A stretch of DNA of 53,000 nt from an uncultured Methanosarcinales archaeon. GTDB taxonomy: Archaea; Nanobdellota; Nanobdellia; Woesearchaeales; GW2011-AR9. The DNA is taken from contig CAYFOH010000003.1 in assembly GCA_964344755.1 (NCBI GenBank), positions 1 to 53,000 of the forward strand, given 5' to 3'. The translations under genes and the position numbers were made by a program. The notes beneath the pieces are model-generated. The model saw only the letters and a list, made by a program, of their open reading frames with translations, was not told where the DNA came from and searched no databases. Below are positions 1 to 53,000 of the stretch, piece by piece. Every line of letters starts with the position of its first letter. Positions within the stretch are counted from its first letter, which is position 1.

Positions 1-26
1 ATGGCAAAGGCATTAGTTTATTTGTT

Positions 27-44
27 CAGAGTCGTACGACTCTG
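27..44. repeat. Perfect 18-bp palindrome CAGAGTCGTACGACTCTG
   Basis: Self-complementary when read directly. It lies in the first 97 nt upstream of the first gene, possibly inside the 3' end of a truncated upstream ORF. Confidence 0.7.
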
Positions 45-97
45 GACAGCGCCAACAATACATAAAGTTTAAGAACAAGTATTTTTCAACAAAAACG

Positions 98-2398
98 ATG
101 GAAATCCAACATAACTACTTACCGCAACAATACCAAGAAACAAGCCAACCAACGATTAATCATAATTATTTGCAAGAGCAATTTGCTGACTATCCAGAAA
201 TCCTTTCTAAAATTGCTGAACTTATTGAAACATCAGCTTTTACGTTAGGTGATGCCGTGGACGAATTCGAAAAGAAGATTTGTGAATTAACCGGAGCAAG
301 TTATGCTATTGGGGTTGGAAGCGGAACAGACGCTCTATTCCTTAGTTTAAAAGCTATTGGAATAAAAGAAGGTGACGAAGTTATTACTACACCCTACACT
401 TTTTTTGCTACTGTTGGAGCCATTGTAACTGCTGGAGCCAAACCAGTTTTTGTGGATGTAGGGGACGATTATAACATTAATCCTTCTTTGATAGAAGCCG
501 CCATTACAGATAAAACAAAAGCTATCTTACCGGTCCATTGGTCAGGGATTCCTTGCAAGATGGATCAAATCATGGCAATTGCCAACAGATATAATCTTGA
601 AGTTATTGAAGATGCTTGTCATGCTATTAATGGTAGTTATCAAGACCAGCATCCAGGAACTTTTGGAAGCGCTGGTTGTTTTAGTTTACATCCCTTAAAA
701 AACCTTAATGTTTGGGGAGATGGTGGTTTCATTGTAACAAATTCTAAAGAAATGCACGACAAATTAGTTTTACTAAGAAACCACGGATTAATTAACAGGG
801 ATGAGTGCTCTATTTTTGCTTATAACTCACGTCTTGATTCTATACAGGCGGTTGTAGGATCACATTTACTAGAAAAAATGGATCACATCACTAATTCAAG
901 AATTGCCAATGCTCGCTTTTTTGATGAGGCTTTAGCAGAGGTTCAACAGATTAAAATTCCACAAAGAGATTTAAATTCTAAATCAGTGTACCATCTTTAT
1001 GTCATCAAAGCTGAAAGAAGGGACGAATTACAACGATTTCTTTTAGAGTCAGGAATTGATGCCAAAGTTCATTATCCTATCCCTATGCACCTACAACCTG
1101 CAGCTGTTTCTCTAGGACACCAAAAAGGAGACTTTCCAGTTGCCGAAACTACTTGTGATAGTGTTTTGTCTTTGCCTGTTCATGAATTTATCACTAAGGA
1201 CCAGCAAGAATTTGTTGTTAAAAAAATCAAGGAATTTTATGAAAAAATGGCTGAATCTAAAGAACTTAAACTAAATTTAAACTACGAAGAAGCAAATACA
1301 ACTAAAGTCCCATTTGTTAACCTCGGTGCTCAATACAAAAATATGAGAAACGACATCTTAGTAAAAATCGACGAACTTTCCAGTAAAGGGGACTACGTTT
1401 TAAATTCTGAATTAGAAGATTTTGAAGAAAGTTTTGCAGAATTTTGTGGAGTTAAACACGCCATTGGTGTTGCCAATGGTACAGATGCTTTAATCCTGAG
1501 TCTGAAAGCAGTTAATGTAGGAGAAGGAGACGAAGTAATTACTGCACCTAATTCTTTCATTGCTACTGCCGGAGCGATAGCAGCTGTCGGAGCAAAACCT
1601 GTCTTTGTGGATGTAGGAAGTGATTATAATATCAATGTAGAATTAATTGAAGCGGCGATTACAAACAAAACCAAGGCCATTGTTGCTGTACATTTAACAG
1701 GAAGACCTGCTGAGATGGACAAAATAAGGGAATTGTGTAATAGAAGAAATTTATTGCTGATAGAAGATGCAGCCCAAGCTGTTGGAGCCAAATATAAAGG
1801 AAGAAGAGTCGGTTCTTTAGGACACTTAGGGTGCTTTAGTTTACATCCACTTAAGAATTTACACGCTCATGGGGATGGAGGCATCATTACTACAAACCAC
1901 ACTATCCTATACGAAAAGTTAGTAAAGTTAAGGAACCATGGTTTAAAAAATAGAGATGAATGTCTTTTCTGGGGATACAATTCAAGATTGGATGGTATCC
2001 AAGCAGCTATCTTAAACCTCAAATTAAAATCTATTAATGAATGGAACGACCGTTACAGAGAAATTGCTTCTCTTTATCGAGATGGTTTAAGAGGAATCGT
2101 GATCGTTCCTGAAGACAGAGACTATGAAGAGCCAGTTTATCATAACTTTGTGATCATGTGTGAAAAAAGAGACGAATTAATGAATTATTTAGAAGATCAA
2201 GGGATACAAACCAAGATACATTATTCTGTGCCGATCCATTTACAACAAGCCGCTGCTGATCTTGGATACCAAGAAGGAGATTTTCCTGTAGCTGAAGGTC
2301 AAGCTAAAAAAATTCTTAGTTTACCTATTTACCCCGAGTTAACAAACGAACAAGTGCAGTTAGTAATTGATAAAATCAATAGCTTCTTTTCTCAATGA
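98..2398 (+). CDS. Tandem-duplicated DegT/DnrJ/EryC1/StrS-family PLP sugar aminotransferase (two complete modules in one 766-aa ORF)
   Basis: Two colinear modules (aa ~20-382 = nt ~155-1243; aa ~403-766 = nt ~1304-2395). Each has GxGTDAL, EGDEVIT, GAKPVFVDVG, IEDA and the Schiff-base lysine context FSLHPLKNL...GDGG. They are joined by a ~20-aa linker (EKMAESKELKLNLNYEEANTTK) with no stop codon. Confidence 0.85.
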   Translation: MEIQHNYLPQQYQETSQPTINHNYLQEQFADYPEILSKIAELIETSAFTLGDAVDEFEKKICELTGASYAIGVGSGTDALFLSLKAIGIKEGDEVITTPYTFFATVGAIVTAGAKPVFVDVGDDYNINPSLIEAAITDKTKAILPVHWSGIPCKMDQIMAIANRYNLEVIEDACHAINGSYQDQHPGTFGSAGCFSLHPLKNLNVWGDGGFIVTNSKEMHDKLVLLRNHGLINRDECSIFAYNSRLDSIQAVVGSHLLEKMDHITNSRIANARFFDEALAEVQQIKIPQRDLNSKSVYHLYVIKAERRDELQRFLLESGIDAKVHYPIPMHLQPAAVSLGHQKGDFPVAETTCDSVLSLPVHEFITKDQQEFVVKKIKEFYEKMAESKELKLNLNYEEANTTKVPFVNLGAQYKNMRNDILVKIDELSSKGDYVLNSELEDFEESFAEFCGVKHAIGVANGTDALILSLKAVNVGEGDEVITAPNSFIATAGAIAAVGAKPVFVDVGSDYNINVELIEAAITNKTKAIVAVHLTGRPAEMDKIRELCNRRNLLLIEDAAQAVGAKYKGRRVGSLGHLGCFSLHPLKNLHAHGDGGIITTNHTILYEKLVKLRNHGLKNRDECLFWGYNSRLDGIQAAILNLKLKSINEWNDRYREIASLYRDGLRGIVIVPEDRDYEEPVYHNFVIMCEKRDELMNYLEDQGIQTKIHYSVPIHLQQAAADLGYQEGDFPVAEGQAKKILSLPIYPELTNEQVQLVIDKINSFFSQ

Positions 2399-3282
2399 GA
2401 AAAGTCTTGATTACAGGGGGGAGTGGCCAGGTCGGGTCTAACTTGGCCTTTGGTTTAGCACAAGACTTCGATGTTTGTAGTTTATATAACAGACACCAAA
2501 CCAATTTTGCTGGTTGCTATAATATTAAATTAGATCTCACTAAAAGAGAGGAAGTTTTGAAGTTAGTTTCTTTACAGCCAGAAATTATTGTTCATTGCGC
2601 TGCTCTCACTTCTTTTGCTGATTGCGAAACAAATCCTGGATTAGCTAAATTACTTAACGTGGAAGTCACAGTAAACATTTTAGAGTTGGTAAAACAAAGC
2701 AAGGCTAAGCTTATTTATCTGTCTACTGACGCTGTATTTAAAGGAGATAGGGGAGATTATAAGGAAAATGATTTCCCAGACGCAACAAGTCTTTATGGAA
2801 AAACAAAGGCAGAAGGAGAAAAAGTTTGTTTAAACTATGAAAATTCTTTAGTCCTAAGAATTAATATCTTTGGTAAAAGTTATGCCCAAGAAAAACGTAA
2901 TTTTATTGGAAATTTATTAGCAAGTTTAGAGAAAGGAGAAAGCTATGGAGCTTTCACTGATGCTTACTTCACCCCTTTATACATCAAATATTTGACGGAA
3001 AGTATTAGAAAATTAATTAATTCTGATGCCAAAGGAATATTTCATGTTACAGGAAGTGAAAAACTTTCTAAGTATGCCTTTGCTAAAGAAGTAGCTAAAA
3101 TCTTTGGTTACAATGAAGATTTAATTAAAAAAAGTGTTGTTGGAAACAGAATCTATCCCAGAGATATTTCTCTTAAAAATAATAAGTTGTTAGGTTTGAT
3201 TAATTTAAAAATACCAAACGTTAACGAAATGATCAACGAGTTTAAACAAGAACTAGAGATTAGAACACAAAAATCTATTTAA
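2395..3282 (+). CDS. RmlD-like NAD(P)-dependent sugar reductase (dTDP-4-dehydrorhamnose reductase family SDR)
   Basis: Rossmann motif ITGGSGQVGSNL, HCAA...CE, STDAVF and YGKTKAEGE (YxxxK) in RmlD-like order. ATGA overlap with the upstream gene. Confidence 0.7.
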   Translation: MRKVLITGGSGQVGSNLAFGLAQDFDVCSLYNRHQTNFAGCYNIKLDLTKREEVLKLVSLQPEIIVHCAALTSFADCETNPGLAKLLNVEVTVNILELVKQSKAKLIYLSTDAVFKGDRGDYKENDFPDATSLYGKTKAEGEKVCLNYENSLVLRINIFGKSYAQEKRNFIGNLLASLEKGESYGAFTDAYFTPLYIKYLTESIRKLINSDAKGIFHVTGSEKLSKYAFAKEVAKIFGYNEDLIKKSVVGNRIYPRDISLKNNKLLGLINLKIPNVNEMINEFKQELEIRTQKSI

Positions 3283-3305
3283 ATTAAATTTTATCAGGTA
3301 AATGA

Positions 3306-3962
3306 ATGACAGAAATAAATTTGATGGAGAAATATCCAAGAACAAAAAGAAATGTTGATGAAAGAGGAACAACCAGAACTCCTGAAGACGTAGCCTTGGC
3401 AAAAAAGTTTGGTAAAGAGTTTTTTGATGGAGACCGATCACACGGTTATGGTGGCTTTAATTATCACCCTAGGTTTTGGACTGAAGTTGTGCAAGATATG
3501 ATTAAGCATTATGGTTTGACTAACGAAAGCAAAATTTTGGACGTCGGTTGTGCCAAAGGATTCACATTATATGATTTTAAAAAAGCTCTGCCAGGAATTA
3601 CTGTAAGAGGAATTGACATCTCTGAATATGCTGTGGCTAATTCTTTAGAGGAAGTTAAACCTTTCTTAAGTGTAGGTAATGCCAAGGATTTAAGTCAATT
3701 TAAAGATAAAGAATTTGATCTTGTTCTATGTATTAATACGGCCCATAATCTTCCTTTAGAAGAGTGCAAACAGGCTCTGAAGGAAATCTCCAGAGTTGGA
3801 AAAAACGCCTTCATCGTCAATGACGCTTGGAGAAACGAAGAAGAAAAATCTAACATGTTAAAGTGGAACTTAACAGCTGAAACTTATATGCACGTTGAAG
3901 ATTGGAAAAAATTGTTTGCTGAAGTAGGTTATACTGGAGATTATTATTGGTTTATACCATGA
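3306..3962 (+). CDS. Class I SAM-dependent methyltransferase
   Basis: SAM motif I ILDVGCAKGF followed by the acidic loop GIDIS and DLVLCINTAHN. 218 aa. Confidence 0.75.
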   Translation: MTEINLMEKYPRTKRNVDERGTTRTPEDVALAKKFGKEFFDGDRSHGYGGFNYHPRFWTEVVQDMIKHYGLTNESKILDVGCAKGFTLYDFKKALPGITVRGIDISEYAVANSLEEVKPFLSVGNAKDLSQFKDKEFDLVLCINTAHNLPLEECKQALKEISRVGKNAFIVNDAWRNEEEKSNMLKWNLTAETYMHVEDWKKLFAEVGYTGDYYWFIP

Positions 3963-4999
3963 CAAAAACAAAAGCAGCCGTTCTCCGAGAGATCAATGAA
4001 CCTTTATCTATTGAAGAGTTAGAAACACCTGAACTTAAAGAAGGCCAAGTCTTGGTTAAGGTTCTGTACACAGGTCTTTGTAGAAGTCAGATTAATGAAA
4101 TTAAAGGTAATAAGGGCGAAGATAAGTATTTGCCCCATACCTTGGGCCATGAAGGATCTGGGATTGTTGAAGCTGTAGGAGAAGGCGTAACTAAAGTTGT
4201 TAAAGGCGACTACGTTGTTTTAACCTGGATTAAAAGTGAGGGCAAGGATGTTCCTTCTGCCCAATACTTGGATGAAAGCGGAAAAAAAGTAAATTCTGGA
4301 GCCATCTCCACCTTTTTACAGTTTGCTGTAATTTCTGAAAATAGGTTAGTTAAAGTTGATCAAAGAATAGAACCAAGGATGGCAGCCTTGCTAGGATGTG
4401 CCCTGCCAACTGGCGGTGGTCTTATCAAAAATGAACTGGTTCCTGCAACAGAAGAAACAATAGCCATCTTTGGCGTAGGAGGAATTGGGGCCAGTGTTTT
4501 ATTAGAAGCTAAAGCTTTAGGATGTTCTAAAATAATTGCCATAGATGTCAATGACGACAAACTAATGTTTGCTAAGGAACAAGGAGCTTGGAAAACAATA
4601 AATTCTTTACAGGAAGATGTTACAAATAAAATTAGAGAACTGACTTCTGGTGGAGTAGATGGTGCCTTGGAATGCTCTGGTATCAAATCAGTAATGGAAA
4701 CTGCCTTTAGAGCAATTCAAAACCAAGGTAGATTAGTTATCGCTGGAAACTTGAAACAAGGAGAAACTATTTCTATTGATCCCATGGACTTAATTAAAGG
4801 GAAGAAAATTACGGGAACTTGGGGGGGGGCTTCTAAACCTGATGAAGATATCCCTTTTTATGTTCAACAATACTTAGAAGGAAAACTGAATTTATCTTGT
4901 TTAGTTAGTAAAGAGTATTCTTTAGAAGATATTAATTTAGCTATTACAGATTTAGAAGAAGGAAAAGTTCTGAGGGCGATGATCAATTGTCAAAAATAA
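3947..4999 (+). CDS. Zinc-dependent medium-chain alcohol/sugar dehydrogenase (MDR family)
   Basis: GHEGSGIVEAVGEGV zinc-ADH signature, GLCRSQ Cys ligand context and FGVGGIG dinucleotide fold. The likely true start is the ATG at 3959 (MTKTKAAVL), which forms an ATGA overlap with the upstream stop. Contains a G9 tract at 4821-4829. Confidence 0.8.
   Translation: MVYTMTKTKAAVLREINEPLSIEELETPELKEGQVLVKVLYTGLCRSQINEIKGNKGEDKYLPHTLGHEGSGIVEAVGEGVTKVVKGDYVVLTWIKSEGKDVPSAQYLDESGKKVNSGAISTFLQFAVISENRLVKVDQRIEPRMAALLGCALPTGGGLIKNELVPATEETIAIFGVGGIGASVLLEAKALGCSKIIAIDVNDDKLMFAKEQGAWKTINSLQEDVTNKIRELTSGGVDGALECSGIKSVMETAFRAIQNQGRLVIAGNLKQGETISIDPMDLIKGKKITGTWGGASKPDEDIPFYVQQYLEGKLNLSCLVSKEYSLEDINLAITDLEEGKVLRAMINCQK
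4821..4829 (+). repeat. G9 homopolymer inside the Zn-dehydrogenase CDS
   Basis: tgG GGG GGG Gct encodes W292-G293-G294-A295. This is the longest G/C run I could find by eye in the window; all others stop at 6. Confidence 0.8.
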
Positions 5000-6129
5000 T
5001 TCCTAAATTGGTGGGAATTGGTCTTTTTCCACCCGCGCTTATCTTGAATAAATTGTTTAGGATTAAATTTGTTAGAATTAGAAGTAGTAGGATTGGACAT
5101 CTGGCAGCTAACACAGAACTTTTTCTAAGAAGAAAGGAATTAGGTTTGTTAAAAAAGGCTAATTACATTGGTATTGCTGCTAAGCCCGTGAATAAACCAT
5201 TATTAAATCTGTTTAAACAAAAAATAAAGGTTTGGGAAATTCCTTCTGCTAAGGCAATAAGATGGTTGTCAAAACAATTATCCAAGCATTCTGTGTTAAG
5301 TTCTTCTGGTTTGTACAAAACTTTGCCTTTTCAAACCAATGAATATGATGAATTTAATCATGGTAAAAGAAACATAAGTTTCTCTAATAAAGAAGAAGTT
5401 AGAGGGAAAAAACTGTTAGATAAAATAGGCGTTAGAGATTGGTTTATCTGTTTTCATTCTAGAGACGCTGCTTACTTAAACAAAGAATGGGGAAAAGGGG
5501 ACGGTTATCACCAATTTAGAAATTGTAATGTTAAAAATTATTTGAAAGCCGCAGAGTATATTGCTGATCAAGGAGGGTATGCCTTAAGAATGGGGGCAGC
5601 TGTTGATCAAAAGATCTCATCTGAAGAAAGAGTCATTGATTATGCTAACAACTTTAGGACAGAATTTGGAGATATTTATTTAACCGCCAAATGTAAATTC
5701 TTTTTGGGAAATACTGCCGGTTTGTATTTAGTAGGTACTATCTTTAATGTGCCTTTAGCCTTAGCTAATATTGTACCAATTCATTATCCTCCTATGAGAA
5801 AAGGAGACCTGTACATCCCCAAAAAAATCTGGTCTAAAAAAGAGAAAAGGTTTCTTACCTTTAAAGAGATGATTGCCCAAGGAACAGTTCAAAAAGCAGA
5901 TTTTTATCATAAAAGAGATATGGTCCCAAGAGAGAATACTGCTGAAGAAATTTTAGATTTGGCTACAGAAATGAATCAACGCTTAGATGGTACCTGGAAA
6001 GAAGATAAAGAAGATGAAATTTTGCAAAAAAAATATAAAAGTTTGTTTCCAAAAGGATGCCATTGTTATGGGTTCCGGTCCAGAATTGGAGCAAAGTTTC
6101 TAAGAGAAAATAAGCATCTTCTAGAGTAA
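4987..6129 (+). CDS. Putative glycosyltransferase (TIGR04372-like), function uncertain
   Basis: 380-aa soluble protein. The N-terminal SRIGHLAANTE motif and the overall size recall the TIGR04372 putative glycosyltransferase family. A non-ATG (TTG) start is implied. Assigned from memory of the family only. Confidence 0.35.
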   Translation: MSKIIPKLVGIGLFPPALILNKLFRIKFVRIRSSRIGHLAANTELFLRRKELGLLKKANYIGIAAKPVNKPLLNLFKQKIKVWEIPSAKAIRWLSKQLSKHSVLSSSGLYKTLPFQTNEYDEFNHGKRNISFSNKEEVRGKKLLDKIGVRDWFICFHSRDAAYLNKEWGKGDGYHQFRNCNVKNYLKAAEYIADQGGYALRMGAAVDQKISSEERVIDYANNFRTEFGDIYLTAKCKFFLGNTAGLYLVGTIFNVPLALANIVPIHYPPMRKGDLYIPKKIWSKKEKRFLTFKEMIAQGTVQKADFYHKRDMVPRENTAEEILDLATEMNQRLDGTWKEDKEDEILQKKYKSLFPKGCHCYGFRSRIGAKFLRENKHLLE

Positions 6130-6141
6130 AGTTGCATTAGG

Positions 6142-6149
6142 TTTAAATA
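6142..6149 (+). promoter_or_regulatory. Putative archaeal-type TATA box (TTTAAATA) 26 nt upstream of ATG 6175
   Basis: A/T octamer in a 45-nt spacer with no Shine-Dalgarno between it and the start codon. The spacing fits a leaderless transcript. Confidence 0.4.
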
Positions 6150-6174
6150 CGGTTTTTCCAATGGGTTAGTTAAG

Positions 6175-7812
6175 ATGGATGCTGTTAAAGATTATATAAA
6201 AGAGATAAAAGGTAAATTTTCTCAAGAAGAAATTAAAGCTGTTTTAGATTCTTTTGCTGACAAAAAAGTGTTAGTGATTGGAGACGCTATCATAGATGAG
6301 TATTGTTTTGTAGAGCCAAAAGGTAGAGCAATGAAAGATCCTATGCTTTCGGTTAACCATGTTAAGGAAGAAGCATATGTTGGTGGAATAATGGCCATTG
6401 CTAATCATACTAGTAATTTTGTTAAAGAAGTTACAATGGTCACTGTTTTGGGAGACGGACTAGACAGAAAGGATTTTATTGAAAAAGGATTAAACAAAAA
6501 CATTTCTGGTAAATATTTCACTAAAGTTGGAGCACCAACCACTAGAAAAAGAAGGTACATCAGTTCGGTTAGAAACGAGAAGCTCTTCAAAATTGAGTAT
6601 ATGAGAGACACAGCCATTAATGAAGAATTAGAAAAAGAAATTGTTATTTATTTAGAAAATGAATTGCCACTCTATGACTTGGTTATTGTTGGAGATTTTG
6701 GCCACGGTTTTATCAACAAAAAAATAGTTCAAGTCCTTGAAGAAAAATCCAAGTATTTAGCAGTTAATGTACAAACGAACAGTGCTAATATCGGTTTTAA
6801 TTACGTTACAAAATATAACAAACCAAACTTTATCTCCATGGATGGGGCCGAGTTAAGATTCTCTGTAGGAGATAAGGAAAGTGATTATAAAAAACTTGTA
6901 GACAAACTTAATCAAATGAAAAATTTTGACAATTTTTTGGTAACTATTGGAAAAGAAGGAGCCTTGTATTATAAAAACGGTATCTTTGAGAGTCCCGCAT
7001 TCATATCTAAAATTACTGATGCCGTAGGAGCAGGGGATGCTGTTTTTTCAGTTGCTTCACTCTTTGCATTGGTGAATGCCAAAAATGAAATGGTACCTTT
7101 TGTAGCTAACTGTGTAGGTGGAGTTGCTGTTAGTATTATGGGAAACAAAAAAAGTGTATCAAAAGAAGACTTAATAAATTTTATAGATAATGTTTTCAGG
7201 CACACCAAAGAAATAGAGATTAACCAATATTTATCTTCTGTTAATAATGCCTTAAGTAACCTCAACAAAAAAGAAATTTCTGATTTTGTTAAAATGTTAA
7301 TGGAAGCTTATCATCAGGATAAAAATATTTATATTTTTGGTAATGGTGGAAGTGCTGCAACAGCATCACATTTCGCAGGAGACTTAGTAAAAGGAGTTTC
7401 TTGCGGGTTAGATAAAAGATTTAAGGTTATTTGTCTAAACGACAACATACCAGCTATGATGGCCATTGCCAACGACATCTCGTATGACGATATTTTTATT
7501 GAGCAACTTAAAAACTTTTTAAGAAAAGATGATATTGTCATTGGTATTTCTGGAAGTGGAAATTCCATAAATGTTGTTAAAGCTTTGGAATATGCTAATT
7601 CTGCAGGAGCTAAAACTGTCGCAGTCTGTGGCTATAAAGGAGGAAAAATTAAAGATATTGCGCAAATCGCAATTCACTCTGAAATAGATGACATGGAAAT
7701 CTCAGAAGACATTCACAACCTTGTAATCACCCATTGCATTAAAAGAGTCTTAACCAACGAATTAGGAAACACTAATGTTGGTAAGGTTTATGAAGATAGA
7801 ATCCTGACGTGA
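6175..7812 (+). CDS. Fusion of PfkB-type heptose-7-phosphate kinase (HldE/RfaE domain I-like) and GmhA-type sedoheptulose-7-phosphate isomerase (SIS domain)
   Basis: aa 1-340 (nt 6175-7194): VLVIGDAIIDEY and DAVGAGDAV PfkB motifs. aa ~345-545 (nt ~7207-7809): IYIFGNGGSAATASHFAGDL, the GmhA/SIS signature. Confidence 0.8.
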   Translation: MDAVKDYIKEIKGKFSQEEIKAVLDSFADKKVLVIGDAIIDEYCFVEPKGRAMKDPMLSVNHVKEEAYVGGIMAIANHTSNFVKEVTMVTVLGDGLDRKDFIEKGLNKNISGKYFTKVGAPTTRKRRYISSVRNEKLFKIEYMRDTAINEELEKEIVIYLENELPLYDLVIVGDFGHGFINKKIVQVLEEKSKYLAVNVQTNSANIGFNYVTKYNKPNFISMDGAELRFSVGDKESDYKKLVDKLNQMKNFDNFLVTIGKEGALYYKNGIFESPAFISKITDAVGAGDAVFSVASLFALVNAKNEMVPFVANCVGGVAVSIMGNKKSVSKEDLINFIDNVFRHTKEIEINQYLSSVNNALSNLNKKEISDFVKMLMEAYHQDKNIYIFGNGGSAATASHFAGDLVKGVSCGLDKRFKVICLNDNIPAMMAIANDISYDDIFIEQLKNFLRKDDIVIGISGSGNSINVVKALEYANSAGAKTVAVCGYKGGKIKDIAQIAIHSEIDDMEISEDIHNLVITHCIKRVLTNELGNTNVGKVYEDRILT

Positions 7813-9294
7813 TTACTTCTTTACTAACCCAATATACTTCTTAAATTCTTTTATATCTACTATTCCATAAGCATAAACGATTCCTAAATAAACAAGCAAA
7901 GCCAAAGTACAAGAAATTACTAACTCCCACCATTGATTGATAACCAGAATTTCTCGAAAGATCTTAACTACTCCAAAAAAGACAAAGCCAGCAAAAGATA
8001 ACTTTAACCAAACAAACCACGGCAACTTCACTTTAATAAAATGTCTAACCTTATAAGTTGACAATATTAGAGTTATTAGGTAACTTAAAGTGGTGGTCAG
8101 AGCGGCACCCTCAATGCCAAAACGCGGTATCAACAAGATATTTCCCACAATATTGAACAAGGAAACGAAAATAATAATTTTAGCTACAACCTTTGGATAC
8201 CCAATAGCAGAAATGATGCTGTTGTTAACTGTAGCTACGACATAAACAAACATGCCAAACATCAGAATTTGTAAAGCTAAGGTTCCAGACACATATTCTG
8301 AACCAAAAAATGTTTTAATTAAAAACCGGGAGAAAGCAAAGATACCAATAGCTGGGGGGATTACTAAAACAAACAGATAACGATGCAACATTTTTAATCC
8401 CTCTCGCATTCTTGTTTTATCTTTTCTAGCCCAAAGTTCAGAAAACATGGGGAAAAAAACTGCAGAAATAGACCCCCCAAACTTTAAAAAAATAAGAGCT
8501 GAGGGTAGGACAACATTGTAAACTCCAACTTCAGCTAGAGTTCTATATTGTGTTAAAATAAGAGTATCAATATAACTTATGAATTTCCCTGCTACACCGG
8601 TAGCAAAGACAGGCACCCCGTAAACAAAAATCATCTTAGTTGTGGGCCAAAAATCTTTTAATTGATGTTTTAAGAAAGGGGCTTTTTTAAACAAAAAGGG
8701 AGTCATGATAATAACTACAAGGTAACAGACAGAAGCCCAAGCTAAAGCTGCGGCTAAGACGCCAAAGCCAAAATAGAAAAACATACTAAACAAGCCTAAT
8801 ACAAACAAATTCTTTAAGAACTCAAACATGGCATATAATTTCATCTCTTGGTAACCACCAGCTATAGCTCGATAAATTCTAAAAATAACGCTACCAAAGA
8901 TATAAAAGACCATTATTAAAAGAACACGTTCAGCCGAAGGATCTTTAAAATAATTCTTTGCTAAATAACTATTAAGAAACAAAAAGATGGTTACCATAAC
9001 CAAAGAACTAAGCATTTGGAAGGCTACAACAAAAAAAATACCCGACTTGATTTTACCTTGCTCTCTATTAACAAGAAACTCTGGGATATACTTAGAAACC
9101 GCTTTCTCCATCCCTAAGTCTCTAAAGAAAAGGAAGAACATGATTAAAGTGAAAACAGCGCTAAACAGGCCATATTCGGTTGCTGACAGGCTTCTAGCCA
9201 TGACTATTCTTGTGATGTAAGCTACCACAGAAGACAGAATACCCATAACAAAAACTATACTAATTCCTTTAACAGCTTTTTTTGTATAATTCAC
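7813..9294 (-). CDS. wzx: Wzx/RfbX-type polysaccharide flippase (MOP superfamily)
   Basis: 493 aa, hydrophobic throughout with about 14 predicted TM segments. Length and topology are typical for O-unit/oligosaccharide flippases. A GTG start is implied. Confidence 0.7.
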   Translation of the reverse strand: MNYTKKAVKGISIVFVMGILSSVVAYITRIVMARSLSATEYGLFSAVFTLIMFFLFFRDLGMEKAVSKYIPEFLVNREQGKIKSGIFFVVAFQMLSSLVMVTIFLFLNSYLAKNYFKDPSAERVLLIMVFYIFGSVIFRIYRAIAGGYQEMKLYAMFEFLKNLFVLGLFSMFFYFGFGVLAAALAWASVCYLVVIIMTPFLFKKAPFLKHQLKDFWPTTKMIFVYGVPVFATGVAGKFISYIDTLILTQYRTLAEVGVYNVVLPSALIFLKFGGSISAVFFPMFSELWARKDKTRMREGLKMLHRYLFVLVIPPAIGIFAFSRFLIKTFFGSEYVSGTLALQILMFGMFVYVVATVNNSIISAIGYPKVVAKIIIFVSLFNIVGNILLIPRFGIEGAALTTTLSYLITLILSTYKVRHFIKVKLPWFVWLKLSFAGFVFFGVVKIFREILVINQWWELVISCTLALLVYLGIVYAYGIVDIKEFKKYIGLVKK

Positions 9295-9315
9295 AGTCTA
9301 AACTTAATTTCGTCA

Positions 9316-9327
9316 TTTTTAAAATAA
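9316..9327 (-). promoter_or_regulatory. Putative TATA-like element for the flippase gene (start 9294)
   Basis: The minus strand reads TTATTTTAAAAA about 22 nt upstream of the GTG start, in a divergent 84-nt spacer. Confidence 0.3.
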
Positions 9328-9349
9328 CCTTACAGCAAAATCATAACTA

Positions 9350-9356
9350 TTATAAA
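9350..9356 (+). promoter_or_regulatory. Putative TATA-like element (TTATAAA) 23 nt upstream of ATG 9379
   Basis: Divergent spacer 9295-9378, second A/T element with the same spacing rule. Confidence 0.35.
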
Positions 9357-9378
9357 GAGATTTTTTACAAGATCTAGA

Positions 9379-10602
9379 ATGAAAGTTCTTTTTGTTTCAG
9401 AATACTTTACCCCCTTCATTAAAGGTGGTGGGGAAATTAATCTTTTTTTGTTAGCTAAGGAATTAGTGAAACAAGGAGTACAGGTAAGTGTAATAACTTC
9501 ATACTTTGAGGGTTTGCAGAAGTATGAAGAAATTGAAGGCATACAAATACATAGAAAATTAAAGACAGGAAAAGATCCAAGCAAGCTTCTTAGTAATGTA
9601 AAAAGAAGCTTAATATTTGAAAAATCAATATGTGAAGAAGTTAAGGCCATCGCCGAGAGATATGATTTAATTCATCTCGTTGGAGCGAGTGTGGGGGCAG
9701 CCAAAAATCTAAGTCGATTAAAGATCCCCCTAATAGCAACCGTTGAAAGTTATCCTTTTTTATGTCCTAAGGGAGATAGAATTTATCATGGCAAAGACCC
9801 GTGTCGAGAAGTTTGCACATTTAACAAGTTTGTTAATTGCCAAAATAAATGTTCAGAGATTGGTAAAATGCGAAACAAAGCTTACCTAAAATATAATCCC
9901 TTCTTCTTGACTAGCCTTTTTAGAAGATATCAAAAATTAAATGATGCATTAAGCTATTGTAATTTAACTGCTATTAGTAAATATGTTAAGTTATTATTAG
10001 AACAACATGGTTATCAAAGCACAATTATTCCTAATGGACTAGACTTAAAAAAATTTCATATTAAAGAAAAAGAAAAGAAAATTGTTTACTTAGGATCACT
10101 TAATAGATTCAAAGGGCCACAATTGATTTTAGAAGCGGTAAAAGGTTTGGATTACAAAGTTGAGTTTTATGGGAAAGGTCCCTTAAAAAAATATCTAGAA
10201 AAAAAAATAATAGAATATAGGATCGAAGGAAAGGTAATTTCACAGGTCCCCTACGACAAAGTTCCAGAAATTTATGCAAGTGCAGCAATTGTTGTTTTCC
10301 CTTCTATTTGGCCAGAGCCATTTGGTAGAATTTCTATTGAAGCAATGGCTGCTGGCAGTTTAATTATTGGGTCAGAGGTTGGTGGAATCAAGGAAACTAT
10401 ACCACAGGGTTTAGGTATAAAATTTCGTCCAGGAGATATAAAAGAGCTAAGGGAAAAAATAATTAACTTTAAAGATAGTCCAGAATTGCAAGTAGCAAGA
10501 AGAAATTATGTTAAAAGAAATTATAGTAAAGAAATTGTTGTTAGGAAATTAATTGATTTTTATAATCAAATAAAGGTAGTAAAGACCCTAAACGCTGATT
10601 AA
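9379..10602 (+). CDS. GT4-family (GT-B fold) glycosyltransferase
   Basis: C-terminal EX7E-type region EPFGRISIEAMAAGSLIIGSEVGGIKE and N-terminal MKVLFVSEYF. Confidence 0.8.
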   Translation: MKVLFVSEYFTPFIKGGGEINLFLLAKELVKQGVQVSVITSYFEGLQKYEEIEGIQIHRKLKTGKDPSKLLSNVKRSLIFEKSICEEVKAIAERYDLIHLVGASVGAAKNLSRLKIPLIATVESYPFLCPKGDRIYHGKDPCREVCTFNKFVNCQNKCSEIGKMRNKAYLKYNPFFLTSLFRRYQKLNDALSYCNLTAISKYVKLLLEQHGYQSTIIPNGLDLKKFHIKEKEKKIVYLGSLNRFKGPQLILEAVKGLDYKVEFYGKGPLKKYLEKKIIEYRIEGKVISQVPYDKVPEIYASAAIVVFPSIWPEPFGRISIEAMAAGSLIIGSEVGGIKETIPQGLGIKFRPGDIKELREKIINFKDSPELQVARRNYVKRNYSKEIVVRKLIDFYNQIKVVKTLNAD

Positions 10603-11362
10603 TATAAGTCAGATCCTCTGGTCCAAAATAACTCTTATACCCGCCAACCTTACCTTTTCGCATCTTATAACTATTTCTATCTTCTTTATTTGTAGGTGTT
10701 AAGCGATGATCTGAACCAAATTTACTTGAAGCTTCCATTTTAAGCATGTTATTAAAAGAGCTTTGAGAAACAGCTTCCTCAAGTAAAGCCTCGTCAATTG
10801 CAACATCCAAAAACTGTAATACTCTTTTAAGTTGCAAAGAGGTACTTTGATGCAAATCTTCGTATCTCACTAAAACAAAATCATCGGGCCTTTTTTGCAT
10901 TTCTTCCCCCCATAAATTCATAAACTGAACTATTTTAGGTAACGTAAAGTCTTCCCTAATAAATGAACTAAGGGATTTCTGGTAACCTAACTTTCTTCTT
11001 TTGCTCCACTCAAAAAAGTAAGAAACTAAAACATCCTTAGGGTCTCTGACTAAGAAAATTATTTTCTTCTGATGTAAATTTTTAGTTATACTTAACGGCT
11101 TAGTTCCACCATGTTTAGCATAATTGCCAATTCTTGGATCTGTAGAAATGTTTGGTAAATCTTTCCCAAAAGTCATCTTGTAAAGGTCTAAATTTAACTT
11201 AAGGTTGTACTTTAAAGAAAAGTATTGAGCTAATAACATCCTTAACCAAGTTCTACCTGATTTAGGAAAAGAGATCAAATACACATCTGCAATCTGACTA
11301 ACTAAATAGTGGTAAGTTTTTTGCACAAGTGGATGAGTTTTAATATTCACAAAGTGTATCAA
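10541..11362 (-). CDS. PAPS-dependent sulfotransferase
   Basis: 5'-PSB motif SFPKSGRTWL and 3'-PB motif FLVRDPKDVLVSYF. The start is uncertain (TTG 11362 or GTG 11350). The 3' end overlaps the convergent GT4 gene by 62 nt. Confidence 0.75.
   Translation of the reverse strand: MIHFVNIKTHPLVQKTYHYLVSQIADVYLISFPKSGRTWLRMLLAQYFSLKYNLKLNLDLYKMTFGKDLPNISTDPRIGNYAKHGGTKPLSITKNLHQKKIIFLVRDPKDVLVSYFFEWSKRRKLGYQKSLSSFIREDFTLPKIVQFMNLWGEEMQKRPDDFVLVRYEDLHQSTSLQLKRVLQFLDVAIDEALLEEAVSQSSFNNMLKMEASSKFGSDHRLTPTNKEDRNSYKMRKGKVGGYKSYFGPEDLTYINQRLGSLLPLFDYKNQLIS
10547..10573. repeat. AT-rich quasi-palindrome (ATTGATTTTTATAATCAAAT core) inside the 62-nt convergent CDS overlap
   Basis: An imperfect inverted repeat centred on TTTTATAA. 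It is translated on both strands into similar peptides (LIDFYNQI / LFDYKNQLI). Confidence 0.6.
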
Positions 11363-11404
11363 AAAAAGTTTTATATAAAAATTGTGTAATTATCCCCATA
11401 AAGA

Positions 11405-11412
11405 ATATAAAA
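11405..11412 (+). promoter_or_regulatory. Putative TATA-like element (ATATAAAA) 21 nt upstream of ATG 11433
   Basis: Located in divergent spacer 11363-11432. A second, palindromic TTTTATATAAAA at ~11369-11380 could serve the minus-strand sulfotransferase if that gene starts at GTG 11350. Confidence 0.35.
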
Positions 11413-11432
11413 GTTAATTATTTCCCATAAGG

Positions 11433-11735
11433 ATGGGAGATAGTCTAGTCTTGAAGACATTTGAAATTGCCTTGAAAAAATACGATGGAAGAAATTCTGA
11501 CTTACAGAAAAGAATATATGAAGCTCAAAAAAGATCACAAGAATATCTTGATAGCTATTTCCAAACAGGTGGTAAGCAAGAGAGATTTGATGGTCATCTT
11601 AATGCTCAAGCTGACTATTATGTTTTAGTTGCTGCCCTGGCTGAGTTGAAAAGAGATTCTTTAGGGAAAGAAGCTAGCCTAGATCTTGCTCTTTTCTTTG
11701 AAAACCTCTATAAAAAGAGAATTAGTGAACATTAA
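11433..11735 (+). CDS. Hypothetical protein (100 aa, predicted helical)
   Basis: ORF bounded by intergenic spacers with its own TATA-like element 21 nt upstream. No recognisable motif. Confidence 0.4.
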   Translation: MGDSLVLKTFEIALKKYDGRNSDLQKRIYEAQKRSQEYLDSYFQTGGKQERFDGHLNAQADYYVLVAALAELKRDSLGKEASLDLALFFENLYKKRISEH

Positions 11736-11774
11736 TCCAATAACCTTTTAAAGAGGAATTAGACCTTTTTTAGA

Positions 11775-12488
11775 GTGACAGATAGAGAAGAATTAGATCA
11801 AATTAACAAAGTTAAATATCAAAAAAATGGGATCATTGGAGTGTTCACAAGAAGGTATATCTCTTCCAATATTACCAAACTTTTAGTTAAGACACCTCTT
11901 AAACCAAATCACATTACTTTTCTATCTCTTATGGTTGGATTGACTGGCTGTTACTTATTAAGTACTGGGCAACCCAACCTGTTAATAGCTTCTGGGATAT
12001 TTATTTTCTTATCTAAAATTCTGGATGGGGTAGATGGAGAAGTTGCCAGATTAAAAAATCTAGTTTCTAAAAGAGGTGGGTGGTTAGATGGAATCTCTGA
12101 TCGCTTCAAAGAAAATGTTTTATTTTTTTGTTTAGCATTAGGTTTATACAACCAATCTGGTGATATTAAATCATTTATTTATGGCTTTGTAGCCATTATT
12201 GCTATCCATATGCTTTCAATAGTTTTAGAACATACTGGGCAAATGGACAAGGGAGCTTTACAAAGAACGCAAGAAGATACACTTATTGTAAAGATTGCCA
12301 AAAAACTAGGTATTAAACCACAGTTTATGGCCCTACAAGCTGACACTTATCTGTTCATAGCTTACGTTGGCATTATGTTAAACCAGTTAGAATTTGTATT
12401 GTGGTTTTTTATGGTTATTATGAACCTTTACTGGTTAGCCATCGTCTTCTTTGTTTATTTAAAGACTGGTAAGGAGGAAGAAATATGA
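11775..12488 (+). CDS. CDP-alcohol phosphatidyltransferase family membrane protein
   Basis: Signature DGVDGEVARLKNLVSKRGGWLDGISDR (D-G-x2-A-R-x8-G-x3-D-x3-D) plus several TM helices. GTG start. Confidence 0.8.
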   Translation: MTDREELDQINKVKYQKNGIIGVFTRRYISSNITKLLVKTPLKPNHITFLSLMVGLTGCYLLSTGQPNLLIASGIFIFLSKILDGVDGEVARLKNLVSKRGGWLDGISDRFKENVLFFCLALGLYNQSGDIKSFIYGFVAIIAIHMLSIVLEHTGQMDKGALQRTQEDTLIVKIAKKLGIKPQFMALQADTYLFIAYVGIMLNQLEFVLWFFMVIMNLYWLAIVFFVYLKTGKEEEI

Positions 12489-13489
12489 GAATTTATTTTG
12501 ATGCCGATGTTGAAGAAAGAAAATACGAAGGTAGATCACAAACATCTATTTTGCTTAAGAGATTTTTAGAAAGTAAGGGGTACGAATTCGTTGATCATCC
12601 TAGGAAAGCTGATTTAATCCAAGTACATAGCAGTGGGATTTTTGCTTCTTTTAGAGCAGCTAAATGGAAAGAAAAATATAAAGTTCCAGTAATTTATACA
12701 TTGTATTCTATCTCTAAAACAGAACCTTTTAACCACTTTAGAAATCACTTCGCGCAGAGACATTACTTAAGAAAGAGAAAAACCAGTTTTGTTTTAAGTT
12801 ATTCCGCAATTTTGCCGTTAAAACTGAGGGGGTTTAACCTTAAAAAATTAGATGTTGTCGTGACCCCCTCAAAATTCGTGAAAAGAAGACTATTTAGAAA
12901 CACTAAGTTGATCAGAATTGGAATTGATTTAAATAAATTTAAACCGCTTGCTTTGCCAAAAAATGAAAAATTGAAAGTTGGTTATTTTGGTCATCCCAGT
13001 GCTTACAAAGGGGTTCTAGACTTTGCAAGAGCTTCAAATAAATTTCCTAGCCATTGGGAAGCTTATATTCATATTTCAGACGTTTCTAAAAGAATGTTAA
13101 GAACATTTAAGAAACTCTGTCCAAAAACAAAAATCTATGGGCATCTGGAAGATATTGCTAAAGCCTATAACGAAATGGATGTTATTGTTCTTCCCTACAG
13201 AAGCCATTTAGCTGGTGTAGCAAACCCGTTAGTATTAATCGAAGCAATGGCTTGTGGAAAAGCCATAATTACAACAAACTTTAGTTATCTAAAAGAAACT
13301 GTTAAAGATTCAGCTATTATTATAAAAACCTACTCACCTCACAGTATTGTTAAAGCCGTTAGAAAATTAGAAGATGAATCATTAAGAGATAGCCTGGGGA
13401 ATAAAGCAAGAAGGATTATAGAAGAAGAATATAGCCAACAAGAGATGCTAAAACAATACCTTGAATTGTATAGAAGATTTGAAAAATGA
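12485..13489 (+). CDS. GT-B fold glycosyltransferase (GT4-like)
   Basis: C-terminal VANPLVLIEAMACGKAIITTNF donor-binding region. ATGA overlaps on both sides. Confidence 0.65.
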   Translation: MRIYFDADVEERKYEGRSQTSILLKRFLESKGYEFVDHPRKADLIQVHSSGIFASFRAAKWKEKYKVPVIYTLYSISKTEPFNHFRNHFAQRHYLRKRKTSFVLSYSAILPLKLRGFNLKKLDVVVTPSKFVKRRLFRNTKLIRIGIDLNKFKPLALPKNEKLKVGYFGHPSAYKGVLDFARASNKFPSHWEAYIHISDVSKRMLRTFKKLCPKTKIYGHLEDIAKAYNEMDVIVLPYRSHLAGVANPLVLIEAMACGKAIITTNFSYLKETVKDSAIIIKTYSPHSIVKAVRKLEDESLRDSLGNKARRIIEEEYSQQEMLKQYLELYRRFEK

Positions 13490-14760
13490 GAACACCCCCT
13501 GAAATTAAAAAGATAATAAAATTATTCTCACAAAAAAAACTTTCCTATGTTTTGTTTAAGTGTGAACATATCTTTGATGGCCAGAATAAAAATCTTGATA
13601 TTCTATTTGAAACAAATCATGATTATCAAAAAGCTTCTACACTACTAAAAAAAGAAGGTTACGTTCTTTTTTTGCCAGAGAAATTAGAGAAATTTAAAGA
13701 AATGTATGTTAAATTTGACAATGTTGTTACAGCTATCCATTTACACCGAAAAATAGCTTGGCATGGCGTTGAAGCTATTAAGAAAAAAAGCGTTTTCAGA
13801 GACTCTAGGGCATTAGACAGCCATATTATTGTGCCTTCTCTAGAGGATCAACTATTAATTCACGCTACCCATGTTCTTTTTGAAAATTTTGCGATTAGCG
13901 AAAGAGAAAGAAAGTATGTTAATTTCGTTAAAATAAATAAAGAAATAGACTGGAAAAAAGAGTTCAATTCTTTTAAGAGAAGTTTTATCACGGGTAAGAG
14001 AATCCCTAAAAGAGCTATTTTAAATTGTTATATTAAAAGAACTGGTTTAAGGGAAGCTTTGTACTTGTTTACAAAATTTATGCGACTGATTCTTAGAAAA
14101 TTAAATCTTAGAAGAAGGGGAACTTTAATCTCTCTTATTGGAGTTAATGGCGCAGGTAAAAGTACAATAACAAGTGAGGTGGTTAGAGAACTTGGTCCCT
14201 TAATGAAGTTTTTGCACATTAAAGCGCACAAGAAATATTTTGGATGGCAACCTTTTACCCCTTGGGCCAAAATGTTATCTAAAAAAATGAAGAAAAAGAA
14301 AGTTTTTAAGAGCAGAGTTGAGGATAAAGAGGTTAAGGGATTTAGTTTATTTCAAGAAGGTTTATTTTTGTACAATTTCGTCGAATACCTGTTCAGATAT
14401 TGGATTAACATCTATCCAAAACTGAGAAAAGGTCACGTTGTGATAACTGATAGGTATTTCTATGACCTTTATGGACAGTATCCTTATGCCACTAGAAGTG
14501 TAGTTATCAACCTCTTAATGTTATTATTTCCTAAACCTGACAAGACCTTTGTTTTAGATGCCCCAACCCAAGAATTATTGCATAGAGAGAAAGAAGGAGA
14601 AGAAAGGAAAATCAAATCTGTTTCTTATTTAGAGAGTCAAAGAAGAAGATATCTAAGTTTAGGTTACCCTGTGATAAATACTGGCTGTGGGCTGTATGAT
14701 TCTGTTAAAGAAATTGTTAACAAAAGTTGGAAAAAGATTATTTGGAAGCAGAAGAATTAA
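13486..14760 (+). CDS. Two-domain protein: nucleotidyltransferase-like N-domain (NTP_transf_5-like) fused to a thymidylate-kinase-like P-loop domain; paralog of 29418-30668
   Basis: P-loop GVNGAGKST (nt 14140-14166), Tmk-like VVITDRY and LFPKPDKTFVLDAP motifs. A Lys-rich insert (KKMKKKKVFKSR) is followed by a hydrophobic helix. The N-domain has LDILFE...EGY...IHLHRKIAW and VPSLEDQLLIHATH. Confidence 0.5.
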   Translation: MRTPPEIKKIIKLFSQKKLSYVLFKCEHIFDGQNKNLDILFETNHDYQKASTLLKKEGYVLFLPEKLEKFKEMYVKFDNVVTAIHLHRKIAWHGVEAIKKKSVFRDSRALDSHIIVPSLEDQLLIHATHVLFENFAISERERKYVNFVKINKEIDWKKEFNSFKRSFITGKRIPKRAILNCYIKRTGLREALYLFTKFMRLILRKLNLRRRGTLISLIGVNGAGKSTITSEVVRELGPLMKFLHIKAHKKYFGWQPFTPWAKMLSKKMKKKKVFKSRVEDKEVKGFSLFQEGLFLYNFVEYLFRYWINIYPKLRKGHVVITDRYFYDLYGQYPYATRSVVINLLMLLFPKPDKTFVLDAPTQELLHREKEGEERKIKSVSYLESQRRRYLSLGYPVINTGCGLYDSVKEIVNKSWKKIIWKQKN

Positions 14761-15764
14761 ATTATTGTTTCCGTAGTTCTATATTCTGGAAAAGGTCTTC
14801 TATTGTCGCGTGGTGGAGAGACTAATTTATTGTAAACCTCTTGATTAAAAATGATATTTCCAACGTGGAAAGGCAAATTTAAAGACGAAAAACCTGACTT
14901 AAATTTTAATAATGCATCGTCCTCACTACCTCCACCGCCCAGATTCAAATACTTAAAACCATTTTTTTTTCCATAGAGGATGGCTTCCCACAACATTAAC
15001 CTTAATGGAGAACATTTAAACTTGTAATTCGTACAACCCAAATGATAATGTAGAATCTCGTGACCTTTTAACATAATAACACTAGATCCTACTTCACCTT
15101 CTTGATTTTCACAAAAAGATAAAAAGCAAGAAAGGTTAAAATGATCTTTAATAAAATTATGATTAAAAAAAAACTTTTTAGGAAGTTGATGTTTTTTCAT
15201 AGTAGAAAGATAGAGGCTAGTAAAAGTTTTTATTTCTTCCAAATTAGGACTTTCAACAAACTTCACTTTTGGAAACAGTTTCTTAGATTTATTTACGTAC
15301 CTCTTTGTGGTCTTGCTTAATTCGGCTTTAATTTTGTCCAATGGTTGAGTAAGATCAACAACAACAACCCTATTAACTTTAAAAACAGGAAATAGATTTG
15401 TGAAGACTTTATCGTTTTTTAAAAAAGGATTAAACCTGATATACTCAGAAACATAATTTTTCTCCTTGGCATACTTCTGATATTCCGCAAAAAATGAATT
15501 TAATGATTCTACCGAATTACCTTTAATTAACGGTCCCGTAAAACCGTAAGGACTTGAACAATCAAAATAATCTGTTAAAGGTATTTCCTTTACTAAATGG
15601 GGCCAAAATACTTTAATCTCATCGTCTTCCCAATAGATTGCCTCAACCTTACCATCAAAAAGTGAATGAAAAGCATGGCGAAAATAAAAATCGTTGTTAA
15701 AATTATTTTCTAAAAGTCTATCCCATTCTTCAGCTTCAGTTACTATCTTCATCTTTAACAGCAA
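14757..15764 (-). CDS. FemAB-like / Acetyltransf_6 GNAT-fold acyl- or aminoacyl-transferase
   Basis: C-terminal YLNLGGGGSEDDALLKFKSGFS motif and ~330-aa two-lobed layout, typical of FemAB-family proteins in glycan loci. Alternative start at 15752. Confidence 0.6.
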   Translation of the reverse strand: MLLKMKIVTEAEEWDRLLENNFNNDFYFRHAFHSLFDGKVEAIYWEDDEIKVFWPHLVKEIPLTDYFDCSSPYGFTGPLIKGNSVESLNSFFAEYQKYAKEKNYVSEYIRFNPFLKNDKVFTNLFPVFKVNRVVVVDLTQPLDKIKAELSKTTKRYVNKSKKLFPKVKFVESPNLEEIKTFTSLYLSTMKKHQLPKKFFFNHNFIKDHFNLSCFLSFCENQEGEVGSSVIMLKGHEILHYHLGCTNYKFKCSPLRLMLWEAILYGKKNGFKYLNLGGGGSEDDALLKFKSGFSSLNLPFHVGNIIFNQEVYNKLVSPPRDNRRPFPEYRTTETII

Positions 15765-16443
15765 CCATTATTGAATGTTTAACTTCTTTTTCCATATTCT
15801 GTAAACTTTTGATCAAATATTCTTGAGAAACGATTTTTAGGCCAGCTTCAGAAATTAAATTAAATAGATCCTTGTGATCAGCAAAATAAGTTGTCCCTTG
15901 ATTAGCAAATAAACCTTCTTTAACATTACCAACAGTGTCTTTATCAACTAAATTTTCTTTGCCATAACCCCAAGAATCTTTTAACAAGTGCCAAGAAAAG
16001 AATTTACCGCCTGATTTTAAAACACGTTTAACTTCACTATATATTTTGGAGTGATCAGAATAAGGTAAACACCAAGCGGTTGCTACATCAATTACAACAT
16101 CAAAACAATCATTAGAAAAAGGCAGTTGTCTAATATCTCCTTGTTTAAACTTTTCAGAAAAATTCTCAAAAGAGAAGCCATCTTCTTCTAAAAAATGTTT
16201 GCACTTCTTTAAAGCGGAAGGAGAGATATCAATTCCATAAACATCAAAACTTTCACGCATCAAAAACCAAACGTTGGCTCCTTGACCGACACCCAGCTCT
16301 AAAATTCTAATATTTTTTCTGTCTTCTTTATTTAACTTAAAATAATTTCTGCCAATAAAACGAACCAACTCCTCATTAGGATACTTACCCCAAGCTCTTG
16401 ACGCATGGATCTCTTCCCAGACATTATTGGAAATAGGTTGCAT
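15736..16443 (-). CDS. Class I SAM-dependent methyltransferase
   Basis: Motif I ILELGVGQGAN, acidic loop YGIDIS and DVVIDVAT. Confidence 0.75.
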   Translation of the reverse strand: MQPISNNVWEEIHASRAWGKYPNEELVRFIGRNYFKLNKEDRKNIRILELGVGQGANVWFLMRESFDVYGIDISPSALKKCKHFLEEDGFSFENFSEKFKQGDIRQLPFSNDCFDVVIDVATAWCLPYSDHSKIYSEVKRVLKSGGKFFSWHLLKDSWGYGKENLVDKDTVGNVKEGLFANQGTTYFADHKDLFNLISEAGLKIVSQEYLIKSLQNMEKEVKHSIMVAVKDEDSN

Positions 16444-19321
16444 TTAATGTTACCTCATCTTTTTTTAGATCTCTTGTTAGTTTTTTTCCTTTGAATTTAA
16501 AAAAGTTCTTAGCTTCTAGTCCTTGATTGGCCCTTTTAAAAATAAAATTTTCTTCTGTTACTAAATCTCCTTCTTTAAGATCCCTAGCAGCAACAATTCT
16601 TCTGATAATTAACTCTCTAGTAGGGATTTCAGAAGGCATGGGCTTTTTCTTTCCGTCCCCTAACAATTTCTCTGTCCGCCTAACTGCATCCACCATAGCT
16701 TTAAACTCGTCAGGTGTCAAAGATGCTTTATGATCAGGACCAGGCAGATTTTTATCAATAGTAAAATGTTTCTCTATATATACCGCCCCCAAGGCTCTAG
16801 CTGCTACAGGAGCTTCTGAACCTAATGAGTGATCAGAGAAACCTACAAGAGTGTTAAGGTTCTCCTTAAGATTTAACATTGCTCTAACATTAACCTCTTC
16901 ATCAGCACAAGGATAGTTAGAAGTACACTGACAAACGATGATTTGGTCATTCCCCTGGTTCCTAAGAATATCAACTGCCTTTTTCACTTCCTCAATGGTG
17001 GTTGTGCCAGAAGAAATTACCATAGGTAAATTAAACTTAGCAGTATATTTCAGTAAAGGATAATTAGTTATATCTCCAGAACCTACCTTCATTAAAGGAA
17101 TTTTTACTTCTTTAATTAAAAAGTCAACACTCTCTTTATCTTCCATAGTTGAGAAAAATATTAACCCCAGATCTTCAGCATATTTCTTCAACTCAAAGTG
17201 CCAGGGGTAAGGTAATTCTAATTTTTTGAGCATGTCAAATTGTGACTCTTGTGATTGTAAATTTTCTTTTTGATATTCAGCCATCTCTACATTGTTTAAA
17301 ATGATGTTTTCTGTTTTCCAAGTTTGAAACTTAACTGCATCTGCTCCAGATTGCTTAGCAGACAGAACCATCTTTTTGGCTAACTCTAAATCCTGGTTAT
17401 GGTTCACACCAATCTCTGCAACAATAAAACAAGGAGAATTTTTACTTAAGGTCCTCCCGGAAAAAGAAAATTCTTTCTCTTTACTTTCTTTGCTCAACAA
17501 AGCTTCTGCAATCTTAAAATCGTGGGGTTCGTCGATGTCGATAGACCTTTCCAAAGGCATAATTACAGCTTCGTGATTGTTCCCATAGAGTGTTTGGTTC
17601 TCAGTTAATAGTTTGGTTTTAACAGCATACACTGCACCATTTTCAATATAATATTCTGGAAGATCTTGACTCCTTTTCAAAAAATCTTGTGGATTTATAA
17701 ACTCTACCTTATTATTGTTTAACTTAGCCATATAGGCAGGGTGAGTAGTGACTGGAGAAAAAGTTTCCGCGGAGTCAGCCCCATGAATCACCTTCAAAAT
17801 AACTTTGTCTATGTCTTCAACATCTCTTAAAGGGGAGGTTGGTTGCAGGACGACAACAATGTCTGGAGAATAGCCTTCGTTCTCTAATGTCCTTAGAACA
17901 TGGTTTAGTACTGGAACAGTAGGAGTGTCATCTTGCGCCAATTCTTTTGGTCTGTCTATGACTTCGGCATTTTCCCTTAATGAAACTAATTTTATGTCTT
18001 CATCATCTGTAGAAACTACTGTTCTAGTTATAAATTTAGAATTCTTGGACTGCTTAATGGCATAAGAAATAAGCGGGCTCCCAACCAAGTCTTTAATATT
18101 TTTCTTAGGAATTCTTTTCGACCCACCCCTGGCAGGAATTATTGCTAAAATTTCTTTTTCTTGTTTAGAAGAAGATAAAGATTGTTTAACAACATCACAA
18201 ACCTCTTCAATATCTTCTTCAGTTAAACTAACAGAACAGGGAACATTTAATGTTCTGTCCCATAATTCTTTAGCTTTTTCAATTCGGTAACTTTGACAAC
18301 CTAAGTAAGGTTTTTGTTCATGAGCTAGACTCCAAGCTAATCTTGCTTGGATATTGTTCCTAGCCAGAGTTTCTTTAACTTGGTTCCTTAACTCTTTATT
18401 AGGAAATTGTAAAGAATAAAACCAACAGTTTGATTTAGAATATTCCGGTTGAACAGCTACTTTAACTGGACTATCGGCTAACAATCTTTTATACGTTTCC
18501 AGATTCTCCCTTTTTTTCTGAATAAATCCAGTTAATTGTTCAAATTGGGCTACACCAATAGCTGCTGCAACGTTAGACAAACGATAATTATAACCTATTT
18601 CTTCATGGACATAATCGTCGGAACCTTTCTTGGCCTGGTTTGTTAAATATAAAGCTTTGTCAGCCAGTTCCTTATTGTTTGTTACTAACATTCCGCCTCC
18701 ACCAGTTGTCATAATTTTGTTACCATTAAAACTGAAACAGGCAATATCCCCAGAGTTGCCAACCCTTTTGCCTTTATATTCTGACCCCAAAGCTTCACAA
18801 GCATCTTCAATTATTCTAAGGTTATATTTTTGACAAATCTCTAACAAGGGATCCATATCAACAGAAACACCAAACAAATGTACTGGCACTACTGCTTTAA
18901 CTTGTCTTCCTGTTTTTTTATTATAACATTTACCTTCTCTTGATTCACACTCCTCTTCTAAAAAACGTTTTACCTTTTTAACATCCAAATTATAATATTG
19001 ATCACTGTCCATAAAAACTGGTTCAGCACCAAGATACTTTACAGCATTAGCACTAGCAATAAAAGTGAGGGTAGGTACTAAAACTTCATCGTTACAGCCG
19101 ACACCACAAACTCTTAGAGCAAGTTGTAAAGCTGCTGTTCCATTAATACAGGCTACGGCATATTTCAAACCAACATAATTGGCAATTAATTCCTCAAATC
19201 TTTTTACATAACTTCCAACAGAAGAAACCCATTCTGTGTCTAAACACTCCTTAACATATAACCATTCGTTTCCTTTAATGGTAGGCACACTTAACGGAAT
19301 GAACTTTTCCATTATTCCCAC
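16424..19321 (-). CDS. Triple fusion: LegC/PseC-like aminotransferase + CMP-nonulosonate synthetase (NeuA/LegF-like) + nonulosonate synthase (NeuB/LegI-like, with SAF domain)
   Basis: aa 1-383 (nt 18173-19321): DegT fold, FSFNGNKIMTTGGGG. aa 388-612 (nt 17486-18160): ILAIIPARGGSKRIPKKN cytidylyltransferase motif. aa 622-965 (nt 16427-17458): CFIVAEIGVNHNQD, GFSDHS and a C-terminal SAF-like tail. No stop codons between the modules. Confidence 0.9.
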   Translation of the reverse strand: MGIMEKFIPLSVPTIKGNEWLYVKECLDTEWVSSVGSYVKRFEELIANYVGLKYAVACINGTAALQLALRVCGVGCNDEVLVPTLTFIASANAVKYLGAEPVFMDSDQYYNLDVKKVKRFLEEECESREGKCYNKKTGRQVKAVVPVHLFGVSVDMDPLLEICQKYNLRIIEDACEALGSEYKGKRVGNSGDIACFSFNGNKIMTTGGGGMLVTNNKELADKALYLTNQAKKGSDDYVHEEIGYNYRLSNVAAAIGVAQFEQLTGFIQKKRENLETYKRLLADSPVKVAVQPEYSKSNCWFYSLQFPNKELRNQVKETLARNNIQARLAWSLAHEQKPYLGCQSYRIEKAKELWDRTLNVPCSVSLTEEDIEEVCDVVKQSLSSSKQEKEILAIIPARGGSKRIPKKNIKDLVGSPLISYAIKQSKNSKFITRTVVSTDDEDIKLVSLRENAEVIDRPKELAQDDTPTVPVLNHVLRTLENEGYSPDIVVVLQPTSPLRDVEDIDKVILKVIHGADSAETFSPVTTHPAYMAKLNNNKVEFINPQDFLKRSQDLPEYYIENGAVYAVKTKLLTENQTLYGNNHEAVIMPLERSIDIDEPHDFKIAEALLSKESKEKEFSFSGRTLSKNSPCFIVAEIGVNHNQDLELAKKMVLSAKQSGADAVKFQTWKTENIILNNVEMAEYQKENLQSQESQFDMLKKLELPYPWHFELKKYAEDLGLIFFSTMEDKESVDFLIKEVKIPLMKVGSGDITNYPLLKYTAKFNLPMVISSGTTTIEEVKKAVDILRNQGNDQIIVCQCTSNYPCADEEVNVRAMLNLKENLNTLVGFSDHSLGSEAPVAARALGAVYIEKHFTIDKNLPGPDHKASLTPDEFKAMVDAVRRTEKLLGDGKKKPMPSEIPTRELIIRRIVAARDLKEGDLVTEENFIFKRANQGLEAKNFFKFKGKKLTRDLKKDEVTLNATYFQ

Positions 19322-20304
19322 ACTCCATTGTTCTTAATATCTTCAACATACCACTGCATAGTTTTCTGGAATCCTTCTTCCAAAGATACCTCTGGATGAA
19401 ACCCTGTCAACTCCTTAATTTTTGTTGTGTTTGGACATCTTCGGTCAACGGATCCTAACGGAGGTTCTACTAACTTAAGTTCAGGGTGGTGATCTAAACC
19501 ATCCAGAAGGATTTTTACACCCCTTAAAATTTTACTTTCCTCAGAACTATTTCCAACGTGAAGGATTTCGTTTTTAGTCTTGTCTGAACTCATAGCTAGT
19601 ACTGTTTGTTTTATAGCATCAGAAATATAACAGAAAGCTCTCGTTTGATTATATCCATATACTAAAAAAGGATCTTCCTTGTTGACGATTCTTTTAACTA
19701 CTTCAGGCAAAAAATGAGCATAACCCATCCGGGGACCGTAAATGTTATGATACCTAACAATAACATATTCATAATTGTCCTTAGAATTAAAAATAACTAA
19801 TTGTTCTCCAACAAGTTTACTGGAAGCATAAGACATTCTAGGGTTGTAGATATCTTTTATAGATAAGGGAACTTTCTCGTTAGTTGGTACTTGGACAATC
19901 CCTAAATCAAAACTACTAGCGTAAGTTTCACAACTAGAACTAAACAATATACGTTTACATCTATTCTCTTTAACCAGTTTAATAACATTCATTGTTGTGA
20001 TTATGTTAACGTCAAGAACTAATGCTGGATTGTTCATACAGTGTTTAACTCCAATAATGGCTGCAAGATGATAAACATGGTCATAATATTGCCAAACCTT
20101 TTCTTTCATCTCTTCTAAATTCATTAAATTAACCTGCTGGAATTGAACATTAGGTCTTTCTATTAATTCCTTGAACAAAGTGTCTATTCGTCCTCTTCTT
20201 AAATTGTCAGCCAGAACAAGCTGGTTTTCTGAATTTTTAGAAAGATGATTAGCTAAATGGTATCCCACAAACCCTGCTGCACCAGTAATCAATATTTTAC
20301 TCAT
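19312..20304 (-). CDS. Extended SDR NAD-dependent nucleotide-sugar epimerase/dehydratase
   Basis: ILITGAAGFVGYHL Rossmann motif, SSSCE and YASSK (YxxxK) catalytic elements. 8-nt overlap with the upstream dehydrogenase. Confidence 0.8.
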   Translation of the reverse strand: MSKILITGAAGFVGYHLANHLSKNSENQLVLADNLRRGRIDTLFKELIERPNVQFQQVNLMNLEEMKEKVWQYYDHVYHLAAIIGVKHCMNNPALVLDVNIITTMNVIKLVKENRCKRILFSSSCETYASSFDLGIVQVPTNEKVPLSIKDIYNPRMSYASSKLVGEQLVIFNSKDNYEYVIVRYHNIYGPRMGYAHFLPEVVKRIVNKEDPFLVYGYNQTRAFCYISDAIKQTVLAMSSDKTKNEILHVGNSSEESKILRGVKILLDGLDHHPELKLVEPPLGSVDRRCPNTTKIKELTGFHPEVSLEEGFQKTMQWYVEDIKNNGVWE

Positions 20305-21667
20305 TCAAATGACCTTTTCCTATTCCTATTACTTTGTGTCCCCTCTCCTTTAAGACTGTTATTTTAGCATCATCTAGGATGTTAAACGTATCTACAATTA
20401 GGCTCTGGGGCTTTAAGCTTTGTGAAAACTTGTTTGGATCTAATTCAAGGTACTCTTTATGTCTAACTGCTAAAACAAGAATATCAAAATCTTGATAATT
20501 TTGGCCACAAAAAACATCTATTTTGTCATGATAAGTTTCTATAATAGGATCAGTTACCAAACAAGTAGCACCTTCCTTTTTAAGAGCATCACATAAAATT
20601 TTGGAGGGACTGTTCCTAGTATCAGCTACATCCGGCATATAAGAATAACCTAAAATAAGAACCTTTTTGTCGGTCAGGTCAATATGTTGTTTAATTCTGT
20701 TAAGCGTGTGCAAAGGCATTTTGTCATTAATAGCAATTGCTTGCAAAGTTAAAGGCAATTTTTTTCCAGAATAAAAATGGTTAGCACCCCATTGAGCAAA
20801 CAAAGCATCTTTAGGTAAGCAATAACCGCCAACCCCAAAACCAGGATTCATGATGTTGTCATGGGTCCCTTTCCTTTTCTTAATTGCTTGAATAACTTCA
20901 AATAGATTGATTCCCATGTCTTCAGCCAACTCTGTCCATTCTTGGATAAAAGCAATATTCATCGCACGATAGCTATTTTCTAAAACTTTAGCTAATTCTG
21001 TACTCTGTGAATTGTTAAAGTAAGTAAGAGGATAGTTTTTTGTGTCAATGATATTTTCAAAAAATTCTTGTGCTCTGTCTTTGGCTTCTTGACAATTAGC
21101 AGAGTAATTTCGCCAAAAATGAGTTATTGATTTAAGATAATGTTTACCAGGCATGACTCTTTCATAAGAATGACAGATTAAAGGTTTGGAAGAAATGTTT
21201 CTTTTAAAAAACTCTTGTTTAACTGTTTTTTCAACAATATTTTTTGTTGTTCCTGGGGGTACAGTTGTCTCAATAATAACTAAACAATCTGGTTTAATTT
21301 TTTGAGCAAACGTTTTGATAGCAATCTCAAATCTTTTTATTGTAACTTTAGGTTCTTCATAAGGAGATTTTTTGTCAACACTTAAATCGACATCGACAAT
21401 TACAATGTCAGCATCTTTGTACTCATCTGGATTGTTGCTAGCTTTAAGGTTCTTGATTTCTAATACTGCTTCCTTTAATTTTTTTTTTAAAGAGTCGTCT
21501 TCACAGAAAAAGAGTAGTTCTCCTTCGTTAATGGCAGTTATTTTTCTTTTGTCTATGTCAACACCTACTACTCTATAAATTGGTTTCTGGTTCTTTCTAG
21601 CACTGGCTACTGCAGTAGCCATGGCTGAACCAACAAATCCCAGACCTTGCACACATACTTTCTGCAT
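20297..21667 (-). CDS. Nucleotide-sugar 6-dehydrogenase (UDP-glucose/GDP-mannose dehydrogenase family; WecC/TviB/WbpO-like)
   Basis: N-terminal GLGFVGSAMA NAD fold and catalytic-Cys motif GVGGYCLPKD. 456 aa. Confidence 0.85.
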   Translation of the reverse strand: MQKVCVQGLGFVGSAMATAVASARKNQKPIYRVVGVDIDKRKITAINEGELLFFCEDDSLKKKLKEAVLEIKNLKASNNPDEYKDADIVIVDVDLSVDKKSPYEEPKVTIKRFEIAIKTFAQKIKPDCLVIIETTVPPGTTKNIVEKTVKQEFFKRNISSKPLICHSYERVMPGKHYLKSITHFWRNYSANCQEAKDRAQEFFENIIDTKNYPLTYFNNSQSTELAKVLENSYRAMNIAFIQEWTELAEDMGINLFEVIQAIKKRKGTHDNIMNPGFGVGGYCLPKDALFAQWGANHFYSGKKLPLTLQAIAINDKMPLHTLNRIKQHIDLTDKKVLILGYSYMPDVADTRNSPSKILCDALKKEGATCLVTDPIIETYHDKIDVFCGQNYQDFDILVLAVRHKEYLELDPNKFSQSLKPQSLIVDTFNILDDAKITVLKERGHKVIGIGKGHLNE

Positions 21668-21687
21668 GCATTTAGTCCTAAAATTTG

Positions 21688-21696
21688 TTTATATAA
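21688..21696 (-). promoter_or_regulatory. Putative TATA box (TTATATAAA on minus strand) ~21-29 nt upstream of start 21667
   Basis: 78-nt spacer upstream of the dehydrogenase-SDR-fusion-methyltransferase-FemAB gene string. Confidence 0.4.
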
Positions 21697-21745
21697 GGTT
21701 TACTAAAGTCAAATCTAGAGAAAAGGATCTTTATTATCTTGAACA

Positions 21746-22144
21746 TTAAGGAGAATATTTTTCTGGATTAAGAATTAATTCATAAACAGTTTTTTCCGAG
21801 ATGTATTCAGGAAGATCACTACCGGGATTATGACTAAGAACCAATCTAAAACCATATTCTAACATAACTAACTCAGAAAGTCTGGTGTGAGGTACACAAG
21901 TTTTAAAACTAAGCCCCTCAATGGAAAAAAAATCTTTGGGTGTCATTTTTACTCCTTCTCTAACATTTGTCTCATCACTCATCAGCTCAACAAGAATATC
22001 AACACTTTCTGGAGCATAAGGCTCATTATCAGAAACTTTTCTATTCACAATCTTTGAATCATTAAGGTACTTTATTGCTGCCTGCAAATAGAGATATTGG
22101 GTGCCCCTATAAGACGGCCCAAAAAAAACTTGAATTTCTTTCAT
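21746..22144 (-). CDS. Hypothetical protein (132 aa)
   Basis: Clean ORF between two pathway genes with short spacers on both sides. No motif recognised. Confidence 0.4.
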   Translation of the reverse strand: MKEIQVFFGPSYRGTQYLYLQAAIKYLNDSKIVNRKVSDNEPYAPESVDILVELMSDETNVREGVKMTPKDFFSIEGLSFKTCVPHTRLSELVMLEYGFRLVLSHNPGSDLPEYISEKTVYELILNPEKYSP

Positions 22145-22175
22145 TTTAAGTGCAAAAAAGAGTTAGTTTATAATA

Positions 22176-23285
22176 TTATCCCTGCTTAAACCTAAACTCG
22201 TCATTTTCCAAATGACCTAAAACTTCTTCGTACTTCTCCCACTGTCCAATGTCAAACCATTGATTAGACCTGATTGGAAAAACACCTACTTTAATTCCCC
22301 TCTTGATTAAATCTGTCAACAAGTCAGTTGTATCATATTTCTTGTCTCTAGGAATATATTGCAAAACTTCTGGTTCTAAAACGTACATCCCTGTGTTTAT
22401 CAGATGATCATATTCTGGCTTCTCATGGATTGATTCTACTGTTCCTTCCTCTTTAAGATTTAAAACACCATAAGGTACTTTAGTGTTCTTTAAAGCTCCA
22501 ACAACAGTTACTTGGTTCTCGCTGTTTTTATGAAAATTTAAAATTGCAGTATAATTGGCATCAATCAAAATGTCACAATTAGAAACAAAAAAAGTTTCAT
22601 TTAATTGATCTTTAAGATAAGCTAAACCACCAATAGTTCCTAGTTTTTTGCCAGCAAGTTCATCTTCATTAATGAAATTAATCTGACAACCGTGATCAAT
22701 ATAAGAAAAATAAGTTTTAACCATCTCGGCCATATAATTTACACTGATATGAAAATTTTTTAGTCCGTAGGATTGGAAATTTTCTATTATTCTTTGAATG
22801 ATTGCTTTTGAACCAACTGGTGCCAAAGGTTTTGGTAAAATACCCGTTAGAGGTCTTAATCTCGTACCCTCGCCGCCAGCCATAATTACCACTGGATTTG
22901 ATAAGAGATCTGAAAAAGATTTCTCAATTAAATCAAGATAAGAAATAACATTAACTATTTTATCCGCAGAATCAATAATTGGGAGGTGCCTGATCTCTTT
23001 TTGGGTCATTCTTTCCTTAATAGTTTCTTTAGATACTAACTCATGGGAAAATATTTTAGTTGGGTTAGGATTCATAAAATTAGCAACCTTTTCGTTTAAA
23101 GGAACTTTTTTCAAAATCGATCTCCGAACGTCACCATCTGTTACACATCCAACTAACTTTTTTTGATAGTTCACCACAAAAAGAGTACTAATTCTAAACT
23201 TATCCATATTAGCCATGGCCTGCTTAAGTGTGATGTCCTGATTAATCAACATACCTTGAAAATCTTTCATTGTTCGCCCCAACAA
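22176..23285 (-). CDS. CBS-pair + sugar-phosphate nucleotidyltransferase (PtmE-like HexNAc-1-P nucleotidyltransferase candidate)
   Basis: The N-terminal ~125 aa has CBS-pair character (VGCVTDGDVRR, IRHLPIID). It is followed by VIMAGGEGTRLRPLT (GxGxRL NTP_transferase motif). The likely true start is the ATG at 23270 (ATGA overlap with the upstream stop). Confidence 0.8.
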   Translation of the reverse strand: MLGRTMKDFQGMLINQDITLKQAMANMDKFRISTLFVVNYQKKLVGCVTDGDVRRSILKKVPLNEKVANFMNPNPTKIFSHELVSKETIKERMTQKEIRHLPIIDSADKIVNVISYLDLIEKSFSDLLSNPVVIMAGGEGTRLRPLTGILPKPLAPVGSKAIIQRIIENFQSYGLKNFHISVNYMAEMVKTYFSYIDHGCQINFINEDELAGKKLGTIGGLAYLKDQLNETFFVSNCDILIDANYTAILNFHKNSENQVTVVGALKNTKVPYGVLNLKEEGTVESIHEKPEYDHLINTGMYVLEPEVLQYIPRDKKYDTTDLLTDLIKRGIKVGVFPIRSNQWFDIGQWEKYEEVLGHLENDEFRFKQG

Positions 23286-24427
23286 AGCTTTTTCTTCAGT
23301 AAAGATTGAAAATCTTCAATTTTTTCTAGTTCTTGTGATAAGTAGTTACTAAAATCCCCGTTACCATAAGGAGATTTGACGTCTTTAATTTCTTCAAGAA
23401 ATTCATCGCTCAATGCTTTATTAATAGCTGGAACTATCTCTTCTTCCGAACAGTCAATAATATTCTTACAACGTAATCTTCCTTTTTGGCGATTACCAAC
23501 ATTTATGGTAGGTTTTCTAAAAGCAGGAGTTTCAATAATTCCACTAGAAGAGTTGCCGATTACAACATCGCATAAACGCATTAAGTTAAGATATCTCTCA
23601 TGCCCTAAATTATGAAAAAAGTAGACGTCGGGTTTGTTTTTAGCATATTCTCTTAACTTCTGGCTAATCAAAGAGCCGCCAAAGTCTTGGTTTGGTGAAG
23701 TGATTATTTGAATAGAATCAAAACTCTTAAGCCCAGAAATAAAAAAGTTCACTTGTTCTTTTATCTTTTCTACTTCTAAGGTTGTGGGGTGATATGTTAT
23801 CAAAAATATAGGTTTGGAATTGTTCGCAATTTTAAGTTGATCAAACAGCTCCAACTTTGATAAAACAGGAATTTTCTTTATGTTCTCTATACAAGGATCA
23901 CCACAATTAAAAACACGAGCAGGGTCTTCACCTAGTCTAATAAGGTTCTTGTAGCTGGGAGTTGAACCAGGAAAATGTAAGTGAGATAATTTGGTTAAAG
24001 CATGTCTTATTTGTTCATCTATTGCACCTTCTGAAACGTCCCCTCCACTGATATGGACTATTGGGACATTCATAACAGTAGCTACACCAGCAGCTGCCAG
24101 AAGTTCGTATCGATCACCTAAGAAAATCATTAAGTCTGGGCTTATCTTAGTGAAAAGATCCGCTAATTCTTTAGTTAAAATAGACATGGAAACTGCTAAA
24201 TCTCTTTTAGAAAAATGATCTTTGTCAGGTAATATTTTTATTTTGTGGACATTCTTAATTCCTGCTTTTTCAATCTCTTGAATAGTATAACCATGATGCT
24301 TAGAAAGATGAGAACCTGTGGCTACAACATGTATTTCGAAAGAGTTGTTTTCCCCTAACTTTTTAATAGGCCAATAAAGCAGATCAAAGGACATCCTACC
24401 TTCTGTCAGTACCACGACTCTTTTCAT
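23267..24427 (-). CDS. neuC: Hydrolysing UDP/GDP-HexNAc 2-epimerase (NeuC/LegG family)
   Basis: GDRYELLAAAGVATVMNVPIVHISGGDVSEGAIDEQIRHALTKLSHLHF matches the NeuC-type 2-epimerase core. Confidence 0.85.
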   Translation of the reverse strand: MKRVVVLTEGRMSFDLLYWPIKKLGENNSFEIHVVATGSHLSKHHGYTIQEIEKAGIKNVHKIKILPDKDHFSKRDLAVSMSILTKELADLFTKISPDLMIFLGDRYELLAAAGVATVMNVPIVHISGGDVSEGAIDEQIRHALTKLSHLHFPGSTPSYKNLIRLGEDPARVFNCGDPCIENIKKIPVLSKLELFDQLKIANNSKPIFLITYHPTTLEVEKIKEQVNFFISGLKSFDSIQIITSPNQDFGGSLISQKLREYAKNKPDVYFFHNLGHERYLNLMRLCDVVIGNSSSGIIETPAFRKPTINVGNRQKGRLRCKNIIDCSEEEIVPAINKALSDEFLEEIKDVKSPYGNGDFSNYLSQELEKIEDFQSLLKKKLCWGEQ

Positions 24428-24447
24428 AATCTTATCTGGCCAAAATT

Positions 24448-24458
24448 ACTTATATAAG
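24448..24458 (-). promoter_or_regulatory. Putative TATA box (CTTATATAAGT) ~21-31 nt upstream of neuC start 24427
   Basis: Divergent 92-nt spacer 24428-24519. Confidence 0.4.
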
Positions 24459-24491
24459 ATTTGCTAAAGTAAGAACTAGTATACGTTAGGT

Positions 24492-24499
24492 TTTTATAG
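24492..24499 (+). promoter_or_regulatory. Putative TATA box (TTTTATAG) ~21-28 nt upstream of ATG 24520
   Basis: Same divergent spacer. The geometry mirrors the minus-strand element. Confidence 0.35.
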
Positions 24500-24519
24500 A
24501 CATTCCAGACTAAAAAATC

Positions 24520-25965
24520 ATGAAAAAAAATTGGGACAGTTTAAATGTAAAACAGAGTTTTGAAGAGCAGTTAAAAATAGATGAATTTCCTGTGTGGTGG
24601 TTTTATAATAGAATTTTTACTAGACATGTAATGCCTTCTCCTGTAAACACGTTTAAAGATATGGAAGGGAAAATAAAGTTAAGCTATATAAAAAGAAAAA
24701 AACTGGATTTATCTTCTAAAATTCTAGAAAATTTACTTTATCTAAGGGAACAAAAGAAACTGAATTATTTTAAAGGTAAATCTCATCATAGTAAAGAAAA
24801 AAAGGTACTCTTTCTCAGTTATTCTAACTATTTAGACAAGGAAGGAAAACTATTTCGAATACAAAAAATAGTAGATAATCTCCCCAACTCCCAAATTGTT
24901 TTTGTTGACCCACTTTCTTCATTTGATTATAAGAAGCTAAAAGGCAAGAAAACCATTTATGATTATTACGACAATACGATCAAAAAAGAGAGCAAAAAAT
25001 CAGCCCAAGAATTATTTGAAAAGTGGCAGAGATATCAGGAAGAACCATTGGAAAACTGGCAATACTTAAAATATGGTTTTAGACTATTCTTCTCTAAAAA
25101 ACTGTTAGCTCTTTTAGTTACATATTACAAACTCTTTGAAAAGGCTCTTGAAAACACTAAAGTTGTTGTTATAACCGGACAAAGCAGTATTTTTGAAAAA
25201 TGTTTAATTGCTGTAGCTAGCAAGAAAAAGGTCCCCGTTTTAAGATTACAACATGGTGTTGGGGAAGAATTAGTCACCCCTGATATCTTTGATAATGTCT
25301 ACAAGTTAGTTTTTAGTGAAAAAGTTAAGAAAGATCTAGAAAAATTAGGTTATCCTTCTGAAAAAGTTAAAGTTGTTGGGCCAGTAATCTTTGACGATAT
25401 AGTCAATTATGTTAAACCCAAAAAGAAAGAGAGAAATGTTCTTATCGCAACACCTGGAACCTGGGCCAGTGGAATACTAGAAACAAAAACTTATTTCTCT
25501 AGATTAAAAAAGATAATCAACAGAATGAAAGAAGTCCATCTAATCATTAAATTACATCCACGAGAAACTAAAAATCACTGGCAAAAGTACAAAGAAGAGT
25601 TTCCTAATATTAAAATATTTGAGGGAAAAATATCTAGAAAAGAATTTTATGACTTGATCCAGTGGTCTGATGTATTTATCACATTTGGTTCTACAGCTTC
25701 CATTGAGGCGATGATTGTTAAAAGGCCCGTAGTAAATATAAACTTATTAGACGACAAATTTGTTACAGGTTGGATTGAAGAAAAAAAGATAACGATTAAT
25801 TGTCAGTATTATGAAGATGTAGGGAGGTTTGTTGAACAGGCTTTTAGTGATTATAATTCTTATTTTAAGAAGCAAGAGAACTTTTTAAAAGAAAAATGTG
25901 GGAAGTTAGATGGGAAAGCTTACCAAAGAGTTGTAGATATTGTTAAATCACTCCCTTCCACTTAG
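24520..25965 (+). CDS. GT-B-like transferase of uncertain specificity (TagF/capsule-polymerase-like or sialyltransferase-like, HP motif)
   Basis: VLIATPGTWAS (compare the TagF-family APTWR motif), IIKLHPRE (HP motif) and FITFGSTASIEAMIVKRPVV. Divergently transcribed from the nonulosonate operon. Confidence 0.4.
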   Translation: MKKNWDSLNVKQSFEEQLKIDEFPVWWFYNRIFTRHVMPSPVNTFKDMEGKIKLSYIKRKKLDLSSKILENLLYLREQKKLNYFKGKSHHSKEKKVLFLSYSNYLDKEGKLFRIQKIVDNLPNSQIVFVDPLSSFDYKKLKGKKTIYDYYDNTIKKESKKSAQELFEKWQRYQEEPLENWQYLKYGFRLFFSKKLLALLVTYYKLFEKALENTKVVVITGQSSIFEKCLIAVASKKKVPVLRLQHGVGEELVTPDIFDNVYKLVFSEKVKKDLEKLGYPSEKVKVVGPVIFDDIVNYVKPKKKERNVLIATPGTWASGILETKTYFSRLKKIINRMKEVHLIIKLHPRETKNHWQKYKEEFPNIKIFEGKISRKEFYDLIQWSDVFITFGSTASIEAMIVKRPVVNINLLDDKFVTGWIEEKKITINCQYYEDVGRFVEQAFSDYNSYFKKQENFLKEKCGKLDGKAYQRVVDIVKSLPST

Positions 25966-26277
25966 CTCCTCTTTAATTCTTTCACAAGCTAAATTGTATC
26001 TTACCGTGAAGTAAGTCCTACCAACAGCAAGTACAGATAGGCACGTGGATAAACCATAAGGGGTCAAATCAGCTAATTCTAGTTGGTTAGTGTCTACTGC
26101 TACAAAATAACCCATTGCCCCGAAGACAGTAGCAACTAAAACTGAAAAACCTGCGCCAAAAGCGTGCTCCATTTTTCTAGTTTCCAGATGCCTTAAAGAG
26201 CCTTCTAAATGCAAAGAATCACAATTCTTTATTTTTTCTACAGTTACTTCAGACAAGCCCAGATAATAATCTGTCAT
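25948..26277 (-). CDS. Small hypothetical membrane protein (109 aa, ~2 TM)
   Basis: Hydrophobic segments FGAGFSVLVATVFGAMGYFVAV and LSTCLSVLAVG. Follows the sulfotransferase-like gene on the same strand. Confidence 0.3.
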   Translation of the reverse strand: MTDYYLGLSEVTVEKIKNCDSLHLEGSLRHLETRKMEHAFGAGFSVLVATVFGAMGYFVAVDTNQLELADLTPYGLSTCLSVLAVGRTYFTVRYNLACERIKEELSGRE

Positions 26278-26300
26278 TTTTATTCTTAGAACTATTTCTT

Positions 26301-27224
26301 TTATAAGTCTTTTCGAAAATTAGTGTTCATCTTCGTCAATAACATAAATCCCCTCTCAGAGGCTAAATCTTTAATCTTACTTAATTTTTCTTCTCTAAAA
26401 GAAGCAGGATCAACTTGTGGACATTTCTCTCTAGATTTGACTTCCTCCAAAACAGGTAAGGTTTCTTTATCTAAAAATCTAGCTATTTCATTTACCTCTT
26501 TATCTGGATTAACAATTAAATCTGTTAAAGTTAAAGAATAAATTCTTTCTTTTTGCTCCATTGTTAATTTCTTAAAGGTCTTTTCTTCTTCTTTCTTCAA
26601 ATAATAAATCGACTTTATTACCCTGTCCATCTCATTAGCAGCGAGGTATTCCTCTTTCCAACTTACAGCATACCAAGGAATGTTTTCTTCAAACACTAAA
26701 CTAAACAACTTAGGATCTTCCCCCCACCTTTTTCCCCACCCCCTATTAAACCAAGAATAAACCAAATCAATTGGGTTCCTAATAATTCTAATAACTTTGG
26801 CTTCTGGAAAGGTCTCTAATAAAAAATCCATAAATTGTAAACATTCATGAGCAATAAAGGGAAAATAATTTTCTTTTACTTTTTCTAGATTTTCTGGTTC
26901 AGAACAACGTTGTAAATATTTTTCTTGATGGGGAGAATTGTAAACTGAAGACTTGTCTTCTCTACGGAAATTTAATCCTCTGCCAACAATTAAGTCATAA
27001 CAATTGTTGTCAAACTGAGTTTGTAAAAGAACTTTTCCTGTGTTTTTATCTAAAAGGTTTTGTTTAACTAAAAAAGGGATTTGTTCAACTAAGGGGTTAT
27101 AATTGATATGATCAATCTCTTTTATTGTGGATAAAAAATTAGCTAACAAAAACTTACCAGATCTTGTTAAACCCTCTACAAGAAGAATTTTCTTTGTTAA
27201 CAACACTGGACGAGATAATTTCAT
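26301..27224 (-). CDS. Sulfotransferase-like protein (divergent)
   Basis: P-loop-like 5'-PSB candidate EGLTRSGKFLL and 3'-PB-like RIIRNPIDLVYSW. 307 aa. Confidence 0.5.
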   Translation of the reverse strand: MKLSRPVLLTKKILLVEGLTRSGKFLLANFLSTIKEIDHINYNPLVEQIPFLVKQNLLDKNTGKVLLQTQFDNNCYDLIVGRGLNFRREDKSSVYNSPHQEKYLQRCSEPENLEKVKENYFPFIAHECLQFMDFLLETFPEAKVIRIIRNPIDLVYSWFNRGWGKRWGEDPKLFSLVFEENIPWYAVSWKEEYLAANEMDRVIKSIYYLKKEEEKTFKKLTMEQKERIYSLTLTDLIVNPDKEVNEIARFLDKETLPVLEEVKSREKCPQVDPASFREEKLSKIKDLASERGFMLLTKMNTNFRKDL

Positions 27225-27280
27225 AAAGGAAGATGACCGATACCAATTATTAAAGGTTATGAATTCACTATCTTTAAATA

Positions 27281-28429
27281 ATGAGAAGTGAGGATCAAAA
27301 TATGAAAATAGCTCTCCTAGTTTCTGGTATCATCCATCACAAGAAAGAATCCTTAGCTATTACAACCCTGGCTTTAGCCAAAAAATTAGCAAAAGAAAAC
27401 GATGTTTTTATAATGGCCAGAAAAAAAAATAATACACCAAAATATGAAGAAATTGATGGAGTTGCTGTTTACAGAACAAAACCTTTTGGAAATTCTTCTA
27501 TTTACAACAAACTTCTTTCTTTTCCTTGGGAATTAAGGAAATTCAAAGAAATAGATGTTTTGCACAGCTTTAGTTCTTCACCTTTATTAGTACTAAGGAG
27601 TCTGTTGGCTAATTGGCTTTTCTTTAGAAAAGCAACTGTTATTCATACCCTTAAATCTTATCCAATTAGGAATGAAGTCAATAAAAAGAGGTCACTGTTA
27701 AATTATTTTAGCGAAAAATGTTACTACCTACTTAATTTTGTTGATTATGTTACTGTCCCAACAAAAGTCCATGCCTATTTTCTGATTAAAAAAGGGGTTA
27801 AAAAGAAGAAAATAAAAATAGTTAGATCACCAGTTGAGTTAGAAAGGTTTAAGGTGAAAGATAAGGTTAAATTGAAAGAGAGATATGGTTATTCTGGAAA
27901 GAAGGTTGTTTTTAATTATGGCTCCATGTGGGAGATTAAAGGTACAGGTTACTTTGTTGAAAGTATACCGGCAATTGTTAAGATAAATCCTAATGTAAAA
28001 TTTGTTTTAGCTCCACGTAATGTTCAAGAAGCCAAAGAAAAATATTGGAACAGAATAAAGGCTTTGGGCATGGATAAGTACGTTGATTTTATTGAAAAAG
28101 ATATTATTGTAGAAGATTATGTAAATCTAGCAGACGTTGTTGTAATTCCATATCCTCATCTCGAAGGAACCGAAGGAAATCCCTCTTGCTTAATTGAAGC
28201 AATTGCATGTGGTACTTTAATTGTTACAACAAGATTGCCGGAATTAGAAGAAGTTTTTGGTGATTGCGCAATTTTAGTCGAACCTAGAAACGTGGAATCT
28301 TTAACAAAGGGGATTATTAAGGCTTTAGAAGGAGATAATTTGGATAGAGTTAAAAAAGGCTTAGAAATAAGCAGACAATTTGATCTTGATTTGGTTACAA
28401 AGCAGTTTAGGGGGTTGTATTGTAAGTGA
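27281..28429 (+). CDS. GT4-family glycosyltransferase
   Basis: EGNPSCLIEAIACGTLIVTT donor-binding region. The likely true start is the ATG at 27302 (MKIALLVSG), 22 nt downstream of the TTTAAATA at ~27273-27280. Confidence 0.8.
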   Translation: MRSEDQNMKIALLVSGIIHHKKESLAITTLALAKKLAKENDVFIMARKKNNTPKYEEIDGVAVYRTKPFGNSSIYNKLLSFPWELRKFKEIDVLHSFSSSPLLVLRSLLANWLFFRKATVIHTLKSYPIRNEVNKKRSLLNYFSEKCYYLLNFVDYVTVPTKVHAYFLIKKGVKKKKIKIVRSPVELERFKVKDKVKLKERYGYSGKKVVFNYGSMWEIKGTGYFVESIPAIVKINPNVKFVLAPRNVQEAKEKYWNRIKALGMDKYVDFIEKDIIVEDYVNLADVVVIPYPHLEGTEGNPSCLIEAIACGTLIVTTRLPELEEVFGDCAILVEPRNVESLTKGIIKALEGDNLDRVKKGLEISRQFDLDLVTKQFRGLYCK

Positions 28430-28478
28430 GAAAAGGAGATTAACCTTCTTAAGAACAAATAATAATATAAACATAATC

Positions 28479-28487
28479 TTTTTTTTT
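28479..28487 (+). terminator. Oligo-T tract (T9) in the spacer after GT4 gene 27281-28429
   Basis: Nine consecutive T about 50 nt downstream of the stop and 9 nt upstream of the next ATG. Its role is ambiguous (terminator or just an AT-rich spacer). Confidence 0.2.
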
Positions 28488-28495
28488 AATTCAAA

Positions 28496-29410
28496 ATGAG
28501 TTTACAAAAATTAGAACAAGCATTGGACTTTAGAGACAATTATGGATCAAAGGTTTCTGATGCGGCTAAATATGTTAAAGAAACGTTAGGAGATCACATT
28601 CCTGTTTTTGGTGTTGTTTTAGGTTCTGGGCTTGGTGATTTAGCTGATTCTATTGAAGAGGCGACAGTTATTCCTTATGATGAAATCCCTAATTTTCCCA
28701 CAACAACAGTCCCTGGACATGAAGGAAAAATGTTAATTGGAGAACTAGAAGGAGTTCCAGTTATTGGGTTAAAAGGAAGAAAGCATTACTACGAAGTTGC
28801 TGATGAACCATTTAATAATGGGATTTTACAAGCGGTTTTCCCAGTACATGTTCTTGCCAATCTTGGGGTTAAAAACTATTTTGTAACTAATGCGTCCGGG
28901 GGGTTAAACCAAGATTATTCCGTCGGTGATATTATGATTCTTCGTTCGCATATTAATTTTTTACCTAATGCTTTGTTAGGGAAACATCAAGATTTTTCCA
29001 GAGTTGACGGTCTTGGTCAAGTTTGGAGATTCCAACCAATGAACGGAGCATATGATCCAGAATTAACAGCAATTCTTAAACAAGCAAGTTCAGAACATGA
29101 GAATCATGTTCATGAAGGGGTCTATCTTGCTGTAACTGGCCCAACGTATGAAACAGAGGGTGAATCTATAGCTTTTAGAGAAGGGCTAAAGGCCGATGCT
29201 GTTGGCATGTCAACAACTCCCGAAGTGATTGTTGCAAGAAATAGAGGTATGAAGGCCGTTGGTATGTCCTGTATTACAAATGTTATTGCTGCTGACGGTA
29301 CAAATGCAACAAATCATGAAGAAGTAAAAGCTATTTTAGAATCCCCAGAAGTTAAAAATAGATTGTCGTCAACAGTAAGTAGATTCTTTAAGTTTTATAG
29401 GGAGAGATAG
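28496..29410 (+). CDS. punA: Purine nucleoside phosphorylase (trimeric PNP/MTAP class)
   Basis: VVLGSGLG, IPNFPTTTVPGHEGKML, GRKHYYE, GPTYETEGE and GMSTTPEVIVAR motifs. Confidence 0.9.
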   Translation: MSLQKLEQALDFRDNYGSKVSDAAKYVKETLGDHIPVFGVVLGSGLGDLADSIEEATVIPYDEIPNFPTTTVPGHEGKMLIGELEGVPVIGLKGRKHYYEVADEPFNNGILQAVFPVHVLANLGVKNYFVTNASGGLNQDYSVGDIMILRSHINFLPNALLGKHQDFSRVDGLGQVWRFQPMNGAYDPELTAILKQASSEHENHVHEGVYLAVTGPTYETEGESIAFREGLKADAVGMSTTPEVIVARNRGMKAVGMSCITNVIAADGTNATNHEEVKAILESPEVKNRLSSTVSRFFKFYRER

Positions 29411-29417
29411 GAGCCAC

Positions 29418-30668
29418 TCAGAACCAATTCTTAAGTAAATAAGTGAACACATGTTCCAAGACTTTTTCTGTATCTTTTACTTTATCGTTAGATTTAACTG
29501 CAAGATCATACTTAAACCTTCTAAAAAGGCCTAACTGCCGATCCAATTCTTCAACCGGCTCTTCCGGTCTTCTCTGATGTAATACTTGAGAATCGTTATG
29601 TAAAAAATATACCAAGGTAGGTTTAGGAAATAAAGCAAGAAGAAACCTCTTGAAAAAGAAGGGCGTGTTTTTCATTAACACAATATCTGAACAGTATCTA
29701 TCAGTAATAACAATTTTTTTTTTCATTCTTTGAGGGAAAATCTTCAGATAGTACCTAAGGAAAAGGTCTAATGTAAATATGGGAGCAGAAAAAGTGTATA
29801 ACAACTTCCGTTTCCAGTTAGCTTTCTTTACTTTGCTAATTTTGTCTTTCTTTTTCTCGGCCCTTTTGTATCTCCTTCCTAACTTCATCAAAGGCAAAAC
29901 ATTACCCCTACCTCTTCCTGTATAAATCTGAACAGTTTTACGCCCTTTTTCTTGTAAAAAAGAGTTCAAATTAGCTGTTAAAGACGTTTTGCCAGAACCA
30001 TCTGGTCCAACAATGCTAACAAGAGGGTATGGTTTAGGAAACTTCCTCTGCCAAAACCACCTTAGAGTTAAAAAGCTAAAAATAAATGTATTCCGGGGGT
30101 TTTTAAAAATAAATCCTTTAGCTATTTTCTTACAATTAATTTCCGAAAACTTGTTTTGCTTAACTTTAGAAATCAGAGACTTATCCAAAACAAGATGTTT
30201 TCTTACATAATCTTCATCTACGTTAAGACTAAGTAAAATTTTTTGGTATTTTGGTTTGAAGTAGCGTTTGCCTAATATAGAATGTGTAAGTAACATGATA
30301 AAGTAATCGTTATCTGAAGGGATGTAAAAGAAACTCTTTTTTTGCCTATTTCTAATTATGTTTTCATCCAAATACTTAAGATCGTTCCAATATACACCGC
30401 CTACTTGCACGTCAAAACTTATTTTTTGTAGGCCTATTAACTTAAAGTAAGCCTTGTGTTTTTTGGAGAATTGTTGCTTTCTCTTGTGAAACCCATAAGA
30501 AAACAGAATGCTTTCCGCTCTTCGAAGATCTTTCTTAGCAATTACGGTGTCCAAACTCTCTACAGGATAAGGCTGACCTAACAAGAACTCGTAGTTCCTT
30601 AAGATACAGTATTGGATATTTTGTTTATTAAATTCTCCCAATATTTCTTTTAAAGCAGCTATTCTCAT
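29418..30668 (-). CDS. Two-domain protein: nucleotidyltransferase-like N-domain + thymidylate-kinase-like P-loop domain; paralog of 13486-14760
   Basis: The P-loop IVGPDGSGKTS lies at almost the same residue position as in the paralog (aa 221 vs 219). Also IVITDRY, LFPKPTLVYFL, a Lys-rich insert (YKRAEKKKDKISKVKKANWKRK) plus hydrophobic helix, and the N-domain IPSDNDYFIMLLTH. Confidence 0.5.
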   Translation of the reverse strand: MRIAALKEILGEFNKQNIQYCILRNYEFLLGQPYPVESLDTVIAKKDLRRAESILFSYGFHKRKQQFSKKHKAYFKLIGLQKISFDVQVGGVYWNDLKYLDENIIRNRQKKSFFYIPSDNDYFIMLLTHSILGKRYFKPKYQKILLSLNVDEDYVRKHLVLDKSLISKVKQNKFSEINCKKIAKGFIFKNPRNTFIFSFLTLRWFWQRKFPKPYPLVSIVGPDGSGKTSLTANLNSFLQEKGRKTVQIYTGRGRGNVLPLMKLGRRYKRAEKKKDKISKVKKANWKRKLLYTFSAPIFTLDLFLRYYLKIFPQRMKKKIVITDRYCSDIVLMKNTPFFFKRFLLALFPKPTLVYFLHNDSQVLHQRRPEEPVEELDRQLGLFRRFKYDLAVKSNDKVKDTEKVLEHVFTYLLKNWF

Positions 30669-30690
30669 GTAAAAATAGGAAAAGAAGTTC

Positions 30691-30698
30691 TTAATAAA
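30691..30698 (-). promoter_or_regulatory. Putative TATA box (TTTATTAA on minus strand) ~23-30 nt upstream of start 30668
   Basis: Divergent 81-nt spacer. The same octamer occurs on the plus strand for purA. Confidence 0.35.
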
Positions 30699-30718
30699 GA
30701 TTGTTGAAGATAGAAATT

Positions 30719-30728
30719 TTTATTAAAA
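30719..30728 (+). promoter_or_regulatory. Putative TATA box (TTTATTAAAA) ~22-31 nt upstream of purA ATG 30750
   Basis: Divergent spacer 30669-30749. Confidence 0.35.
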
Positions 30729-30749
30729 GAAGTTTATCCTAGCTATACT

Positions 30750-32048
30750 ATGCGCAAAAAAGTAGCTGCAATAGGGGGCCAAGTAGGAGACGAAGGTAAA
30801 GGAAGTATTGTAGATTACCTCGTTACAGAAGCTGCTGATAGAATCTCTTATAATATTCCTATTGGAAGAAAACCTACTCTTGTTCACCGCTTTCAAGGTG
30901 GGACCAACGCAGGCCATACAGTTATTGTTGGAGACCAAGAATATAAACTACATCTAGTTCCAAGTGGGATTATTACAAAAACAGCTTACAATCTCATGGG
31001 AAAAGGGATGTTTATAGACACTAGAAAAGGTAAAAAGGAGATTGAAGGTTTGCAAAAAGCTGGAGTTGAAATTACTAAATTTAACTTGGGAATTGCTGCT
31101 AATGCTCACGTTACTTTAGATTATCATGTACAAGATGATCAAGCCGCTTTTAACCAGAAATTTCATTCCACAACAGGAAGTGGAATCAAACAAACTGCCG
31201 TTGATAAATATGGAAGAGTAGGAATTAGATTTGTTGAATTTCTTGATGCTAAATTAATGGAAGAGATTCTTAGGGAAAAACGTTTCCCAGAAGGTTTACC
31301 AGAAGGTTACGGATCTTTCGAGGAGTTTGTTGCTAGCTATGATGAAGAAAGAGAATTTTTGAAAGAATTTTTGGTTTTAGAACAGGATGCTATTGCTTCC
31401 CATGGTGAAGATTTCTGGATTTTTGAAGGAGCCCAAGGTTTTTTCTTAGGGACAGAGGACGGCCTTTATCCAGGAGTTAGCAGCTCCAATCCTACACAAG
31501 TACCTTATCGACCAGATCTAATTTTGTCTGTAATGAAACTTTATAATAGTAGCGTAGGGTGGAGAGACCGATCATTTGTTTCCCATATTAAAGAAGAAGA
31601 AATAGAAGATCAATTAGTTGAATTATGGGGGGAAAAAGGAACTACAACAGGAAAGAAAAGAAGTCTTGGATGGTTTGATGCTGTAGCAGCTAAATATTCT
31701 GCTGATGTTTCTCAAACCGATTATCTTGTTGGTACATGTGGGGACCGATTAGCTGACTTAAAAAAATTAGGAGAAAAACCCAAAATCGTCGTTGGTTACA
31801 AAATAAAAGATAAAGTTTACAATGAATGGAACGCCTTATTTGAAAGAAGAGACACTTTAAGGGATGCAGAACCTGTCTTAAAAGAATTTGAGGCTTGGGA
31901 ACAGTTTACTGAAGAGGGACAATTGACTGCTAATGCACAAAGATATGTTGATTTTATCCAAGAATTTGTGGGAAAAGAATTTGCTTTAATGAGTACTGGC
32001 CCAAAACGAACAGATATGTTAGTATACAAACACCCACTAGACCGCTAA
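30750..32048 (+). CDS. purA: Adenylosuccinate synthetase (divergent)
   Basis: GGQVGDEGKGS P-loop, GGTNAGHTV, GAQGFFLG...YPGVSSSN and TTGKKRSLGWFD. Several canonical positions are substituted (see findings). Confidence 0.85.
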   Translation: MRKKVAAIGGQVGDEGKGSIVDYLVTEAADRISYNIPIGRKPTLVHRFQGGTNAGHTVIVGDQEYKLHLVPSGIITKTAYNLMGKGMFIDTRKGKKEIEGLQKAGVEITKFNLGIAANAHVTLDYHVQDDQAAFNQKFHSTTGSGIKQTAVDKYGRVGIRFVEFLDAKLMEEILREKRFPEGLPEGYGSFEEFVASYDEEREFLKEFLVLEQDAIASHGEDFWIFEGAQGFFLGTEDGLYPGVSSSNPTQVPYRPDLILSVMKLYNSSVGWRDRSFVSHIKEEEIEDQLVELWGEKGTTTGKKRSLGWFDAVAAKYSADVSQTDYLVGTCGDRLADLKKLGEKPKIVVGYKIKDKVYNEWNALFERRDTLRDAEPVLKEFEAWEQFTEEGQLTANAQRYVDFIQEFVGKEFALMSTGPKRTDMLVYKHPLDR

Positions 32049-32099
32049 AGCATTTTTTATTAGTAATCTTTTTAAACCTTCATTACCTCCCGCTAGTTA

Positions 32100-32390
32100 A
32101 TGACATCTCGGGAAAATGAATTGAAGAACATTCGACCAAAATTAGTTAAAATTCTTAAAAAAAACGGAATAAAAAAAGCAGGTATATTTGGTTCTTTCGC
32201 TAGAGGGGAACAAAGAAAGAGAAGTGATGTTGATATCCTTATAGATTCAAATGCAAGTTTGCTTAAGTTGGTTAAATTAGAACAAGAACTAGCAAAGGCT
32301 TTGAATAAAAAAATTGATCTGTTAACATACGAAGGCCTACATCCTTTGCTTAAGGAAAAAATTCTGAATGAGGAAATAAGAATTCTATGA
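32100..32390 (+). CDS. mntA: MNT-type nucleotidyltransferase antitoxin (MntA-like)
   Basis: GIFGSFARGEQRKRSDVDILI (GSxxRG...DxD minimal nucleotidyltransferase motif). 96 aa, 4-nt overlap with the downstream HEPN gene. Confidence 0.85.
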   Translation: MTSRENELKNIRPKLVKILKKNGIKKAGIFGSFARGEQRKRSDVDILIDSNASLLKLVKLEQELAKALNKKIDLLTYEGLHPLLKEKILNEEIRIL

Positions 32391-32731
32391 AAAAGGACCC
32401 TTTTGTTTTCATTAAGCATATTTTAGAGAGTATTGGTCACATAGAATCTTTCGTCAAAGGAATTTCAAAAAGAGATTTTCTTAAAAATGTAGAAAAACAA
32501 AGCGCAGTAATTAGACAAATTGAAATTATTGGAGAAGCAGCTAAAAATCTACCGAGTAATTTCAAAAGAAAAGAACAACAGATCCCATGGAAAGAGATTG
32601 CAGGTATGAGAGACAAACTAATACACCATTATTTTGGGGTTAACCTTAATAGTGTTTGGAAGGTTGTTAAAGAAGACCTGCCTATTCTTAAAAAAGAAAT
32701 TATTAAAATTAAGGCAATTGGCCTACAGTAA
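32387..32731 (+). CDS. hepT: HEPN/DUF86 toxin (HepT-like RNase)
   Basis: RDKLIHHY = the Rx4HxY HEPN motif (nt 32609-32632). 114 aa. Confidence 0.85.
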   Translation: MKKDPFVFIKHILESIGHIESFVKGISKRDFLKNVEKQSAVIRQIEIIGEAAKNLPSNFKRKEQQIPWKEIAGMRDKLIHHYFGVNLNSVWKVVKEDLPILKKEIIKIKAIGLQ

Positions 32732-32768
32732 CAAAAAGCTTAAATAATTATTAAAGGCTGAAATCAGG

Positions 32769-33881
32769 ATGAAAAAAATCCCGGTAGGTGTCCCTGATAT
32801 TTCTCAGGAAGAGTTAGAAAAAGTTACACAAGTTGTTAAGTCTGGTTGGATAGCTCTTGGTAAAGAAAAAGAGTTATTTGAACAAAAATTAGCAGCTTAT
32901 TTAGATGTTAAACATGTGATTACTGTTAATTCTGGTACTGCAGCTATTGAAGTAGCTTTACGTTCTTTGGGTATTGAAAACAGAGAGATTATTACTACAA
33001 CTACCTCTTGCTCACCAACAGCTAATGCCATTATTCACTCGGGAAACAAACCAGTTATGGTTGACGTGTCTTTAGAAGACTACAATATTGATCCTACCAA
33101 AATTGAAGAAAAAATTAATGAGAATACTGGAGCAATTTTACCAGTTCATATTTATGGAAGAATGGCTGATATGGAAAAAATAATGGTCCTTGCCAATAGA
33201 TACAATCTCCCCGTTATTGAAGATTGTGCCCAAGCCATGGGAGCAACACTTAATGGGAAGATGAGCGGGACCTTTGGTGAGATAGGTTGTTTCTCTTTAA
33301 ATATTAATAAAATTATTACTACAGGGGAAGGGGGTTTTATTTGTACAAATGACCAAGAAGTAGCAGACATGGCTAAAAAGATTCGTAACTATGGAAGAGA
33401 CCCTTCTGGGACTGACTATTGTTATACAGATATGGGTCACAACTTTAAATTCACAAACTTACAGGCTGCTATTGGTCTGGCACAACTGGGCAAGATTGAT
33501 GACTTAATTAAAGCTAGAAGAAGTAACGTTAATTACCTTAAAGAACTTCTTAAAGACGTTCCCGAGATCATTTTACCATCAGAAAAAGAGCATGAGTTTG
33601 CTACTTATTTTAGTTTCACTATTTTGTTGAAAAAAGCAGGATTAAGGAACAAATTAAAAGAATTTTTGGAAAGTAAAAATATCGAAGTAAGAACCATGTT
33701 TAGACCAATGTGTGACCAACCTTATTATGTTAAAATGTTTGGTAAAAGAATTGAAGAATTTCCTAACGCTGAAAAAATCGGAAATGATGGCCTTTATGTT
33801 GGTTGTTATCCTAGCTTAACTAAAGAACAATTGAACTATTTGGCGCGTTGTATCAAGGAGGGGTTACATGGAAATCTTTGA
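32769..33881 (+). CDS. DegT/DnrJ/EryC1/StrS-family sugar aminotransferase
   Basis: NSGTAAIEVAL, IEDCAQAMGA and CFSLNINKIITTGEGG (Schiff-base Lys context). Confidence 0.85.
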   Translation: MKKIPVGVPDISQEELEKVTQVVKSGWIALGKEKELFEQKLAAYLDVKHVITVNSGTAAIEVALRSLGIENREIITTTTSCSPTANAIIHSGNKPVMVDVSLEDYNIDPTKIEEKINENTGAILPVHIYGRMADMEKIMVLANRYNLPVIEDCAQAMGATLNGKMSGTFGEIGCFSLNINKIITTGEGGFICTNDQEVADMAKKIRNYGRDPSGTDYCYTDMGHNFKFTNLQAAIGLAQLGKIDDLIKARRSNVNYLKELLKDVPEIILPSEKEHEFATYFSFTILLKKAGLRNKLKEFLESKNIEVRTMFRPMCDQPYYVKMFGKRIEEFPNAEKIGNDGLYVGCYPSLTKEQLNYLARCIKEGLHGNL

Positions 33882-34608
33882 CTTAAGTGTTGTTACCGCC
33901 ACTTATAATGAAAAAGAAAATATCTCTTTGTTAATCAGAGAATTGAATAAAATTTTTGACGAGAACCATATTAAAGGTGAAGTCGTAGTAGTAGATGACA
34001 GTTCTCCAGACGGAACTTCAGAAGTTGTTAAAACCATGCAAATTGAGTTTCCAAACACTGTCTTAGTTAGTCGGCCACCAAAATTAGGAATAGGCAGTGC
34101 TTATCGTGACGGAGCCAAAAAAGCACGAGGAGAAGTAATTACTTTAATGGATGCTGACTTTAGCCAACCACCAAGTGTGTTACCACGCATGTATGCAGCT
34201 ACTAAAGAAGGAAAGGTAGGCTGGGGTTCTAGATATATATCCAAAGTAAAGTTTGAATCCGACATCCCTCATCTAATAGGAACTGCATTCCTTAATTCCT
34301 GGATTTCTTTTTGGTTGAAAACAAAAATGAAAGACCACACCTTAGGATATTTTGCTATCAGAAAAGAACATCTTAATAAGATATTAGAGTATGCTCATAG
34401 CAAAAAGATTAAACCTTTTGATAATGTTCTTTATGGTATCCCCATAGCAGCCATATCTTTAAAACTAGGTATTCCTATCCAAGAAATTGAAGCTCCCTAT
34501 GAAGAAAGAAAACATGGCGAATCAAAAATCAAATTCTGGGATGGTTTAAAGGTTGTTGGTAAAGATATGTTCTACACTTTGAATCTGTATTCAAAAGTTA
34601 AAAAATGA
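33868..34608 (+). CDS. GT2 polyprenyl-phosphate glycosyltransferase (Dpm1/ArnC-like)
   Basis: SVVTATYNEKENI, VVVVDDSSPDGT, KLGIGSAYRDG and LMDADFSQPP. GGAGGGG Shine-Dalgarno-like site at ~33857-33863. Confidence 0.8.
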   Translation: MEIFDLSVVTATYNEKENISLLIRELNKIFDENHIKGEVVVVDDSSPDGTSEVVKTMQIEFPNTVLVSRPPKLGIGSAYRDGAKKARGEVITLMDADFSQPPSVLPRMYAATKEGKVGWGSRYISKVKFESDIPHLIGTAFLNSWISFWLKTKMKDHTLGYFAIRKEHLNKILEYAHSKKIKPFDNVLYGIPIAAISLKLGIPIQEIEAPYEERKHGESKIKFWDGLKVVGKDMFYTLNLYSKVKK

Positions 34609-35315
34609 AAGCAGAAGAATTTTATAACAAGCAATGGTCTTCTGAAAAATTAGTTAAAGAAGACTTAGAAATTCAAGAGATGAGAAAAGAAGCAATTGCC
34701 TATTCTTATAAATTATTAGGAGATATTAGGGGCAAAAAATGTCTAGAAATAGGTTGTGGGGCTGGTTTTCAAACAGAAGAACTTTTTGAGAAAGGGGCTA
34801 ACATTACAGCTATTGACTTTTCTCTAAAAAGTGTAGAACATACTAGAAAACAGCTAGGAGAAAGAGCTGAAGTCAAACAAATGAATGCAGAAAATTTAGA
34901 TTTTTCTGAGGAAAGCTTTGATTTAATCTACATTAATTCTGTTCTCATGCATGTGAATAAAGAAAAAGTGCTTATAGAATGCCAGAGGGTTTTGAAAAAA
35001 GGAGGAAAATTAGTGGTTGTTGAACCTTTAAAATATAGTTTGTTTCTAATGCCTTACCGTTTGCTCTTTTCTGAATACAAAAAAATGAAGCCATCTTATA
35101 TGACCTTAAGTCTCTTTAAGAAGTACCAAAAATTGTTCTCTGGATTTAAATATAAACCGTTTTATCTTGTTTCAACTTTAAAATTACCCTTATTTAGCCT
35201 TAGAAAAAAGGGATTAGTAAAGTGTTTCAACAAAGTTCTGAAAAAAACTGATAATCTCCTGGTGCCTCTATTAGAAGATCTTTCTTGGATTGCGGTGGTC
35301 CAATATGTTAAGTAG
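34605..35315 (+). CDS. Class I SAM-dependent methyltransferase
   Basis: Motif I CLEIGCGAGFQ, AIDFS and DLIYINSVLMH. ATGA overlap with the upstream GT2. Confidence 0.75.
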   Translation: MKAEEFYNKQWSSEKLVKEDLEIQEMRKEAIAYSYKLLGDIRGKKCLEIGCGAGFQTEELFEKGANITAIDFSLKSVEHTRKQLGERAEVKQMNAENLDFSEESFDLIYINSVLMHVNKEKVLIECQRVLKKGGKLVVVEPLKYSLFLMPYRLLFSEYKKMKPSYMTLSLFKKYQKLFSGFKYKPFYLVSTLKLPLFSLRKKGLVKCFNKVLKKTDNLLVPLLEDLSWIAVVQYVK

Positions 35316-35374
35316 TAGCGAAATCTTTAAAACAGTTTAATGCTAGGAGATCTACTGAAAATAGAGGTAATCAT

Positions 35375-36565
35375 ATGAAGATTAAGCTGATGGAAGATAG
35401 TATTACAGAAGAGGAAATATCTGCGATTAACTCTTGTTTGCGTTCTGGTTACTATACTCAAGGATCAATTGTTGAAGAATTTGAAAGAAAAGTTGCTTCT
35501 TGGAATGGTTCTAAGTATGGAATTATGGTCAACAGTGGAAGCAGTGCTAATTTGTTGATGGTTGACCTTCTTAAAAAGAAGCATAATTTACAAAATGGAG
35601 ATGAAGTTTTGGTTCCCAGTGTTACTTGGACAACAACTGTTTTTCCAATAATACAAAATGGTTTAGTACCTGTATTTTGTGATGTAGACCAGGATTTTGC
35701 TATTTCACTTGAATCAATGAAAAGAATGACTAGTGAAAAAACAAAAGCAGTCTTTGTTGTACATCTTTTAGGTCAAAGTGCTAATATGACCGAGATAAAA
35801 AAGTTTTGTGACGAAAATGGCCTGCTAATTATTGAGGATTGTTGTGAAAGTATGGGAGCTACACATAAAGATATAAAAGTAGGAAATTTTGGTCTAATGG
35901 GAAGTTTTAGCTTTTATTTTGGACATCATATGACAACCGTTGAAGGCGGCATGATTGTAACTGATGACTTTGAAATTTACGATTGGTTAAAATCCACTAG
36001 GTCACACGGTTGGATTAAGGGAACTTCTCGTATGCAAGAATATGAAGACCATCCTCAGAAGAATTTTCTTTTTGACATGGCAGGCTATAATTTAAGGAGC
36101 ACAAATATAAACGCATCCATTGGTTTAATGCAACTTAGTAAAATCGATAAATGGATTGAGATCAGAAAAAGAAACCACTGTTATTTCTTGGGTAAAGCAT
36201 TATCCATGGGTTTTAAATCACAGAGAATTAACGCCGAGGAAACAAGTTCTTTTTGTTTGCCTTTAATTTTTGATAACAGGAAAGAAAGAAATTATATTCT
36301 TAAAAATGCTCAGAATAAAGGGATTGAATTAAGACCAATAGTAGCAGGTAACCTAATTCGGCAACCAGTCTTTCAAAAAATGAACATAAAAGCAGATGAT
36401 ACTCCTTTCTCAGACTTAATTAATGAAAATGGGATTTATCTTCCTAATAATCAGTTTATGACCTTTGAGAAAATTGATTATATGTTAAATTCTATTAAAG
36501 ATTTACAAGAAGAGTTTAAAGTTAAAAAAGAAATTGTTGAAAAAGTTGAAATCACCGATAATTGA
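35375..36565 (+). CDS. colD: DegT-fold PLP/PMP-dependent 3-dehydratase (ColD/E1-type; GDP-4-keto-6-deoxymannose 3-dehydratase candidate)
   Basis: DegT fold, but the Schiff-base Lys position is His: SFSFYFGHHMTTVEGG (H184 codon nt 35924-35926), followed by RSHGW. Convergent and abutting with gmd. Confidence 0.7.
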   Translation: MKIKLMEDSITEEEISAINSCLRSGYYTQGSIVEEFERKVASWNGSKYGIMVNSGSSANLLMVDLLKKKHNLQNGDEVLVPSVTWTTTVFPIIQNGLVPVFCDVDQDFAISLESMKRMTSEKTKAVFVVHLLGQSANMTEIKKFCDENGLLIIEDCCESMGATHKDIKVGNFGLMGSFSFYFGHHMTTVEGGMIVTDDFEIYDWLKSTRSHGWIKGTSRMQEYEDHPQKNFLFDMAGYNLRSTNINASIGLMQLSKIDKWIEIRKRNHCYFLGKALSMGFKSQRINAEETSSFCLPLIFDNRKERNYILKNAQNKGIELRPIVAGNLIRQPVFQKMNIKADDTPFSDLINENGIYLPNNQFMTFEKIDYMLNSIKDLQEEFKVKKEIVEKVEITDN

Positions 36566-37618
36566 TTATCTGTCCTTTCCATAATGTAAAGAAAGTGGCT
36601 GATCGTGGTCAGGATGTTGGTGAGCGTCCCAAGAAAACATTTCTCCGTTCTTAACTCTTTGCCACTTTTCTAAGTCTTCCTTGACCATCATTTTAACTAA
36701 ATTTCTAAAAGTTATTTTAGGTTGCCATCCCAAAACATATCTTGCTTTAGTTGGATTTCCAACTAAAATATCTACTTCTGAAGGTCTCATAAATCTGGGA
36801 TCAGAAACTACATAATCTTCATAATTTAACCCAACTTCTGAGAAAGCAGTACTAGCAAATTCCTTCACAGAATGAGTTTCCCCTGTAGCAATAACGTAAT
36901 CGTCTGCTTTTTCTTGTTGCAACATTAACCACATAGCCTCGACATAATCTGGCGCGTAGCCCCAATCCCTTTTTGCATCTAAATTTCCTAAAGCTAACTT
37001 GTCTTGCATACCTAATTTTATTCTAGCTACAGCATTAGTTATTTTTCTTGTAACAAATTCCAAACCCCTTAAAGGAGATTCGTGATTAAACAAAATTCCG
37101 CTACAAGCAAAAATCTTATGAGCTTCTCGATAATTTACTGTTATCCAGTGCCCATATACCTTAGCTGCAGCGTATGGGCTACGTGGATAAAAAGGGGTTT
37201 TCTCTGTTTGGGGGATTTCTTTAACCAAACCATACATCTCACTAGAAGACGCCTGATAAAACTTAGTCTTTGGAGAAAGCATTTGTAGAGTATTAATAAT
37301 TCTAGTTACACCAATTCCAGTTATTTGTGCAGCACCTATTGGTTGATCAAAAGACGCACCAACAAAACTTTGAGCTGCTAAATTATAAAACTCGTCAGGT
37401 TGTGTAGTCTGAATCAAATGGATCATAGAACTTTGGTCCAATAAATCAAAAGAAACTAACTGAACTTTATCCATTATTCCTAAATGTTGTAGTCTCCAAA
37501 AGTTAGGGGTACTTAATCTTCTGTAAGTTCCAAAAACTTTGTAACCTTTTTCTAAAAGAAGTTTTGCTAGGTAGGCTCCGTCTTGTCCAGTAACCCCTGT
37601 TATCACCGCTGTTTTCAT
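36566..37618 (-). CDS. gmd: GDP-mannose 4,6-dehydratase
   Basis: AVITGVTGQDGAYLAKLLLEKGY, QASSSEMYG, SPYAAAKVY, ILFNHESPLRG and NLDAKRDWGYAPDYVEAMW. Confidence 0.92.
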   Translation of the reverse strand: MKTAVITGVTGQDGAYLAKLLLEKGYKVFGTYRRLSTPNFWRLQHLGIMDKVQLVSFDLLDQSSMIHLIQTTQPDEFYNLAAQSFVGASFDQPIGAAQITGIGVTRIINTLQMLSPKTKFYQASSSEMYGLVKEIPQTEKTPFYPRSPYAAAKVYGHWITVNYREAHKIFACSGILFNHESPLRGLEFVTRKITNAVARIKLGMQDKLALGNLDAKRDWGYAPDYVEAMWLMLQQEKADDYVIATGETHSVKEFASTAFSEVGLNYEDYVVSDPRFMRPSEVDILVGNPTKARYVLGWQPKITFRNLVKMMVKEDLEKWQRVKNGEMFSWDAHQHPDHDQPLSLHYGKDR

Positions 37619-37640
37619 GGTTTTTCGTTGGAGTGAGTAG

Positions 37641-37648
37641 TTTAAATA
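37641..37648 (-). promoter_or_regulatory. Putative TATA box (TATTTAAA on minus strand) ~23-30 nt upstream of gmd start 37618
   Basis: Divergent 106-nt spacer 37619-37724. Confidence 0.4.
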
Positions 37649-37695
37649 GTTTCTGGAAGAATGTTAAGCAACAAGGTCTTGATGAATCATAAAAC

Positions 37696-37703
37696 TTTTA
37701 AAT
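37696..37703 (+). promoter_or_regulatory. Putative TATA box (TTTTAAAT) 22 nt upstream of ATG 37725
   Basis: Same divergent spacer. Confidence 0.4.
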
Positions 37704-37724
37704 TGATTCTATTGGGAAGCTAAT

Positions 37725-38621
37725 ATGGTTAAAGCTGCACTTTTTGATGTTGACGGAACTTTTACTGAAACAGACAAATTAACTAGTTATCCTGTTGAGT
37801 TGCCAGGACTAATTAAACTGGTTAGAAATCAAGGAACAGCCTTTGTTCTTTCTTCAGGTAGGGATCGATATGCACAAGGTGAACTTTGGTTAAGCTTAGT
37901 TGGTAATGATCTTAAGCCGAATGAAGGAATACTGTCAGAGTATGTGTTTACACAAGTCTTTGATCATGAAAGAGAAAGACCTTCGTTAGAAGAGCTAGGT
38001 ATAAATTTGGATGATCTTAACAACAGGTTAAATCAAGCAGAAGATGTTTTAAATGAAAAAACGTACTTTAAAATTTTTGGCAACGAAGAATCTCAGGTTG
38101 GAGGTCTTCTGAATAAACAAAGAGAGACTCTAAAACATTACATCCTCGAAAAAGATGGTTGGACAAAAGGCATGGTTTTCCCTTACCTTAAAAGAGCGAG
38201 ATCTTTATTAGGGATGGTTACAGAAGGTTTTGTTGATGGGTCAGGAACTAATGAAGACCTTTTGGCTGAAAAGTTTTCTGAGATCAAACCCAAAGTTAAT
38301 AATGATTTTCCTTATGTTCAAGTAACTAGGTCCAAAGATGCTATTGACTTTATGGGAAAGGATGTCAGTAAGGCTAGAACTGTTTTATCGTATTCCCAAA
38401 TAACAGGGATTTCCTTGTCTGAAATTGTTTATTTTGGAGACTCTAGTGGGGATATGCCAGCTATCGAACTTGTTTTGGATAGTGGTGGCACAGGGGTTTA
38501 TGTCGGGAAAAATAATGGTCATATTACTAAGGTTAACGGTTATGCTAATGGAATAGTTACTAAACAGAAAGGACCTCGAGGTACTTTAGAAGCCATAAAG
38601 CAGATATTTGGAGGAAATTAA
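37725..38621 (+). CDS. HAD-superfamily IIB hydrolase (Cof/SPP/PMM-like sugar-phosphate phosphatase or mutase)
   Basis: Motif I FDVDGTFT, motif II LSSGRDR and motif IV YFGDSSGDMPA. Paralog of 39536-40318. Confidence 0.7.
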   Translation: MVKAALFDVDGTFTETDKLTSYPVELPGLIKLVRNQGTAFVLSSGRDRYAQGELWLSLVGNDLKPNEGILSEYVFTQVFDHERERPSLEELGINLDDLNNRLNQAEDVLNEKTYFKIFGNEESQVGGLLNKQRETLKHYILEKDGWTKGMVFPYLKRARSLLGMVTEGFVDGSGTNEDLLAEKFSEIKPKVNNDFPYVQVTRSKDAIDFMGKDVSKARTVLSYSQITGISLSEIVYFGDSSGDMPAIELVLDSGGTGVYVGKNNGHITKVNGYANGIVTKQKGPRGTLEAIKQIFGGN

Positions 38622-39477
38622 AATGGTTGAATACGAACTCAGAAGGGGGGATGTTGAAGGTAAAAAAATTATTTTTAGCAGAGGTTTGGGTCAAGGGCAT
38701 ATAAGTAATCCCGCGGTAGAAAGGGATTATGGTGCTTCAGAAAGAGAATTAGAAAGATTGGTTGAAAGAGGTGAAATTGATAAGGGCGTTAGGTCCCCCT
38801 ATGACGATAGAAAATTAAGGTGGAATACTCCAATTGTGAACGAAAATAGTGTTGAAATACCTTTGGGACTGACTTATTTTCAAGCCTGGAAAAAAGATCT
38901 GGATTTATCTCAAAAAGAAGGTAACCCTTTAGAAGATGTAAAAAATAGAGGGTACATCAGTTATGGGGATCCTATGGCTTTTCTATCCAGAGCTACAGGG
39001 GTGACAGCCATTTTAATGACAAGAGAAGGTTATGCAGTAATTGGTAAAAGAGCCAATTCTGAGTTAGGTGGTTTATGGAACGGACCTGCTGGTTATCTTA
39101 ACTTTAGAGGAAATGGAGCAGAAGATACAGATGCAGTAACTGATGCCATCAATGAAATTGAAGAAGAATTAAACGTGCCAGGAGACAGTTTAGTTACACA
39201 ACTACAACTGTTAGGAGCTGCCCATAACGGCGTTGATTACGGTCCCGATTTAATTTATTTGGCCAGAACACAATTAACATCGCATGAAGTTGAGAATGCT
39301 TGGAAAAATGCTCAAGATAAAGAAATGGCTAAGTTAGCTTTTGTAAAAAACCAGTATGAAAGGGATATTCTACTTAGGGTGGGCAGCTTAGAAAGTACAG
39401 GTAATGTCGAACTTATGCCTGGAACCCATGCGGTATTAGAACAGCTAACTTCCTTTGATTTCAGAAAGTTGATTTAA
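38608..39477 (+). CDS. Hypothetical protein with degenerate Nudix-like C-terminal region
   Basis: GVTAILMTREGYAVIGKR...GLWNGPAGY...AINEIEEELNV resembles a Nudix box (REUxEExGU) with R->N and G->N substitutions and altered spacing. Alternative start at 38623. Confidence 0.35.
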   Translation: MEEIKMVEYELRRGDVEGKKIIFSRGLGQGHISNPAVERDYGASERELERLVERGEIDKGVRSPYDDRKLRWNTPIVNENSVEIPLGLTYFQAWKKDLDLSQKEGNPLEDVKNRGYISYGDPMAFLSRATGVTAILMTREGYAVIGKRANSELGGLWNGPAGYLNFRGNGAEDTDAVTDAINEIEEELNVPGDSLVTQLQLLGAAHNGVDYGPDLIYLARTQLTSHEVENAWKNAQDKEMAKLAFVKNQYERDILLRVGSLESTGNVELMPGTHAVLEQLTSFDFRKLI

Positions 39478-39495
39478 TTTTTTTTATTTCTTTTA
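39478..39495 (+). terminator. Oligo-T tract (T8 A TTT C TTTT) immediately after stop codon 39475-39477
   Basis: T-rich run directly downstream of the Nudix-like gene. Archaeal RNA polymerase terminates at oligo-T. No stable hairpin is needed. Confidence 0.3.
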
Positions 39496-39535
39496 GTTTC
39501 ACCACTCATTTAAATGATTCGTTTAAAAGAATAAC

Positions 39536-40318
39536 ATGAAAATCGATGCAGCACTATTTGACGTTGACGGAACACTTCTAAAATATTCTACCATAGACAG
39601 TTTCCCAGAAGAACTCCCCAAAGAGATTGACAACATGCGAAGCCAAGGAGTGGCTTTTTCTTTGTCTTCAGGAAGAGACCGACCTTTCTTAAATCGTTTA
39701 AGAGAAAATATGATTGGACGTGACTTTAAAGAAGGTGAAGGGTTAATCTTTGAAGCATGCTATCTACAAATGGCTGGTCAGGGAGAAACTTATAATTTAG
39801 GAGGCCTTACTGGGGAACAACTTAATTCAATCAAAGAATACGTTTCTGGTCGTCCAGAATGGCTAGAAGAGATGGTTTTCCCGTATTGTAAGGATGCCAT
39901 TGGTTTAGTTGATTTTGTTACCAAGCGTTTTGTTGACGATGAAGGTACTGACCAAGAGCTTTTAGAAAGAAGGTATCAAGTAATAAAACCAGCTATTGAG
40001 GCAGAATTTCCTTTTGTTAGAGTTAACAAAACTGCTGACGCCATTGATGTTGAAGGAAAACATGGAAGTAAAGCAAAAGCTGTACGTAAATACTCTGAAG
40101 TCACAGGAATTCCTTTATCTAATATAGCTTACTTTGGTGACTCTTCTAACGATTTCCCTGCTTTTGAAGTTATTGGACCAGCCGGTGGAGTAGTAGTTTA
40201 CGTGGGAGATGACCCATCTAGAGCAGAAAAGGTGAGACTGTACGAAAATGGAATCGTCTCAGAAAGTAAAGGTCCAGATGGAACTCTACAAACTCTTAAA
40301 GAACTTTTTAGATCATAA
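39536..40318 (+). CDS. HAD-superfamily IIB hydrolase (paralog of 37725-38621)
   Basis: FDVDGTLL, LSSGRDR and YFGDSSNDFPA. Colinear similarity with the upstream HAD (FPFVRVNKTADAIDVEGK vs FPYVQVTRSKDAIDFMGK). Confidence 0.7.
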   Translation: MKIDAALFDVDGTLLKYSTIDSFPEELPKEIDNMRSQGVAFSLSSGRDRPFLNRLRENMIGRDFKEGEGLIFEACYLQMAGQGETYNLGGLTGEQLNSIKEYVSGRPEWLEEMVFPYCKDAIGLVDFVTKRFVDDEGTDQELLERRYQVIKPAIEAEFPFVRVNKTADAIDVEGKHGSKAKAVRKYSEVTGIPLSNIAYFGDSSNDFPAFEVIGPAGGVVVYVGDDPSRAEKVRLYENGIVSESKGPDGTLQTLKELFRS

Positions 40319-40324
40319 TTTTAA

Positions 40325-40858
40325 ATGCCTCTAAAAATAAAGAATCTTGAGGAAGAAGATCTTGAAGGATTAGTAGAAGTTATATCTACTACTTTCCCCC
40401 AAGATTTTGATTATGGAGAAGGTTTTTCAGAAGAAGCTTGCTACAAATTCTTTGAAAGAAGTTTACAAGACCCTAACGAAAAAGTTTATACAGCTATTTT
40501 AAATAATAAGACTGTTGGATTTGTTTATTACATAAATAAACCACCTACTAATGGAACAATACTTTTAGAAATGATGGGTGTAAGAAAAAATTACCGAAGA
40601 CAAGGCATTGGAAAAAGACTGTTAAATTTCTCAGATGAAAAAGTTGTAGAAGATTTTAAAAAAAAAGGAATAAATAATATAGCCACCATCCACCTTACTA
40701 CCAGTGAGGATAATTTGGCTGCACAAAGTCTTTATCTTCAGTGTGATTATAAAAAAGAAGGTCGAATTAAAGAACTGGTTGGAAAAGGAAACACTGAAAT
40801 TGTTATGGTAAAGAAGGTTTCTGATACTGCTTATAGAAAAGATCTCTGGATCTCTTGA
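40325..40858 (+). CDS. GNAT-family N-acetyltransferase
   Basis: Motif A MGVRKNYRRQGIGKRLL. 177 aa. The 3' end overlaps the convergent aminotransferase by 28 nt. Confidence 0.75.
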   Translation: MPLKIKNLEEEDLEGLVEVISTTFPQDFDYGEGFSEEACYKFFERSLQDPNEKVYTAILNNKTVGFVYYINKPPTNGTILLEMMGVRKNYRRQGIGKRLLNFSDEKVVEDFKKKGINNIATIHLTTSEDNLAAQSLYLQCDYKKEGRIKELVGKGNTEIVMVKKVSDTAYRKDLWIS

Positions 40859-41955
40859 ATTTGTCTAACAACATACCTTATCTGTTCTTCTGTTAAATGT
40901 GAAGAAGAAGGTAAATATAATCCTTTTTCAGCCAATTCGTCGGCTACAGGATAACTTCCAGAACAATCAGGATAGTTATCTCCTCCTTTAAGATAAGCCG
41001 GCTGTTTGTGCATGCCGTAAAAGAAAGTTCTGGTATCCACGCCTCTTTGTAACAACTCTTCTCTCAATTGAGACATAGAAAGACCAAATTCTTTCTCGAC
41101 CAACAAACTGTACATCCAATAAACATTTTTGGCCCAAAGTTTTTCTACTGGTAACGTTAAGCCAGGTACCTCTTTTAATAAACTAGTGTATAACTGAGCA
41201 TTTTTTCTTCTATTATCAACAAAACTTTCAATCTGTTCTAATTGCGCCAAGCCCAAAGCAGCTTGTAAGTTGGTTAAACGATAATTGAAACCTATTTCTT
41301 GATGTAAAAATCGAGGTTTACCAAAAAAATGGTTTCTTAACTTTCTTGCTCTTTCAGCAACTTGTTCATTGTTAGTTACAACCATGCCGCCCTCGCCTGT
41401 TGTAATTATTTTGTTAGCATAAAAACTGAAACAGGCTATATCTCCTAAAGATCCAACCTTGCGTCCGTTATATTCTGCCCCATGAGCTTCTGCTGCGTCT
41501 TCTAGAATCAATAAATTATGTTTGTCAGCAATTTCTTTGACTTTGTCCATATCAACGGGATGGCCATAAATGTGCACAACCATAATGGCTTTAGTTTTGG
41601 AAGTTATTTTTTCTTCTATCTTAGAAATATCCATATTCCAAGTTTCTCTCTCAGAATCGATTAAAACCGGTTTTGCACCAGAATAAATAATAGCGTTACA
41701 AGAACCAGCCATGGTAAAAGTTGGCATAATTACTTCATCACCTTTACCTATTCCTAAAGCTTCAATCGCTAAATGTAAAGCTACTGTGCCATTAGCACAA
41801 CTAATGCCATGCTTAACATTACAATAGTCAGCAAATTTTTCTTCAAAATCTTGAATAAATTGACCAGCTGAAGAAATCCATCCAGACTTAACAGCTTCTG
41901 TAACATAAGCTAGTTCGTTTCCCTTTAAAGTGGGCTCACATACTGGTATTTTCAT
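40831..41955 (-). CDS. DegT-family sugar 4-aminotransferase (perosamine synthetase / LegC / ArnB-like subgroup)
   Basis: IPVCEPTLKGNELAYVTEAVKSGWISS, ANGTVALHLA, LEDAAEAHGA, CFSFYANKIITTGEGG and IGFNYRLTNLQAALGLAQLE. Confidence 0.88.
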   Translation of the reverse strand: MKIPVCEPTLKGNELAYVTEAVKSGWISSAGQFIQDFEEKFADYCNVKHGISCANGTVALHLAIEALGIGKGDEVIMPTFTMAGSCNAIIYSGAKPVLIDSERETWNMDISKIEEKITSKTKAIMVVHIYGHPVDMDKVKEIADKHNLLILEDAAEAHGAEYNGRKVGSLGDIACFSFYANKIITTGEGGMVVTNNEQVAERARKLRNHFFGKPRFLHQEIGFNYRLTNLQAALGLAQLEQIESFVDNRRKNAQLYTSLLKEVPGLTLPVEKLWAKNVYWMYSLLVEKEFGLSMSQLREELLQRGVDTRTFFYGMHKQPAYLKGGDNYPDCSGSYPVADELAEKGLYLPSSSHLTEEQIRYVVRQIQEIQRSFL

Positions 41956-42388
41956 TGAAAAACCTCTTCTCTTTCTCTTTACCCCGATAAGGGCCCTGTT
42001 TTAGTTCAACTAATTTAGAATCTTCTAGAAACTCGAAGCCATGAGCACAATTTAGAACAATTGAATCGCCTGTGTTTATTATTACAGAATCTATTAACTG
42101 ATCATTTTCTCTCTCATCAAATAAATTGATTTTAACTTTACCTGAAACAACATAAAAAAATTCTTGCACAGGAAAATCTTTTAGCTCAGGGAAAGGAAGA
42201 TGAGCGTGGGCCGTACAAGTACTATCTTTTTTTCTATTATGAATACCCATTTGGAAAGGAAAATAGTCAGGAGTGGCAAAAAGCATCTCTTCATTTAACT
42301 CAGAAACAGTTTTGGCCCTAACAATTATGCAAAGAATTTTGTCATTGTAAACTTTTTTTTCAACATTATCCATCATAACAAAAAACAC
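41936..42388 (-). CDS. Cupin-fold protein (possible sugar ketoisomerase/epimerase, FdtA/WxcM-like HAH motif)
   Basis: 150 aa. TAHAHLPF plus a beta-rich FFYVVSGKVKINLFDE cupin core. Translationally overlapped with the aminotransferase. The specific activity is not assignable. Confidence 0.4.
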   Translation of the reverse strand: MFFVMMDNVEKKVYNDKILCIIVRAKTVSELNEEMLFATPDYFPFQMGIHNRKKDSTCTAHAHLPFPELKDFPVQEFFYVVSGKVKINLFDERENDQLIDSVIINTGDSIVLNCAHGFEFLEDSKLVELKQGPYRGKEKEKRFFNENTSM

Positions 42389-42407
42389 ATTAAACTCTAT
42401 AAAAAGA

Positions 42408-44102
42408 TTATGCTACTGTTTCCTTCAAAACCATTCTAAAAACCAACAAAATAGTGCCTAAAGTTAACAAAATGTCTAACCATAAGACCAATAATCCCAC
42501 ATAATGTAAAAATCCCCGTGAATAATAATCTAAGGAAAACTGAGGATATTTCCAACCCACGGAATAACCCCAAAAGTTGTGGGTTTGGTCGATTAAAGGT
42601 AGAACAGTTTTTGGTAAAGACAGTTCACCATAATAGACTCTAAAATTATGAGTGGCTTGAACTTCAGCTATTTTGGTTGTTCTTTCTTTAAAGAAGTTGC
42701 TGACTTCTTCACTAGCCTGAAAAATTCTTTGAAAATCTTCTGGTTTCCAGCCACAATTTGTTCCAGGTCCGCATTCTAAATAATAAATGGGCACATCTAT
42801 TCTTGAAGCTGTTTGCTGATTTTCAAGTAAATTAAAAAAGTCAAAGGCCTGGATATAATGCTTATCATGAAAAACCCAAGCATGTATTCCGTTATAAATG
42901 CGAGGATCAATAATTACTAACCCTTCGTCAGCGATATTCTCTTTCACAAAGTCTCTTAAAACTAAAGTAATAGATTCATCTCGAGACTCTACAATCTCTT
43001 GTAAAGAAAAGAAACTTAAGAAAAAAGATGTGGCTAAAAGTAGCAATATTACTTGCTTAAACTTAATTTTTTGGGAAAGTATTTTACTAAATCTAAGTAA
43101 AGGATAACCTGCAAAAATGCTTAAGATAGCAGGAACAAGCAAATAATGGGGAGAACTGTTGACTTTTCCTCCGACATAAAGAAGAAGTACTAAAATTGAG
43201 AGCCAAAGTAAAGCGAAGATTGTCTTGTTTTTCTTAAACAAGAAAATACCCCCTACTAAACCAAAGATTGAAAGAATCACGTCTTTAGTTAACATGAAAG
43301 TGAAAATATGGGAAACTACACCTATTAAGCGGCTGGTTTCCCAATGTTGACCACTTCCACCCACAGGATAATTACCAATCCCTAAAACAGAGGCAAAATA
43401 ATAGTCCGTAACACCTTTTTCTTGGTAAGATAAAAAGTTGTAAATTAAAACAGGAGAAACTATTAGTAAAGCTACAATTATACTAACAATTAATGAAGTT
43501 AACAGGTTTTTATTAATGCGTTTAGTTGATAGTAATTTTTTTTGCTTAAGGTAAATCAAAAAAATAAGAAGGAAGGGTAAAACTAAGGTTAAAATTAACG
43601 GTTTAGCTAAACTTCCTAAAGCCAAAAAGAGTGAGGTAAAAATCAAGAAGTAATGTTTGCCTTTTAAAAATTTTATAAAAAACAAAATGCTTAATAAAGC
43701 AAAAAAGAAAGCTAACATGTCCATTTCATAATTGAAAGTGATAGCAAAGCTTGATACAGCAAAGAGAAAAGCTGATAATAAAGAAGCTTTTTTATTTTTA
43801 AATATTTCTTGTGATATCAAAAATATTACTAAACAAGCTAATGAGCCAAAAACTATGGAAACTAATCTCACTGAAATAGCATTAACGCCACCTAGTAGTT
43901 TATAGCCCAAATCAGTTAAATAGAAAAACAAAGGACCTTGTTCATTTGTGCTTAAAGCACCAGAAGAAATAATATTATAAGGGATAACAGAATAAACCAT
44001 TTCATCTGTTGAAACACCTGTATGATGAGCAGCTATTATTCTTAAAACTAGAGCTAATAAAAAAATTAAGATCAGATAAAGAGAAGACTTAGTTAATTTC
44101 AT
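42408..44102 (-). CDS. GT-C fold membrane glycosyltransferase (ArnT/PMT, GT39/GT83-like)
   Basis: 564 aa with more than 10 TM segments. Acidic pair in the first predicted outside loop (HHTGVSTDEMVYS). A large C-terminal soluble domain is followed by a terminal TM. Confidence 0.7.
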   Translation of the reverse strand: MKLTKSSLYLILIFLLALVLRIIAAHHTGVSTDEMVYSVIPYNIISSGALSTNEQGPLFFYLTDLGYKLLGGVNAISVRLVSIVFGSLACLVIFLISQEIFKNKKASLLSAFLFAVSSFAITFNYEMDMLAFFFALLSILFFIKFLKGKHYFLIFTSLFLALGSLAKPLILTLVLPFLLIFLIYLKQKKLLSTKRINKNLLTSLIVSIIVALLIVSPVLIYNFLSYQEKGVTDYYFASVLGIGNYPVGGSGQHWETSRLIGVVSHIFTFMLTKDVILSIFGLVGGIFLFKKNKTIFALLWLSILVLLLYVGGKVNSSPHYLLVPAILSIFAGYPLLRFSKILSQKIKFKQVILLLLATSFFLSFFSLQEIVESRDESITLVLRDFVKENIADEGLVIIDPRIYNGIHAWVFHDKHYIQAFDFFNLLENQQTASRIDVPIYYLECGPGTNCGWKPEDFQRIFQASEEVSNFFKERTTKIAEVQATHNFRVYYGELSLPKTVLPLIDQTHNFWGYSVGWKYPQFSLDYYSRGFLHYVGLLVLWLDILLTLGTILLVFRMVLKETVA

Positions 44103-44354
44103 TTAAGAAAAATGGCACGTGTAACCACTTTCAGTAGCTACAGTTTCACCTCCAGCACCTAAACAACAGTTATTTACTTCTCTTAATTTGCTACAATAAT
44201 CTTGTCCCCCTTTTTCACACTTCCATTGAATACAACGATCAAAACCTTCTTTACCCCTATTCTTTAGCGATATAAAAGAGAAAACCACCATCAGAACCAA
44301 AAGAGCGTAAAGTAGGTAAAGTAGTCCTTTTTGCCATTTAGTTAGTTCTTTCAT
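44103..44354 (-). CDS. Small membrane-anchored Cys-rich protein (83 aa)
   Basis: N-terminal TM (LLYLLYALLVLMVVFSFISL) followed by a 45-aa tail with 7 Cys (RCIQWKCEKGGQDYCSKLREVNNCCLGAGGETVATESGYTCHFS). It abuts or overlaps the flanking GT-C genes (4-nt overlap upstream, 0-nt gap downstream). Confidence 0.45.
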   Translation of the reverse strand: MKELTKWQKGLLYLLYALLVLMVVFSFISLKNRGKEGFDRCIQWKCEKGGQDYCSKLREVNNCCLGAGGETVATESGYTCHFS

Positions 44355-46279
44355 TTTACTTTCAATAAAAATATCCTTTGTTCAATGTGTTGAGTTATCT
44401 CAAAGTCTTGAGAGCTGGCTAGTGCAGGGTAGAGTTCATTTAAATAAGCTTGAACTTCTTCTTCAGCAAAATGTTTTCTTAGCTGTCTAAGATCCATCGA
44501 TGGATTAATTAACAAATATTCATAATTGTTTTCTTTTAAAAAGGAATAGATTTCCTCAGGACTTTTACCTACTATCTCTTGTCTAAAATCATAAATCTCC
44601 TTACACCAGATACAATCAAATTTGCCAAAACCGGTGATAAGCTTAGGCCTGGGAGCCAACATAAATATTTTGGTGTTATCTGGTAGACTCTCTAATAAAG
44701 ATCCATATTCAAAAGCCTCTTGGGGGTTAGAAAAAGCGCTTGAAGTTGGCCACACAGTAGTATTTAGAGCAAATTTTTGTGAAGTTGAAGTTAGGTAGAT
44801 TCCTAATATTAGTAAGACTATAATAACTAATTTAGCTCCTTTAATTTTACGGAAAAAGTTTAGTAAAAAATAAGCTCCTTCTGCTGCTAACAAAGAAACA
44901 GGGATAGCTAAAAGCATCCAGACTCTAAATGGACCTCTAGCAACGGATACTGGAAATGTTTGTCCGTTTACACCCCAGAAAGTAAAGATTAACCAAAATA
45001 AAGTAATAGCCAACCAAGTATTCTCTTTTTTAACAAGTTTAGATTTGTAATGCCATAAAACATAAACAAGACCTACCAAAACCAGTAAAGAGACTATCAC
45101 ACCAATGCCAATGGGATTATTGATCAGGTTCTCTTTTTGAGCAAAGAAAAAATCTTCAAATGAATAAGCCCTAGATGCAGAACCTCCAGAAGAAGTTAAC
45201 CTAGCTAAAATACCAGAGATTTTACTAAACAAAGAACTTGTACTTGAAGACACGGCCGCATCTGTTGTGGTTTGGCCCACCTGGTAATAGTTGGTTAAAA
45301 GACCTTTTAAAGAATATCTTCTGACTAAATCACCCCACCATAACAAAGACAAAAATCCTCCTGCAAAAAAGGCAGTAAAACCTTTTTTGAAAATCTTTTT
45401 CTGGGTGATTGAATATACTATTAAGTAAATTAGGATTAAAGTGCTAATTTTTAGTGGTTGAGAGAGGTTTTGCGTGAACCAAACAGCAGCCACCATTATG
45501 GCTGATAAATAAACCCATTTTTTATCTGTTGGAATTTTTTGAAAAGCATAAAATAAAGGGAAAACCAAAGTGATAATAAGAGCATGGGCCCAAATAAAGT
45601 GACTAAGGTAAGAAGGAAGAGATGCTAAAACAAAAGTAGCAAACAAAGCTTTATTTCTATTACCTACAAACAACTTGGCAAAAAAGTAAAAGAAAAATAT
45701 GCTCAACGAAATTATCAGAGCGTTAAAGAACTTCATAGTCCAAGTTAAGTCTGGAGACGTTTGATGCAAAACGCCTAAAAGGATATTATATGCTGGGGGG
45801 TAAGGGTCAACATATGAAAGGAAACGATCAAAATCACTATGTTGAGGATCATAAGCTGTTTTTTCTATGCTTACATATTTAATTCCTACTGAATGGCCCC
45901 AAGGATCTTCATTTTCTAGGTAAGGATAAGAAAAAGCACCCTGTAAGTAAATGTAGAAAGATACTAAAACAATTACTAAAACAAGCAGAGTATAAAGGGA
46001 TTCTTTGGATAATTTAAGAGAAGGTTTAGGGAATTTTCTATGTTTTATTAGGTGGTAAATAGGCAAGATCAAGCTTAAAACTAAAAAGATCCTCCAATCC
46101 AAAGGTATATGGAAAAGGTTAAGTAAAATAGCTAAAAAGGCAAAGGCACCTAATCCAAAAGCTACATTCATAATTTGCCTTTCCCAAAAATTCTTAGACT
46201 TCTTAAGGAAATAAGTTGCCGAGAAACCTAGGCCCCAGGTGTAAATGAAAAACAAAAGAATTGTAATATAACTAACCAT
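44351..46279 (-). CDS. Large polytopic membrane protein, GT-C-like glycosyltransferase candidate
   Basis: 642 aa, about 13 TM segments, acidic loop motif YLENEDPWGH after TM4 and a C-terminal soluble domain. No WWDYG-type STT3/AglB motif was seen. Confidence 0.5.
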   Translation of the reverse strand: MVSYITILLFFIYTWGLGFSATYFLKKSKNFWERQIMNVAFGLGAFAFLAILLNLFHIPLDWRIFLVLSLILPIYHLIKHRKFPKPSLKLSKESLYTLLVLVIVLVSFYIYLQGAFSYPYLENEDPWGHSVGIKYVSIEKTAYDPQHSDFDRFLSYVDPYPPAYNILLGVLHQTSPDLTWTMKFFNALIISLSIFFFYFFAKLFVGNRNKALFATFVLASLPSYLSHFIWAHALIITLVFPLFYAFQKIPTDKKWVYLSAIMVAAVWFTQNLSQPLKISTLILIYLIVYSITQKKIFKKGFTAFFAGGFLSLLWWGDLVRRYSLKGLLTNYYQVGQTTTDAAVSSSTSSLFSKISGILARLTSSGGSASRAYSFEDFFFAQKENLINNPIGIGVIVSLLVLVGLVYVLWHYKSKLVKKENTWLAITLFWLIFTFWGVNGQTFPVSVARGPFRVWMLLAIPVSLLAAEGAYFLLNFFRKIKGAKLVIIVLLILGIYLTSTSQKFALNTTVWPTSSAFSNPQEAFEYGSLLESLPDNTKIFMLAPRPKLITGFGKFDCIWCKEIYDFRQEIVGKSPEEIYSFLKENNYEYLLINPSMDLRQLRKHFAEEEVQAYLNELYPALASSQDFEITQHIEQRIFLLKVK

Positions 46280-46318
46280 CCATTATTTTTTAAAACAAAG
46301 GTATTTAAGTTTTGTGGA

Positions 46319-47713
46319 CTACCCGACCTCATAAAGATAAACACTTAACTCTCGGCCATGTTTTTCTTTAACAACAGTGAAGTGCTTGTCTAAGAATTTC
46401 TTATACTCTTTCCCATAATTACCGTCACGTGAAGAAATTAACCAAAATCTGTCCTCCGACTCCAGTTCAGATAACAAAAGTTCCTTATCAAAATATTTTC
46501 TGGCATGGTTCATCTCCCAAGTGAGTTCTAATTTGCGATAAGAATTAGGATAATAATATTCAAACAAGTTAATATTACTTTCAGCTTTAGTAAAAAGTAA
46601 TAAAGTATTAGGAGAATTCTCTTCAATAAAATCAATAGTTTCTTCCCAAGGAGCTTTAGTAGTTTGCTCATAATAAACATAAAGAGTAAAAGCGTTAAAC
46701 ATTAGGATCATAAAGATAATCAGAGCTTGTACTTTCTTGGACTTTAAAGATAGAATGGCGTAAGCCAAAAGTAAGTAAAAGAACGGAACAACAAAAAAAG
46801 AGTGCCTAATTAAAGAGAAAGATCTCAAAGTTTTGTCCAGTAAAACTAAGTGAACTACAAGAATTATCAATGTTACTAAAAGAGTCAAAAATTTCCAAGG
46901 AACTTTCTTAAAGTTTACTTTTCTTAAAAAGCAATAAGCTAAAACCAAACCACAAGCCAGAAAAGTGATTGGTAACAAATAAAACCCGATACCAAGATTG
47001 GCCAAAAAAGGAGGTATGCCTCTGGCAATGAAAGCCTGCTGTAAAGCTGGTTGACGTAACAATATTTGTGTATGAAGAATCGTAAGGCCAGGGATAAAAG
47101 CTAAGATACTAATTAAAGAAGCCATCAAAAACTTCCACAACCATTTTCTTTTCCAAAACAAGATGGCTAAGAAATGGAACATCACAACAAAAAAAGTCAT
47201 GTAGCTTGTGTACAGTGCAACAATTAGAGAGATAGCATAAGCAAACCAATAATTACTCTTCTTGTTAGAAACCGATAAAACCAAGAAATAAGTAGCTAAC
47301 AAAACCAAAAAGCCAAACATGCTGTAAGGACGGGCTTCTTGGGCATACAACACTTGTAACATGGTTGTAGCTAAGAACAGGGCAGCTAACAGCCCTACTT
47401 TTTTGTTGAAAAGTTTTGCACCTAACAAGAAAATAAAGATTATTGCTAACAAGTCAAAAACTATCGAAAGCGACCTTAAAGCTTGTTCTGAAGTTCCAAA
47501 AAGGTTTGTCCAATACTTTAAAAAATTAAAATAAAAAGTTGGCGTTAACTCTCTGTCAGCTATAGATGTCTCTAAAGAATCAGCTTTTAAATGATCTAAA
47601 GTGATAATTTCATCAGTCCAAAGATTTTCTGTATTTAGATCGTGAACTCTTAAAAAAGAACCTAAAAGAACAATAATAATCAATAGTAAATAGATACTTT
47701 TTATTTTAGACAT
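46319..47713 (-). CDS. GT-C fold membrane glycosyltransferase (ArnT/PMT_2-like)
   Basis: 464 aa, about 11 TM segments and a first-loop motif ENLWTDEIITLDH (acidic DE pair typical for GT39/GT83). Confidence 0.7.
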   Translation of the reverse strand: MSKIKSIYLLLIIIVLLGSFLRVHDLNTENLWTDEIITLDHLKADSLETSIADRELTPTFYFNFLKYWTNLFGTSEQALRSLSIVFDLLAIIFIFLLGAKLFNKKVGLLAALFLATTMLQVLYAQEARPYSMFGFLVLLATYFLVLSVSNKKSNYWFAYAISLIVALYTSYMTFFVVMFHFLAILFWKRKWLWKFLMASLISILAFIPGLTILHTQILLRQPALQQAFIARGIPPFLANLGIGFYLLPITFLACGLVLAYCFLRKVNFKKVPWKFLTLLVTLIILVVHLVLLDKTLRSFSLIRHSFFVVPFFYLLLAYAILSLKSKKVQALIIFMILMFNAFTLYVYYEQTTKAPWEETIDFIEENSPNTLLLFTKAESNINLFEYYYPNSYRKLELTWEMNHARKYFDKELLLSELESEDRFWLISSRDGNYGKEYKKFLDKHFTVVKEKHGRELSVYLYEVG

Positions 47714-48533
47714 TTCTCAAAAAATCTCTCACAGGCAATAATTTAACACCTCTAGACTTCAATTGAATTAGATCTTCCTTCAAAGGCATCCTTGTAAAGG
47801 TAGCTTTTTGATGGTCTTGCTTAATTGAAGAAAATTGTTTGTTAGTATATTCCTCTATGAATTCATTAAGCATGTCACCAAAAGAAGCTGCTAAATCGTA
47901 ATGAAGTTTGTAAACAGAGGTCTTGGAATCATAATAAAATTTTCTTTGAAAGATGATGTCTCCAGTATCTAATCCTGGCTCCATAAAGTGAATAGTTACA
48001 CCGTACTGTGGGTCTTGATTTAACAGATACCAAAAATATTGGGCAGCACCCCTATATTCTGGTAAATAAGAACCGTGAGCATTGATTAACTTATTACCTA
48101 ACGTTTCAAAAACGTTTTTCTTTAAAATCTGGGAAACTAGGCATAAAATATAGTCTGGATTCAATTTTTTGACTTTTTGTAAAAATTCTGGATCACTAAG
48201 ATCAGTTGTTTCAATGATCGGAATTTGGTACTGTTTAGCTAAGCCACGAATGGTTTTAGCTTGACCCGTTTGGTAAAGTTTAGTTTTAAGCAATTTGTGA
48301 GAAGTCAACAACAAATTATAAAGTTTAGATTCAACCAACTTGTAAGAAAAAAAACCTAAAGATGATTTTTTAATTAATTTATAAGCCACTTTCAGTTGGT
48401 CAGTGAACGCTTCCCCTTTGAGTTGACTAGATAAAACAATTGCCGAAATTTGGTCGTGATGTTTGAGTAAAACTTTCCTGGTTGCTACAACAGAAGCCAT
48501 AGTATTTTGTGTAAAAAATACGAGCTTGGCCAT
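47706..48533 (-). CDS. Formyltransferase (Fmt/ArnA N-domain/WbkC-like sugar N-formyltransferase candidate)
   Basis: Catalytic N/H/D signature LINAHGSYLPEYRG ... EPGLDTGDII. It carries a ~50-aa insertion in the N-terminal subdomain. 8-nt overlap with the downstream GT-C gene. Confidence 0.8.
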   Translation of the reverse strand: MAKLVFFTQNTMASVVATRKVLLKHHDQISAIVLSSQLKGEAFTDQLKVAYKLIKKSSLGFFSYKLVESKLYNLLLTSHKLLKTKLYQTGQAKTIRGLAKQYQIPIIETTDLSDPEFLQKVKKLNPDYILCLVSQILKKNVFETLGNKLINAHGSYLPEYRGAAQYFWYLLNQDPQYGVTIHFMEPGLDTGDIIFQRKFYYDSKTSVYKLHYDLAASFGDMLNEFIEEYTNKQFSSIKQDHQKATFTRMPLKEDLIQLKSRGVKLLPVRDFLRNV

Positions 48534-48534
48534 T

Positions 48535-49245
48535 TTAATATTTTAACCTAATCTCAAAGATCCTTTTCATATAAATCAAACCAAACTTAAATAAACCAAA
48601 AAGAGTTGCAGCCGTTTTAGATTGACCTGCCCTTCTATCCGTAAAAGAATAACCTACTTCCTTTATTCTATGTTTTTTACCAACCCGATACAAAAAGTCG
48701 ATACAATATTCACCATAACCTGAATCAGACAAACGATAATTCTCTAAAACATCTTTACGAGCTGCAATAAAACCGCTATCATAATCAAGGACTTTAAAAT
48801 TAAGGACAATATTAGCTAAAAGGTTAATGAAGCGACTTGAAGCCACTCTCAGAAAAGGCCTAGCATCTTTGCCACCTTTAGCATACCTTGAACCAACACA
48901 AACACCATATCGATCTAAGTAAGGAATCATTTTAGGAACTAACTCTGGGGGCATTGACTGATCAGCATCCATCCAAACTACATATTTGCCTTTGGCTAAA
49001 TCAATTCCTTTTTGTATGGCTCCAACCAATTTTCGTTGATTAATTCTTCTAACAACTTTCACATCAGGAGAATTAAGTAAAGAAGCTAATTCCCAAGTCT
49101 TATCTGGGCTGTCGTCGTCAACTACAATTATTTCTAATTGATAATCTTTAAGGGACTCTTGAGTCCTTTTTATTAAAGGCACGATATTTTCCGCCTCATT
49201 ATAAGTCGGGAAAACAATAGAAACATCAATTTCTTTTTTGTCCAT
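48535..49245 (-). CDS. GT2 polyprenyl-phosphate glycosyltransferase (Dpm1/ArnC-like)
   Basis: SIVFPTYNEAENI, IIVVDDDSPDKT and WMDADQSMPP. First gene of the minus-strand operon. Confidence 0.8.
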   Translation of the reverse strand: MDKKEIDVSIVFPTYNEAENIVPLIKRTQESLKDYQLEIIVVDDDSPDKTWELASLLNSPDVKVVRRINQRKLVGAIQKGIDLAKGKYVVWMDADQSMPPELVPKMIPYLDRYGVCVGSRYAKGGKDARPFLRVASSRFINLLANIVLNFKVLDYDSGFIAARKDVLENYRLSDSGYGEYCIDFLYRVGKKHRIKEVGYSFTDRRAGQSKTAATLFGLFKFGLIYMKRIFEIRLKY

Positions 49246-49267
49246 GGGCCAATTTAGAATGCTACTG

Positions 49268-49276
49268 TTTTAAATA
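49268..49276 (-). promoter_or_regulatory. Putative TATA box (TATTTAAAA on minus strand) ~23-31 nt upstream of start 49245 (Arn-like operon)
   Basis: Spacer 49246-49342. This is the only sizeable non-coding stretch upstream of the eight-gene minus-strand string. Confidence 0.4.
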
Positions 49277-49313
49277 GTTTATGTAAAGATAAAAGATAGT
49301 TTTCAGAGAAATC

Positions 49314-49321
49314 TTTATAAA
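49314..49321 (+). promoter_or_regulatory. Putative TATA box (TTTATAAA) 22 nt upstream of ATG 49343
   Basis: Its position argues that ATG 49343, not TTG 49322, is the real start of the membrane protein gene. Confidence 0.35.
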
Positions 49322-49933
49322 TTGGGTGCTAACAGACATACTATGAGCTTAAGAGATTTGTTGTCAGATATAGATGAAAAAATATTAAATAAACATCAAG
49401 ATATTGTTGACAAAGTCAAAGATTATGGTTGGAATAAATATACTTTATCCACAAAATTCACTCAAACGAACTTTGCGTTAAAGAGTGTAGCCGGAGCAGC
49501 TTTAATAGCATCAGGTGGTTACTGTTTAGGAATTGGTATCATGGCTTATTCCTTTATTGGTTTTGTAGTTACCCCTACAATAGAAGAAACATTAGAAGAA
49601 ATAGAAATGGACGATTTTGTTAAATCTGGAGCAATTAGAAAACCAAAGCCAAAACCTGGAAGAGTTTTAAATTACCTTTTAGCTACAACCGCAGCAGCCA
49701 TACCTTTTGTTGCTGATGGTGTAGAGGATATTAATGCAATGCATCTGGCCTGGGGGTTCTATAGTGCTTCAGTGATAGCCGGAACTAGTGCTAAATATTT
49801 TAGAGACACGAAATTTGAGCCACCAAAAGGAAAAACAATATCGGATAGAATCAAGGATTGGGTAAAGGGAATGGGTCCACAGATGGAACCAGCAGGAGCA
49901 AGAATAAGTTCTGGTTTGAACACATACAATTAA
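49322..49933 (+). CDS. Hypothetical membrane protein
   Basis: Two to four hydrophobic segments (AGAALIASGGYCLGIGIMAYSFIGFVV; LLATTAAAIPFV). The likely true start is the ATG at 49343 (MSLRDLL), 22 nt downstream of a TTTATAAA element. Confidence 0.4.
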   Translation: MGANRHTMSLRDLLSDIDEKILNKHQDIVDKVKDYGWNKYTLSTKFTQTNFALKSVAGAALIASGGYCLGIGIMAYSFIGFVVTPTIEETLEEIEMDDFVKSGAIRKPKPKPGRVLNYLLATTAAAIPFVADGVEDINAMHLAWGFYSASVIAGTSAKYFRDTKFEPPKGKTISDRIKDWVKGMGPQMEPAGARISSGLNTYN

Positions 49934-50002
49934 GCTCCAGTTCTCTTATTAATCTGATTTTAAGACCATAACTCTTTTTAACGTTGATAGTAGTTTCTTC
50001 TT

Positions 50003-51220
50003 ATGGATCCTGAAACACAAAGGTTAATCTCTTTAGAATTAAAAAGACAACAAAACACACTGCAAATGATTCCCTCAGAGAATTATGCTAGTAAAGCTGT
50101 TTTAGCTGCTTGTGGTTCTGTTTTAAACAACAAGTATAGTGAAGGTTATCCCAAAAAGAGATATTATCAGGGCAATGAACACGCCGACGAGATTGAATTG
50201 TTAGCTATCGAAAGAGCAAAAAAATTATTTGGAGCTGAACACGTTAATGTACAATCTTATTCTGGTAGTCCAGCCAACATGGCGATTTATCATGCCTTGC
50301 TTAAACCCGGGGAAAAGATTATGGGTATGAGGTTGGACATGGGAGGCCATCTAACACACGGCCACCGAGTTAATTTTTCCGCAAAATATTTTCAGGCAGT
50401 GCAATATGGAGTAGACCCAGTAACTGGTTTAATCAATATGGAAGAAGTAAGAAAGATTGCTCTTAAAGAAAAACCAAAAATTATTGTTTCTGGATCAACA
50501 GCTTACCCTAGACAACTAGATTTTAAAAAATTTCATGAAATTGCTAAAGAAGTCGGAGCTTACTCTATGGCAGATATTTCTCATATCGCAGGATTAATTG
50601 TGGGAGGTGTACACCAAAGTCCTTTCCCATTTACTGATGTCGTAATGACGACTACCCATAAAACTCTTCGAGGACCAAGGGGGGCTATGATCCTTTGTAA
50701 AGAAGAGATAAAGAAAAAAATTGACAAAGCAGTTTTTCCAGGTTTACAAGGAGGGCCTCATCAACATAGTATTGCTGGTAAAGCTGTAGCTTTTCATGAA
50801 GCTTTACAACCAGAATTTCAAGATTATGCACAACAAGTCGTTAAGAATGCAAATGCATTAGCAAGTTCTCTGAAAAAGGAAGGCATGACTTTAGTAACTG
50901 GTGGAACAGATAACCATCTCATTTTAATTGATTTAAGAGAACAAGGCATTGGTTTGGGTAAGCAAGGAGCAGAAGCTTTAGAAAGAGCAGGAATTGTTAC
51001 CAATTGTAACACTGTTCCTTATGATCCTTCCACTCCTTTCAATCCATCTGGTATCAGAATTGGCACACCTGCTTTAACTACAAGAGGGATGAAAGAACCA
51101 GAGATGATTGAAATAGGAATAAAGATAGCTAGTGTGTTAAAAGAGATGGAGAATTTAGAACTACAAGCAAAAGTAAAAGAAGAAGTGATTCAAATGTGTG
51201 AAAAATTTCCTATATATTGA
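50003..51220 (+). CDS. glyA: Serine hydroxymethyltransferase
   Basis: SENYAS, YSEGYP, GGHLTHGH and TTTHKTLRGPRG (PLP lysine motif). Confidence 0.92.
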   Translation: MDPETQRLISLELKRQQNTLQMIPSENYASKAVLAACGSVLNNKYSEGYPKKRYYQGNEHADEIELLAIERAKKLFGAEHVNVQSYSGSPANMAIYHALLKPGEKIMGMRLDMGGHLTHGHRVNFSAKYFQAVQYGVDPVTGLINMEEVRKIALKEKPKIIVSGSTAYPRQLDFKKFHEIAKEVGAYSMADISHIAGLIVGGVHQSPFPFTDVVMTTTHKTLRGPRGAMILCKEEIKKKIDKAVFPGLQGGPHQHSIAGKAVAFHEALQPEFQDYAQQVVKNANALASSLKKEGMTLVTGGTDNHLILIDLREQGIGLGKQGAEALERAGIVTNCNTVPYDPSTPFNPSGIRIGTPALTTRGMKEPEMIEIGIKIASVLKEMENLELQAKVKEEVIQMCEKFPIY

Positions 51221-52023
51221 AGATGACAACAATTCTTGATGGTAAAAAATTAGCTAAAGAAATTTTAGAAGGATTAAAAGGGTCTCAAGGTAAGTTAACA
51301 ATTATTATGTGTGGGGAAAGACCTGATTCTGTGCTTTATACAAACATTAAGAAAAAAAAAGGAGAAGAGATAGGTTTAGGAGTGGATATTGTTAAATTTG
51401 ACGAAGATGTTGGTGAAACGGAGTTGATTAGTAGAATCAAAAATCTGGAATGTGATGGAATTATTGTACAATTGCCTTTACCTAAGCATTTAGATAGTAA
51501 AAAAATTCTTGCTAGTATTCCTCCTGAGAAAGATGTTGATGGTTTAACTAAAACAAGTTTAGGGAAGGTCCTGTTAGGAGACGAATCTTTTGCATCAGCC
51601 ACTCCAAAAGGTGTTGTGAGGTTATTGGAAGAATACAAGATTGAAGTTAAAGGAAAAGAAGTTGTTATTATCAACCACAGCAATATTGTTGGTAAACCTT
51701 TAGCTATGATGTTAGTAAATCGTGGAGCGACAGTGACGATCTGTCATGAATTTACTAAAGATCTGTCACAACACACACTAAGAGCAGATATCTTGGTCAG
51801 CGGAGTAGGGAAGCCCAATTTTATTAGCAAGGAGATGGTTAAAGAAGGTGTTATTATTGTTGATGTAGGTATCTCTAAGGTTAATGAGAAAATAGTAGGA
51901 GATGTTGCTGAGAATGTTAAAGAAAAAGCTTCTTTCTTTACTCCTGTTCCTGGTGGAGTGGGCCCAATGACTGTGGCGATGTTACTTGAAAATGTGGTTA
52001 ATGTAGCAAACAAAAATTTATAA
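51217..52023 (+). CDS. folD: Bifunctional 5,10-methylene-THF dehydrogenase / methenyl-THF cyclohydrolase
   Basis: ILDGKKLAKEI, GIIVQLPLPKH, NIVGKPLAMML and TPVPGGVGPMTVAMLL. The probable true start is the ATG at 51223. Confidence 0.92.
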   Translation: MKMTTILDGKKLAKEILEGLKGSQGKLTIIMCGERPDSVLYTNIKKKKGEEIGLGVDIVKFDEDVGETELISRIKNLECDGIIVQLPLPKHLDSKKILASIPPEKDVDGLTKTSLGKVLLGDESFASATPKGVVRLLEEYKIEVKGKEVVIINHSNIVGKPLAMMLVNRGATVTICHEFTKDLSQHTLRADILVSGVGKPNFISKEMVKEGVIIVDVGISKVNEKIVGDVAENVKEKASFFTPVPGGVGPMTVAMLLENVVNVANKNL

Positions 52024-52028
52024 TCTTC

Positions 52029-52919
52029 TTGAAGTCTTGCCATAAAATGAAAGTAATTATCTCTATACCAGCTTATAATGAAGAGGAAACCTTGCCTAAG
52101 GTTTTACAAGATATCAAAAGATATATGCAAGACAGGGAATTCCAGATTTTGGTTTTAGATGACGGTTCTAAAGATAGAACGGTTGAAGTTGCGAAACAGG
52201 CCGGAGCAATCGTTGTTTCTAACAGAAGGAATAGAGGATTAGCAGAAACTTTTAGAAGGGAAATGAAAGAGTGCTTGGCTAGGAAAGCAGATATCATTGT
52301 CCACACAGATGCTGACGGCCAATATAGTCCAAAACACCTTCCTGAACTTGTAGACAAAGTTAAAGAAGGTTATGATCTGGTGTTGGGAAGTAGGTTCAAA
52401 TGTAGTACCAAACATATGCCTCTAATGAAAAGAATCGGAAATATTGCTTTCTCCAAGGTCTTGAGTTCCTTAACAAAAATTAAAATTACGGATTCCACAA
52501 CTGGTTATAGAGCTTTCACAGCAGAAGTGGCTAGGGAAATTGAGTTTATTAACACGTTTACTTACACACAAGAACAAATTATTAGGGCTGCCAAACAAGG
52601 TTTTAAGATCACAGAAATTCCAGTAGTTACTAAGAAAACAAGAGACAGTAGATTATTTAAAAGTCCTTTGCAATATGCTATCAAAGCCTGGATTAATATT
52701 CTTAGAATCTACCGTGATTACCAACCTTTAGCTTTCTTTGGAAGAGTTGGTGCAACTTTTATAGCGTTCGGAGGCTTAATTGGAGTTTGGTTGGTTTACC
52801 GATTTTTTACTTTAGGTTATGTGGGGAGAACGCCGTCGACAGTTTTAACCATCTTACTAATATTGGTGGGATTACAAATTATCTTGTTTGGGTTTTTGGC
52901 TGATATGATTAGGAGGTAA
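52029..52919 (+). CDS. GT2 polyprenyl-phosphate glycosyltransferase with C-terminal TM helices (GtrB/ArnC/DPG-synthase-like)
   Basis: ISIPAYNEEETL, ILVLDDGSKDRT and HTDADGQYSP, plus two C-terminal TM segments. The probable true start is the ATG at 52047 (MKVIISIP). Confidence 0.8.
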   Translation: MKSCHKMKVIISIPAYNEEETLPKVLQDIKRYMQDREFQILVLDDGSKDRTVEVAKQAGAIVVSNRRNRGLAETFRREMKECLARKADIIVHTDADGQYSPKHLPELVDKVKEGYDLVLGSRFKCSTKHMPLMKRIGNIAFSKVLSSLTKIKITDSTTGYRAFTAEVAREIEFINTFTYTQEQIIRAAKQGFKITEIPVVTKKTRDSRLFKSPLQYAIKAWINILRIYRDYQPLAFFGRVGATFIAFGGLIGVWLVYRFFTLGYVGRTPSTVLTILLILVGLQIILFGFLADMIRR

Positions 52920-53000
52920 TCAGTTTAAAAGAACTTTCTATCTAGAGTGCTGTCCCAAATGGAATAAATTTGTATACTGGCATGATATTGTTTCGAGTTA

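Follow-up and report, generated by a model that had tools for sequence, protein, structure and literature searches.

The DNA between positions 14757 and 24427 of the window (the whole stretch of 53 kb that was analysed) holds an operon set, apparently of a DPANN-like archaeon, which we tentatively read as making and CMP-activating a legionaminic-type 5,7-diamino ulosonic acid by a route in which two steps differ from the canonical cassette. Two of the usual enzymes are replaced by others, so that the sugar probably bears a methylated amino acid and may have one carbon fewer than any known relative.

The ORF listing of the window gives exactly these boundaries and eight minus-strand ORFs (Table 1). 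The coordinates and common strand given in the original prediction were borne out. Its count of ten genes was wrong; ten is how many catalytic modules there are, and is reached only when the triple fusion is counted as three. The fusion starts at the ATG at 19312, and a GTG at 19321 was rejected as its start. The CBS-nucleotidyltransferase has 364 aa from its ATG, as in the call for contig L001, and its ORF reaches back to a TTG at 23285. The 132-aa orphan had no matches in Pfam, NCBIfam or PDB, is missing from the syntenic contig L011 described below and has no homologue among the compared loci. In the 481-aa protein, the C-terminal 150 aa scored below cut-off with both the BFO_1060 family glycosyltransferase domain (75 bits, cut-off 200) and TIGR04396 (50 bits, cut-off 125), and a homologue of this protein lies at the edge of L011 (133 bits).

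Table 1. Features of the nonulosonate locus and its flank, in window positions.
Feature	Position	Strand	Evidence or remark
Candidate ulosonate glycosyltransferase, 481 aa, divergent	24520..25965	+	C-terminal 150 aa profiles; beyond the coordinates of the original prediction
Palindromic TATA-like box CTTATATAAG	24449..24458	.	Centre ~26 nt 5' of NeuC start codon
NeuC/LegG-type hydrolysing NDP-HexNAc 2-epimerase, 386 aa	23267..24427	-	TIGR03568 404 bits (cut-off 236); PF02350 249 bits
PtmE-like sugar-1-phosphate nucleotidyltransferase, N-terminal CBS pair	22176..23270	-	PF00571 CBS x2; PF00483 135 bits
Orphan ORF, 132 aa, own TATA-like box	21746..22144	-	ORF only
TATA-like box CTTATATAAAC	21687..21697	-	5' of dehydrogenase; heads five-gene unit, dehydrogenase to FemX-like gene
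NDP-N-acetylhexosamine 6-dehydrogenase, 456 aa	20297..21667	-	TIGR03026 251 bits (cut-off 190)
Extended SDR, UXS-like subfamily, 330 aa; proposed NDP-HexNAc-uronate 4-oxidase/decarboxylase	19312..20304	-	Subfamily profile
Triple fusion, 962 aa: LegC-type aminotransferase + CMP-transferase + NeuB/SAF	16424..19312	-	Profiles
Fusion: LegC-family PLP aminotransferase domain	18188..19312	-	TIGR04181 475 bits (cut-off 420); PF01041 353 bits
Fusion: CMP-ulosonate synthetase (cytidylyltransferase) domain	17570..18145	-	PF02348 (CTP_transf_3) 98 bits; PseF model 164 (below cut-off 206)
Fusion: NeuB/LegI-type PEP-condensing ulosonate synthase + SAF	16424..17431	-	TIGR03569 402 (cut-off 399.65); PF03102 300 bits
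Class I SAM-dependent methyltransferase, 235 aa	15736..16443	-	PF13847, PF08241, PF13649 64-68 bits
FemX-like tandem-GNAT transferase, 331 aa	14757..15752	-	PF02388 35.7 bits (cut-off 24)

TATA-like boxes lie about 29 nt 5' of start codons in the window, and this promoter architecture supports the predicted archaeal host, which appears to be DPANN-like. The closest two-domain fusions of a CMP-transferase with NeuB carry the name Candidatus Woesearchaeota. The NeuC stop codon overlaps the start of the CBS-nucleotidyltransferase gene (ATGA), and the successive genes of the five-gene unit overlap by 8, 1, 20 and 17 nt. The order NeuC, CBS-nucleotidyltransferase, dehydrogenase, SDR and LegC...NeuB fusion is repeated in the independent metagenome contig L011 with 43-66% protein identity, and thus is not due to chance.

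The profile scores support a legionaminic-type rather than a pseudaminic route, as originally predicted. The aminotransferase domain matched its LegC model above cut-off and reached only 262 with the PseC model (cut-off 423.5), and the synthase domain scored 402 with NeuB_NnaB versus 290 with PseI (cut-off 340). The NeuC-type epimerase points the same way, as does the PtmE-like architecture, the predicted resemblance to PtmE being upheld by the two CBS domains and the NTP_transferase domain that Pfam detected. By score, the LegC, NeuC and NeuB modules are ordinary members of their families, and aminotransferases fused with LegB-type SDRs share about 50% identity with the LegC domain. The legionaminic pathway of Campylobacter jejuni comprises PtmE, LegB, LegC, LegH, LegG, LegI and LegF, and the models TIGR04180 and TIGR04181 are based on a seven-gene ‘LLPSF’ cassette. 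The CBS-nucleotidyltransferase, LegC-family aminotransferase, NeuC-type epimerase, NeuB-type synthase and CMP-transferase of these systems are all found here. However, a 6-dehydrogenase and a UXS-like SDR occupy the position of the LegB-type dehydratase, the FemX-like gene and a methyltransferase are found instead of the LbH acetyltransferase, and LegC, CMP-transferase and NeuB form one protein.

The dehydrogenase carries the catalytic Cys within a GGYCLPKD motif, and its best solved relatives are the HexNAc 6-dehydrogenases 4r16, 3g79 and Cap5O, followed by CalS8. The SDR was considered as a LegB-type 4,6-dehydratase and rejected, since it scored only 112 with TIGR04180 (cut-off 475). By subfamily profile it is closest to human UXS1, a UDP-glucuronate decarboxylase (181 bits), followed by UDP-GlcA 4-epimerase (160 bits) and the 4,6-dehydratases (124-140 bits). 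Its motifs are S-S-C-E-T-Y, YxxxK and HNIYGPRMG, and its T-S-E motif has an invariant Glu. A 6-dehydrogenase lies directly upstream of the SDR in all six loci with a close homologue, these dehydrogenases spanning more than one subfamily, and a LegC-family aminotransferase lies directly downstream in three of the six. The metagenomic protein P0049 is a natural fusion of the same SDR subfamily with a LegC-family aminotransferase; its SDR part scores 390 bits with the subfamily model at 40% identity. In two loci (L015 and L019) the dehydrogenase-SDR pair has no aminotransferase nearby, which is compatible with an SDR that finishes a UXS-type reaction alone. No LegB-, PglF- or PseB-type dehydratase was found in the 53-kb window or in 23 kb of L011.

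The same enzyme logic and gene adjacency are seen in the UDP-4-amino-arabinose (Ugd/ArnA/ArnB) and calicheamicin aminopentose (CalS8/CalS9/CalS13) systems, in which a 6-dehydrogenase is followed by an SDR oxidative decarboxylase and a DegT-type 4-aminotransferase. Relatives with solved structures include CalS8 for the dehydrogenase, and UXS and ArnA for the SDR. Unlike in these systems, the substrate here is probably an N-acetylhexosamine and the product would pass on to NeuC- and NeuB-type enzymes, for which no precedent was found. The UXS-like SDR, the upstream dehydrogenase and the SDR-LegC fusion suggest that the 4-keto intermediate may arise by oxidation and decarboxylation; we regard it as an even prospect that the two enzymes feed LegC through a uronate. 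Because the SDR is not LegB-like and follows a 6-dehydrogenase, the assumption that it is a 4,6-dehydratase is doubtful, and the product may not be a nine-carbon legionaminic derivative. The original prediction was to fall if the SDR were no dehydratase and the genome had none elsewhere; the finding on the SDR touches the former, and the absence of a LegB-, PglF- or PseB-type dehydratase was observed within 53 kb. An eight-carbon analogue, one carbon below any known relative, is possible but somewhat doubtful; no 8-carbon 5,7-diamino ulosonic acid was found in the searchable literature.

The FemAB-like protein is confidently predicted to adopt the FemX-type tandem-GNAT fold. A profile of its family finds the Weissella viridescens FemX (E 5e-19), and its AlphaFold model (pLDDT 90.8) retrieved FemX in Foldseek with TM 0.71-0.72, then Sba18/Sbb17, FemA and aminoacyl-phosphatidylglycerol synthases. 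These top structural matches are all aminoacyl-tRNA-dependent transferases, and Sba18/Sbb17 acylate an amino sugar. The Weissella enzyme (PDB 1ne9, 4ii9) catalyses alanyl-tRNA-dependent transfer to UDP-MurNAc-pentapeptide, so that its acceptor is a nucleotide-linked amine. Both proteins lack the coiled-coil arm, are about 335 aa long and keep a Phe-Lys pair, the invariant F284-K285 aligning with F304-K305 of FemX. However, identity is only 15-18%, and the context here is one of sugar aminotransferase and nonulosonate rather than peptidoglycan genes. Sba18/Sbb17, which acylate streptothrisamine (PDB 9wqw-9wqy), are likewise of Fem type (Foldseek E ~1e-12, TM 0.62-0.74), but they are secondary-metabolite aminoacyl-tRNA-dependent peptide synthases, shorter (~290 aa) and weakly matched by profile (35 bits).

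The FemX-like gene shares a cluster with a DegT-type aminotransferase in five of six homologue contexts and adjoins it in three. The homologues beside sugar 4-aminotransferases lie in nonulosonate and bacillosamine-type loci; in L013 the aminotransferase is absent from the region seen. The FemX-like enzyme probably acylates the 4-amine. Its donor would be an aminoacyl-tRNA, although a Fem-type fold by itself is no proof of this. Family members are often fused to PglD-type acetyltransferases, which suggests that the enzyme may add to, rather than replace, a sugar N-acetyltransferase. By description, a comparable pairing of a FemAB-superfamily gene with a sugar aminotransferase (FdtB-like there) occurs in the type B flagellin glycan locus of Clostridium difficile, where CDR20291_0244 is among the genes proposed to contribute to modification (PMC5207246). 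However, that locus belongs to a bacterium, involves a 3-amino sugar and is not of the nonulosonate kind.

That no LbH acetyltransferase is visible agrees with both searches performed: a Pfam scan of the window ORFs of at least 100 aa found no Hexapep/PglD-type protein, and five PglD-like domains found nothing at E<=1 among all six-frame ORFs of at least 70 aa in the 53 kb. In L011, the closest syntenic locus, a PglD-type LbH acetyltransferase forms the central domain of the fusion and neither the FemX-like gene nor the methyltransferase occurs, a pattern reciprocal to that of the window. The earlier proposal that the FemAB-like protein and the methyltransferase install a non-acetyl decoration is therefore supported, rather than proven, by context, namely the 4-aminotransferase neighbours and the contrast with L011. 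Since only 53 kb of the genome was seen, LegB- and LegH-type genes could sit beyond it, as legH lies outside the leg cluster in C. jejuni.

The FemX-like gene is paired with the same methyltransferase in one other locus, L007, where the methyltransferase following it is 34% identical (E 2e-31). SAM methyltransferases within legionaminic loci are also known from Legionella pneumophila (ORF8, PMC13306086) and C. jejuni (PtmH), where they methylate the 5-acetimidoyl group; the likeness is by description, with an N-linked substituent proposed as the target here. No amidotransferase or HisH/HisF-like genes were found in the window, so the target must differ from that of ORF8 and PtmH. Most simply, it would be the alpha-amine of the added residue.

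In the proposed pathway, the CBS-nucleotidyltransferase would form NDP-GlcNAc, which the 6-dehydrogenase would oxidise to an NDP-HexNAc-uronate. The UXS-like SDR would then oxidise C4 and decarboxylate, giving an NDP-4-keto-pentosamine in place of LegB 4,6-dehydration, and the LegC domain would aminate C4. The FemX-like enzyme would transfer an amino acid from aminoacyl-tRNA to the new 4-amine, replacing LegH/NeuD acetylation, and the added amino acid would be methylated. The NeuC-type enzyme would remove the nucleotide and epimerise C2, the NeuB domain would join the sugar with PEP, and the cytidylyltransferase domain would yield the CMP-sugar, to be used by the divergent glycosyltransferase.

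A true nine-carbon legionaminic acid, the outcome pictured in the original prediction, is rather unlikely. Here the 4,6-dehydratase would be a divergent-LegB SDR or be encoded elsewhere, the FemX-like enzyme and methyltransferase would give an N7-(N-methyl-aminoacyl) group and the dehydrogenase would serve another glycan residue. The SDR does stand in LegB's place, directly upstream of LegC, and shares Ser/Thr-x-Glu and YxxxK with GDP-mannose 4,6-dehydratase, so that sequence alone leaves room for a dehydratase. In addition, LegC, NeuC and NeuB score at or above the cut-offs of their families, the LegC domain resembles aminotransferases joined to LegB-type SDRs, and the FemX-like evidence is identical to that for the decarboxylating pathway. 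However, the LegB model scores far below its cut-off, the 4,6-dehydratases rank ~40-57 bits under UXS and another candidate dehydratase is absent from the 53 kb. The constant pairing with a 6-dehydrogenase, in one locus with housekeeping neighbours only, is also hard to explain for a dehydratase.

It is improbable that an ordinary Leg5Ac7Ac (or 5-N-formyl) pathway has its LegB and LegH outside the window, with the dehydrogenase, SDR, FemX-like gene and methyltransferase merely co-located and serving other glycan sugars. Unrelated genes for sugars crowd the window (five more of DegT type and others for a GDP-mannose dehydratase, sulfotransferases, a formyltransferase and numerous glycosyltransferases), and the unlinked legH of C. 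jejuni, the dehydrogenase-SDR pair alone in L019 and the FemX-like homologue in L013 would fit. The five overlapping genes behind one promoter, the reciprocal pattern with L011, the P0049 fusion and the clustering of the FemX-like gene with aminotransferases argue against it. Very improbable is C4 oxidation of the NDP-HexNAc-uronate without decarboxylation, by which LegC would form a 4-amino-4-deoxy-hexuronate and the product would be a nine-carbon ulosonic acid bearing another carboxylate at C9. UDP-glucuronate 4-epimerase, which ranks second among the characterised structural relatives of the SDR, keeps a 4-keto-uronate without CO2 loss, and gougerotin/blasticidin-type nucleoside antibiotics contain 4-amino-4-deoxy-hexuronates formed by such oxidation and amination. 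However, as a beta-keto acid, a free 4-keto-hexuronate tends to lose CO2, decarboxylases and dehydratases rather than epimerases typically have the Glu that is invariant in the T-S-E motif, and UXS is the best match of the SDR.

Among archaea, Halorubrum sp. PV6 has a legionaminic acid pathway in which the N-acyl group is formyl (PMC6137143). The window also encodes a formyltransferase, about 23 kb from the locus in a separate module. As in Halorubrum, an archaeal nonulosonate locus is clustered with glycosylation genes and a non-acetyl N-acyl group is implied; unlike in Halorubrum, the host would belong to a DPANN-like lineage with ~33% G+C, and a FemX-like enzyme is implied in the acylation.

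The locus consists of eight co-directional open reading frames on the minus strand; the original prediction had counted ten genes, which is the number of catalytic modules. Each enzyme family assigned there was reproduced by profile searches, the check proposed with it; the interpretation found partial support. Five of the seven core functions of a legionaminic acid cassette are represented, the CMP-ulosonate synthetase at the level of its Pfam family. The other two, LegB and LegH/NeuD, were not found in the window, and these are the two proposed to be replaced here. Judged by its predicted enzymes, the locus would work like a legionaminic acid cassette with these two steps replaced. The aminotransferase domain of the fusion protein (LegC-family aminotransferase, cytidylyltransferase and NeuB-type synthase) scored 474.8 bits with TIGR04181 (cut-off 420) and 262 bits with the PseC model, under its cut-off of 423.5, in agreement with a legionaminic- rather than a pseudaminic-type route. 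The 2-epimerase is of the hydrolysing NeuC/LegG type, as had been claimed, and not a PseG hydrolase; it passed TIGR03568 (404 bits, cut-off 236), but this model cannot tell NeuC from LegG, and the non-hydrolysing WecB model gave 70 bits, under its cut-off of 210. The NeuB domain, which is accompanied by a SAF domain, was barely over the cut-off of TIGR03569 (401.8 versus 399.65 bits) and remained under that of PseI (290, cut-off 340). In the PDB search its best solved structure was PseI 8h2c (226 bits), N. meningitidis NeuB scored 178 bits, and no LegI structure was among the matches. The cytidylyltransferase domain matched PF02348 (98 bits, cut-off 22.6), and PseF, its sole specific equivalog match, reached 164 bits, under the cut-off of 206. 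The nucleotidyltransferase has the predicted PtmE-type architecture, with two CBS domains and an NTP_transferase domain, and the dehydrogenase passed TIGR03026 (251 bits, cut-off 190). The methyltransferase belongs to the class I, SAM-dependent enzymes. Translation of the fusion begins at the ATG at 19312 and gives 962 aa, in line with the gene call for the same locus on a metagenome contig of ENA project PRJEB17505; a GTG start was rejected, as an exact sequence search from it found nothing.

The assumption that the extended short-chain dehydrogenase/reductase (SDR) provides a 4,6-dehydratase is doubtful, and the protein is not LegB-like. It scored 111.6 bits with TIGR04180 against a cut-off of 475 and shares 26% identity with the SDR portion of a LegB-LegC fusion protein. 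Conversely, LegB-type SDR domains reached only 82-101 bits with a model of the SDR's own subfamily, compared with 390-534 bits for its members. No LegB-, PglF- or PseB-type open reading frame was found in the window or in the examined part of L011, the closest syntenic metagenome locus. The GDP-mannose dehydratase of the window was rejected as a hidden LegB because, at 434 versus 415, it exceeds the equivalog threshold for gmd. The subfamily is well populated (42-65% identity) and is marked by an invariant Ser, a Ser/Thr-Ser/Cys-Glu motif, YxxxK and HN[IV]YGPRMG. Its profile gave 181 bits with human UDP-glucuronate decarboxylase UXS1, 174 with the uncharacterised structure 8vr2, 160 with UDP-glucuronate 4-epimerase, 124-140 with dTDP-glucose 4,6-dehydratases, 135 with UAXS and 114 with ArnA; the curated NF008872 model gave 79 bits on the SDR, under its cut-off of 294. 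S124-C125-E126 of the SDR align with T118-S119-E120 of UXS, and Y159xxxK163 and GPRM are present. The Thr/Ser-Ser-Glu motif is not exclusive to decarboxylases, since GDP-mannose dehydratase carries it too, and this counts against reading the SDR as a decarboxylase.

Gene context links the SDR to the enzymes on both sides of it. Scanning metagenomes with the SDR sequence alone yielded a single, irrelevant locus (28% identity), and in a genome scan with the SDR alignment, which used generic motifs, two of 80 loci held close homologues. Six loci contain the SDR or a close homologue (the window, L011, L015, L016, L018 from Verrucomicrobiota and L019 from Nanoarchaeia), and in each a nucleotide-sugar 6-dehydrogenase lies directly upstream on the same strand. 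These paired dehydrogenases belong to more than one subfamily, and the best solved relatives of the one in the window are N-acetylhexosamine 6-dehydrogenases, followed by CalS8. A LegC-family aminotransferase directly follows the SDR in the window, L011 and L018 (470 bits in L018, cut-off 420). In addition, the metagenomic protein P0049 consists of an SDR of this subfamily (390 bits, 40% identical to that of the window) fused to a LegC-family aminotransferase. This fusion makes it very likely that the aminotransferase uses the product of the SDR; the SDR itself very likely acts on the uronate that the dehydrogenase would form.

In L011 the gene order is that of the window (NeuC, CBS-NTP-transferase, dehydrogenase, SDR, fusion), and its fusion has a PglD-type left-handed beta-helix (LbH) domain in place of the cytidylyltransferase. 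L011 has neither a FemX-like gene nor a methyltransferase partner. Also encoded there are HisF- and HisH-like proteins and one of 410 aa that is conserved in L018, none of which occurs in the window. Such a gene set accompanies the formation of acetamidino groups on sugars of this kind.

The LbH acetyltransferase is missing from the window, as had been predicted: the Pfam scan of its open reading frames gave no Hexapep or PglD_N match, and five PglD-like domains searched against six-frame open reading frames of at least 70 aa in the 53 kb of genome covered found nothing at E<=1. A GNAT gene was rejected as a substitute for LegH; its match to PseH is weak (27 bits versus a cut-off of 93) and it belongs to another module.

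The FemX-like protein scored 35.7 bits with PF02388 over its whole length (cut-off 24), with no individual stretch above the cut-off. Only 13 relatives came up in a word-indexed search, and a single-sequence PDB search returned noise only, mainly RuvB-like proteins. The family is large, because a profile built from these 13 relatives collects 22,092 proteins at E<=1e-3 and 3,460 at E<=1e-30 (50%-identity representatives). Among solved structures, this profile matches Weissella viridescens FemX best (E 5e-19, 72 bits); a peptide synthase dependent on aminoacyl-tRNA, FmhB and FemA follow. The AlphaFold model based on the 13 homologues has a pLDDT of 90.8 (33 from the single sequence), and Foldseek matched it to FemX with a TM-score of 0.71-0.72 and a probability of 1.00. 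Later matches were FmhB, Sba18/Sbb17, FemA and aminoacyl-phosphatidylglycerol synthases, all of which are aminoacyl-tRNA-dependent enzymes. The FemX-like protein is thus predicted to have a tandem GNAT fold. F284-K285 is invariant in the 13 homologues and aligns with F304-K305 of FemX, in the VFKHVF segment, a pair that makes up the catalytic core of FemX.

No peptidoglycan genes were found near the FemX-like genes, which in five of six loci lie among genes for sugar aminotransferases, dehydratases and nonulosonates; judged by genomic context alone, a peptidoglycan precursor is not indicated as the acceptor. For example, the homologue P0123 is encoded between NeuC-type and DegT genes with NeuB and CMP-transferase genes upstream, and the gene of P0124 lies in the order NeuB, FemX-like, methyltransferase, NTP-transferase, DegT, its methyltransferase being 34% identical to that of the window. 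The genes of P0131 and P0130 occur with DegT and PglF-type dehydratase genes in bacillosamine-type loci without NeuB, that of P0131 adjoining DegT; for P0128 no aminotransferase was present in the region examined. Fusions of family members to PglD-type LbH acetyltransferases recur, in either order, and others are fused to GNAT or GT2 domains or occur as tandem duplicates (fused or duplicated members: P0134-P0140, P0148, P0165, P0241, P0246, P0268, P0138, P0144, P0176). A 320-360-aa protein without a Pfam match adjoins the FemX-like gene in L005, L007 and L009 (39-58 bits between copies) and is absent from the window.

The original prediction proposed that the FemAB-like enzyme and the methyltransferase may install a non-acetyl N-acyl or aminoacyl and a methyl decoration. 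These associations support a FemX-like enzyme that would acylate the 4-amino group of a nucleotide sugar; the added residue may then be modified by the methyltransferase here, or by the acetyltransferase domain in the fusions. Equally, those fusions might indicate that the FemX-like enzyme works alongside a sugar N-acetyltransferase. The literature searched contained no description of Fem-type enzymes tied to nonulosonate, legionaminic, pseudaminic or bacillosamine pathways.

Enzymes of the Ugd/ArnA/ArnB and CalS8/S9/S13 systems oxidize a sugar to the uronate, carry out 4-oxidation with decarboxylation, and then transaminate. By analogy, this logic would be the simplest chemistry for the locus. 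The dehydrogenase would oxidize the sugar to a uronate, the SDR would catalyze 4-oxidation and decarboxylation of that uronate, with indirect support from the P0049 fusion, and LegC-type transamination would follow. The NeuC- and NeuB-type steps would then give an eight-carbon legionaminic analogue, in which carbon 6 of GlcNAc has been removed by the dehydrogenase and a UXS-like decarboxylase and not deoxygenated, and in which the N7 acyl group would be an amino acid from aminoacyl-tRNA placed by the FemX-like enzyme. The whole chain, a CMP-ulosonate operon of legionaminic type with two non-canonical steps, has in our estimate somewhat less than an even chance of being correct. More tentative, and somewhat unlikely in its full detail, is the product CMP-5-acetamido-7-(N-methyl-aminoacyl)amino-3,5,7-trideoxy-oct-2-ulosonic acid, with loss of GlcNAc C6, FemX-like N7 aminoacylation from aminoacyl-tRNA, and the family (>3,000 clusters at E<=1e-30) as a general route to aminoacyl-amino sugars.

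The main rival is the nine-carbon version of the original prediction, which we consider unlikely; the low TIGR04180 score of the SDR counts against it. Several results count against the eight-carbon product. In L015 and L019 the dehydrogenase-SDR pair has no aminotransferase nearby, and the literature searched contained no report of an eight-carbon legionaminic analogue. A separate clade of LegC enzymes linked to the dehydrogenase-SDR pair was considered and rejected, as these enzymes are spread over two LegC subclades together with LegB-fused enzymes, and the missing clade was also counted against loss of the carbon.

The description of the source as a probable archaeon is supported by a TATA-like promoter layout and by the nearest labelled relatives, which are CMP-transferase and NeuB fusions of Candidatus Woesearchaeota (46-51% identity) and, for the SDR, a protein of a Nanoarchaeia MAG (41% identity). 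The motif TTWWAWA has 14 matches starting 28-32 nt 5' of a start codon, against an expectation of about 0.4 given how often it occurs across the window, and it lies at -34 to -24 in 12 of the 26 window genes that follow an intergenic gap. Shine-Dalgarno-like motifs are rare (3 of 26 genes). This placement with few Shine-Dalgarno motifs is the layout of putative archaeal TATA boxes and leaderless transcripts. A scan for sigma-70 promoters and terminators gave background level only, and the G+C content of the window is about 33%. The archaeal label is supported despite a bacterial-type serine hydroxymethyltransferase (SHMT) in the window, whose closest relatives are bacterial enzymes. The NeuC and nucleotidyltransferase genes overlap by ATGA. 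Overlaps of 8, 1, 20 and 17 nt join the five genes for dehydrogenase, SDR, fusion, methyltransferase and FemX-like protein, which therefore look like a single translationally coupled unit.

Several other genes were observed in the window (Table). The divergent 481-aa protein is a candidate transferase for the CMP-sugar, and a homologue lies at the edge of L011. The sulfotransferase genes that flank the locus, together with that of L011, suggest that the glycan may be sulfated. The fusion of a PfkB-type heptose-7-phosphate kinase-like domain to a GmhA-type SIS isomerase points to a putative heptose pathway. The Arn-like module might share the dehydrogenase-SDR pair of the nonulosonate operon, since neither a dehydrogenase nor a decarboxylase is encoded within it. 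SHMT and FolD adjoin the formyltransferase module, and are paralleled in the Woesearchaeota locus L012, in which FolD and 5-formyl-THF cyclo-ligase lie inside a legionaminic-type cluster. The RmlD-like reductase is common to L011, where it stands beside a tandem methyltransferase. The 132-aa orphan matched nothing in Pfam, NCBIfam or the PDB, and its proposed kinship to a 134-aa open reading frame of L016 was rejected, there being no relationship; the latter matches the WbuC-like cupin of the window (37% identity over 73 residues). Both cupins adjoin DegT and GNAT genes, the DegT proteins being only 31% identical.

Table. Coordinates of features in the window and in comparison loci (L0xx)
Feature	Sequence	Coordinates	Strand	Remarks
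Tandem DegT-type aminotransferase domains	window	98-2398	+	766 aa; PF01041 737 bits, two stretches; then RmlD-like reductase and methyltransferase
PfkB-type/GmhA-type fusion	window	6175-7812	+	also in L011
Sulfotransferase	window	10541-11362	-	
Paralogue of ~420 aa, first	window	13486-14760	+	among glycan genes; nucleotidyltransferase-like N-terminal region, thymidylate-kinase-like P-loop C-terminal domain
Nonulosonate locus	window	14757-24427	-	
TATA-like box	window	21687-21697	-	upstream of dehydrogenase
TATA-like box	window	22166-22176		upstream of 132-aa orphan
TATA-like box	window	24449-24458		upstream of NeuC
TTWWAWA box	window	24490-24499		further example
Candidate glycosyltransferase	window	24520-25965	divergent	481 aa; C-terminal domain like BFO_1060 family and TIGR04396, both below cut-off
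Sulfotransferase	window	26301-27224	-	
Paralogue of ~420 aa, second	window	29418-30668	-	as first; NTP_transf_5 match, weak, in this protein only
Nucleotidyltransferase/HepT-like toxin-antitoxin pair	window	32093-32731		between purA and DegT gene; annotated on identical contig L002
GDP-mannose dehydratase	window	36566-37618		
GNAT	window	40325-40858		
Region of WbuC-like cupin	window	40325-42388		
Arn-like module	window	40831-49245	-	ArnC-like GT2 58 bits; formyltransferase (ArnA N-domain) 79 bits; two PMT_2/Agl23-like GT-C proteins; 642-aa protein; WbuC-like cupin; DegT, LegC family 360 bits, below cut-off 420
WbuC-like cupin	window	41936-42388		
SHMT and FolD	window	50003-52023	+	
Sulfotransferase	L011	848-1867		
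HisF- and HisH-like genes, 410-aa protein	L011	1939-5273		
410-aa protein homologue	L018	1019-2242		359 bits
320-360-aa protein	L005	7432-8505		
320-360-aa protein	L007	7910-8971		
320-360-aa protein	L009	8989-9960		
UXS-like SDR, then 134-aa cupin, DegT, GNAT	L016	7998-11099		

On many microbial surfaces, nonulosonic acids form the outermost sugars, those that determine recognition. Their diversity as known so far lies in stereochemistry and in the N-acyl groups, on a skeleton that always has nine carbons, and the aminoacylated amino sugars of O-antigens and capsules, though long known, are genetically unexplained. Legionaminic acid is known in the archaeon Halorubrum, where it differs in being N-formylated (PMC6137143). 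N-methyltransferases occur in the leg loci of Legionella and Campylobacter (PMC13306086), and the type B flagellin locus of C. difficile contains a FemAB-like gene together with a sugar aminotransferase (PMC5207246). If the proposal is true, tRNA-dependent Fem-type enzymes would have been recruited to decorate nucleotide-sugar amines, and the family would be a candidate for the aminoacylated amino sugars of O-antigens and capsules. A sialic-acid-like chain would have been shortened by exchanging a dehydratase for a dehydrogenase and decarboxylase, complementing the longer-chain CMP-ulosonic acids recently reported (bioRxiv 10.64898/2026.04.20.719630). Host-dependent DPANN-type archaea would then invest in elaborate, sulfated, sialic-acid-like surface glycans.

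Follow-up and report, generated by a model that had tools for sequence, protein, structure and literature searches.

Does one reading frame really encode three enzymes of nonulosonic-acid biosynthesis as a single protein, and, if so, what would this protein make and how might it have arisen? The question comes from a first-pass annotation of the stretch of DNA analysed here (53,000 nucleotides, hereafter the window), which described an aminotransferase, a cytidylyltransferase and a synthase in one unbroken frame.

One unbroken frame with three modules

This description is borne out. Positions 16424..19321 form a single open reading frame on the minus strand, with 965 codons from a GTG at 19321 and no internal stop, and all four Pfam domains are found in it; considering its length at 34% G+C and the Pfam E-values, chance is not an issue. 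The extent first given is correct, but the strand had to be set to minus and the start moved from the GTG to the ATG at 19312, which is the likelier start codon. This ATG shares one base with the TAA that ends the SDR gene upstream (TAATG) and is also the start in the deposited gene call (P0001).

The frame matches DegT_DnrJ_EryC1 (residues 15-378, E=2.5e-105), CTP_transf_3 (residues 393-584, E=9e-28, 98 bits versus a gathering threshold of 22.6), NeuB (residues 651-892, E=1.5e-89) and SAF (residues 909-957, E=5e-6, 27.3 bits versus a cutoff of 21), the three enzyme modules all lying far above threshold and having boundaries within a few residues of those first proposed. These match positions follow the 965-aa numbering, while the module ranges in Table 1 are counted from the ATG at 19312 (962 aa). 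The AlphaFold model of the fusion protein (mean pLDDT 89.5) contains three well-folded modules connected by unstructured joints of only 4-5 residues, and its pTM of 0.52 indicates that fixed packing between modules is not confidently predicted. No PDB chain spans more than one module of the LegC-LegF-LegI protein.

Table 1 Coordinates of the fusion gene, its modules and junctions, and the neighbouring operon genes in the window.
Feature	Coordinates	Strand	Residues	Remarks
Putative trifunctional LegC-LegF-LegI CDS	16424..19312	minus	962 aa	ATG at 19312; stop codon 16424-16426
Module 1, LegC-family PLP-dependent sugar aminotransferase	18182..19312	minus	1-377	PLP lysine K199 in FSFNGNK
Junction 1, SLSSSKQEKE	18152..18181	minus	378-387	LegC C-terminal tail meets LegF N-terminal tail
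Module 2, CMP-nonulosonate synthetase of LegF/NeuA type	17486..18151	minus	388-609	
Junction 2, SKEKE	17471..17485	minus	610-614	Between LegF last helix and LegI first strand
Module 3a, NeuB/LegI nonulosonate synthase catalytic barrel	16643..17470	minus	615-890	E633, K742, D747, H828, H849
Module 3b, SAF/antifreeze-like C-terminal synthase domain	16427..16642	minus	891-962	R927, equivalent to NeuB R314
NeuC/LegG-type hydrolysing NDP-HexNAc 2-epimerase	23267..24427	minus		TIGR03568, 404.2 bits versus cutoff 235.9
CBS + nucleotidyltransferase protein, PtmE-like	22176..23285	minus		Pfam
NDP-sugar dehydrogenase inside the cluster	20297..21667	minus		Pfam/NCBIfam; 66% identical to the same-position gene of L008
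Extended SDR, candidate NDP-HexNAc 4,6-dehydratase (LegB role)	19312..20304	minus		Pfam Epimerase/GDP_Man_Dehyd
SAM-dependent methyltransferase	15736..16443	minus		Pfam; overlaps the fusion 3' end by 20 bases
FemAB/Acetyltransf_6-like protein, last operon gene	14757..15764	minus		Weak Pfam matches

Family assignment and catalytic residues

The first module scores above the cutoff of the NCBIfam LegC family (TIGR04181, 474.8 bits versus 420), whereas the PseC model reaches only 261.8 bits on the fusion protein, below its cutoff of 423.5. Its Schiff-base lysine, K199, aligns with the catalytic lysine of the perosamine synthetase 3bn1, and the equivalent residue is changed to Ala in 3dr4, a chain otherwise identical to 3bn1. 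The closest relative of this module is the LegC module of another fusion protein (P0002, see below), at 61% identity. Activity on GDP/NDP-4-keto-6-deoxy-GlcNAc with equatorial addition of the amine would be consistent with the genomic context, namely LegG and the PtmE-like gene.

In the middle module, R395, K404, N405, Q490, D592 and D594 align with R12, K21, N22, Q104, D209 and D211 of the N. meningitidis CMP-Neu5Ac synthetase (1eyr), the residues compared being those that bind nucleotide, Mg and sugar. Its nearest relatives are at most 48% identical. A PseF identity was rejected (TIGR03584, 163.8 bits, under the equivalog cutoff of 205.7), and the NCBIfam matches of the fusion protein include no LegF-specific model.

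For the synthase we compared metal-binding histidines, catalytic acidic residues and the SAF-domain arginine with N. meningitidis NeuB (1xuu): E633, K742, D747, H828 and H849 align with E25, K129, E134, H215 and H236, and R927 with R314. The position of NeuB E134 is thus occupied by Asp, a replacement reported to be typical of archaeal synthases (PMC8208679). The NeuB_NnaB model TIGR03569 is passed marginally, by about 2 bits (401.8 versus 399.65), and PseI was rejected as an identity (289.7 bits, under the cutoff of 340.25). A free-standing synthase is the nearest relative, with 66% identity. With key residues conserved throughout, all three modules look catalytically competent.

The junctions recur in a second assembly

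Junction 1 contains neither an inserted linker nor a stop or start codon; the segment aligns with residues 2-9 of a free CTP_transf_3-NeuB protein, and in the AlphaFold model a helix ends at residue 383, with a strand following from 388. No ATG, GTG or TTG lies directly upstream of the LegF or LegI module in either junction, and the other two frames carry stop codons at both. The peptide QEKEILAIIPAR is an example of a sequence that spans a junction of the fusion protein.

Two or three ordinary genes could nevertheless have been merged by a missed stop or a one-base indel, for instance at GAAAAAG in junction 1. This junction does contain an A5 run, and 45 bases upstream of the run lies an out-of-frame ATG from which one extra A would yield a separate LegF with a 15-residue leader; moreover, the Leg-type junction 1 is found only in this population. 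Against such an artefact, the same 962-aa frame with the same junctions is present in a second MEGAHIT assembly (ENA ERZ930065, run ERR2281800, 25,943-bp contig), which differs from the window by 2 substitutions and 0 indels over 18,657 aligned bases. Assembly error is therefore unlikely, with the qualification that the two assemblies, from different runs, share project and population and are not fully independent. Two separate genes would also have to overlap by about 90 bases, with an unusual leader on LegF; the other genes of the window show no sign of frameshifts; and dozens of independent two-domain proteins align collinearly across junction 2. Finally, an identical Pse-type triple fusion on 14 contigs from several assemblies indicates that such proteins exist. 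We consider merged genes a very improbable explanation.

A legionaminic-type operon

The fusion gene is located in a legionaminic-type operon within a large surface-glycan island. The operon, in which stop and start codons overlap, includes the genes for LegG, the PtmE-like protein, the SDR, the fusion, the methyltransferase and the FemAB-like protein, and several further fused sugar-pathway genes are found in the same 53 kb. The PtmE-like protein would make the NDP-linked hexosamine precursor; in T. forsythia, a PtmE homologue was taken as a sign of a GDP-linked legionaminic acid route (PMC5378307). Judged from one marker gene, the host appears to be a DPANN archaeon of Nanoarchaeia/Woesearchaeota type: the SHMT in the window shares 69-72% identity with proteins of Nanoarchaeia and Woesearchaeota. 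The streamlined genome assumed in the first-pass annotation is supported to this extent, as that of a small-celled DPANN-type archaeon.

Among the 46 open reading frames of at least 120 aa in the window, none encodes a LegH/PglD-type hexapeptide acetyltransferase. Possible substitutes are the FemAB/Acetyltransf_6-like protein, which has no relative in the PDB, and a GNAT protein (40325-40858); we infer the former to be a candidate N-acyltransferase in place of the missing LegH. The SDR reaches only 111.6 bits on the LegB model (TIGR04180, cutoff 475). Because of this low score and the missing LegH, the exact product may differ from Leg5Ac7Ac.

The departure from the canonical pathway could go further, to another 5,7-diamino nonulosonate isomer, to a different N-acyl or methyl derivative, or to a relaxed or repurposed module. 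Such a reading would draw on the features just described, together with the methyltransferase that, like the FemAB-like gene, follows the fusion, the cytidylyltransferase below the PseF cutoff and without a LegF-specific match, the synthase barely over its cutoff, and an NDP-sugar dehydrogenase without an explained role that is conserved inside the cluster. The sequence conservation of LegF and PseF is low in general, possibly reflecting specificity for modified substrates (PMC5378307). However, the LegC equivalog cutoff is exceeded, the NeuC/LegG-type 2-epimerase and the PtmE-like gene are markers for legionaminic rather than pseudaminic acid, and none of the three modules has lost its catalytic residues. 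A non-canonical product of this kind seems rather unlikely to us, and a CMP-legionaminic-acid-type product is preferred.

A rare combination in a pathway rich in fusions

We searched 5.8 billion protein clusters twice and considered the best 120 matches of each search, 498 retrieved proteins and 160 genome or metagenome loci. Within this set, the order DegT-CTP_transf_3-NeuB-SAF occurs only in the window's own cluster (P0001, P0387) and in one cluster from Staskawiczbacteria (P0004), labelled hypothetical or 'AFP-like domain-containing'. The earlier statement that it had not been described holds for the literature, in which we found no description of the window fusion or of the Staskawiczbacteria protein, but the same Pfam architecture had already been deposited (OGZ65285.1, HLD80283.1, UniRef100_A0A1G2HS84).

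The Staskawiczbacteria protein (A2822_04470, 989 aa) has the same domains in the same order, comes from a glycan locus of an ultra-small, reduced-genome CPR lineage and is identical on its 14 contigs. In contrast to the archaeal window fusion, it is bacterial, uncharacterised and of pseudaminic type, with PseC (507.5 bits) and PseF (295.3 bits) both above cutoff, and module by module it shares only 31%, 37% and 34% identity with the window fusion. Its cytidylyltransferase groups with two-domain PseC-PseF proteins (58-61% identical to it), whereas that of the window groups with CTP_transf_3-NeuB proteins. The pseudaminic type and the low identities suggest that the two fusions were assembled separately, and we take the layout of P0004 to have arisen independently.

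The LegF-LegI pair, on the other hand, is common (79 of the 498 retrieved proteins, in dozens of clusters). CTP_transf_3-NeuB(-SAF) proteins of about 570 aa, such as P0005 and P0009, occur in Patescibacteria, Elusimicrobiota and many contigs, lack the aminotransferase module and bear the source labels 'N-acetylneuraminate synthase' or 'N,N'-diacetyllegionaminate synthase'. They give one continuous HMMER alignment to window residues 389-958 at 44-46% identity, with the layout of junction 2 and no extra linker. In the NeuB tree, free-standing synthases are interspersed among them, and the nearest LegI of the window is itself free-standing, so that the shared junction layout need not mean common ancestry.

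Other fusions in the pathway include LegB-LegC, PtmE-LegC, LegC-LegH-LegI and PseC-PseF, and the partners of LegC differ among lineages (SDR, PtmE, LegH, methyltransferase, GNAT, PIN, glycosyltransferase). In a syntenic metagenomic locus (L008), LegG, the PtmE-like protein, the dehydrogenase, the SDR (64% identical to that of the window) and a fusion follow in the same order, and identities to the window range from 49-69% for the flanking flippase, glycosyltransferase and PfkB-SIS genes. The fusion there (P0002, 994 aa) is LegC-LegH-LegI, its middle module being an acetyltransferase of NeuD/PglD type (TIGR03570, 208 bits); LegF is encoded on its own (234 aa), the LegI module shares only 42.5% identity with ours, and neither the methyltransferase nor the FemAB-like gene follows downstream. 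This LegC-LegH-LegI fusion matches a common gene order, since many metagenome contigs carry legC, legH and legI unfused and directly next to each other. The window fusion is a rare combination, but it belongs with the many other fusions of the pathway and does not represent a novel type of system.

Legionaminic acid synthesis for use in N-glycans is known from archaea. The characterised CMP-legionaminic acid pathways (C. jejuni LegB/C/H/G/I/F with PtmE, T. forsythia, the B. subtilis Sps proteins and Halorubrum sp. PV6) draw on the same families of enzymes and follow the same chemical logic. Their enzymes are all separate proteins, as the first-pass annotation had stated and as the descriptions of the Halorubrum, Tannerella forsythia and Bacillus subtilis pathways bear out. 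In the window, three of these enzymes form one chain, there is no LegH and the dehydratase resembles LegB only distantly. Bifunctional enzymes of sialic-acid metabolism include the mammalian GNE epimerase/kinase and bacterial NeuA with a C-terminal O-acetylesterase domain; each has two activities, in domain families other than those of the window fusion. To our knowledge, no such bifunctional enzyme combines aminotransferase, synthase and cytidylyltransferase.

A probable route from neighbouring genes to one protein

From sequence and gene context, this is a genuine single gene, probably formed by an ordinary fusion of neighbours within the operon, and its predicted product is a trifunctional enzyme of CMP-legionaminic-acid type. 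The upstream SDR would produce an NDP-4-keto-6-deoxy-HexNAc, to be aminated with PLP by the LegC module. The product would then be N-acylated, hydrolysed and 2-epimerised by separate proteins, the epimerase being LegG and, given that LegH is missing, the acyltransferase probably the downstream FemAB/GNAT-like protein. The C-terminal LegI module would condense the released 6-deoxy-mannosamine derivative with PEP, and the LegF module in the middle would activate the resulting nonulosonic acid with CTP. The steps had been called non-consecutive, which applies to LegC relative to the other two but not to LegI and LegF, as the free sugar from LegI is the substrate of LegF.

The most likely route of fusion would be the loss of stop and start codons between adjacent, translationally coupled genes. 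One locus (L096) has a degT gene abutting a CTP_transf_3-NeuB gene with a TAATG overlap. In 80 loci from named genomes, the genes usually run C...I...F and are interrupted by others, and the loci surveyed, these 80 included, yielded no candidate precursor in which a separate, orthologous legC immediately precedes legF-legI. The modules have different nearest relatives, so the polypeptide would be a mosaic.

Alternatively, the fusion might nucleate a metabolon that recruits the separate dehydratase, acyltransferase and 2-epimerase, channels intermediates and fixes stoichiometry. In solved structures, each parent family of the three modules is a homodimer; with joints of only 4-5 residues between well-folded modules, a co-axial dimer or an open polymer might therefore form, and residues that are contributed across the dimer interface in homologues, such as R927, are retained. 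The same module order, arising twice (in DPANN and, in pseudaminic form, in CPR), could reflect selection, and the other fused sugar-pathway genes of the window likewise speak for this reading. However, the product of LegC requires two more enzymes outside the fusion (for N-acylation, and for hydrolysis with 2-epimerisation), its partners vary freely between lineages, the closely related L008 has LegH instead of LegF in the middle, and AlphaFold gives no confident interface between modules. A metabolon thus appears unlikely, and the varied combinations, some of which match a common gene order, would fit opportunistic fusion of neighbours better than a designed scaffold.

For the preferred ordinary fusion of neighbours, the likely benefit would be co-expression, perhaps together with direct transfer of the free sugar from LegI to LegF, while channelling from LegC to the other two modules is probably not to be expected. 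Co-stoichiometry is a possible selective reason in a reduced genome.

The fusion gene, its modules and its operon

The minus strand of the window holds, between 16424 and 19321, a single open reading frame with no internal stop (965 codons counted from a GTG). Public gene calls (protein P0001) use the ATG at 19312, three codons inside the GTG, giving 962 aa. This ATG shares one base with the stop codon (TAA) of the gene before it (GAATAATGG), and at the 3' end 20 bases are common to the fusion and the gene that follows. Profile searches match all four expected Pfam families, DegT_DnrJ_EryC1, CTP_transf_3, NeuB and SAF. By NCBIfam, the first module belongs to the LegC family (474.8 bits, cutoff 420) and the last to NeuB_NnaB (401.8 bits, cutoff 399.65); the fusion attains none of the PseC, PseI and PseF equivalog cutoffs. 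Because these assignments agree with it, the three-module description of the first-pass annotation stands, although its strand and start codon needed correcting.

Features of the window. Operon genes come first, in transcription order; residue positions of Pfam domains are in 965-aa numbering, and catalytic residues in the text are in 962-aa numbering. The last column gives identity to the counterpart in L008, the metagenomic locus of the LegC-LegH-LegI fusion P0002.
Feature	Position	Strand	Evidence	L008 counterpart
LegG/NeuC hydrolysing 2-epimerase	23267-24427	-	TIGR03568, 404 bits vs 236	54%
CBS-nucleotidyltransferase, PtmE-like	22176-23285	-	Pfam	58%
132-aa protein, function unknown	21746-22144	-	no match in Pfam, NCBIfam or PDB	absent
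NDP-sugar dehydrogenase	20297-21667	-	Pfam, NCBIfam	66%, same position
SDR in LegB position	19312-20304	-	LegB model, 111.6 bits vs 475	64%
LegC-LegF-LegI fusion	16424-19312	-	Pfam, NCBIfam, residue alignments	
SAM methyltransferase	15736-16443	-	Pfam	
FemAB/Acetyltransf_6-like protein	14757-15764	-	weak Pfam matches	
Fusion, DegT_DnrJ_EryC1	residues 15-378		Pfam E=2.5e-105	
Fusion, CTP_transf_3	residues 393-584		Pfam E=9e-28	
Fusion, NeuB	residues 651-892		Pfam E=1.5e-89	
Fusion, SAF	residues 909-957		Pfam E=5e-6	
Tandem double DegT protein, 766 aa	98-2398	+	Pfam total 737 bits, two stretches	
PfkB sugar kinase-SIS isomerase fusion, 545 aa	6175-7812	+		62% (16974-18635, -)
Sulfotransferase family	10541-11362	-		
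Sulfotransferase family	26301-27224	-		
~420-aa protein	13486-14760	+	C-terminal half weakly thymidylate-kinase-like	
~420-aa protein	29418-30668	-	C-terminal half weakly thymidylate-kinase-like	
481-aa protein	24520-25965	+	weak C-terminal Epimerase_2 (GT-B-like) match only	
Flippase				69%

The pairing of a LegG-type epimerase with a PtmE homologue serves to assign a pathway to the legionaminic and not the pseudaminic route (PMC5378307). We found no LegH/PglD-type hexapeptide acetyltransferase within the window. By inference, the FemAB-like enzyme or a GNAT may acylate the 4-amino sugar in its place, so that the product of the pathway may be a modified legionaminic acid. The FemAB-like and methyltransferase genes, whose reading frames overlap, end the operon. 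Since both are missing from L008 and the window has no LegH-type enzyme, they suggest that the nonulosonic acid is decorated in an unusual way, with an N-acyl or methyl group. Sequence searches for PDB relatives of the FemAB-like and 132-aa ORFs gave chance-level matches only. The NDP-sugar dehydrogenase lies inside the Leg cluster and has no role in the canonical pathway.

The fusion as a genuine gene

At both junctions stop codons are present in the two other frames, and neither the LegF nor the LegI module is closely preceded by an ATG, GTG or TTG start. One peptide spanning the LegC/LegF joint (junction 1) is QEKEILAIIPAR, and the sequence SKEKEFSFSGR lies at the LegF/LegI joint (junction 2). 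An A5 run sits in junction 1 and is a possible place for a one-base error, in which case the fusion would be an artefact of two overlapping genes. We judge this highly unlikely, as in the two-gene version the genes would have to overlap by about 90 bases, and LegF would begin with an atypical leader of 15 residues. It is further opposed by P0387, a member of the 90% cluster of P0001 that comes from the assembly of a different run (MEGAHIT assembly ENA ERZ930065, run ERR2281800; the read runs of the project, PRJEB17505, are ERR2281800-ERR2281803). P0387 matches P0001 at 960 of 962 residues, and the alignment of its contig to the window, 18,657 bases long, shows two substitutions and zero gaps; nor did we see frameshifted genes elsewhere in the window. 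Look-up returned no contig carrying the exact P0001, and the cluster listing gave P0387 and its locus, L092.

Catalytic residues and predicted structure

Alignments indicate that the expected catalytic residues are kept in all three modules. In the LegC module, K199 (FSFNGNK) takes the place of the PLP lysine in perosamine synthetase 3bn1, which is Ala in the otherwise identical chain 3dr4. In the LegF module, R395, K404, N405, Q490, D592 and D594 correspond to R12, K21, N22, Q104, D209 and D211 of N. meningitidis CMP-Neu5Ac synthetase. The LegI residues E633, K742, H828, H849 and R927 correspond to E25, K129, H215, H236 and R314 of N. meningitidis NeuB, and the module has Asp at NeuB position 134, as is reported to be typical of archaeal synthases (PMC8208679).

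An AlphaFold2 model built from a 58-sequence alignment predicts three well-folded modules (mean pLDDT 89.5), with a pTM of 0.52 that gives no confidence in a fixed relative arrangement. Helices continue into both joints, leaving only 4-5 unstructured residues in each. No PDB chain spanning more than one module of the fusion was found.

Rarity of the architecture among many pathway fusions

The DegT-CTP_transf_3-NeuB-SAF architecture is rare, yet already deposited. A search of 5.8 billion protein clusters with the window protein returned, among the best 120 matches, one further protein in which these four Pfam domains follow one another in this order: P0004, of 989 aa, 33% identical across 98% of the query. 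The reverse search with P0004 found the architecture only in P0004 and the window protein, again among the best 120 matches, and only these two clusters hold all three modules among the 498 proteins retrieved. An ORF of LegC-LegF-LegI order occurs in 0 of 80 loci of named genomes and in 0 of 80 metagenome loci (the latter by ORF screen and tblastn). The best 150 matches of a HMMER search of 1.84 billion representatives contain no such architecture, but they cannot be used to count it, because the fusions P0002 and P0004 were not returned either; the best full-length-like matches among these 150 were CTP-NeuB proteins. Literature searches found no paper describing the architecture or any aminotransferase-cytidylyltransferase-synthase fusion occurring in nature, nor one that deals with the nonulosonic acids of DPANN or CPR organisms. 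The earlier impression of an undescribed architecture thus holds for the literature searched but not for the databases, where the same layout is deposited for Candidatus Staskawiczbacteria.

Many fusion combinations of pathway genes appear among the database matches. LegC is joined to LegB (~695 aa), PtmE (~757 aa), PIN, a methyltransferase, GNAT or a glycosyltransferase; NeuB occurs as NeuB-LegC, NeuB-NeuC, CTP-GFO-NeuB, CTP-NeuB-GNAT and NeuB-NeuB-CTP; and there are PseC-PseF, PseC-PseF-GNAT and SDR-DegT-CTP proteins. On many metagenome contigs legC, legH and legI are abutting separate genes.

Longer metagenomic fusions combine SDR, CBS, DegT and cytidylyltransferase, or NeuB, SDR and DegT, or two NeuB and a cytidylyltransferase (P0401, P0404 and P0409, 1079-1124 aa; P0431, 1109 aa; P0174, 963 aa); none appears to have been characterised so far. 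The window itself has two fused sugar-pathway genes besides the triple fusion, and its PfkB-SIS gene is a fusion of this sort. Double-DegT proteins of ~775-790 aa, resembling the tandem one of the window, are frequent among database matches (P0010, P0123). A survey of archaeal fusions reports fusion/fission families in most lineages except DPANN and Ca. Hydrothermarchaeota (PMC11237513); because of this exception, we make no claim of a general abundance of fusions in DPANN genomes.

Separate origins and mosaic ancestry

P0004 is 'hypothetical protein A2822_04470' of Candidatus Staskawiczbacteria (OGZ65285.1, HLD80283.1, UniRef100_A0A1G2HS84, 'AFP-like domain-containing protein'), and its sequence is unchanged on 14 contigs from several assemblies. 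Unlike the window protein it is pseudaminic-type, scoring above the cutoffs for PseC (507.5 bits) and PseF (295.3 bits). Module by module it shows 31%, 37% and 34% identity to the window protein, whereas its identity to the PseC-PseF two-domain proteins (~612 aa) is 58-61%. A neighbour-joining tree of cytidylyltransferases, computed without bootstrap support, places P0004 with the PseC-PseF proteins and the window module with CTP-NeuB proteins. Since the identities agree with the tree, this layout appears to have two separate origins, one in an archaeal Leg pathway and the other in a bacterial Pse pathway.

The window modules have different closest relatives. For LegC it is the corresponding module (61%) of P0002, a LegC-LegH-LegI fusion of 994 aa whose locus is syntenic with the window but, unlike it, has a separate LegF gene. 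For LegI it is a free-standing synthase of 349 aa (66%) in locus L097, and LegF is at most 48% identical to any retrieved protein, with its best matches inside CTP-NeuB two-domain proteins. The latter align with window residues 389-958 in a single stretch. A simple descent of LegF-LegI from this widespread two-domain family, with LegC added later, is weakened by the 66% identity of the free L097 synthase and by the NeuB tree, in which free and fused synthases are intermingled. Junction 2 may be inherited or newly formed. The window sequence SSKQEKEILAIIPARGG at junction 1 matches the extreme N-terminus of a CTP-NeuB protein (SDKRKPVILAIIPARGG) in alignment, so this joint consists of two native tails placed end to end.

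L097, whose genome has a G+C content (33%) similar to that of the window, shows a split F-x-I arrangement at 3998-6778: a glycosyl hydrolase family 88-like gene parts the free synthase from a CTP_transf_3 gene (45% identical) that is also free. In locus L096 a degT gene adjoins a CTP-NeuB gene with a TAATG overlap; its DegT is only 30% identical to window LegC, and this locus illustrates the arrangement and is no orthologous precursor.

Functional interpretation

The best-supported reading is that translationally coupled neighbour genes would have undergone an ordinary 'Rosetta-stone' fusion, giving a putative trifunctional enzyme. The first-pass annotation took the joined steps to be non-consecutive and suggested a metabolon. 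The former is incorrect for LegI and LegF, as their steps are consecutive and LegC alone lies two steps off LegI; a LegI-LegF fusion could hand over the free sugar or merely balance expression. The metabolon finds no positive support, because the two steps between LegC and LegI are assigned to separate proteins and the fusion partners of LegC vary widely across lineages.

All three parent families are homodimers in solved structures, with active sites shared across the interface. Given this and joints of only 4-5 flexible residues, a higher-order particle (a co-axial dimer or polymer) is conceivable, a 'synthasome' that would dock the dehydratase, acyltransferase and epimerase and channel intermediates, but we consider it improbable. 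Were it true, the separate arrival of DPANN and CPR organisms at this layout would mean selection for assembly in ultra-small cells.

The fusion is a new, legionaminic-type variant of a rare multi-enzyme layout. Its enzyme families are well known, gene fusions in this pathway are frequent and combinatorial, and it reveals no new chemistry or class of system. If active as predicted, one polypeptide would cover three of six steps on the way to a CMP-activated legionaminic-type sugar and be handy for the enzymatic synthesis of hard-to-obtain sugars. The fusion is also a natural test case for the effect of enzyme fusing on pathway flux, and altogether a useful curiosity for enzymology and DPANN surface glycobiology.

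Lineage and glycan island

The window serine hydroxymethyltransferase is 69-72% identical to proteins of Candidatus Nanoarchaeia, Woesearchaeota and Nanoarchaeota, and by this single marker the organism is assigned to the DPANN archaea, phylum Nanobdellota. Nearly all 53 kb are filled by a surface-glycan island with glycosyltransferases, sulfotransferases, a flippase, several DegT aminotransferases, PMT_2-type transferases and a GDP-mannose dehydratase; scanning the window for tRNA genes and Rfam families gave no match. The fusion adds to the evidence for a heavy investment of DPANN archaea in sialic-acid-like surface glycans, and these may be important when the cells attach to their hosts. 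The two sulfotransferase genes hint at sulfated surface glycans in this archaeon.

Divergent from legG lies the gene of the 481-aa protein, a possible candidate for the transferase using the CMP-sugar; a 518-aa gene at the edge of L008 also matches Epimerase_2. The two weakly thymidylate-kinase-like proteins of the window are equalled in size and in weak Pfam match by a protein at 5691-6980 of L001, about 2.3 kb upstream of the Staskawiczbacteria Pse-type triple fusion.

What the first reader, a model, noticed from the sequence alone, without database searches (positions are those of the whole stretch)
40831..49245. Arn-like operon in a probable archaeon: polyprenyl-P GT2 + N-formyltransferase + three consecutive GT-C proteins + Cys-rich mini-protein + cupin + aminotransferase
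Seen: eight co-directional genes have overlapping or near-abutting ends behind a single TATA-like element at 49268-49276. The formyltransferase has the N/H/D signature (INAHGSYLPEYRG...GLDTGDI). Each of the three polytopic proteins has an acidic pair in an early predicted outside loop (TDE, ENED, TDE). Established: aminotransferase + formyltransferase + ArnC + ArnT is the logic of bacterial lipid A Ara4N modification. Gmd + perosamine-synthase-like aminotransferase + formyltransferase gives GDP-N-formylperosamine in Brucella. Cupin ketoisomerase + aminotransferase + formyltransferase gives dTDP-3-formamido-3,6-dideoxyhexoses. Inference: a lipid-carrier-linked N-formyl amino sugar may be delivered outside the membrane by up to three paralogous GT-Cs. 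The acceptors would be protein or lipid in an organism without lipid A. No ArnD-type deformylase or ArnE/F flippase is seen. The exact sugar cannot be decided from sequence.
Basis: partly seen in the sequence, partly recalled or inferred. Interest (0 to 1): 0.75.

Follow-up and report, generated by a model that had tools for sequence, protein, structure and literature searches.

The report
Archaeal lipid-linked N-formyl sugar glycosylation cluster
A tiny DPANN archaeon (Woesearchaeota group) carries a conserved gene cluster that most likely makes an N-formylated amino-deoxy sugar, loads it on a membrane lipid carrier and attaches it to cell-surface molecules; the logic is known from bacteria, but this set of parts has not been described in archaea.

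Summary
Eight co-directional minus-strand genes (40831-49245) encode a soluble dolichyl-phosphate-mannose-synthase-like GT2, a single-domain formyltransferase with the Asn/His/Asp triad, three GT-C-fold membrane proteins, a conserved 83-aa Cys-rich membrane protein, a metal-type cupin and a DegT aminotransferase.

The order recurs in eight other genome-collection loci from Woesearchaeota/Nanoarchaeia, so it is not chance.

The "Arn-like" reading is right as logic but wrong in detail:
- The aminotransferase is closest to GDP-perosamine synthase, not ArnB.
- The GT2 is closest to archaeal Dol-P-Man synthase, not ArnC.
- A true Gmd lies 3.2 kb away, and a Gmd homologue sits in the cluster in three relatives (incomplete in one).
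- SHMT and FolD, which supply formyl-tetrahydrofolate, sit next door.

The best-supported product is therefore a dolichyl-phosphate-linked 4-formamido-4,6-dideoxyhexose of the perosamine type.

The middle 642-aa protein belongs to an undescribed GT-C family with more than 770 relatives and no Pfam model. It always sits next to the Cys-rich mini-protein. The third GT-C resembles Agl23, a reported Dol-P-hexose flippase, which could explain the "missing" flippase.

In relatives without this formyltransferase, an acetyltransferase or a different formyltransferase fusion accompanies the same machinery, or no N-acyltransferase is seen.

Verdict: a new variant of the known three-component lipid-linked glycosylation scheme.

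The parts
49268..49276 (-). TATA-like element TATTTAAAA, 22 nt upstream of the GT2 start codon; candidate archaeal promoter
   Evidence: Read. A similar A(A/C)(C/T)TATTTAAA lies upstream of the GT2 gene in L006/L020, L018 and L016. Such motifs are common in this AT-rich window, so function is inferred, not shown.
48535..49245 (-). GT2: soluble polyprenyl/dolichyl-phosphate glycosyltransferase (236 aa, no predicted TM helix), DPMS-like, with DAD and RRAGQSK motifs
   Evidence: PF00535, 116 bits. Best solved relative is P. furiosus Dol-P-Man synthase 5mlz (134 bits, residues 6-219 to 23-240); ArnC scores 50 bits. Sub-threshold hits to AglJ, ArnC and PpgS. No TM segment by hydropathy.
47706..48533 (-). 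Single-domain N-formyltransferase (275 aa) with the Asn151/His153/Asp189 triad; predicted sugar N-formyltransferase using N10-formyl-tetrahydrofolate
   Evidence: PF00551 only, no PF02911. TIGR00460 fmt scores 96 bits, below the 201.5 cut-off; ArnA scores 79 bits. PDB hits: FMT N-domain 62 bits, ArnA N-domain 53, PseJ, QdtF, WlaRD, WbkC. The triad is invariant. The clade is restricted to Woesearchaeota/Nanoarchaeia: 39 word-index hits, 14 representatives at E<=1e-30, 9 loci in the genome collection.
46319..47713 (-). GTC1: GT-C glycosyltransferase of the PMT_2 type (464 aa, about 10 TM helices), invariant D34-E35 in the first outside loop
   Evidence: PF13231, 51 bits against a 26.1 cut-off. 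TM profile. Invariant W32, D34, E35. Homologous to GTC3 by hhalign, 99.3%.
46302..46309 (-). Second TATA-like element CTTAAATA in the 39-nt GTC1|GTC2 gap, also 22 nt before the next ATG; possible internal promoter
   Evidence: Sequence of the gap.
44351..46279 (-). GTC2: member of an undescribed GT-C-fold family (642 aa) with a 3-helix N-terminal extension, invariant E122/D125/W127/H129 in the long outside loop, and a C-terminal outside domain with a CxWC pair
   Evidence: No Pfam or NCBIfam hit even at E<=1. At least 772 homologues; those that carry a name are hypothetical proteins of Woese-/Nanoarchaeota. AF2 pLDDT 86.7, pTM 0.89. Foldseek top 20 are all GT-C: STT3 1e-8, DPY19, AglB, AftA, PglB, ArnT, with TM-scores 0.4-0.5 for the first 16. 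Invariant columns.
44103..44354 (-). 83-aa membrane-anchored Cys-rich protein (1 TM helix, 6 invariant Cys, NNCCLGAGG motif); start overlaps the GTC2 stop (ATGA); likely partner or subunit of GTC2
   Evidence: Conserved in 10 loci and always next to GTC2, including loci without this FT. TM segment 10-28. No family hit.
42408..44102 (-). GTC3: GT-C of the PMT/PMT_2 type (564 aa), invariant D33-E34; resembles Agl23 (Dol-P-hexose flippase-associated); C-terminal outside domain with a Cys pair
   Evidence: PF13231 62.7 bits and PF02366 39 bits, both above threshold. TIGR03663 Agl23 65 bits over residues 9-364, below the 126 cut-off; ArnT 24 bits. Invariants. C-terminal similarity to GTC2.
41936..42388 (-). 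Metal-type cupin (146-150 aa), invariant H61, H63, Q75, E76, H116; always immediately upstream of the aminotransferase; proposed epimerase or isomerase acting on the 4-keto sugar
   Evidence: Weak Cupin_2 hit; WbuC-family 26 bits, below the 42 cut-off. No PDB sequence hit. At least 563 homologues. AF2 pLDDT 91.4. Foldseek returns generic metal cupins, including the CapF cupin domain, lyxose isomerase and PMI; no FdtA/QdtA or characterised RmlC-type epimerase among the 50 best matches listed. Invariants.
40831..41955 (-). DegT-family PLP sugar aminotransferase (374 aa) with the catalytic Lys motif FSFYANKIITTGEGG; closest to GDP-perosamine synthase
   Evidence: PF01041, 430 bits. LegC-family 360 bits, below the 420 cut-off; PseC 300; ArnB 239. 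Caulobacter perosamine synthase 3bn1 aligns end to end at 337 bits; QdtB 254; ArnB 184-195.
50003..52023 (+). SHMT (50003-51220) and FolD (51217-52023): folate one-carbon module able to supply N10-formyl-tetrahydrofolate, divergently placed next to the operon
   Evidence: PF00464 516 bits; PF02882 and PF00763. FolD and/or SHMT are conserved upstream of GT2-FT in L004/L015, L006/L020, L013, L017, L018 and L019, in some loci with 5-FTHF cyclo-ligase and FolC.
52029..52919 (+). GT2TM: second, membrane-anchored polyprenyl-phosphate hexose synthase-like GT2 (296 aa, 2 C-terminal TM helices)
   Evidence: PF00535. AglJ 158 bits, Dol-P hexose transferase 129 bits, PpgS 87 bits, all sub-threshold. TM segments. 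Present at 65-74% identity beside the cluster in nearly all FT loci, including the distant L021.
36566..37618 (-). GDP-mannose 4,6-dehydratase (Gmd); probable source of the 4-keto-6-deoxy precursor
   Evidence: TIGR01472 gmd equivalog, 433.7 bits against a 415 cut-off. A homologue sits directly after DegT in L017 (80% identity), next to the cupin in L021 (56%), and as an incomplete ORF at the end of the cluster in L006 (46% over its first 138 residues). L094 has a 349-aa SDR with Epimerase/GDP_Man_Dehyd Pfam hits in the matching position, not tested for Gmd identity.

Best explanation
This is a conserved Woesearchaeal (DPANN archaeal) gene cluster for extracytoplasmic glycosylation with a lipid-carrier-linked N-formyl amino-deoxy sugar. 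It is an archaeal, dolichol-type version of the bacterial 'three-component' (Gtr/Arn-type) scheme.

Proposed steps:
1. Gmd converts GDP-mannose to GDP-4-keto-6-deoxymannose. The enzyme identity is shown at family-equivalog level; its link to the operon is inferred from synteny.
2. The cupin may epimerise or isomerise this keto sugar (inferred, weak).
3. The perosamine-synthase-like DegT enzyme aminates it to a GDP-4-amino-4,6-dideoxyhexose (family shown; substrate inferred).
4. The single-domain formyltransferase N-formylates the amine with N10-formyl-tetrahydrofolate supplied by the adjacent SHMT/FolD genes (catalytic triad shown; substrate inferred).
5. The soluble DPMS-like GT2, always encoded next to the formyltransferase, transfers the formamido sugar to dolichyl phosphate (inferred from homology and adjacency).
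6. The lipid-linked sugar is flipped, possibly by the Agl23-like GTC3 (inferred).
7. GT-C enzymes transfer the sugar to surface acceptors, either glycoprotein glycans or lipids. The candidates are GTC1 and the new-family GTC2 with its Cys-rich partner (fold shown; acceptor unknown).

The second, membrane-anchored GT2 next to FolD probably supplies a Dol-P-hexose for another of the GT-Cs.

The N-acyl group behaves as a swappable module. Related clusters built on the same GTC2/mini-protein/PMT_2/GT2/DegT core carry a hexapeptide-repeat acetyltransferase or a 2-epimerase-formyltransferase fusion in the region, and one carries no N-acyltransferase at all.
For: - Gene set and families.
- GT-C fold of GTC2. 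GTC1/GTC3 homology.
- Synteny GT2-FT-GTC1-GTC2-mini-GTC3-cupin-DegT holds in L004/L015, L006, L013, L016 and L017, with GT2-FT-GTC1 seen in the shorter L018-L020; 9 genome-collection loci, all Woese-/Nanoarchaeia.
- GT2 and FT are adjacent even in distant relatives with 34-35% FT identity, where the order is otherwise rearranged: L008, L021, L094.
- The aminotransferase aligns end to end with GDP-perosamine synthase at 337 bits.
- The GT2 is closest to the GDP-mannose-using P. furiosus DPMS, 134 bits.
- The window Gmd passes the equivalog cut-off. A Gmd homologue lies inside or at the edge of the cluster in L017, L021 and, as an incomplete ORF, L006. L008 has a LegB-like 4,6-dehydratase instead; LegB is also a GDP-sugar enzyme (my knowledge).
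- FolD and/or SHMT, in some loci with 5-FTHF cyclo-ligase and FolC, sit directly upstream in most loci of the close FT clade.
- Variants without this FT: L011 and L012 carry a hexapeptide-repeat acetyltransferase, L010 a 2-epimerase-FT fusion, and L093 no N-acyltransferase.
- GTC3 resembles Agl23. Purified Agl23 translocated lipid-linked glycan in liposomes (PMC11182771).
Against: - No biochemical data exist for any of these proteins.
- The FT shows no specific affinity for the GDP-perosamine formyltransferase WbkC (37 bits). Its best solved relatives are the FMT and ArnA N-domains.
- A Gmd-to-perosamine route needs no cupin, yet the cupin is strictly conserved, so the sugar is probably not plain perosamine.
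- The aminotransferase also scores 360 bits on the LegC model.
- In the window, Gmd is 3.2 kb away behind four plus-strand genes.
- L016 lacks the folate genes within 9 kb, and the distant FT loci lack them too.
- GTC1 and GTC3 gave no hit to solved GT-C structures by sequence or profile, so their fold rests on Pfam only.
- The Agl23 hit is below the family cut-off.
- The acceptor is unknown.
Confidence: 0.6

Rival explanations
1. A true Arn homologue. The sugar is UDP-4-formamido-4-deoxy-L-arabinose made from UDP-glucuronate, carried on a polyprenyl phosphate and transferred by ArnT-like enzymes.
For: The gene logic matches (aminotransferase, formyltransferase, GT2, GT-C). The FT scores 79 bits on the ArnA model and the GT2 58 bits on ArnC. 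The window holds a nucleotide-sugar dehydrogenase (20297-21667) followed by an SDR (19312-20304) with weak hits to UDP-4-keto-pentose synthase.
Against: All Arn model scores are far below their cut-offs: ArnA 79 of 777, ArnC 58 of 529, ArnB 239 of 631, ArnT 24 of 567. The aminotransferase and the GT2 are each much closer to GDP-sugar enzymes. No decarboxylase lies in or beside the operon in any relative; Gmd or a LegB-like dehydratase is there instead. The dehydrogenase is closest to UDP-ManNAc dehydrogenase and lies next to 2-epimerases. No ArnD or ArnE/F was found.
Confidence: 0.04
2. The aminotransferase and formyltransferase make a 4-formamido bacillosamine-type intermediate for N-formyl-legionaminic acid, as in the Halorubrum sp. 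PV6 N-glycan. The neighbouring GT2 and GT-C genes are then a separate Dol-P-hexose system that merely shares the glycan island.
For: The aminotransferase scores 360 bits on the LegC-family model. L008 has a LegB-like dehydratase upstream of cupin-DegT-GT2-FT. The window encodes a DegT/CMP-NulO-synthetase/NeuB fusion and two 2-epimerase-family genes. L010 has a 2-epimerase-formyltransferase fusion. N-formyl-legionaminic acid and a candidate formyltransferase are documented in an archaeon (PMC6137143).
Against: GT2-FT adjacency is kept in every FT locus, even where everything else is rearranged. The NeuB genes are 21 kb away in the window and absent from the relatives' clusters. Gmd, not LegB, accompanies the cluster in L017, L021 and L006. 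The L010 FT domain is only 28% identical over 78 residues, so it belongs to a different lineage.
Confidence: 0.12
3. A dTDP-3-formamido-3,6-dideoxyhexose route. The cupin is a 3,4-ketoisomerase, DegT a C-3 aminotransferase, and the FT is QdtF/FdtF-like.
For: Cupin, DegT and FT occur together. QdtB is the third-best solved aminotransferase group at 254 bits. QdtF and WlaRD appear among the FT hits. A 3,4-isomerisation of the GDP-keto sugar (a mycosamine-type 3-amino sugar) cannot be excluded.
Against: The cupin has no FdtA/QdtA Pfam match and no sequence hit to solved isomerases. No FdtA/QdtA structure is among the 50 best fold matches listed, which are mostly metal cupins. It keeps a His/His/Glu/His metal-type signature. 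No RmlA/RmlB pair sits beside the cluster. The GT2 is closest to a GDP-sugar enzyme.
Confidence: 0.1
4. The eight genes are unrelated neighbours in a large glycan-synthesis island. Co-direction and tight spacing reflect genome compaction, not a shared pathway.
For: The whole 53-kb window is packed with glycan genes. Internal TATA-like elements exist. In L004/L015 the block is split by an opposite-strand gene.
Against: The same order is kept across several species-level genomes at 40-74% identity. Sub-modules (GT2-FT, cupin-DegT, GTC2-mini) stay paired in rearranged distant loci.
Confidence: 0.05

Closest known systems
Bacterial Arn pathway (ArnB-ArnC-ArnA-ArnD-ArnT-ArnE/F; lipid A aminoarabinose modification)
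   Same: Both combine a DegT aminotransferase, an N10-formyl-THF formyltransferase with the Asn/His/Asp triad, a GT2 that loads the formylated sugar onto a polyprenyl phosphate, and a GT-C transferase of the PMT_2/ArnT superfamily. The GT2 and formyltransferase genes are adjacent, as arnC and arnA are.
   Different: There is no UDP-GlcA decarboxylase domain, no ArnD deformylase and no ArnE/F. All Arn equivalog models score far below cut-off. The sugar nucleotide is probably GDP-linked and hexose-derived, and the carrier is presumably dolichyl phosphate. There is no lipid A acceptor. The cluster has three GT-C-fold proteins plus a Cys-rich mini-protein.
Three-component polyprenyl-phosphate-monosaccharide glycosylation systems (GtrA/GtrB/GtrC; CsbB/GtcA/YfhO; mycobacterial PpgS/Rv3632/Rv3779)
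   Same: A cytoplasmic GT2 makes a Pren-P-monosaccharide, a flippase moves it, and a GT-C adds it to a pre-made glycoconjugate outside (PMC11127046, PMC8035078). Relatives of the window carry a GT2-GtrA pair in the same cluster.
   Different: The window itself has no GtrA. The sugar is tailored in the cluster by amination and formylation. Several GT-Cs are present, one from an undescribed family. The setting is archaeal.
Haloarchaeal Agl22/Agl23 and AglJ/AglD-AglS Dol-P-hexose steps of N-glycosylation
   Same: Both pair an archaeal Dol-P-hexose synthase (GT2) with a PMT_2-like polytopic protein. GT2TM resembles AglJ and the Dol-P hexose transferase, and GTC3 resembles Agl23. Agl23 is linked to flipping of lipid-linked sugars (PMC11182771).
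   Different: All scores are below the family cut-offs. No formyltransferase, aminotransferase or cupin is known in the haloarchaeal systems. The lineage is DPANN.
GDP-N-formylperosamine synthesis (Gmd-Per-WbkC) of the Brucella O-antigen
   Same: A bona fide Gmd, a perosamine-synthase-like aminotransferase (337 bits, end to end) and a formyltransferase of the same superfamily.
   Different: The FT is not specifically WbkC-like (37 bits). An additional conserved cupin suggests a different stereochemistry. In Brucella the product is polymerised by cytoplasmic GTs, whereas here it appears to go to a lipid-phosphate carrier for outside transfer.
STT3/AglB/PglB oligosaccharyltransferases and the DPY19 C-mannosyltransferase (structural neighbours of GTC2)
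   Same: GTC2 shares the GT-C_A fold. These are its best Foldseek matches, at E 1e-8 to 2e-5. It has acidic residues in the first long outside loop and a C-terminal outside domain.
   Different: TM-scores are only 0.4-0.5 and sequence identity 10-15%. There is no STT3 Pfam match, and no WWDYG motif at the position it occupies in STT3. GTC2 has a 3-helix N-terminal extension and an obligate 83-aa Cys-rich neighbour.

Membership tests
Arn (Ara4N) pathway | ArnA C-terminal UDP-glucuronate oxidative decarboxylase supplying UDP-4-keto-pentose | tested here: not met
   The FT is 275 aa with only PF00551. No SDR lies in the operon. Relatives carry Gmd or a LegB-like 4,6-dehydratase instead.
Arn (Ara4N) pathway | ArnB, ArnC, ArnA-N and ArnT orthology (NCBIfam equivalog cut-offs) | tested here: not met
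   ArnB 239 of 631, ArnC 58 of 529, ArnA 79 of 777, ArnT 24 of 567 bits. The superfamilies match, but orthology does not.
Arn (Ara4N) pathway | ArnD deformylase and ArnE/F flippase | tested here: not met
   No such Pfam families among the window ORFs scanned or in the gene tables of relatives.
Three-component Pren-P-monosaccharide glycosylation systems | GT2 of the DPMS/GtrB/ArnC type that charges a polyprenyl phosphate | tested here: met
   134 bits to P. furiosus DPMS over the catalytic domain. The DAD and RRAGQSK motifs are read in the sequence. Lipid transfer itself has not been assayed.
Three-component Pren-P-monosaccharide glycosylation systems | Dedicated flippase (GtrA/GtcA family) | tested here: inconclusive
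   No GtrA in the window. GtrA is present after a second GT2 in L004-L006, L093 and L095. The Agl23-like GTC3 is an alternative candidate, with a sub-threshold score of 65 of 126 bits.
Three-component Pren-P-monosaccharide glycosylation systems | GT-C-fold transferase with acidic residues in the first outside loop | tested here: met
   PMT_2 above threshold for GTC1 and GTC3. AF2 plus Foldseek for GTC2. Invariant DE / ExxD.
Methionyl-tRNA formyltransferase (Fmt) | C-terminal tRNA-binding domain (PF02911) and the TIGR00460 cut-off | tested here: not met
   No PF02911. 96 bits against a 201.5 cut-off. The alignment to Fmt ends at chain residue 222 of 314.
N10-formyl-THF-dependent transformylases (PF00551) | Asn-x-His ... 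Asp catalytic triad in the conserved core | tested here: met
   N151, H153 and D189 are invariant in 25 sequences and align to the Fmt motif. PF00551 scores 74 bits against a 26.1 cut-off.
GDP-perosamine / N-formylperosamine pathway | Gmd plus a C-4 aminotransferase of the perosamine synthase type | tested here: inconclusive
   Gmd passes the equivalog cut-off and is syntenic in relatives. The aminotransferase aligns end to end with Caulobacter Per at 337 bits but also scores 360 bits on LegC. Regio- and stereochemistry cannot be tested by sequence.
FdtA/QdtA-type NDP-sugar 3,4-ketoisomerases | Membership of the FdtA cupin family (PF05523) or structural match to it | tested here: not met
   No PF05523 hit at E<=0.01. 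No PDB sequence or profile hit. No FdtA/QdtA structure among the 50 best Foldseek matches listed; the list is mostly metal cupins and includes the CapF cupin domain.
STT3/AglB oligosaccharyltransferases (for GTC2) | STT3 Pfam domain and a WWDYG motif in the C-terminal domain | tested here: not met
   No Pfam hit even at E<=1. The conserved WW(G) is at residues 314-316 inside a long mid-protein helix of the model (residues 298-333), not in the C-terminal domain. Similarity is at the fold level only.

The most novel reading that the evidence does not exclude
GTC2 and its obligate 83-aa Cys-rich partner may form a previously unrecognised two-subunit GT-C glycosyltransferase specific to Woese-/Nanoarchaeota, structurally nearest to oligosaccharyltransferases. 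It would decorate the cell surface of these episymbiotic archaea with lipid-delivered, variably N-acylated (formyl or acetyl) amino-deoxy sugars. In this lineage a dedicated folate one-carbon module would be kept mainly to formylate a surface sugar. That would be the first dolichyl-phosphate-linked N-formyl sugar donor in any organism, and a strain-variable surface determinant, as the nonsense allele of GTC3 in a sister population hints.
Probability: 0.2. Interest if true: 0.75.

Novelty: new variant of a known kind. Interest (0 to 1): 0.55.

Why it matters
DPANN archaea live attached to other cells, and their surfaces are almost unstudied. This cluster predicts a specific, testable surface chemistry: a formamido-dideoxyhexose delivered from a dolichyl-phosphate donor.

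It also defines a large GT-C family (more than 770 members, no Pfam model) with a conserved small partner protein.

It gives a concrete reason for a reduced-genome archaeon to keep SHMT, FolD and, in relatives, FolC next to glycan genes.

It shows that the 'formylate, then load onto lipid' logic of polymyxin-resistance Arn systems is not confined to bacteria and lipid A. Relatives with this machinery differ in the N-acyltransferase gene they carry: formyl, acetyl or none.

The two literature searches aimed at such a system returned no description of it. The only archaeal N-formyl sugar those searches turned up is N-formyl-legionaminic acid (PMC6137143).

Tried and rejected
1. Sequence and profile searches of GTC1, GTC3 and the cupin against solved structures gave nothing meaningful. 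I therefore relied on Pfam for GTC1 and GTC3, and on AF2 plus Foldseek for GTC2 and the cupin.
2. The cupin fold search did not identify a function. It returned hundreds of generic metal cupins. The CapF cupin domain (a C-3 epimerase, from my knowledge) and the sub-threshold WbuC hit are only hints.
3. Rfam and tRNA scans of the window found nothing that helps with taxonomy.
4. Literature searches for an archaeal formyltransferase/dolichol/perosamine system and for Woesearchaeota glycosylation found no description of this cluster.
5. I considered that the FT might be Fmt, and rejected it (no C-terminal domain, sub-threshold score, archaeal host).
6. I considered GTC2 as a divergent AglB/STT3, and rejected membership (no STT3 domain or motif). 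The fold similarity remains.
7. Cluster-member look-ups of distant FT relatives gave almost no names.
8. The 203-aa divergent membrane protein (49322-49933) was checked as a possible flippase. It has no family hit and, among the loci compared, matches only the same population.
9. The bacterial promoter/terminator scanner was not used, because the host is archaeal.

Full report
**1. What is in the sequence**

The region 40831-49245 holds eight minus-strand ORFs with no credible plus-strand genes among them:
- GT2, 48535-49245.
- Formyltransferase (FT), 47706-48533.
- GTC1, 46319-47713.
- GTC2, 44351-46279.
- An 83-aa protein, 44103-44354.
- GTC3, 42408-44102.
- A cupin, 41936-42388.
- A DegT aminotransferase, 40831-41955.

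The junctions, in order, are a 1-nt gap, an 8-nt overlap, a 39-nt gap, a 4-nt ATGA overlap, direct abutment, a 19-nt gap and a 20-nt overlap.

TATTTAAAA lies at 49276-49268, 22 nt before the first ATG. A near-identical element is found upstream of the orthologous GT2 in L006/L020, L018 and L016. This supports a promoter.

TATA-like strings are frequent in this 34% GC window, however. CTTAAATA at 46309-46302 sits in the GTC1|GTC2 gap with the same 22-nt spacing. A single transcription unit is therefore not demonstrated.

**2. Families**

- **GT2.** It matches PF00535. Its closest solved relative is the P. furiosus dolichyl-phosphate mannose synthase (134 bits over the catalytic domain); ArnC scores 50 bits. 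It has no TM helix.
- **FT.** It has only the PF00551 core. N151, H153 and D189 are invariant. It falls below the Fmt cut-off (96 of 201.5 bits) and lacks the Fmt/ArnA C-terminal subdomain.
- **GTC1 and GTC3.** Both pass the PMT_2 threshold, and GTC3 also passes PMT. They are homologous to each other (hhalign 99.3%).
- **GTC2.** It has no Pfam or NCBIfam hit even at E<=1. An AlphaFold2 model built on 44 sequences is confident (pLDDT 86.7, pTM 0.89). Its 20 best PDB matches are all GT-C enzymes: STT3, DPY19, AglB, AftA, PglB, ArnT and PMTs.
- **Acidic loop residues.** They are invariant in all three GT-C families.
- **The 83-aa protein.** It is a real, conserved protein with one TM helix and six invariant cysteines.
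- **The cupin.** It has a His/His/Glu/His metal-type signature and a confident cupin model. No specific functional match emerged. Hits to the CapF cupin domain and a sub-threshold WbuC match hint at an epimerase acting on a 4-keto sugar. There is no support for an FdtA/QdtA-type ketoisomerase.
- **The aminotransferase.** It keeps the catalytic lysine motif and aligns end to end with Caulobacter GDP-perosamine synthase (337 bits). QdtB scores 254 bits and ArnB 184-195. It also scores 360 bits on the LegC model, below that model's cut-off.

**3. Context in the window**

Immediately upstream and divergent lie a 203-aa membrane protein of unknown function, SHMT, FolD and a second GT2 with two C-terminal TM helices. 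That second GT2 is AglJ/Dol-P-hexose-synthase-like. SHMT plus FolD can make N10-formyl-tetrahydrofolate, the co-substrate of the FT (established biochemistry).

A Gmd that passes the equivalog cut-off lies at 36566-37618. The whole 53-kb window is a glycan-synthesis island. It holds a Wzx-type flippase, GT4s, sulfotransferases, a nonulosonic-acid fusion enzyme, 2-epimerases, a nucleotide-sugar dehydrogenase and more DegT genes.

**4. Relatives**

The window comes from a metagenome, project PRJEB17505. The FT clade is small: 39 hits in the word-indexed search, and 14 representatives at E<=1e-30 in the exhaustive search.

In the species-representative genome collection, only nine loci carry it. 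All are from Woesearchaeota/Nanoarchaeia MAGs, though some are labelled 'uncultured Methanosarcinales' by an automated submission. The next-best hits are bacterial genes at about 30% identity over the catalytic core, which I take to be fmt.

The order GT2-FT-GTC1-GTC2-mini-GTC3-cupin-DegT recurs in L004/L015, L006, L013, L016 and L017 at 40-74% identity. GT2TM, FolD and SHMT are upstream in most of these loci, in some with 5-FTHF cyclo-ligase and FolC.

In L017 a Gmd 80% identical to the window's directly follows DegT. In the distant L021 and its look-alike L094 (L021 FT 34% identical), a compact set is found: an SDR upstream of the cupin (a Gmd homologue at 56% identity in L021; in L094 known only from its Pfam families), GT2TM, cupin, DegT, GT2, FT and one PMT_2 protein. 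L008 has a LegB-like 4,6-dehydratase in the Gmd position.

GTC2 (at least 772 homologues) and the cupin (at least 563) are far more widespread than the FT. In loci without this FT, GTC2, the mini-protein, a PMT_2 protein, a GT2 and a DegT recur. In these loci:
- L011 and L012 carry a hexapeptide-repeat acetyltransferase.
- L010 carries a 2-epimerase-FT fusion.
- L093 carries no acyltransferase, only methyltransferases.

The stable pairs are GT2-FT, cupin-DegT and GTC2-mini. The acyl-transfer step behaves as an exchangeable module.

**5. Mechanism proposed**

1. GDP-mannose is converted to GDP-4-keto-6-deoxymannose by Gmd.
2. The cupin possibly epimerises or isomerises the keto sugar.
3. DegT aminates it to a GDP-amino-dideoxyhexose.
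4. The FT formylates the amine, using N10-formyl-THF from SHMT/FolD.
5. The GT2 transfers the formamido sugar to dolichyl phosphate.
6. The lipid-linked sugar is flipped. GTC3 is a candidate, by its resemblance to Agl23, which translocated lipid-linked glycans in vitro (PMC11182771).
7. GT-C enzymes transfer the sugar to surface acceptors.

Shown here: the gene order, the families, the catalytic motifs, the folds, the synteny and the taxonomic range. Inferred: every substrate, the carrier lipid, the flippase assignment and the acceptor.

**6. Comparison with known systems**

The scheme works like Arn and like the bacterial three-component Gtr-type systems (PMC11127046, PMC8035078), but it is not a member of the Arn pathway. 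Every Arn equivalog model is far below threshold. The decarboxylase, deformylase and ArnE/F are absent. The enzymes' nearest characterised relatives use GDP-sugars.

An N-formyl sugar is not unprecedented in Archaea: 5-N-formyl-legionaminic acid occurs in Halorubrum sp. PV6 (PMC6137143). That gives the main rival reading, in which FT and DegT feed nonulosonic-acid synthesis. I rate this rival at about 0.12, because GT2-FT adjacency and Gmd association are conserved while NeuB genes are not.

**7. Verdict**

Novelty: a new variant of a known kind, containing an undescribed GT-C family with a small Cys-rich partner.

Confidence is about 0.6 in the general mechanism and about 0.45 in a GDP-perosamine-type precursor.

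Noticed in passing
window 42938-42944 (GTC3 codons 387-389) versus L001:7431-7437: A contig of the same population from another sample is 99.98% identical over 12.7 kb, with three differences. Two of them hit GTC3: K387 becomes a stop codon and N389 becomes Y. This truncates GTC3 after its membrane domain. It may be a strain-variable or inactivated allele of a surface-glycosylation gene, or an assembly artefact.
   Followed up: partly
window 44351-46279 (C-terminus, residues ~510-642), 42408-44102 (residues ~400-520), 44103-44354: GTC2 and GTC3 share a related C-terminal outside domain with an invariant Cys pair (GTC2 C556/C559 'CxWC'; GTC3 C444/C450). The neighbouring 83-aa protein has six invariant Cys. 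This suggests disulfide-linked or metal-bridged assembly outside the membrane.
   Followed up: partly
window 98-2398 and 16424-19321: Two unusual fusion proteins: a 766-aa tandem double DegT aminotransferase, and a 965-aa DegT + CMP-nonulosonate synthetase + NeuB triple fusion. Together they point to a nonulosonic-acid (legionaminic/pseudaminic-type) pathway.
   Followed up: no
window 13486-14760 and 29418-30668; L010:18362-19753, L012:13902-15263, L094:13789-15045: Paralogous proteins of 416-424 aa in the window combine a nucleotidyltransferase-like region (NTP_transf_5; found only in the 29418-30668 copy, below Pfam's threshold) with a thymidylate-kinase-like region. Proteins of 418-463 aa with the same weak Pfam matches recur near GTC2 in relatives. 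Their function is unknown.
   Followed up: no
window 32387-32731 (with the 108-aa ORF at 32093-32419): A HepT-like ribonuclease toxin gene sits inside the glycan island. A small opposite-strand ORF overlaps its start and could be the cognate antitoxin.
   Followed up: no
window 35375-36565 and 36566-37618: A DegT-family protein whose best model is the RfbH 3-dehydrase type (252 bits) lies convergent with Gmd, the two stop codons abutting. It could belong to a separate GDP-colitose-like or perosamine branch competing for the same Gmd product.
   Followed up: no
L004:19039-end, L006:17889-20834, L093:9540-14088, L095:10737-14904: After DegT, relatives carry a tail module that the window lacks: a second soluble GT2, GtrA, an NDP-hexose C-methyltransferase (PF08421/PF08484) and an SDR, the last two fused in L095. 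This implies a second, C-methylated lipid-linked sugar in those genomes.
   Followed up: partly
L008:5054-7429: In this distant relative the orthologous DegT aminotransferase is interrupted by an intein (Intein_splicing and related Hint-domain Pfam hits).
   Followed up: no
window 38608-39477; L012:9119-9934: A 289-aa protein with a very weak NUDIX match lies between two HAD phosphatases downstream of the operon. A weak-NUDIX protein of 271 aa also sits directly upstream of GTC2 in L012. It might be a nucleotide-sugar or lipid-pyrophosphate hydrolase.
   Followed up: no
FT family: Beyond the small Woesearchaeal clade, on the order of a hundred single-domain formyltransferases of roughly 250-290 aa among the 150 best representatives listed align at 25-38% identity, many over nearly the full length (one cluster includes a Bdellovibrionales bacterium protein). 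Stand-alone FTs of this size may form a broader, uncharacterised group.
   Followed up: partly
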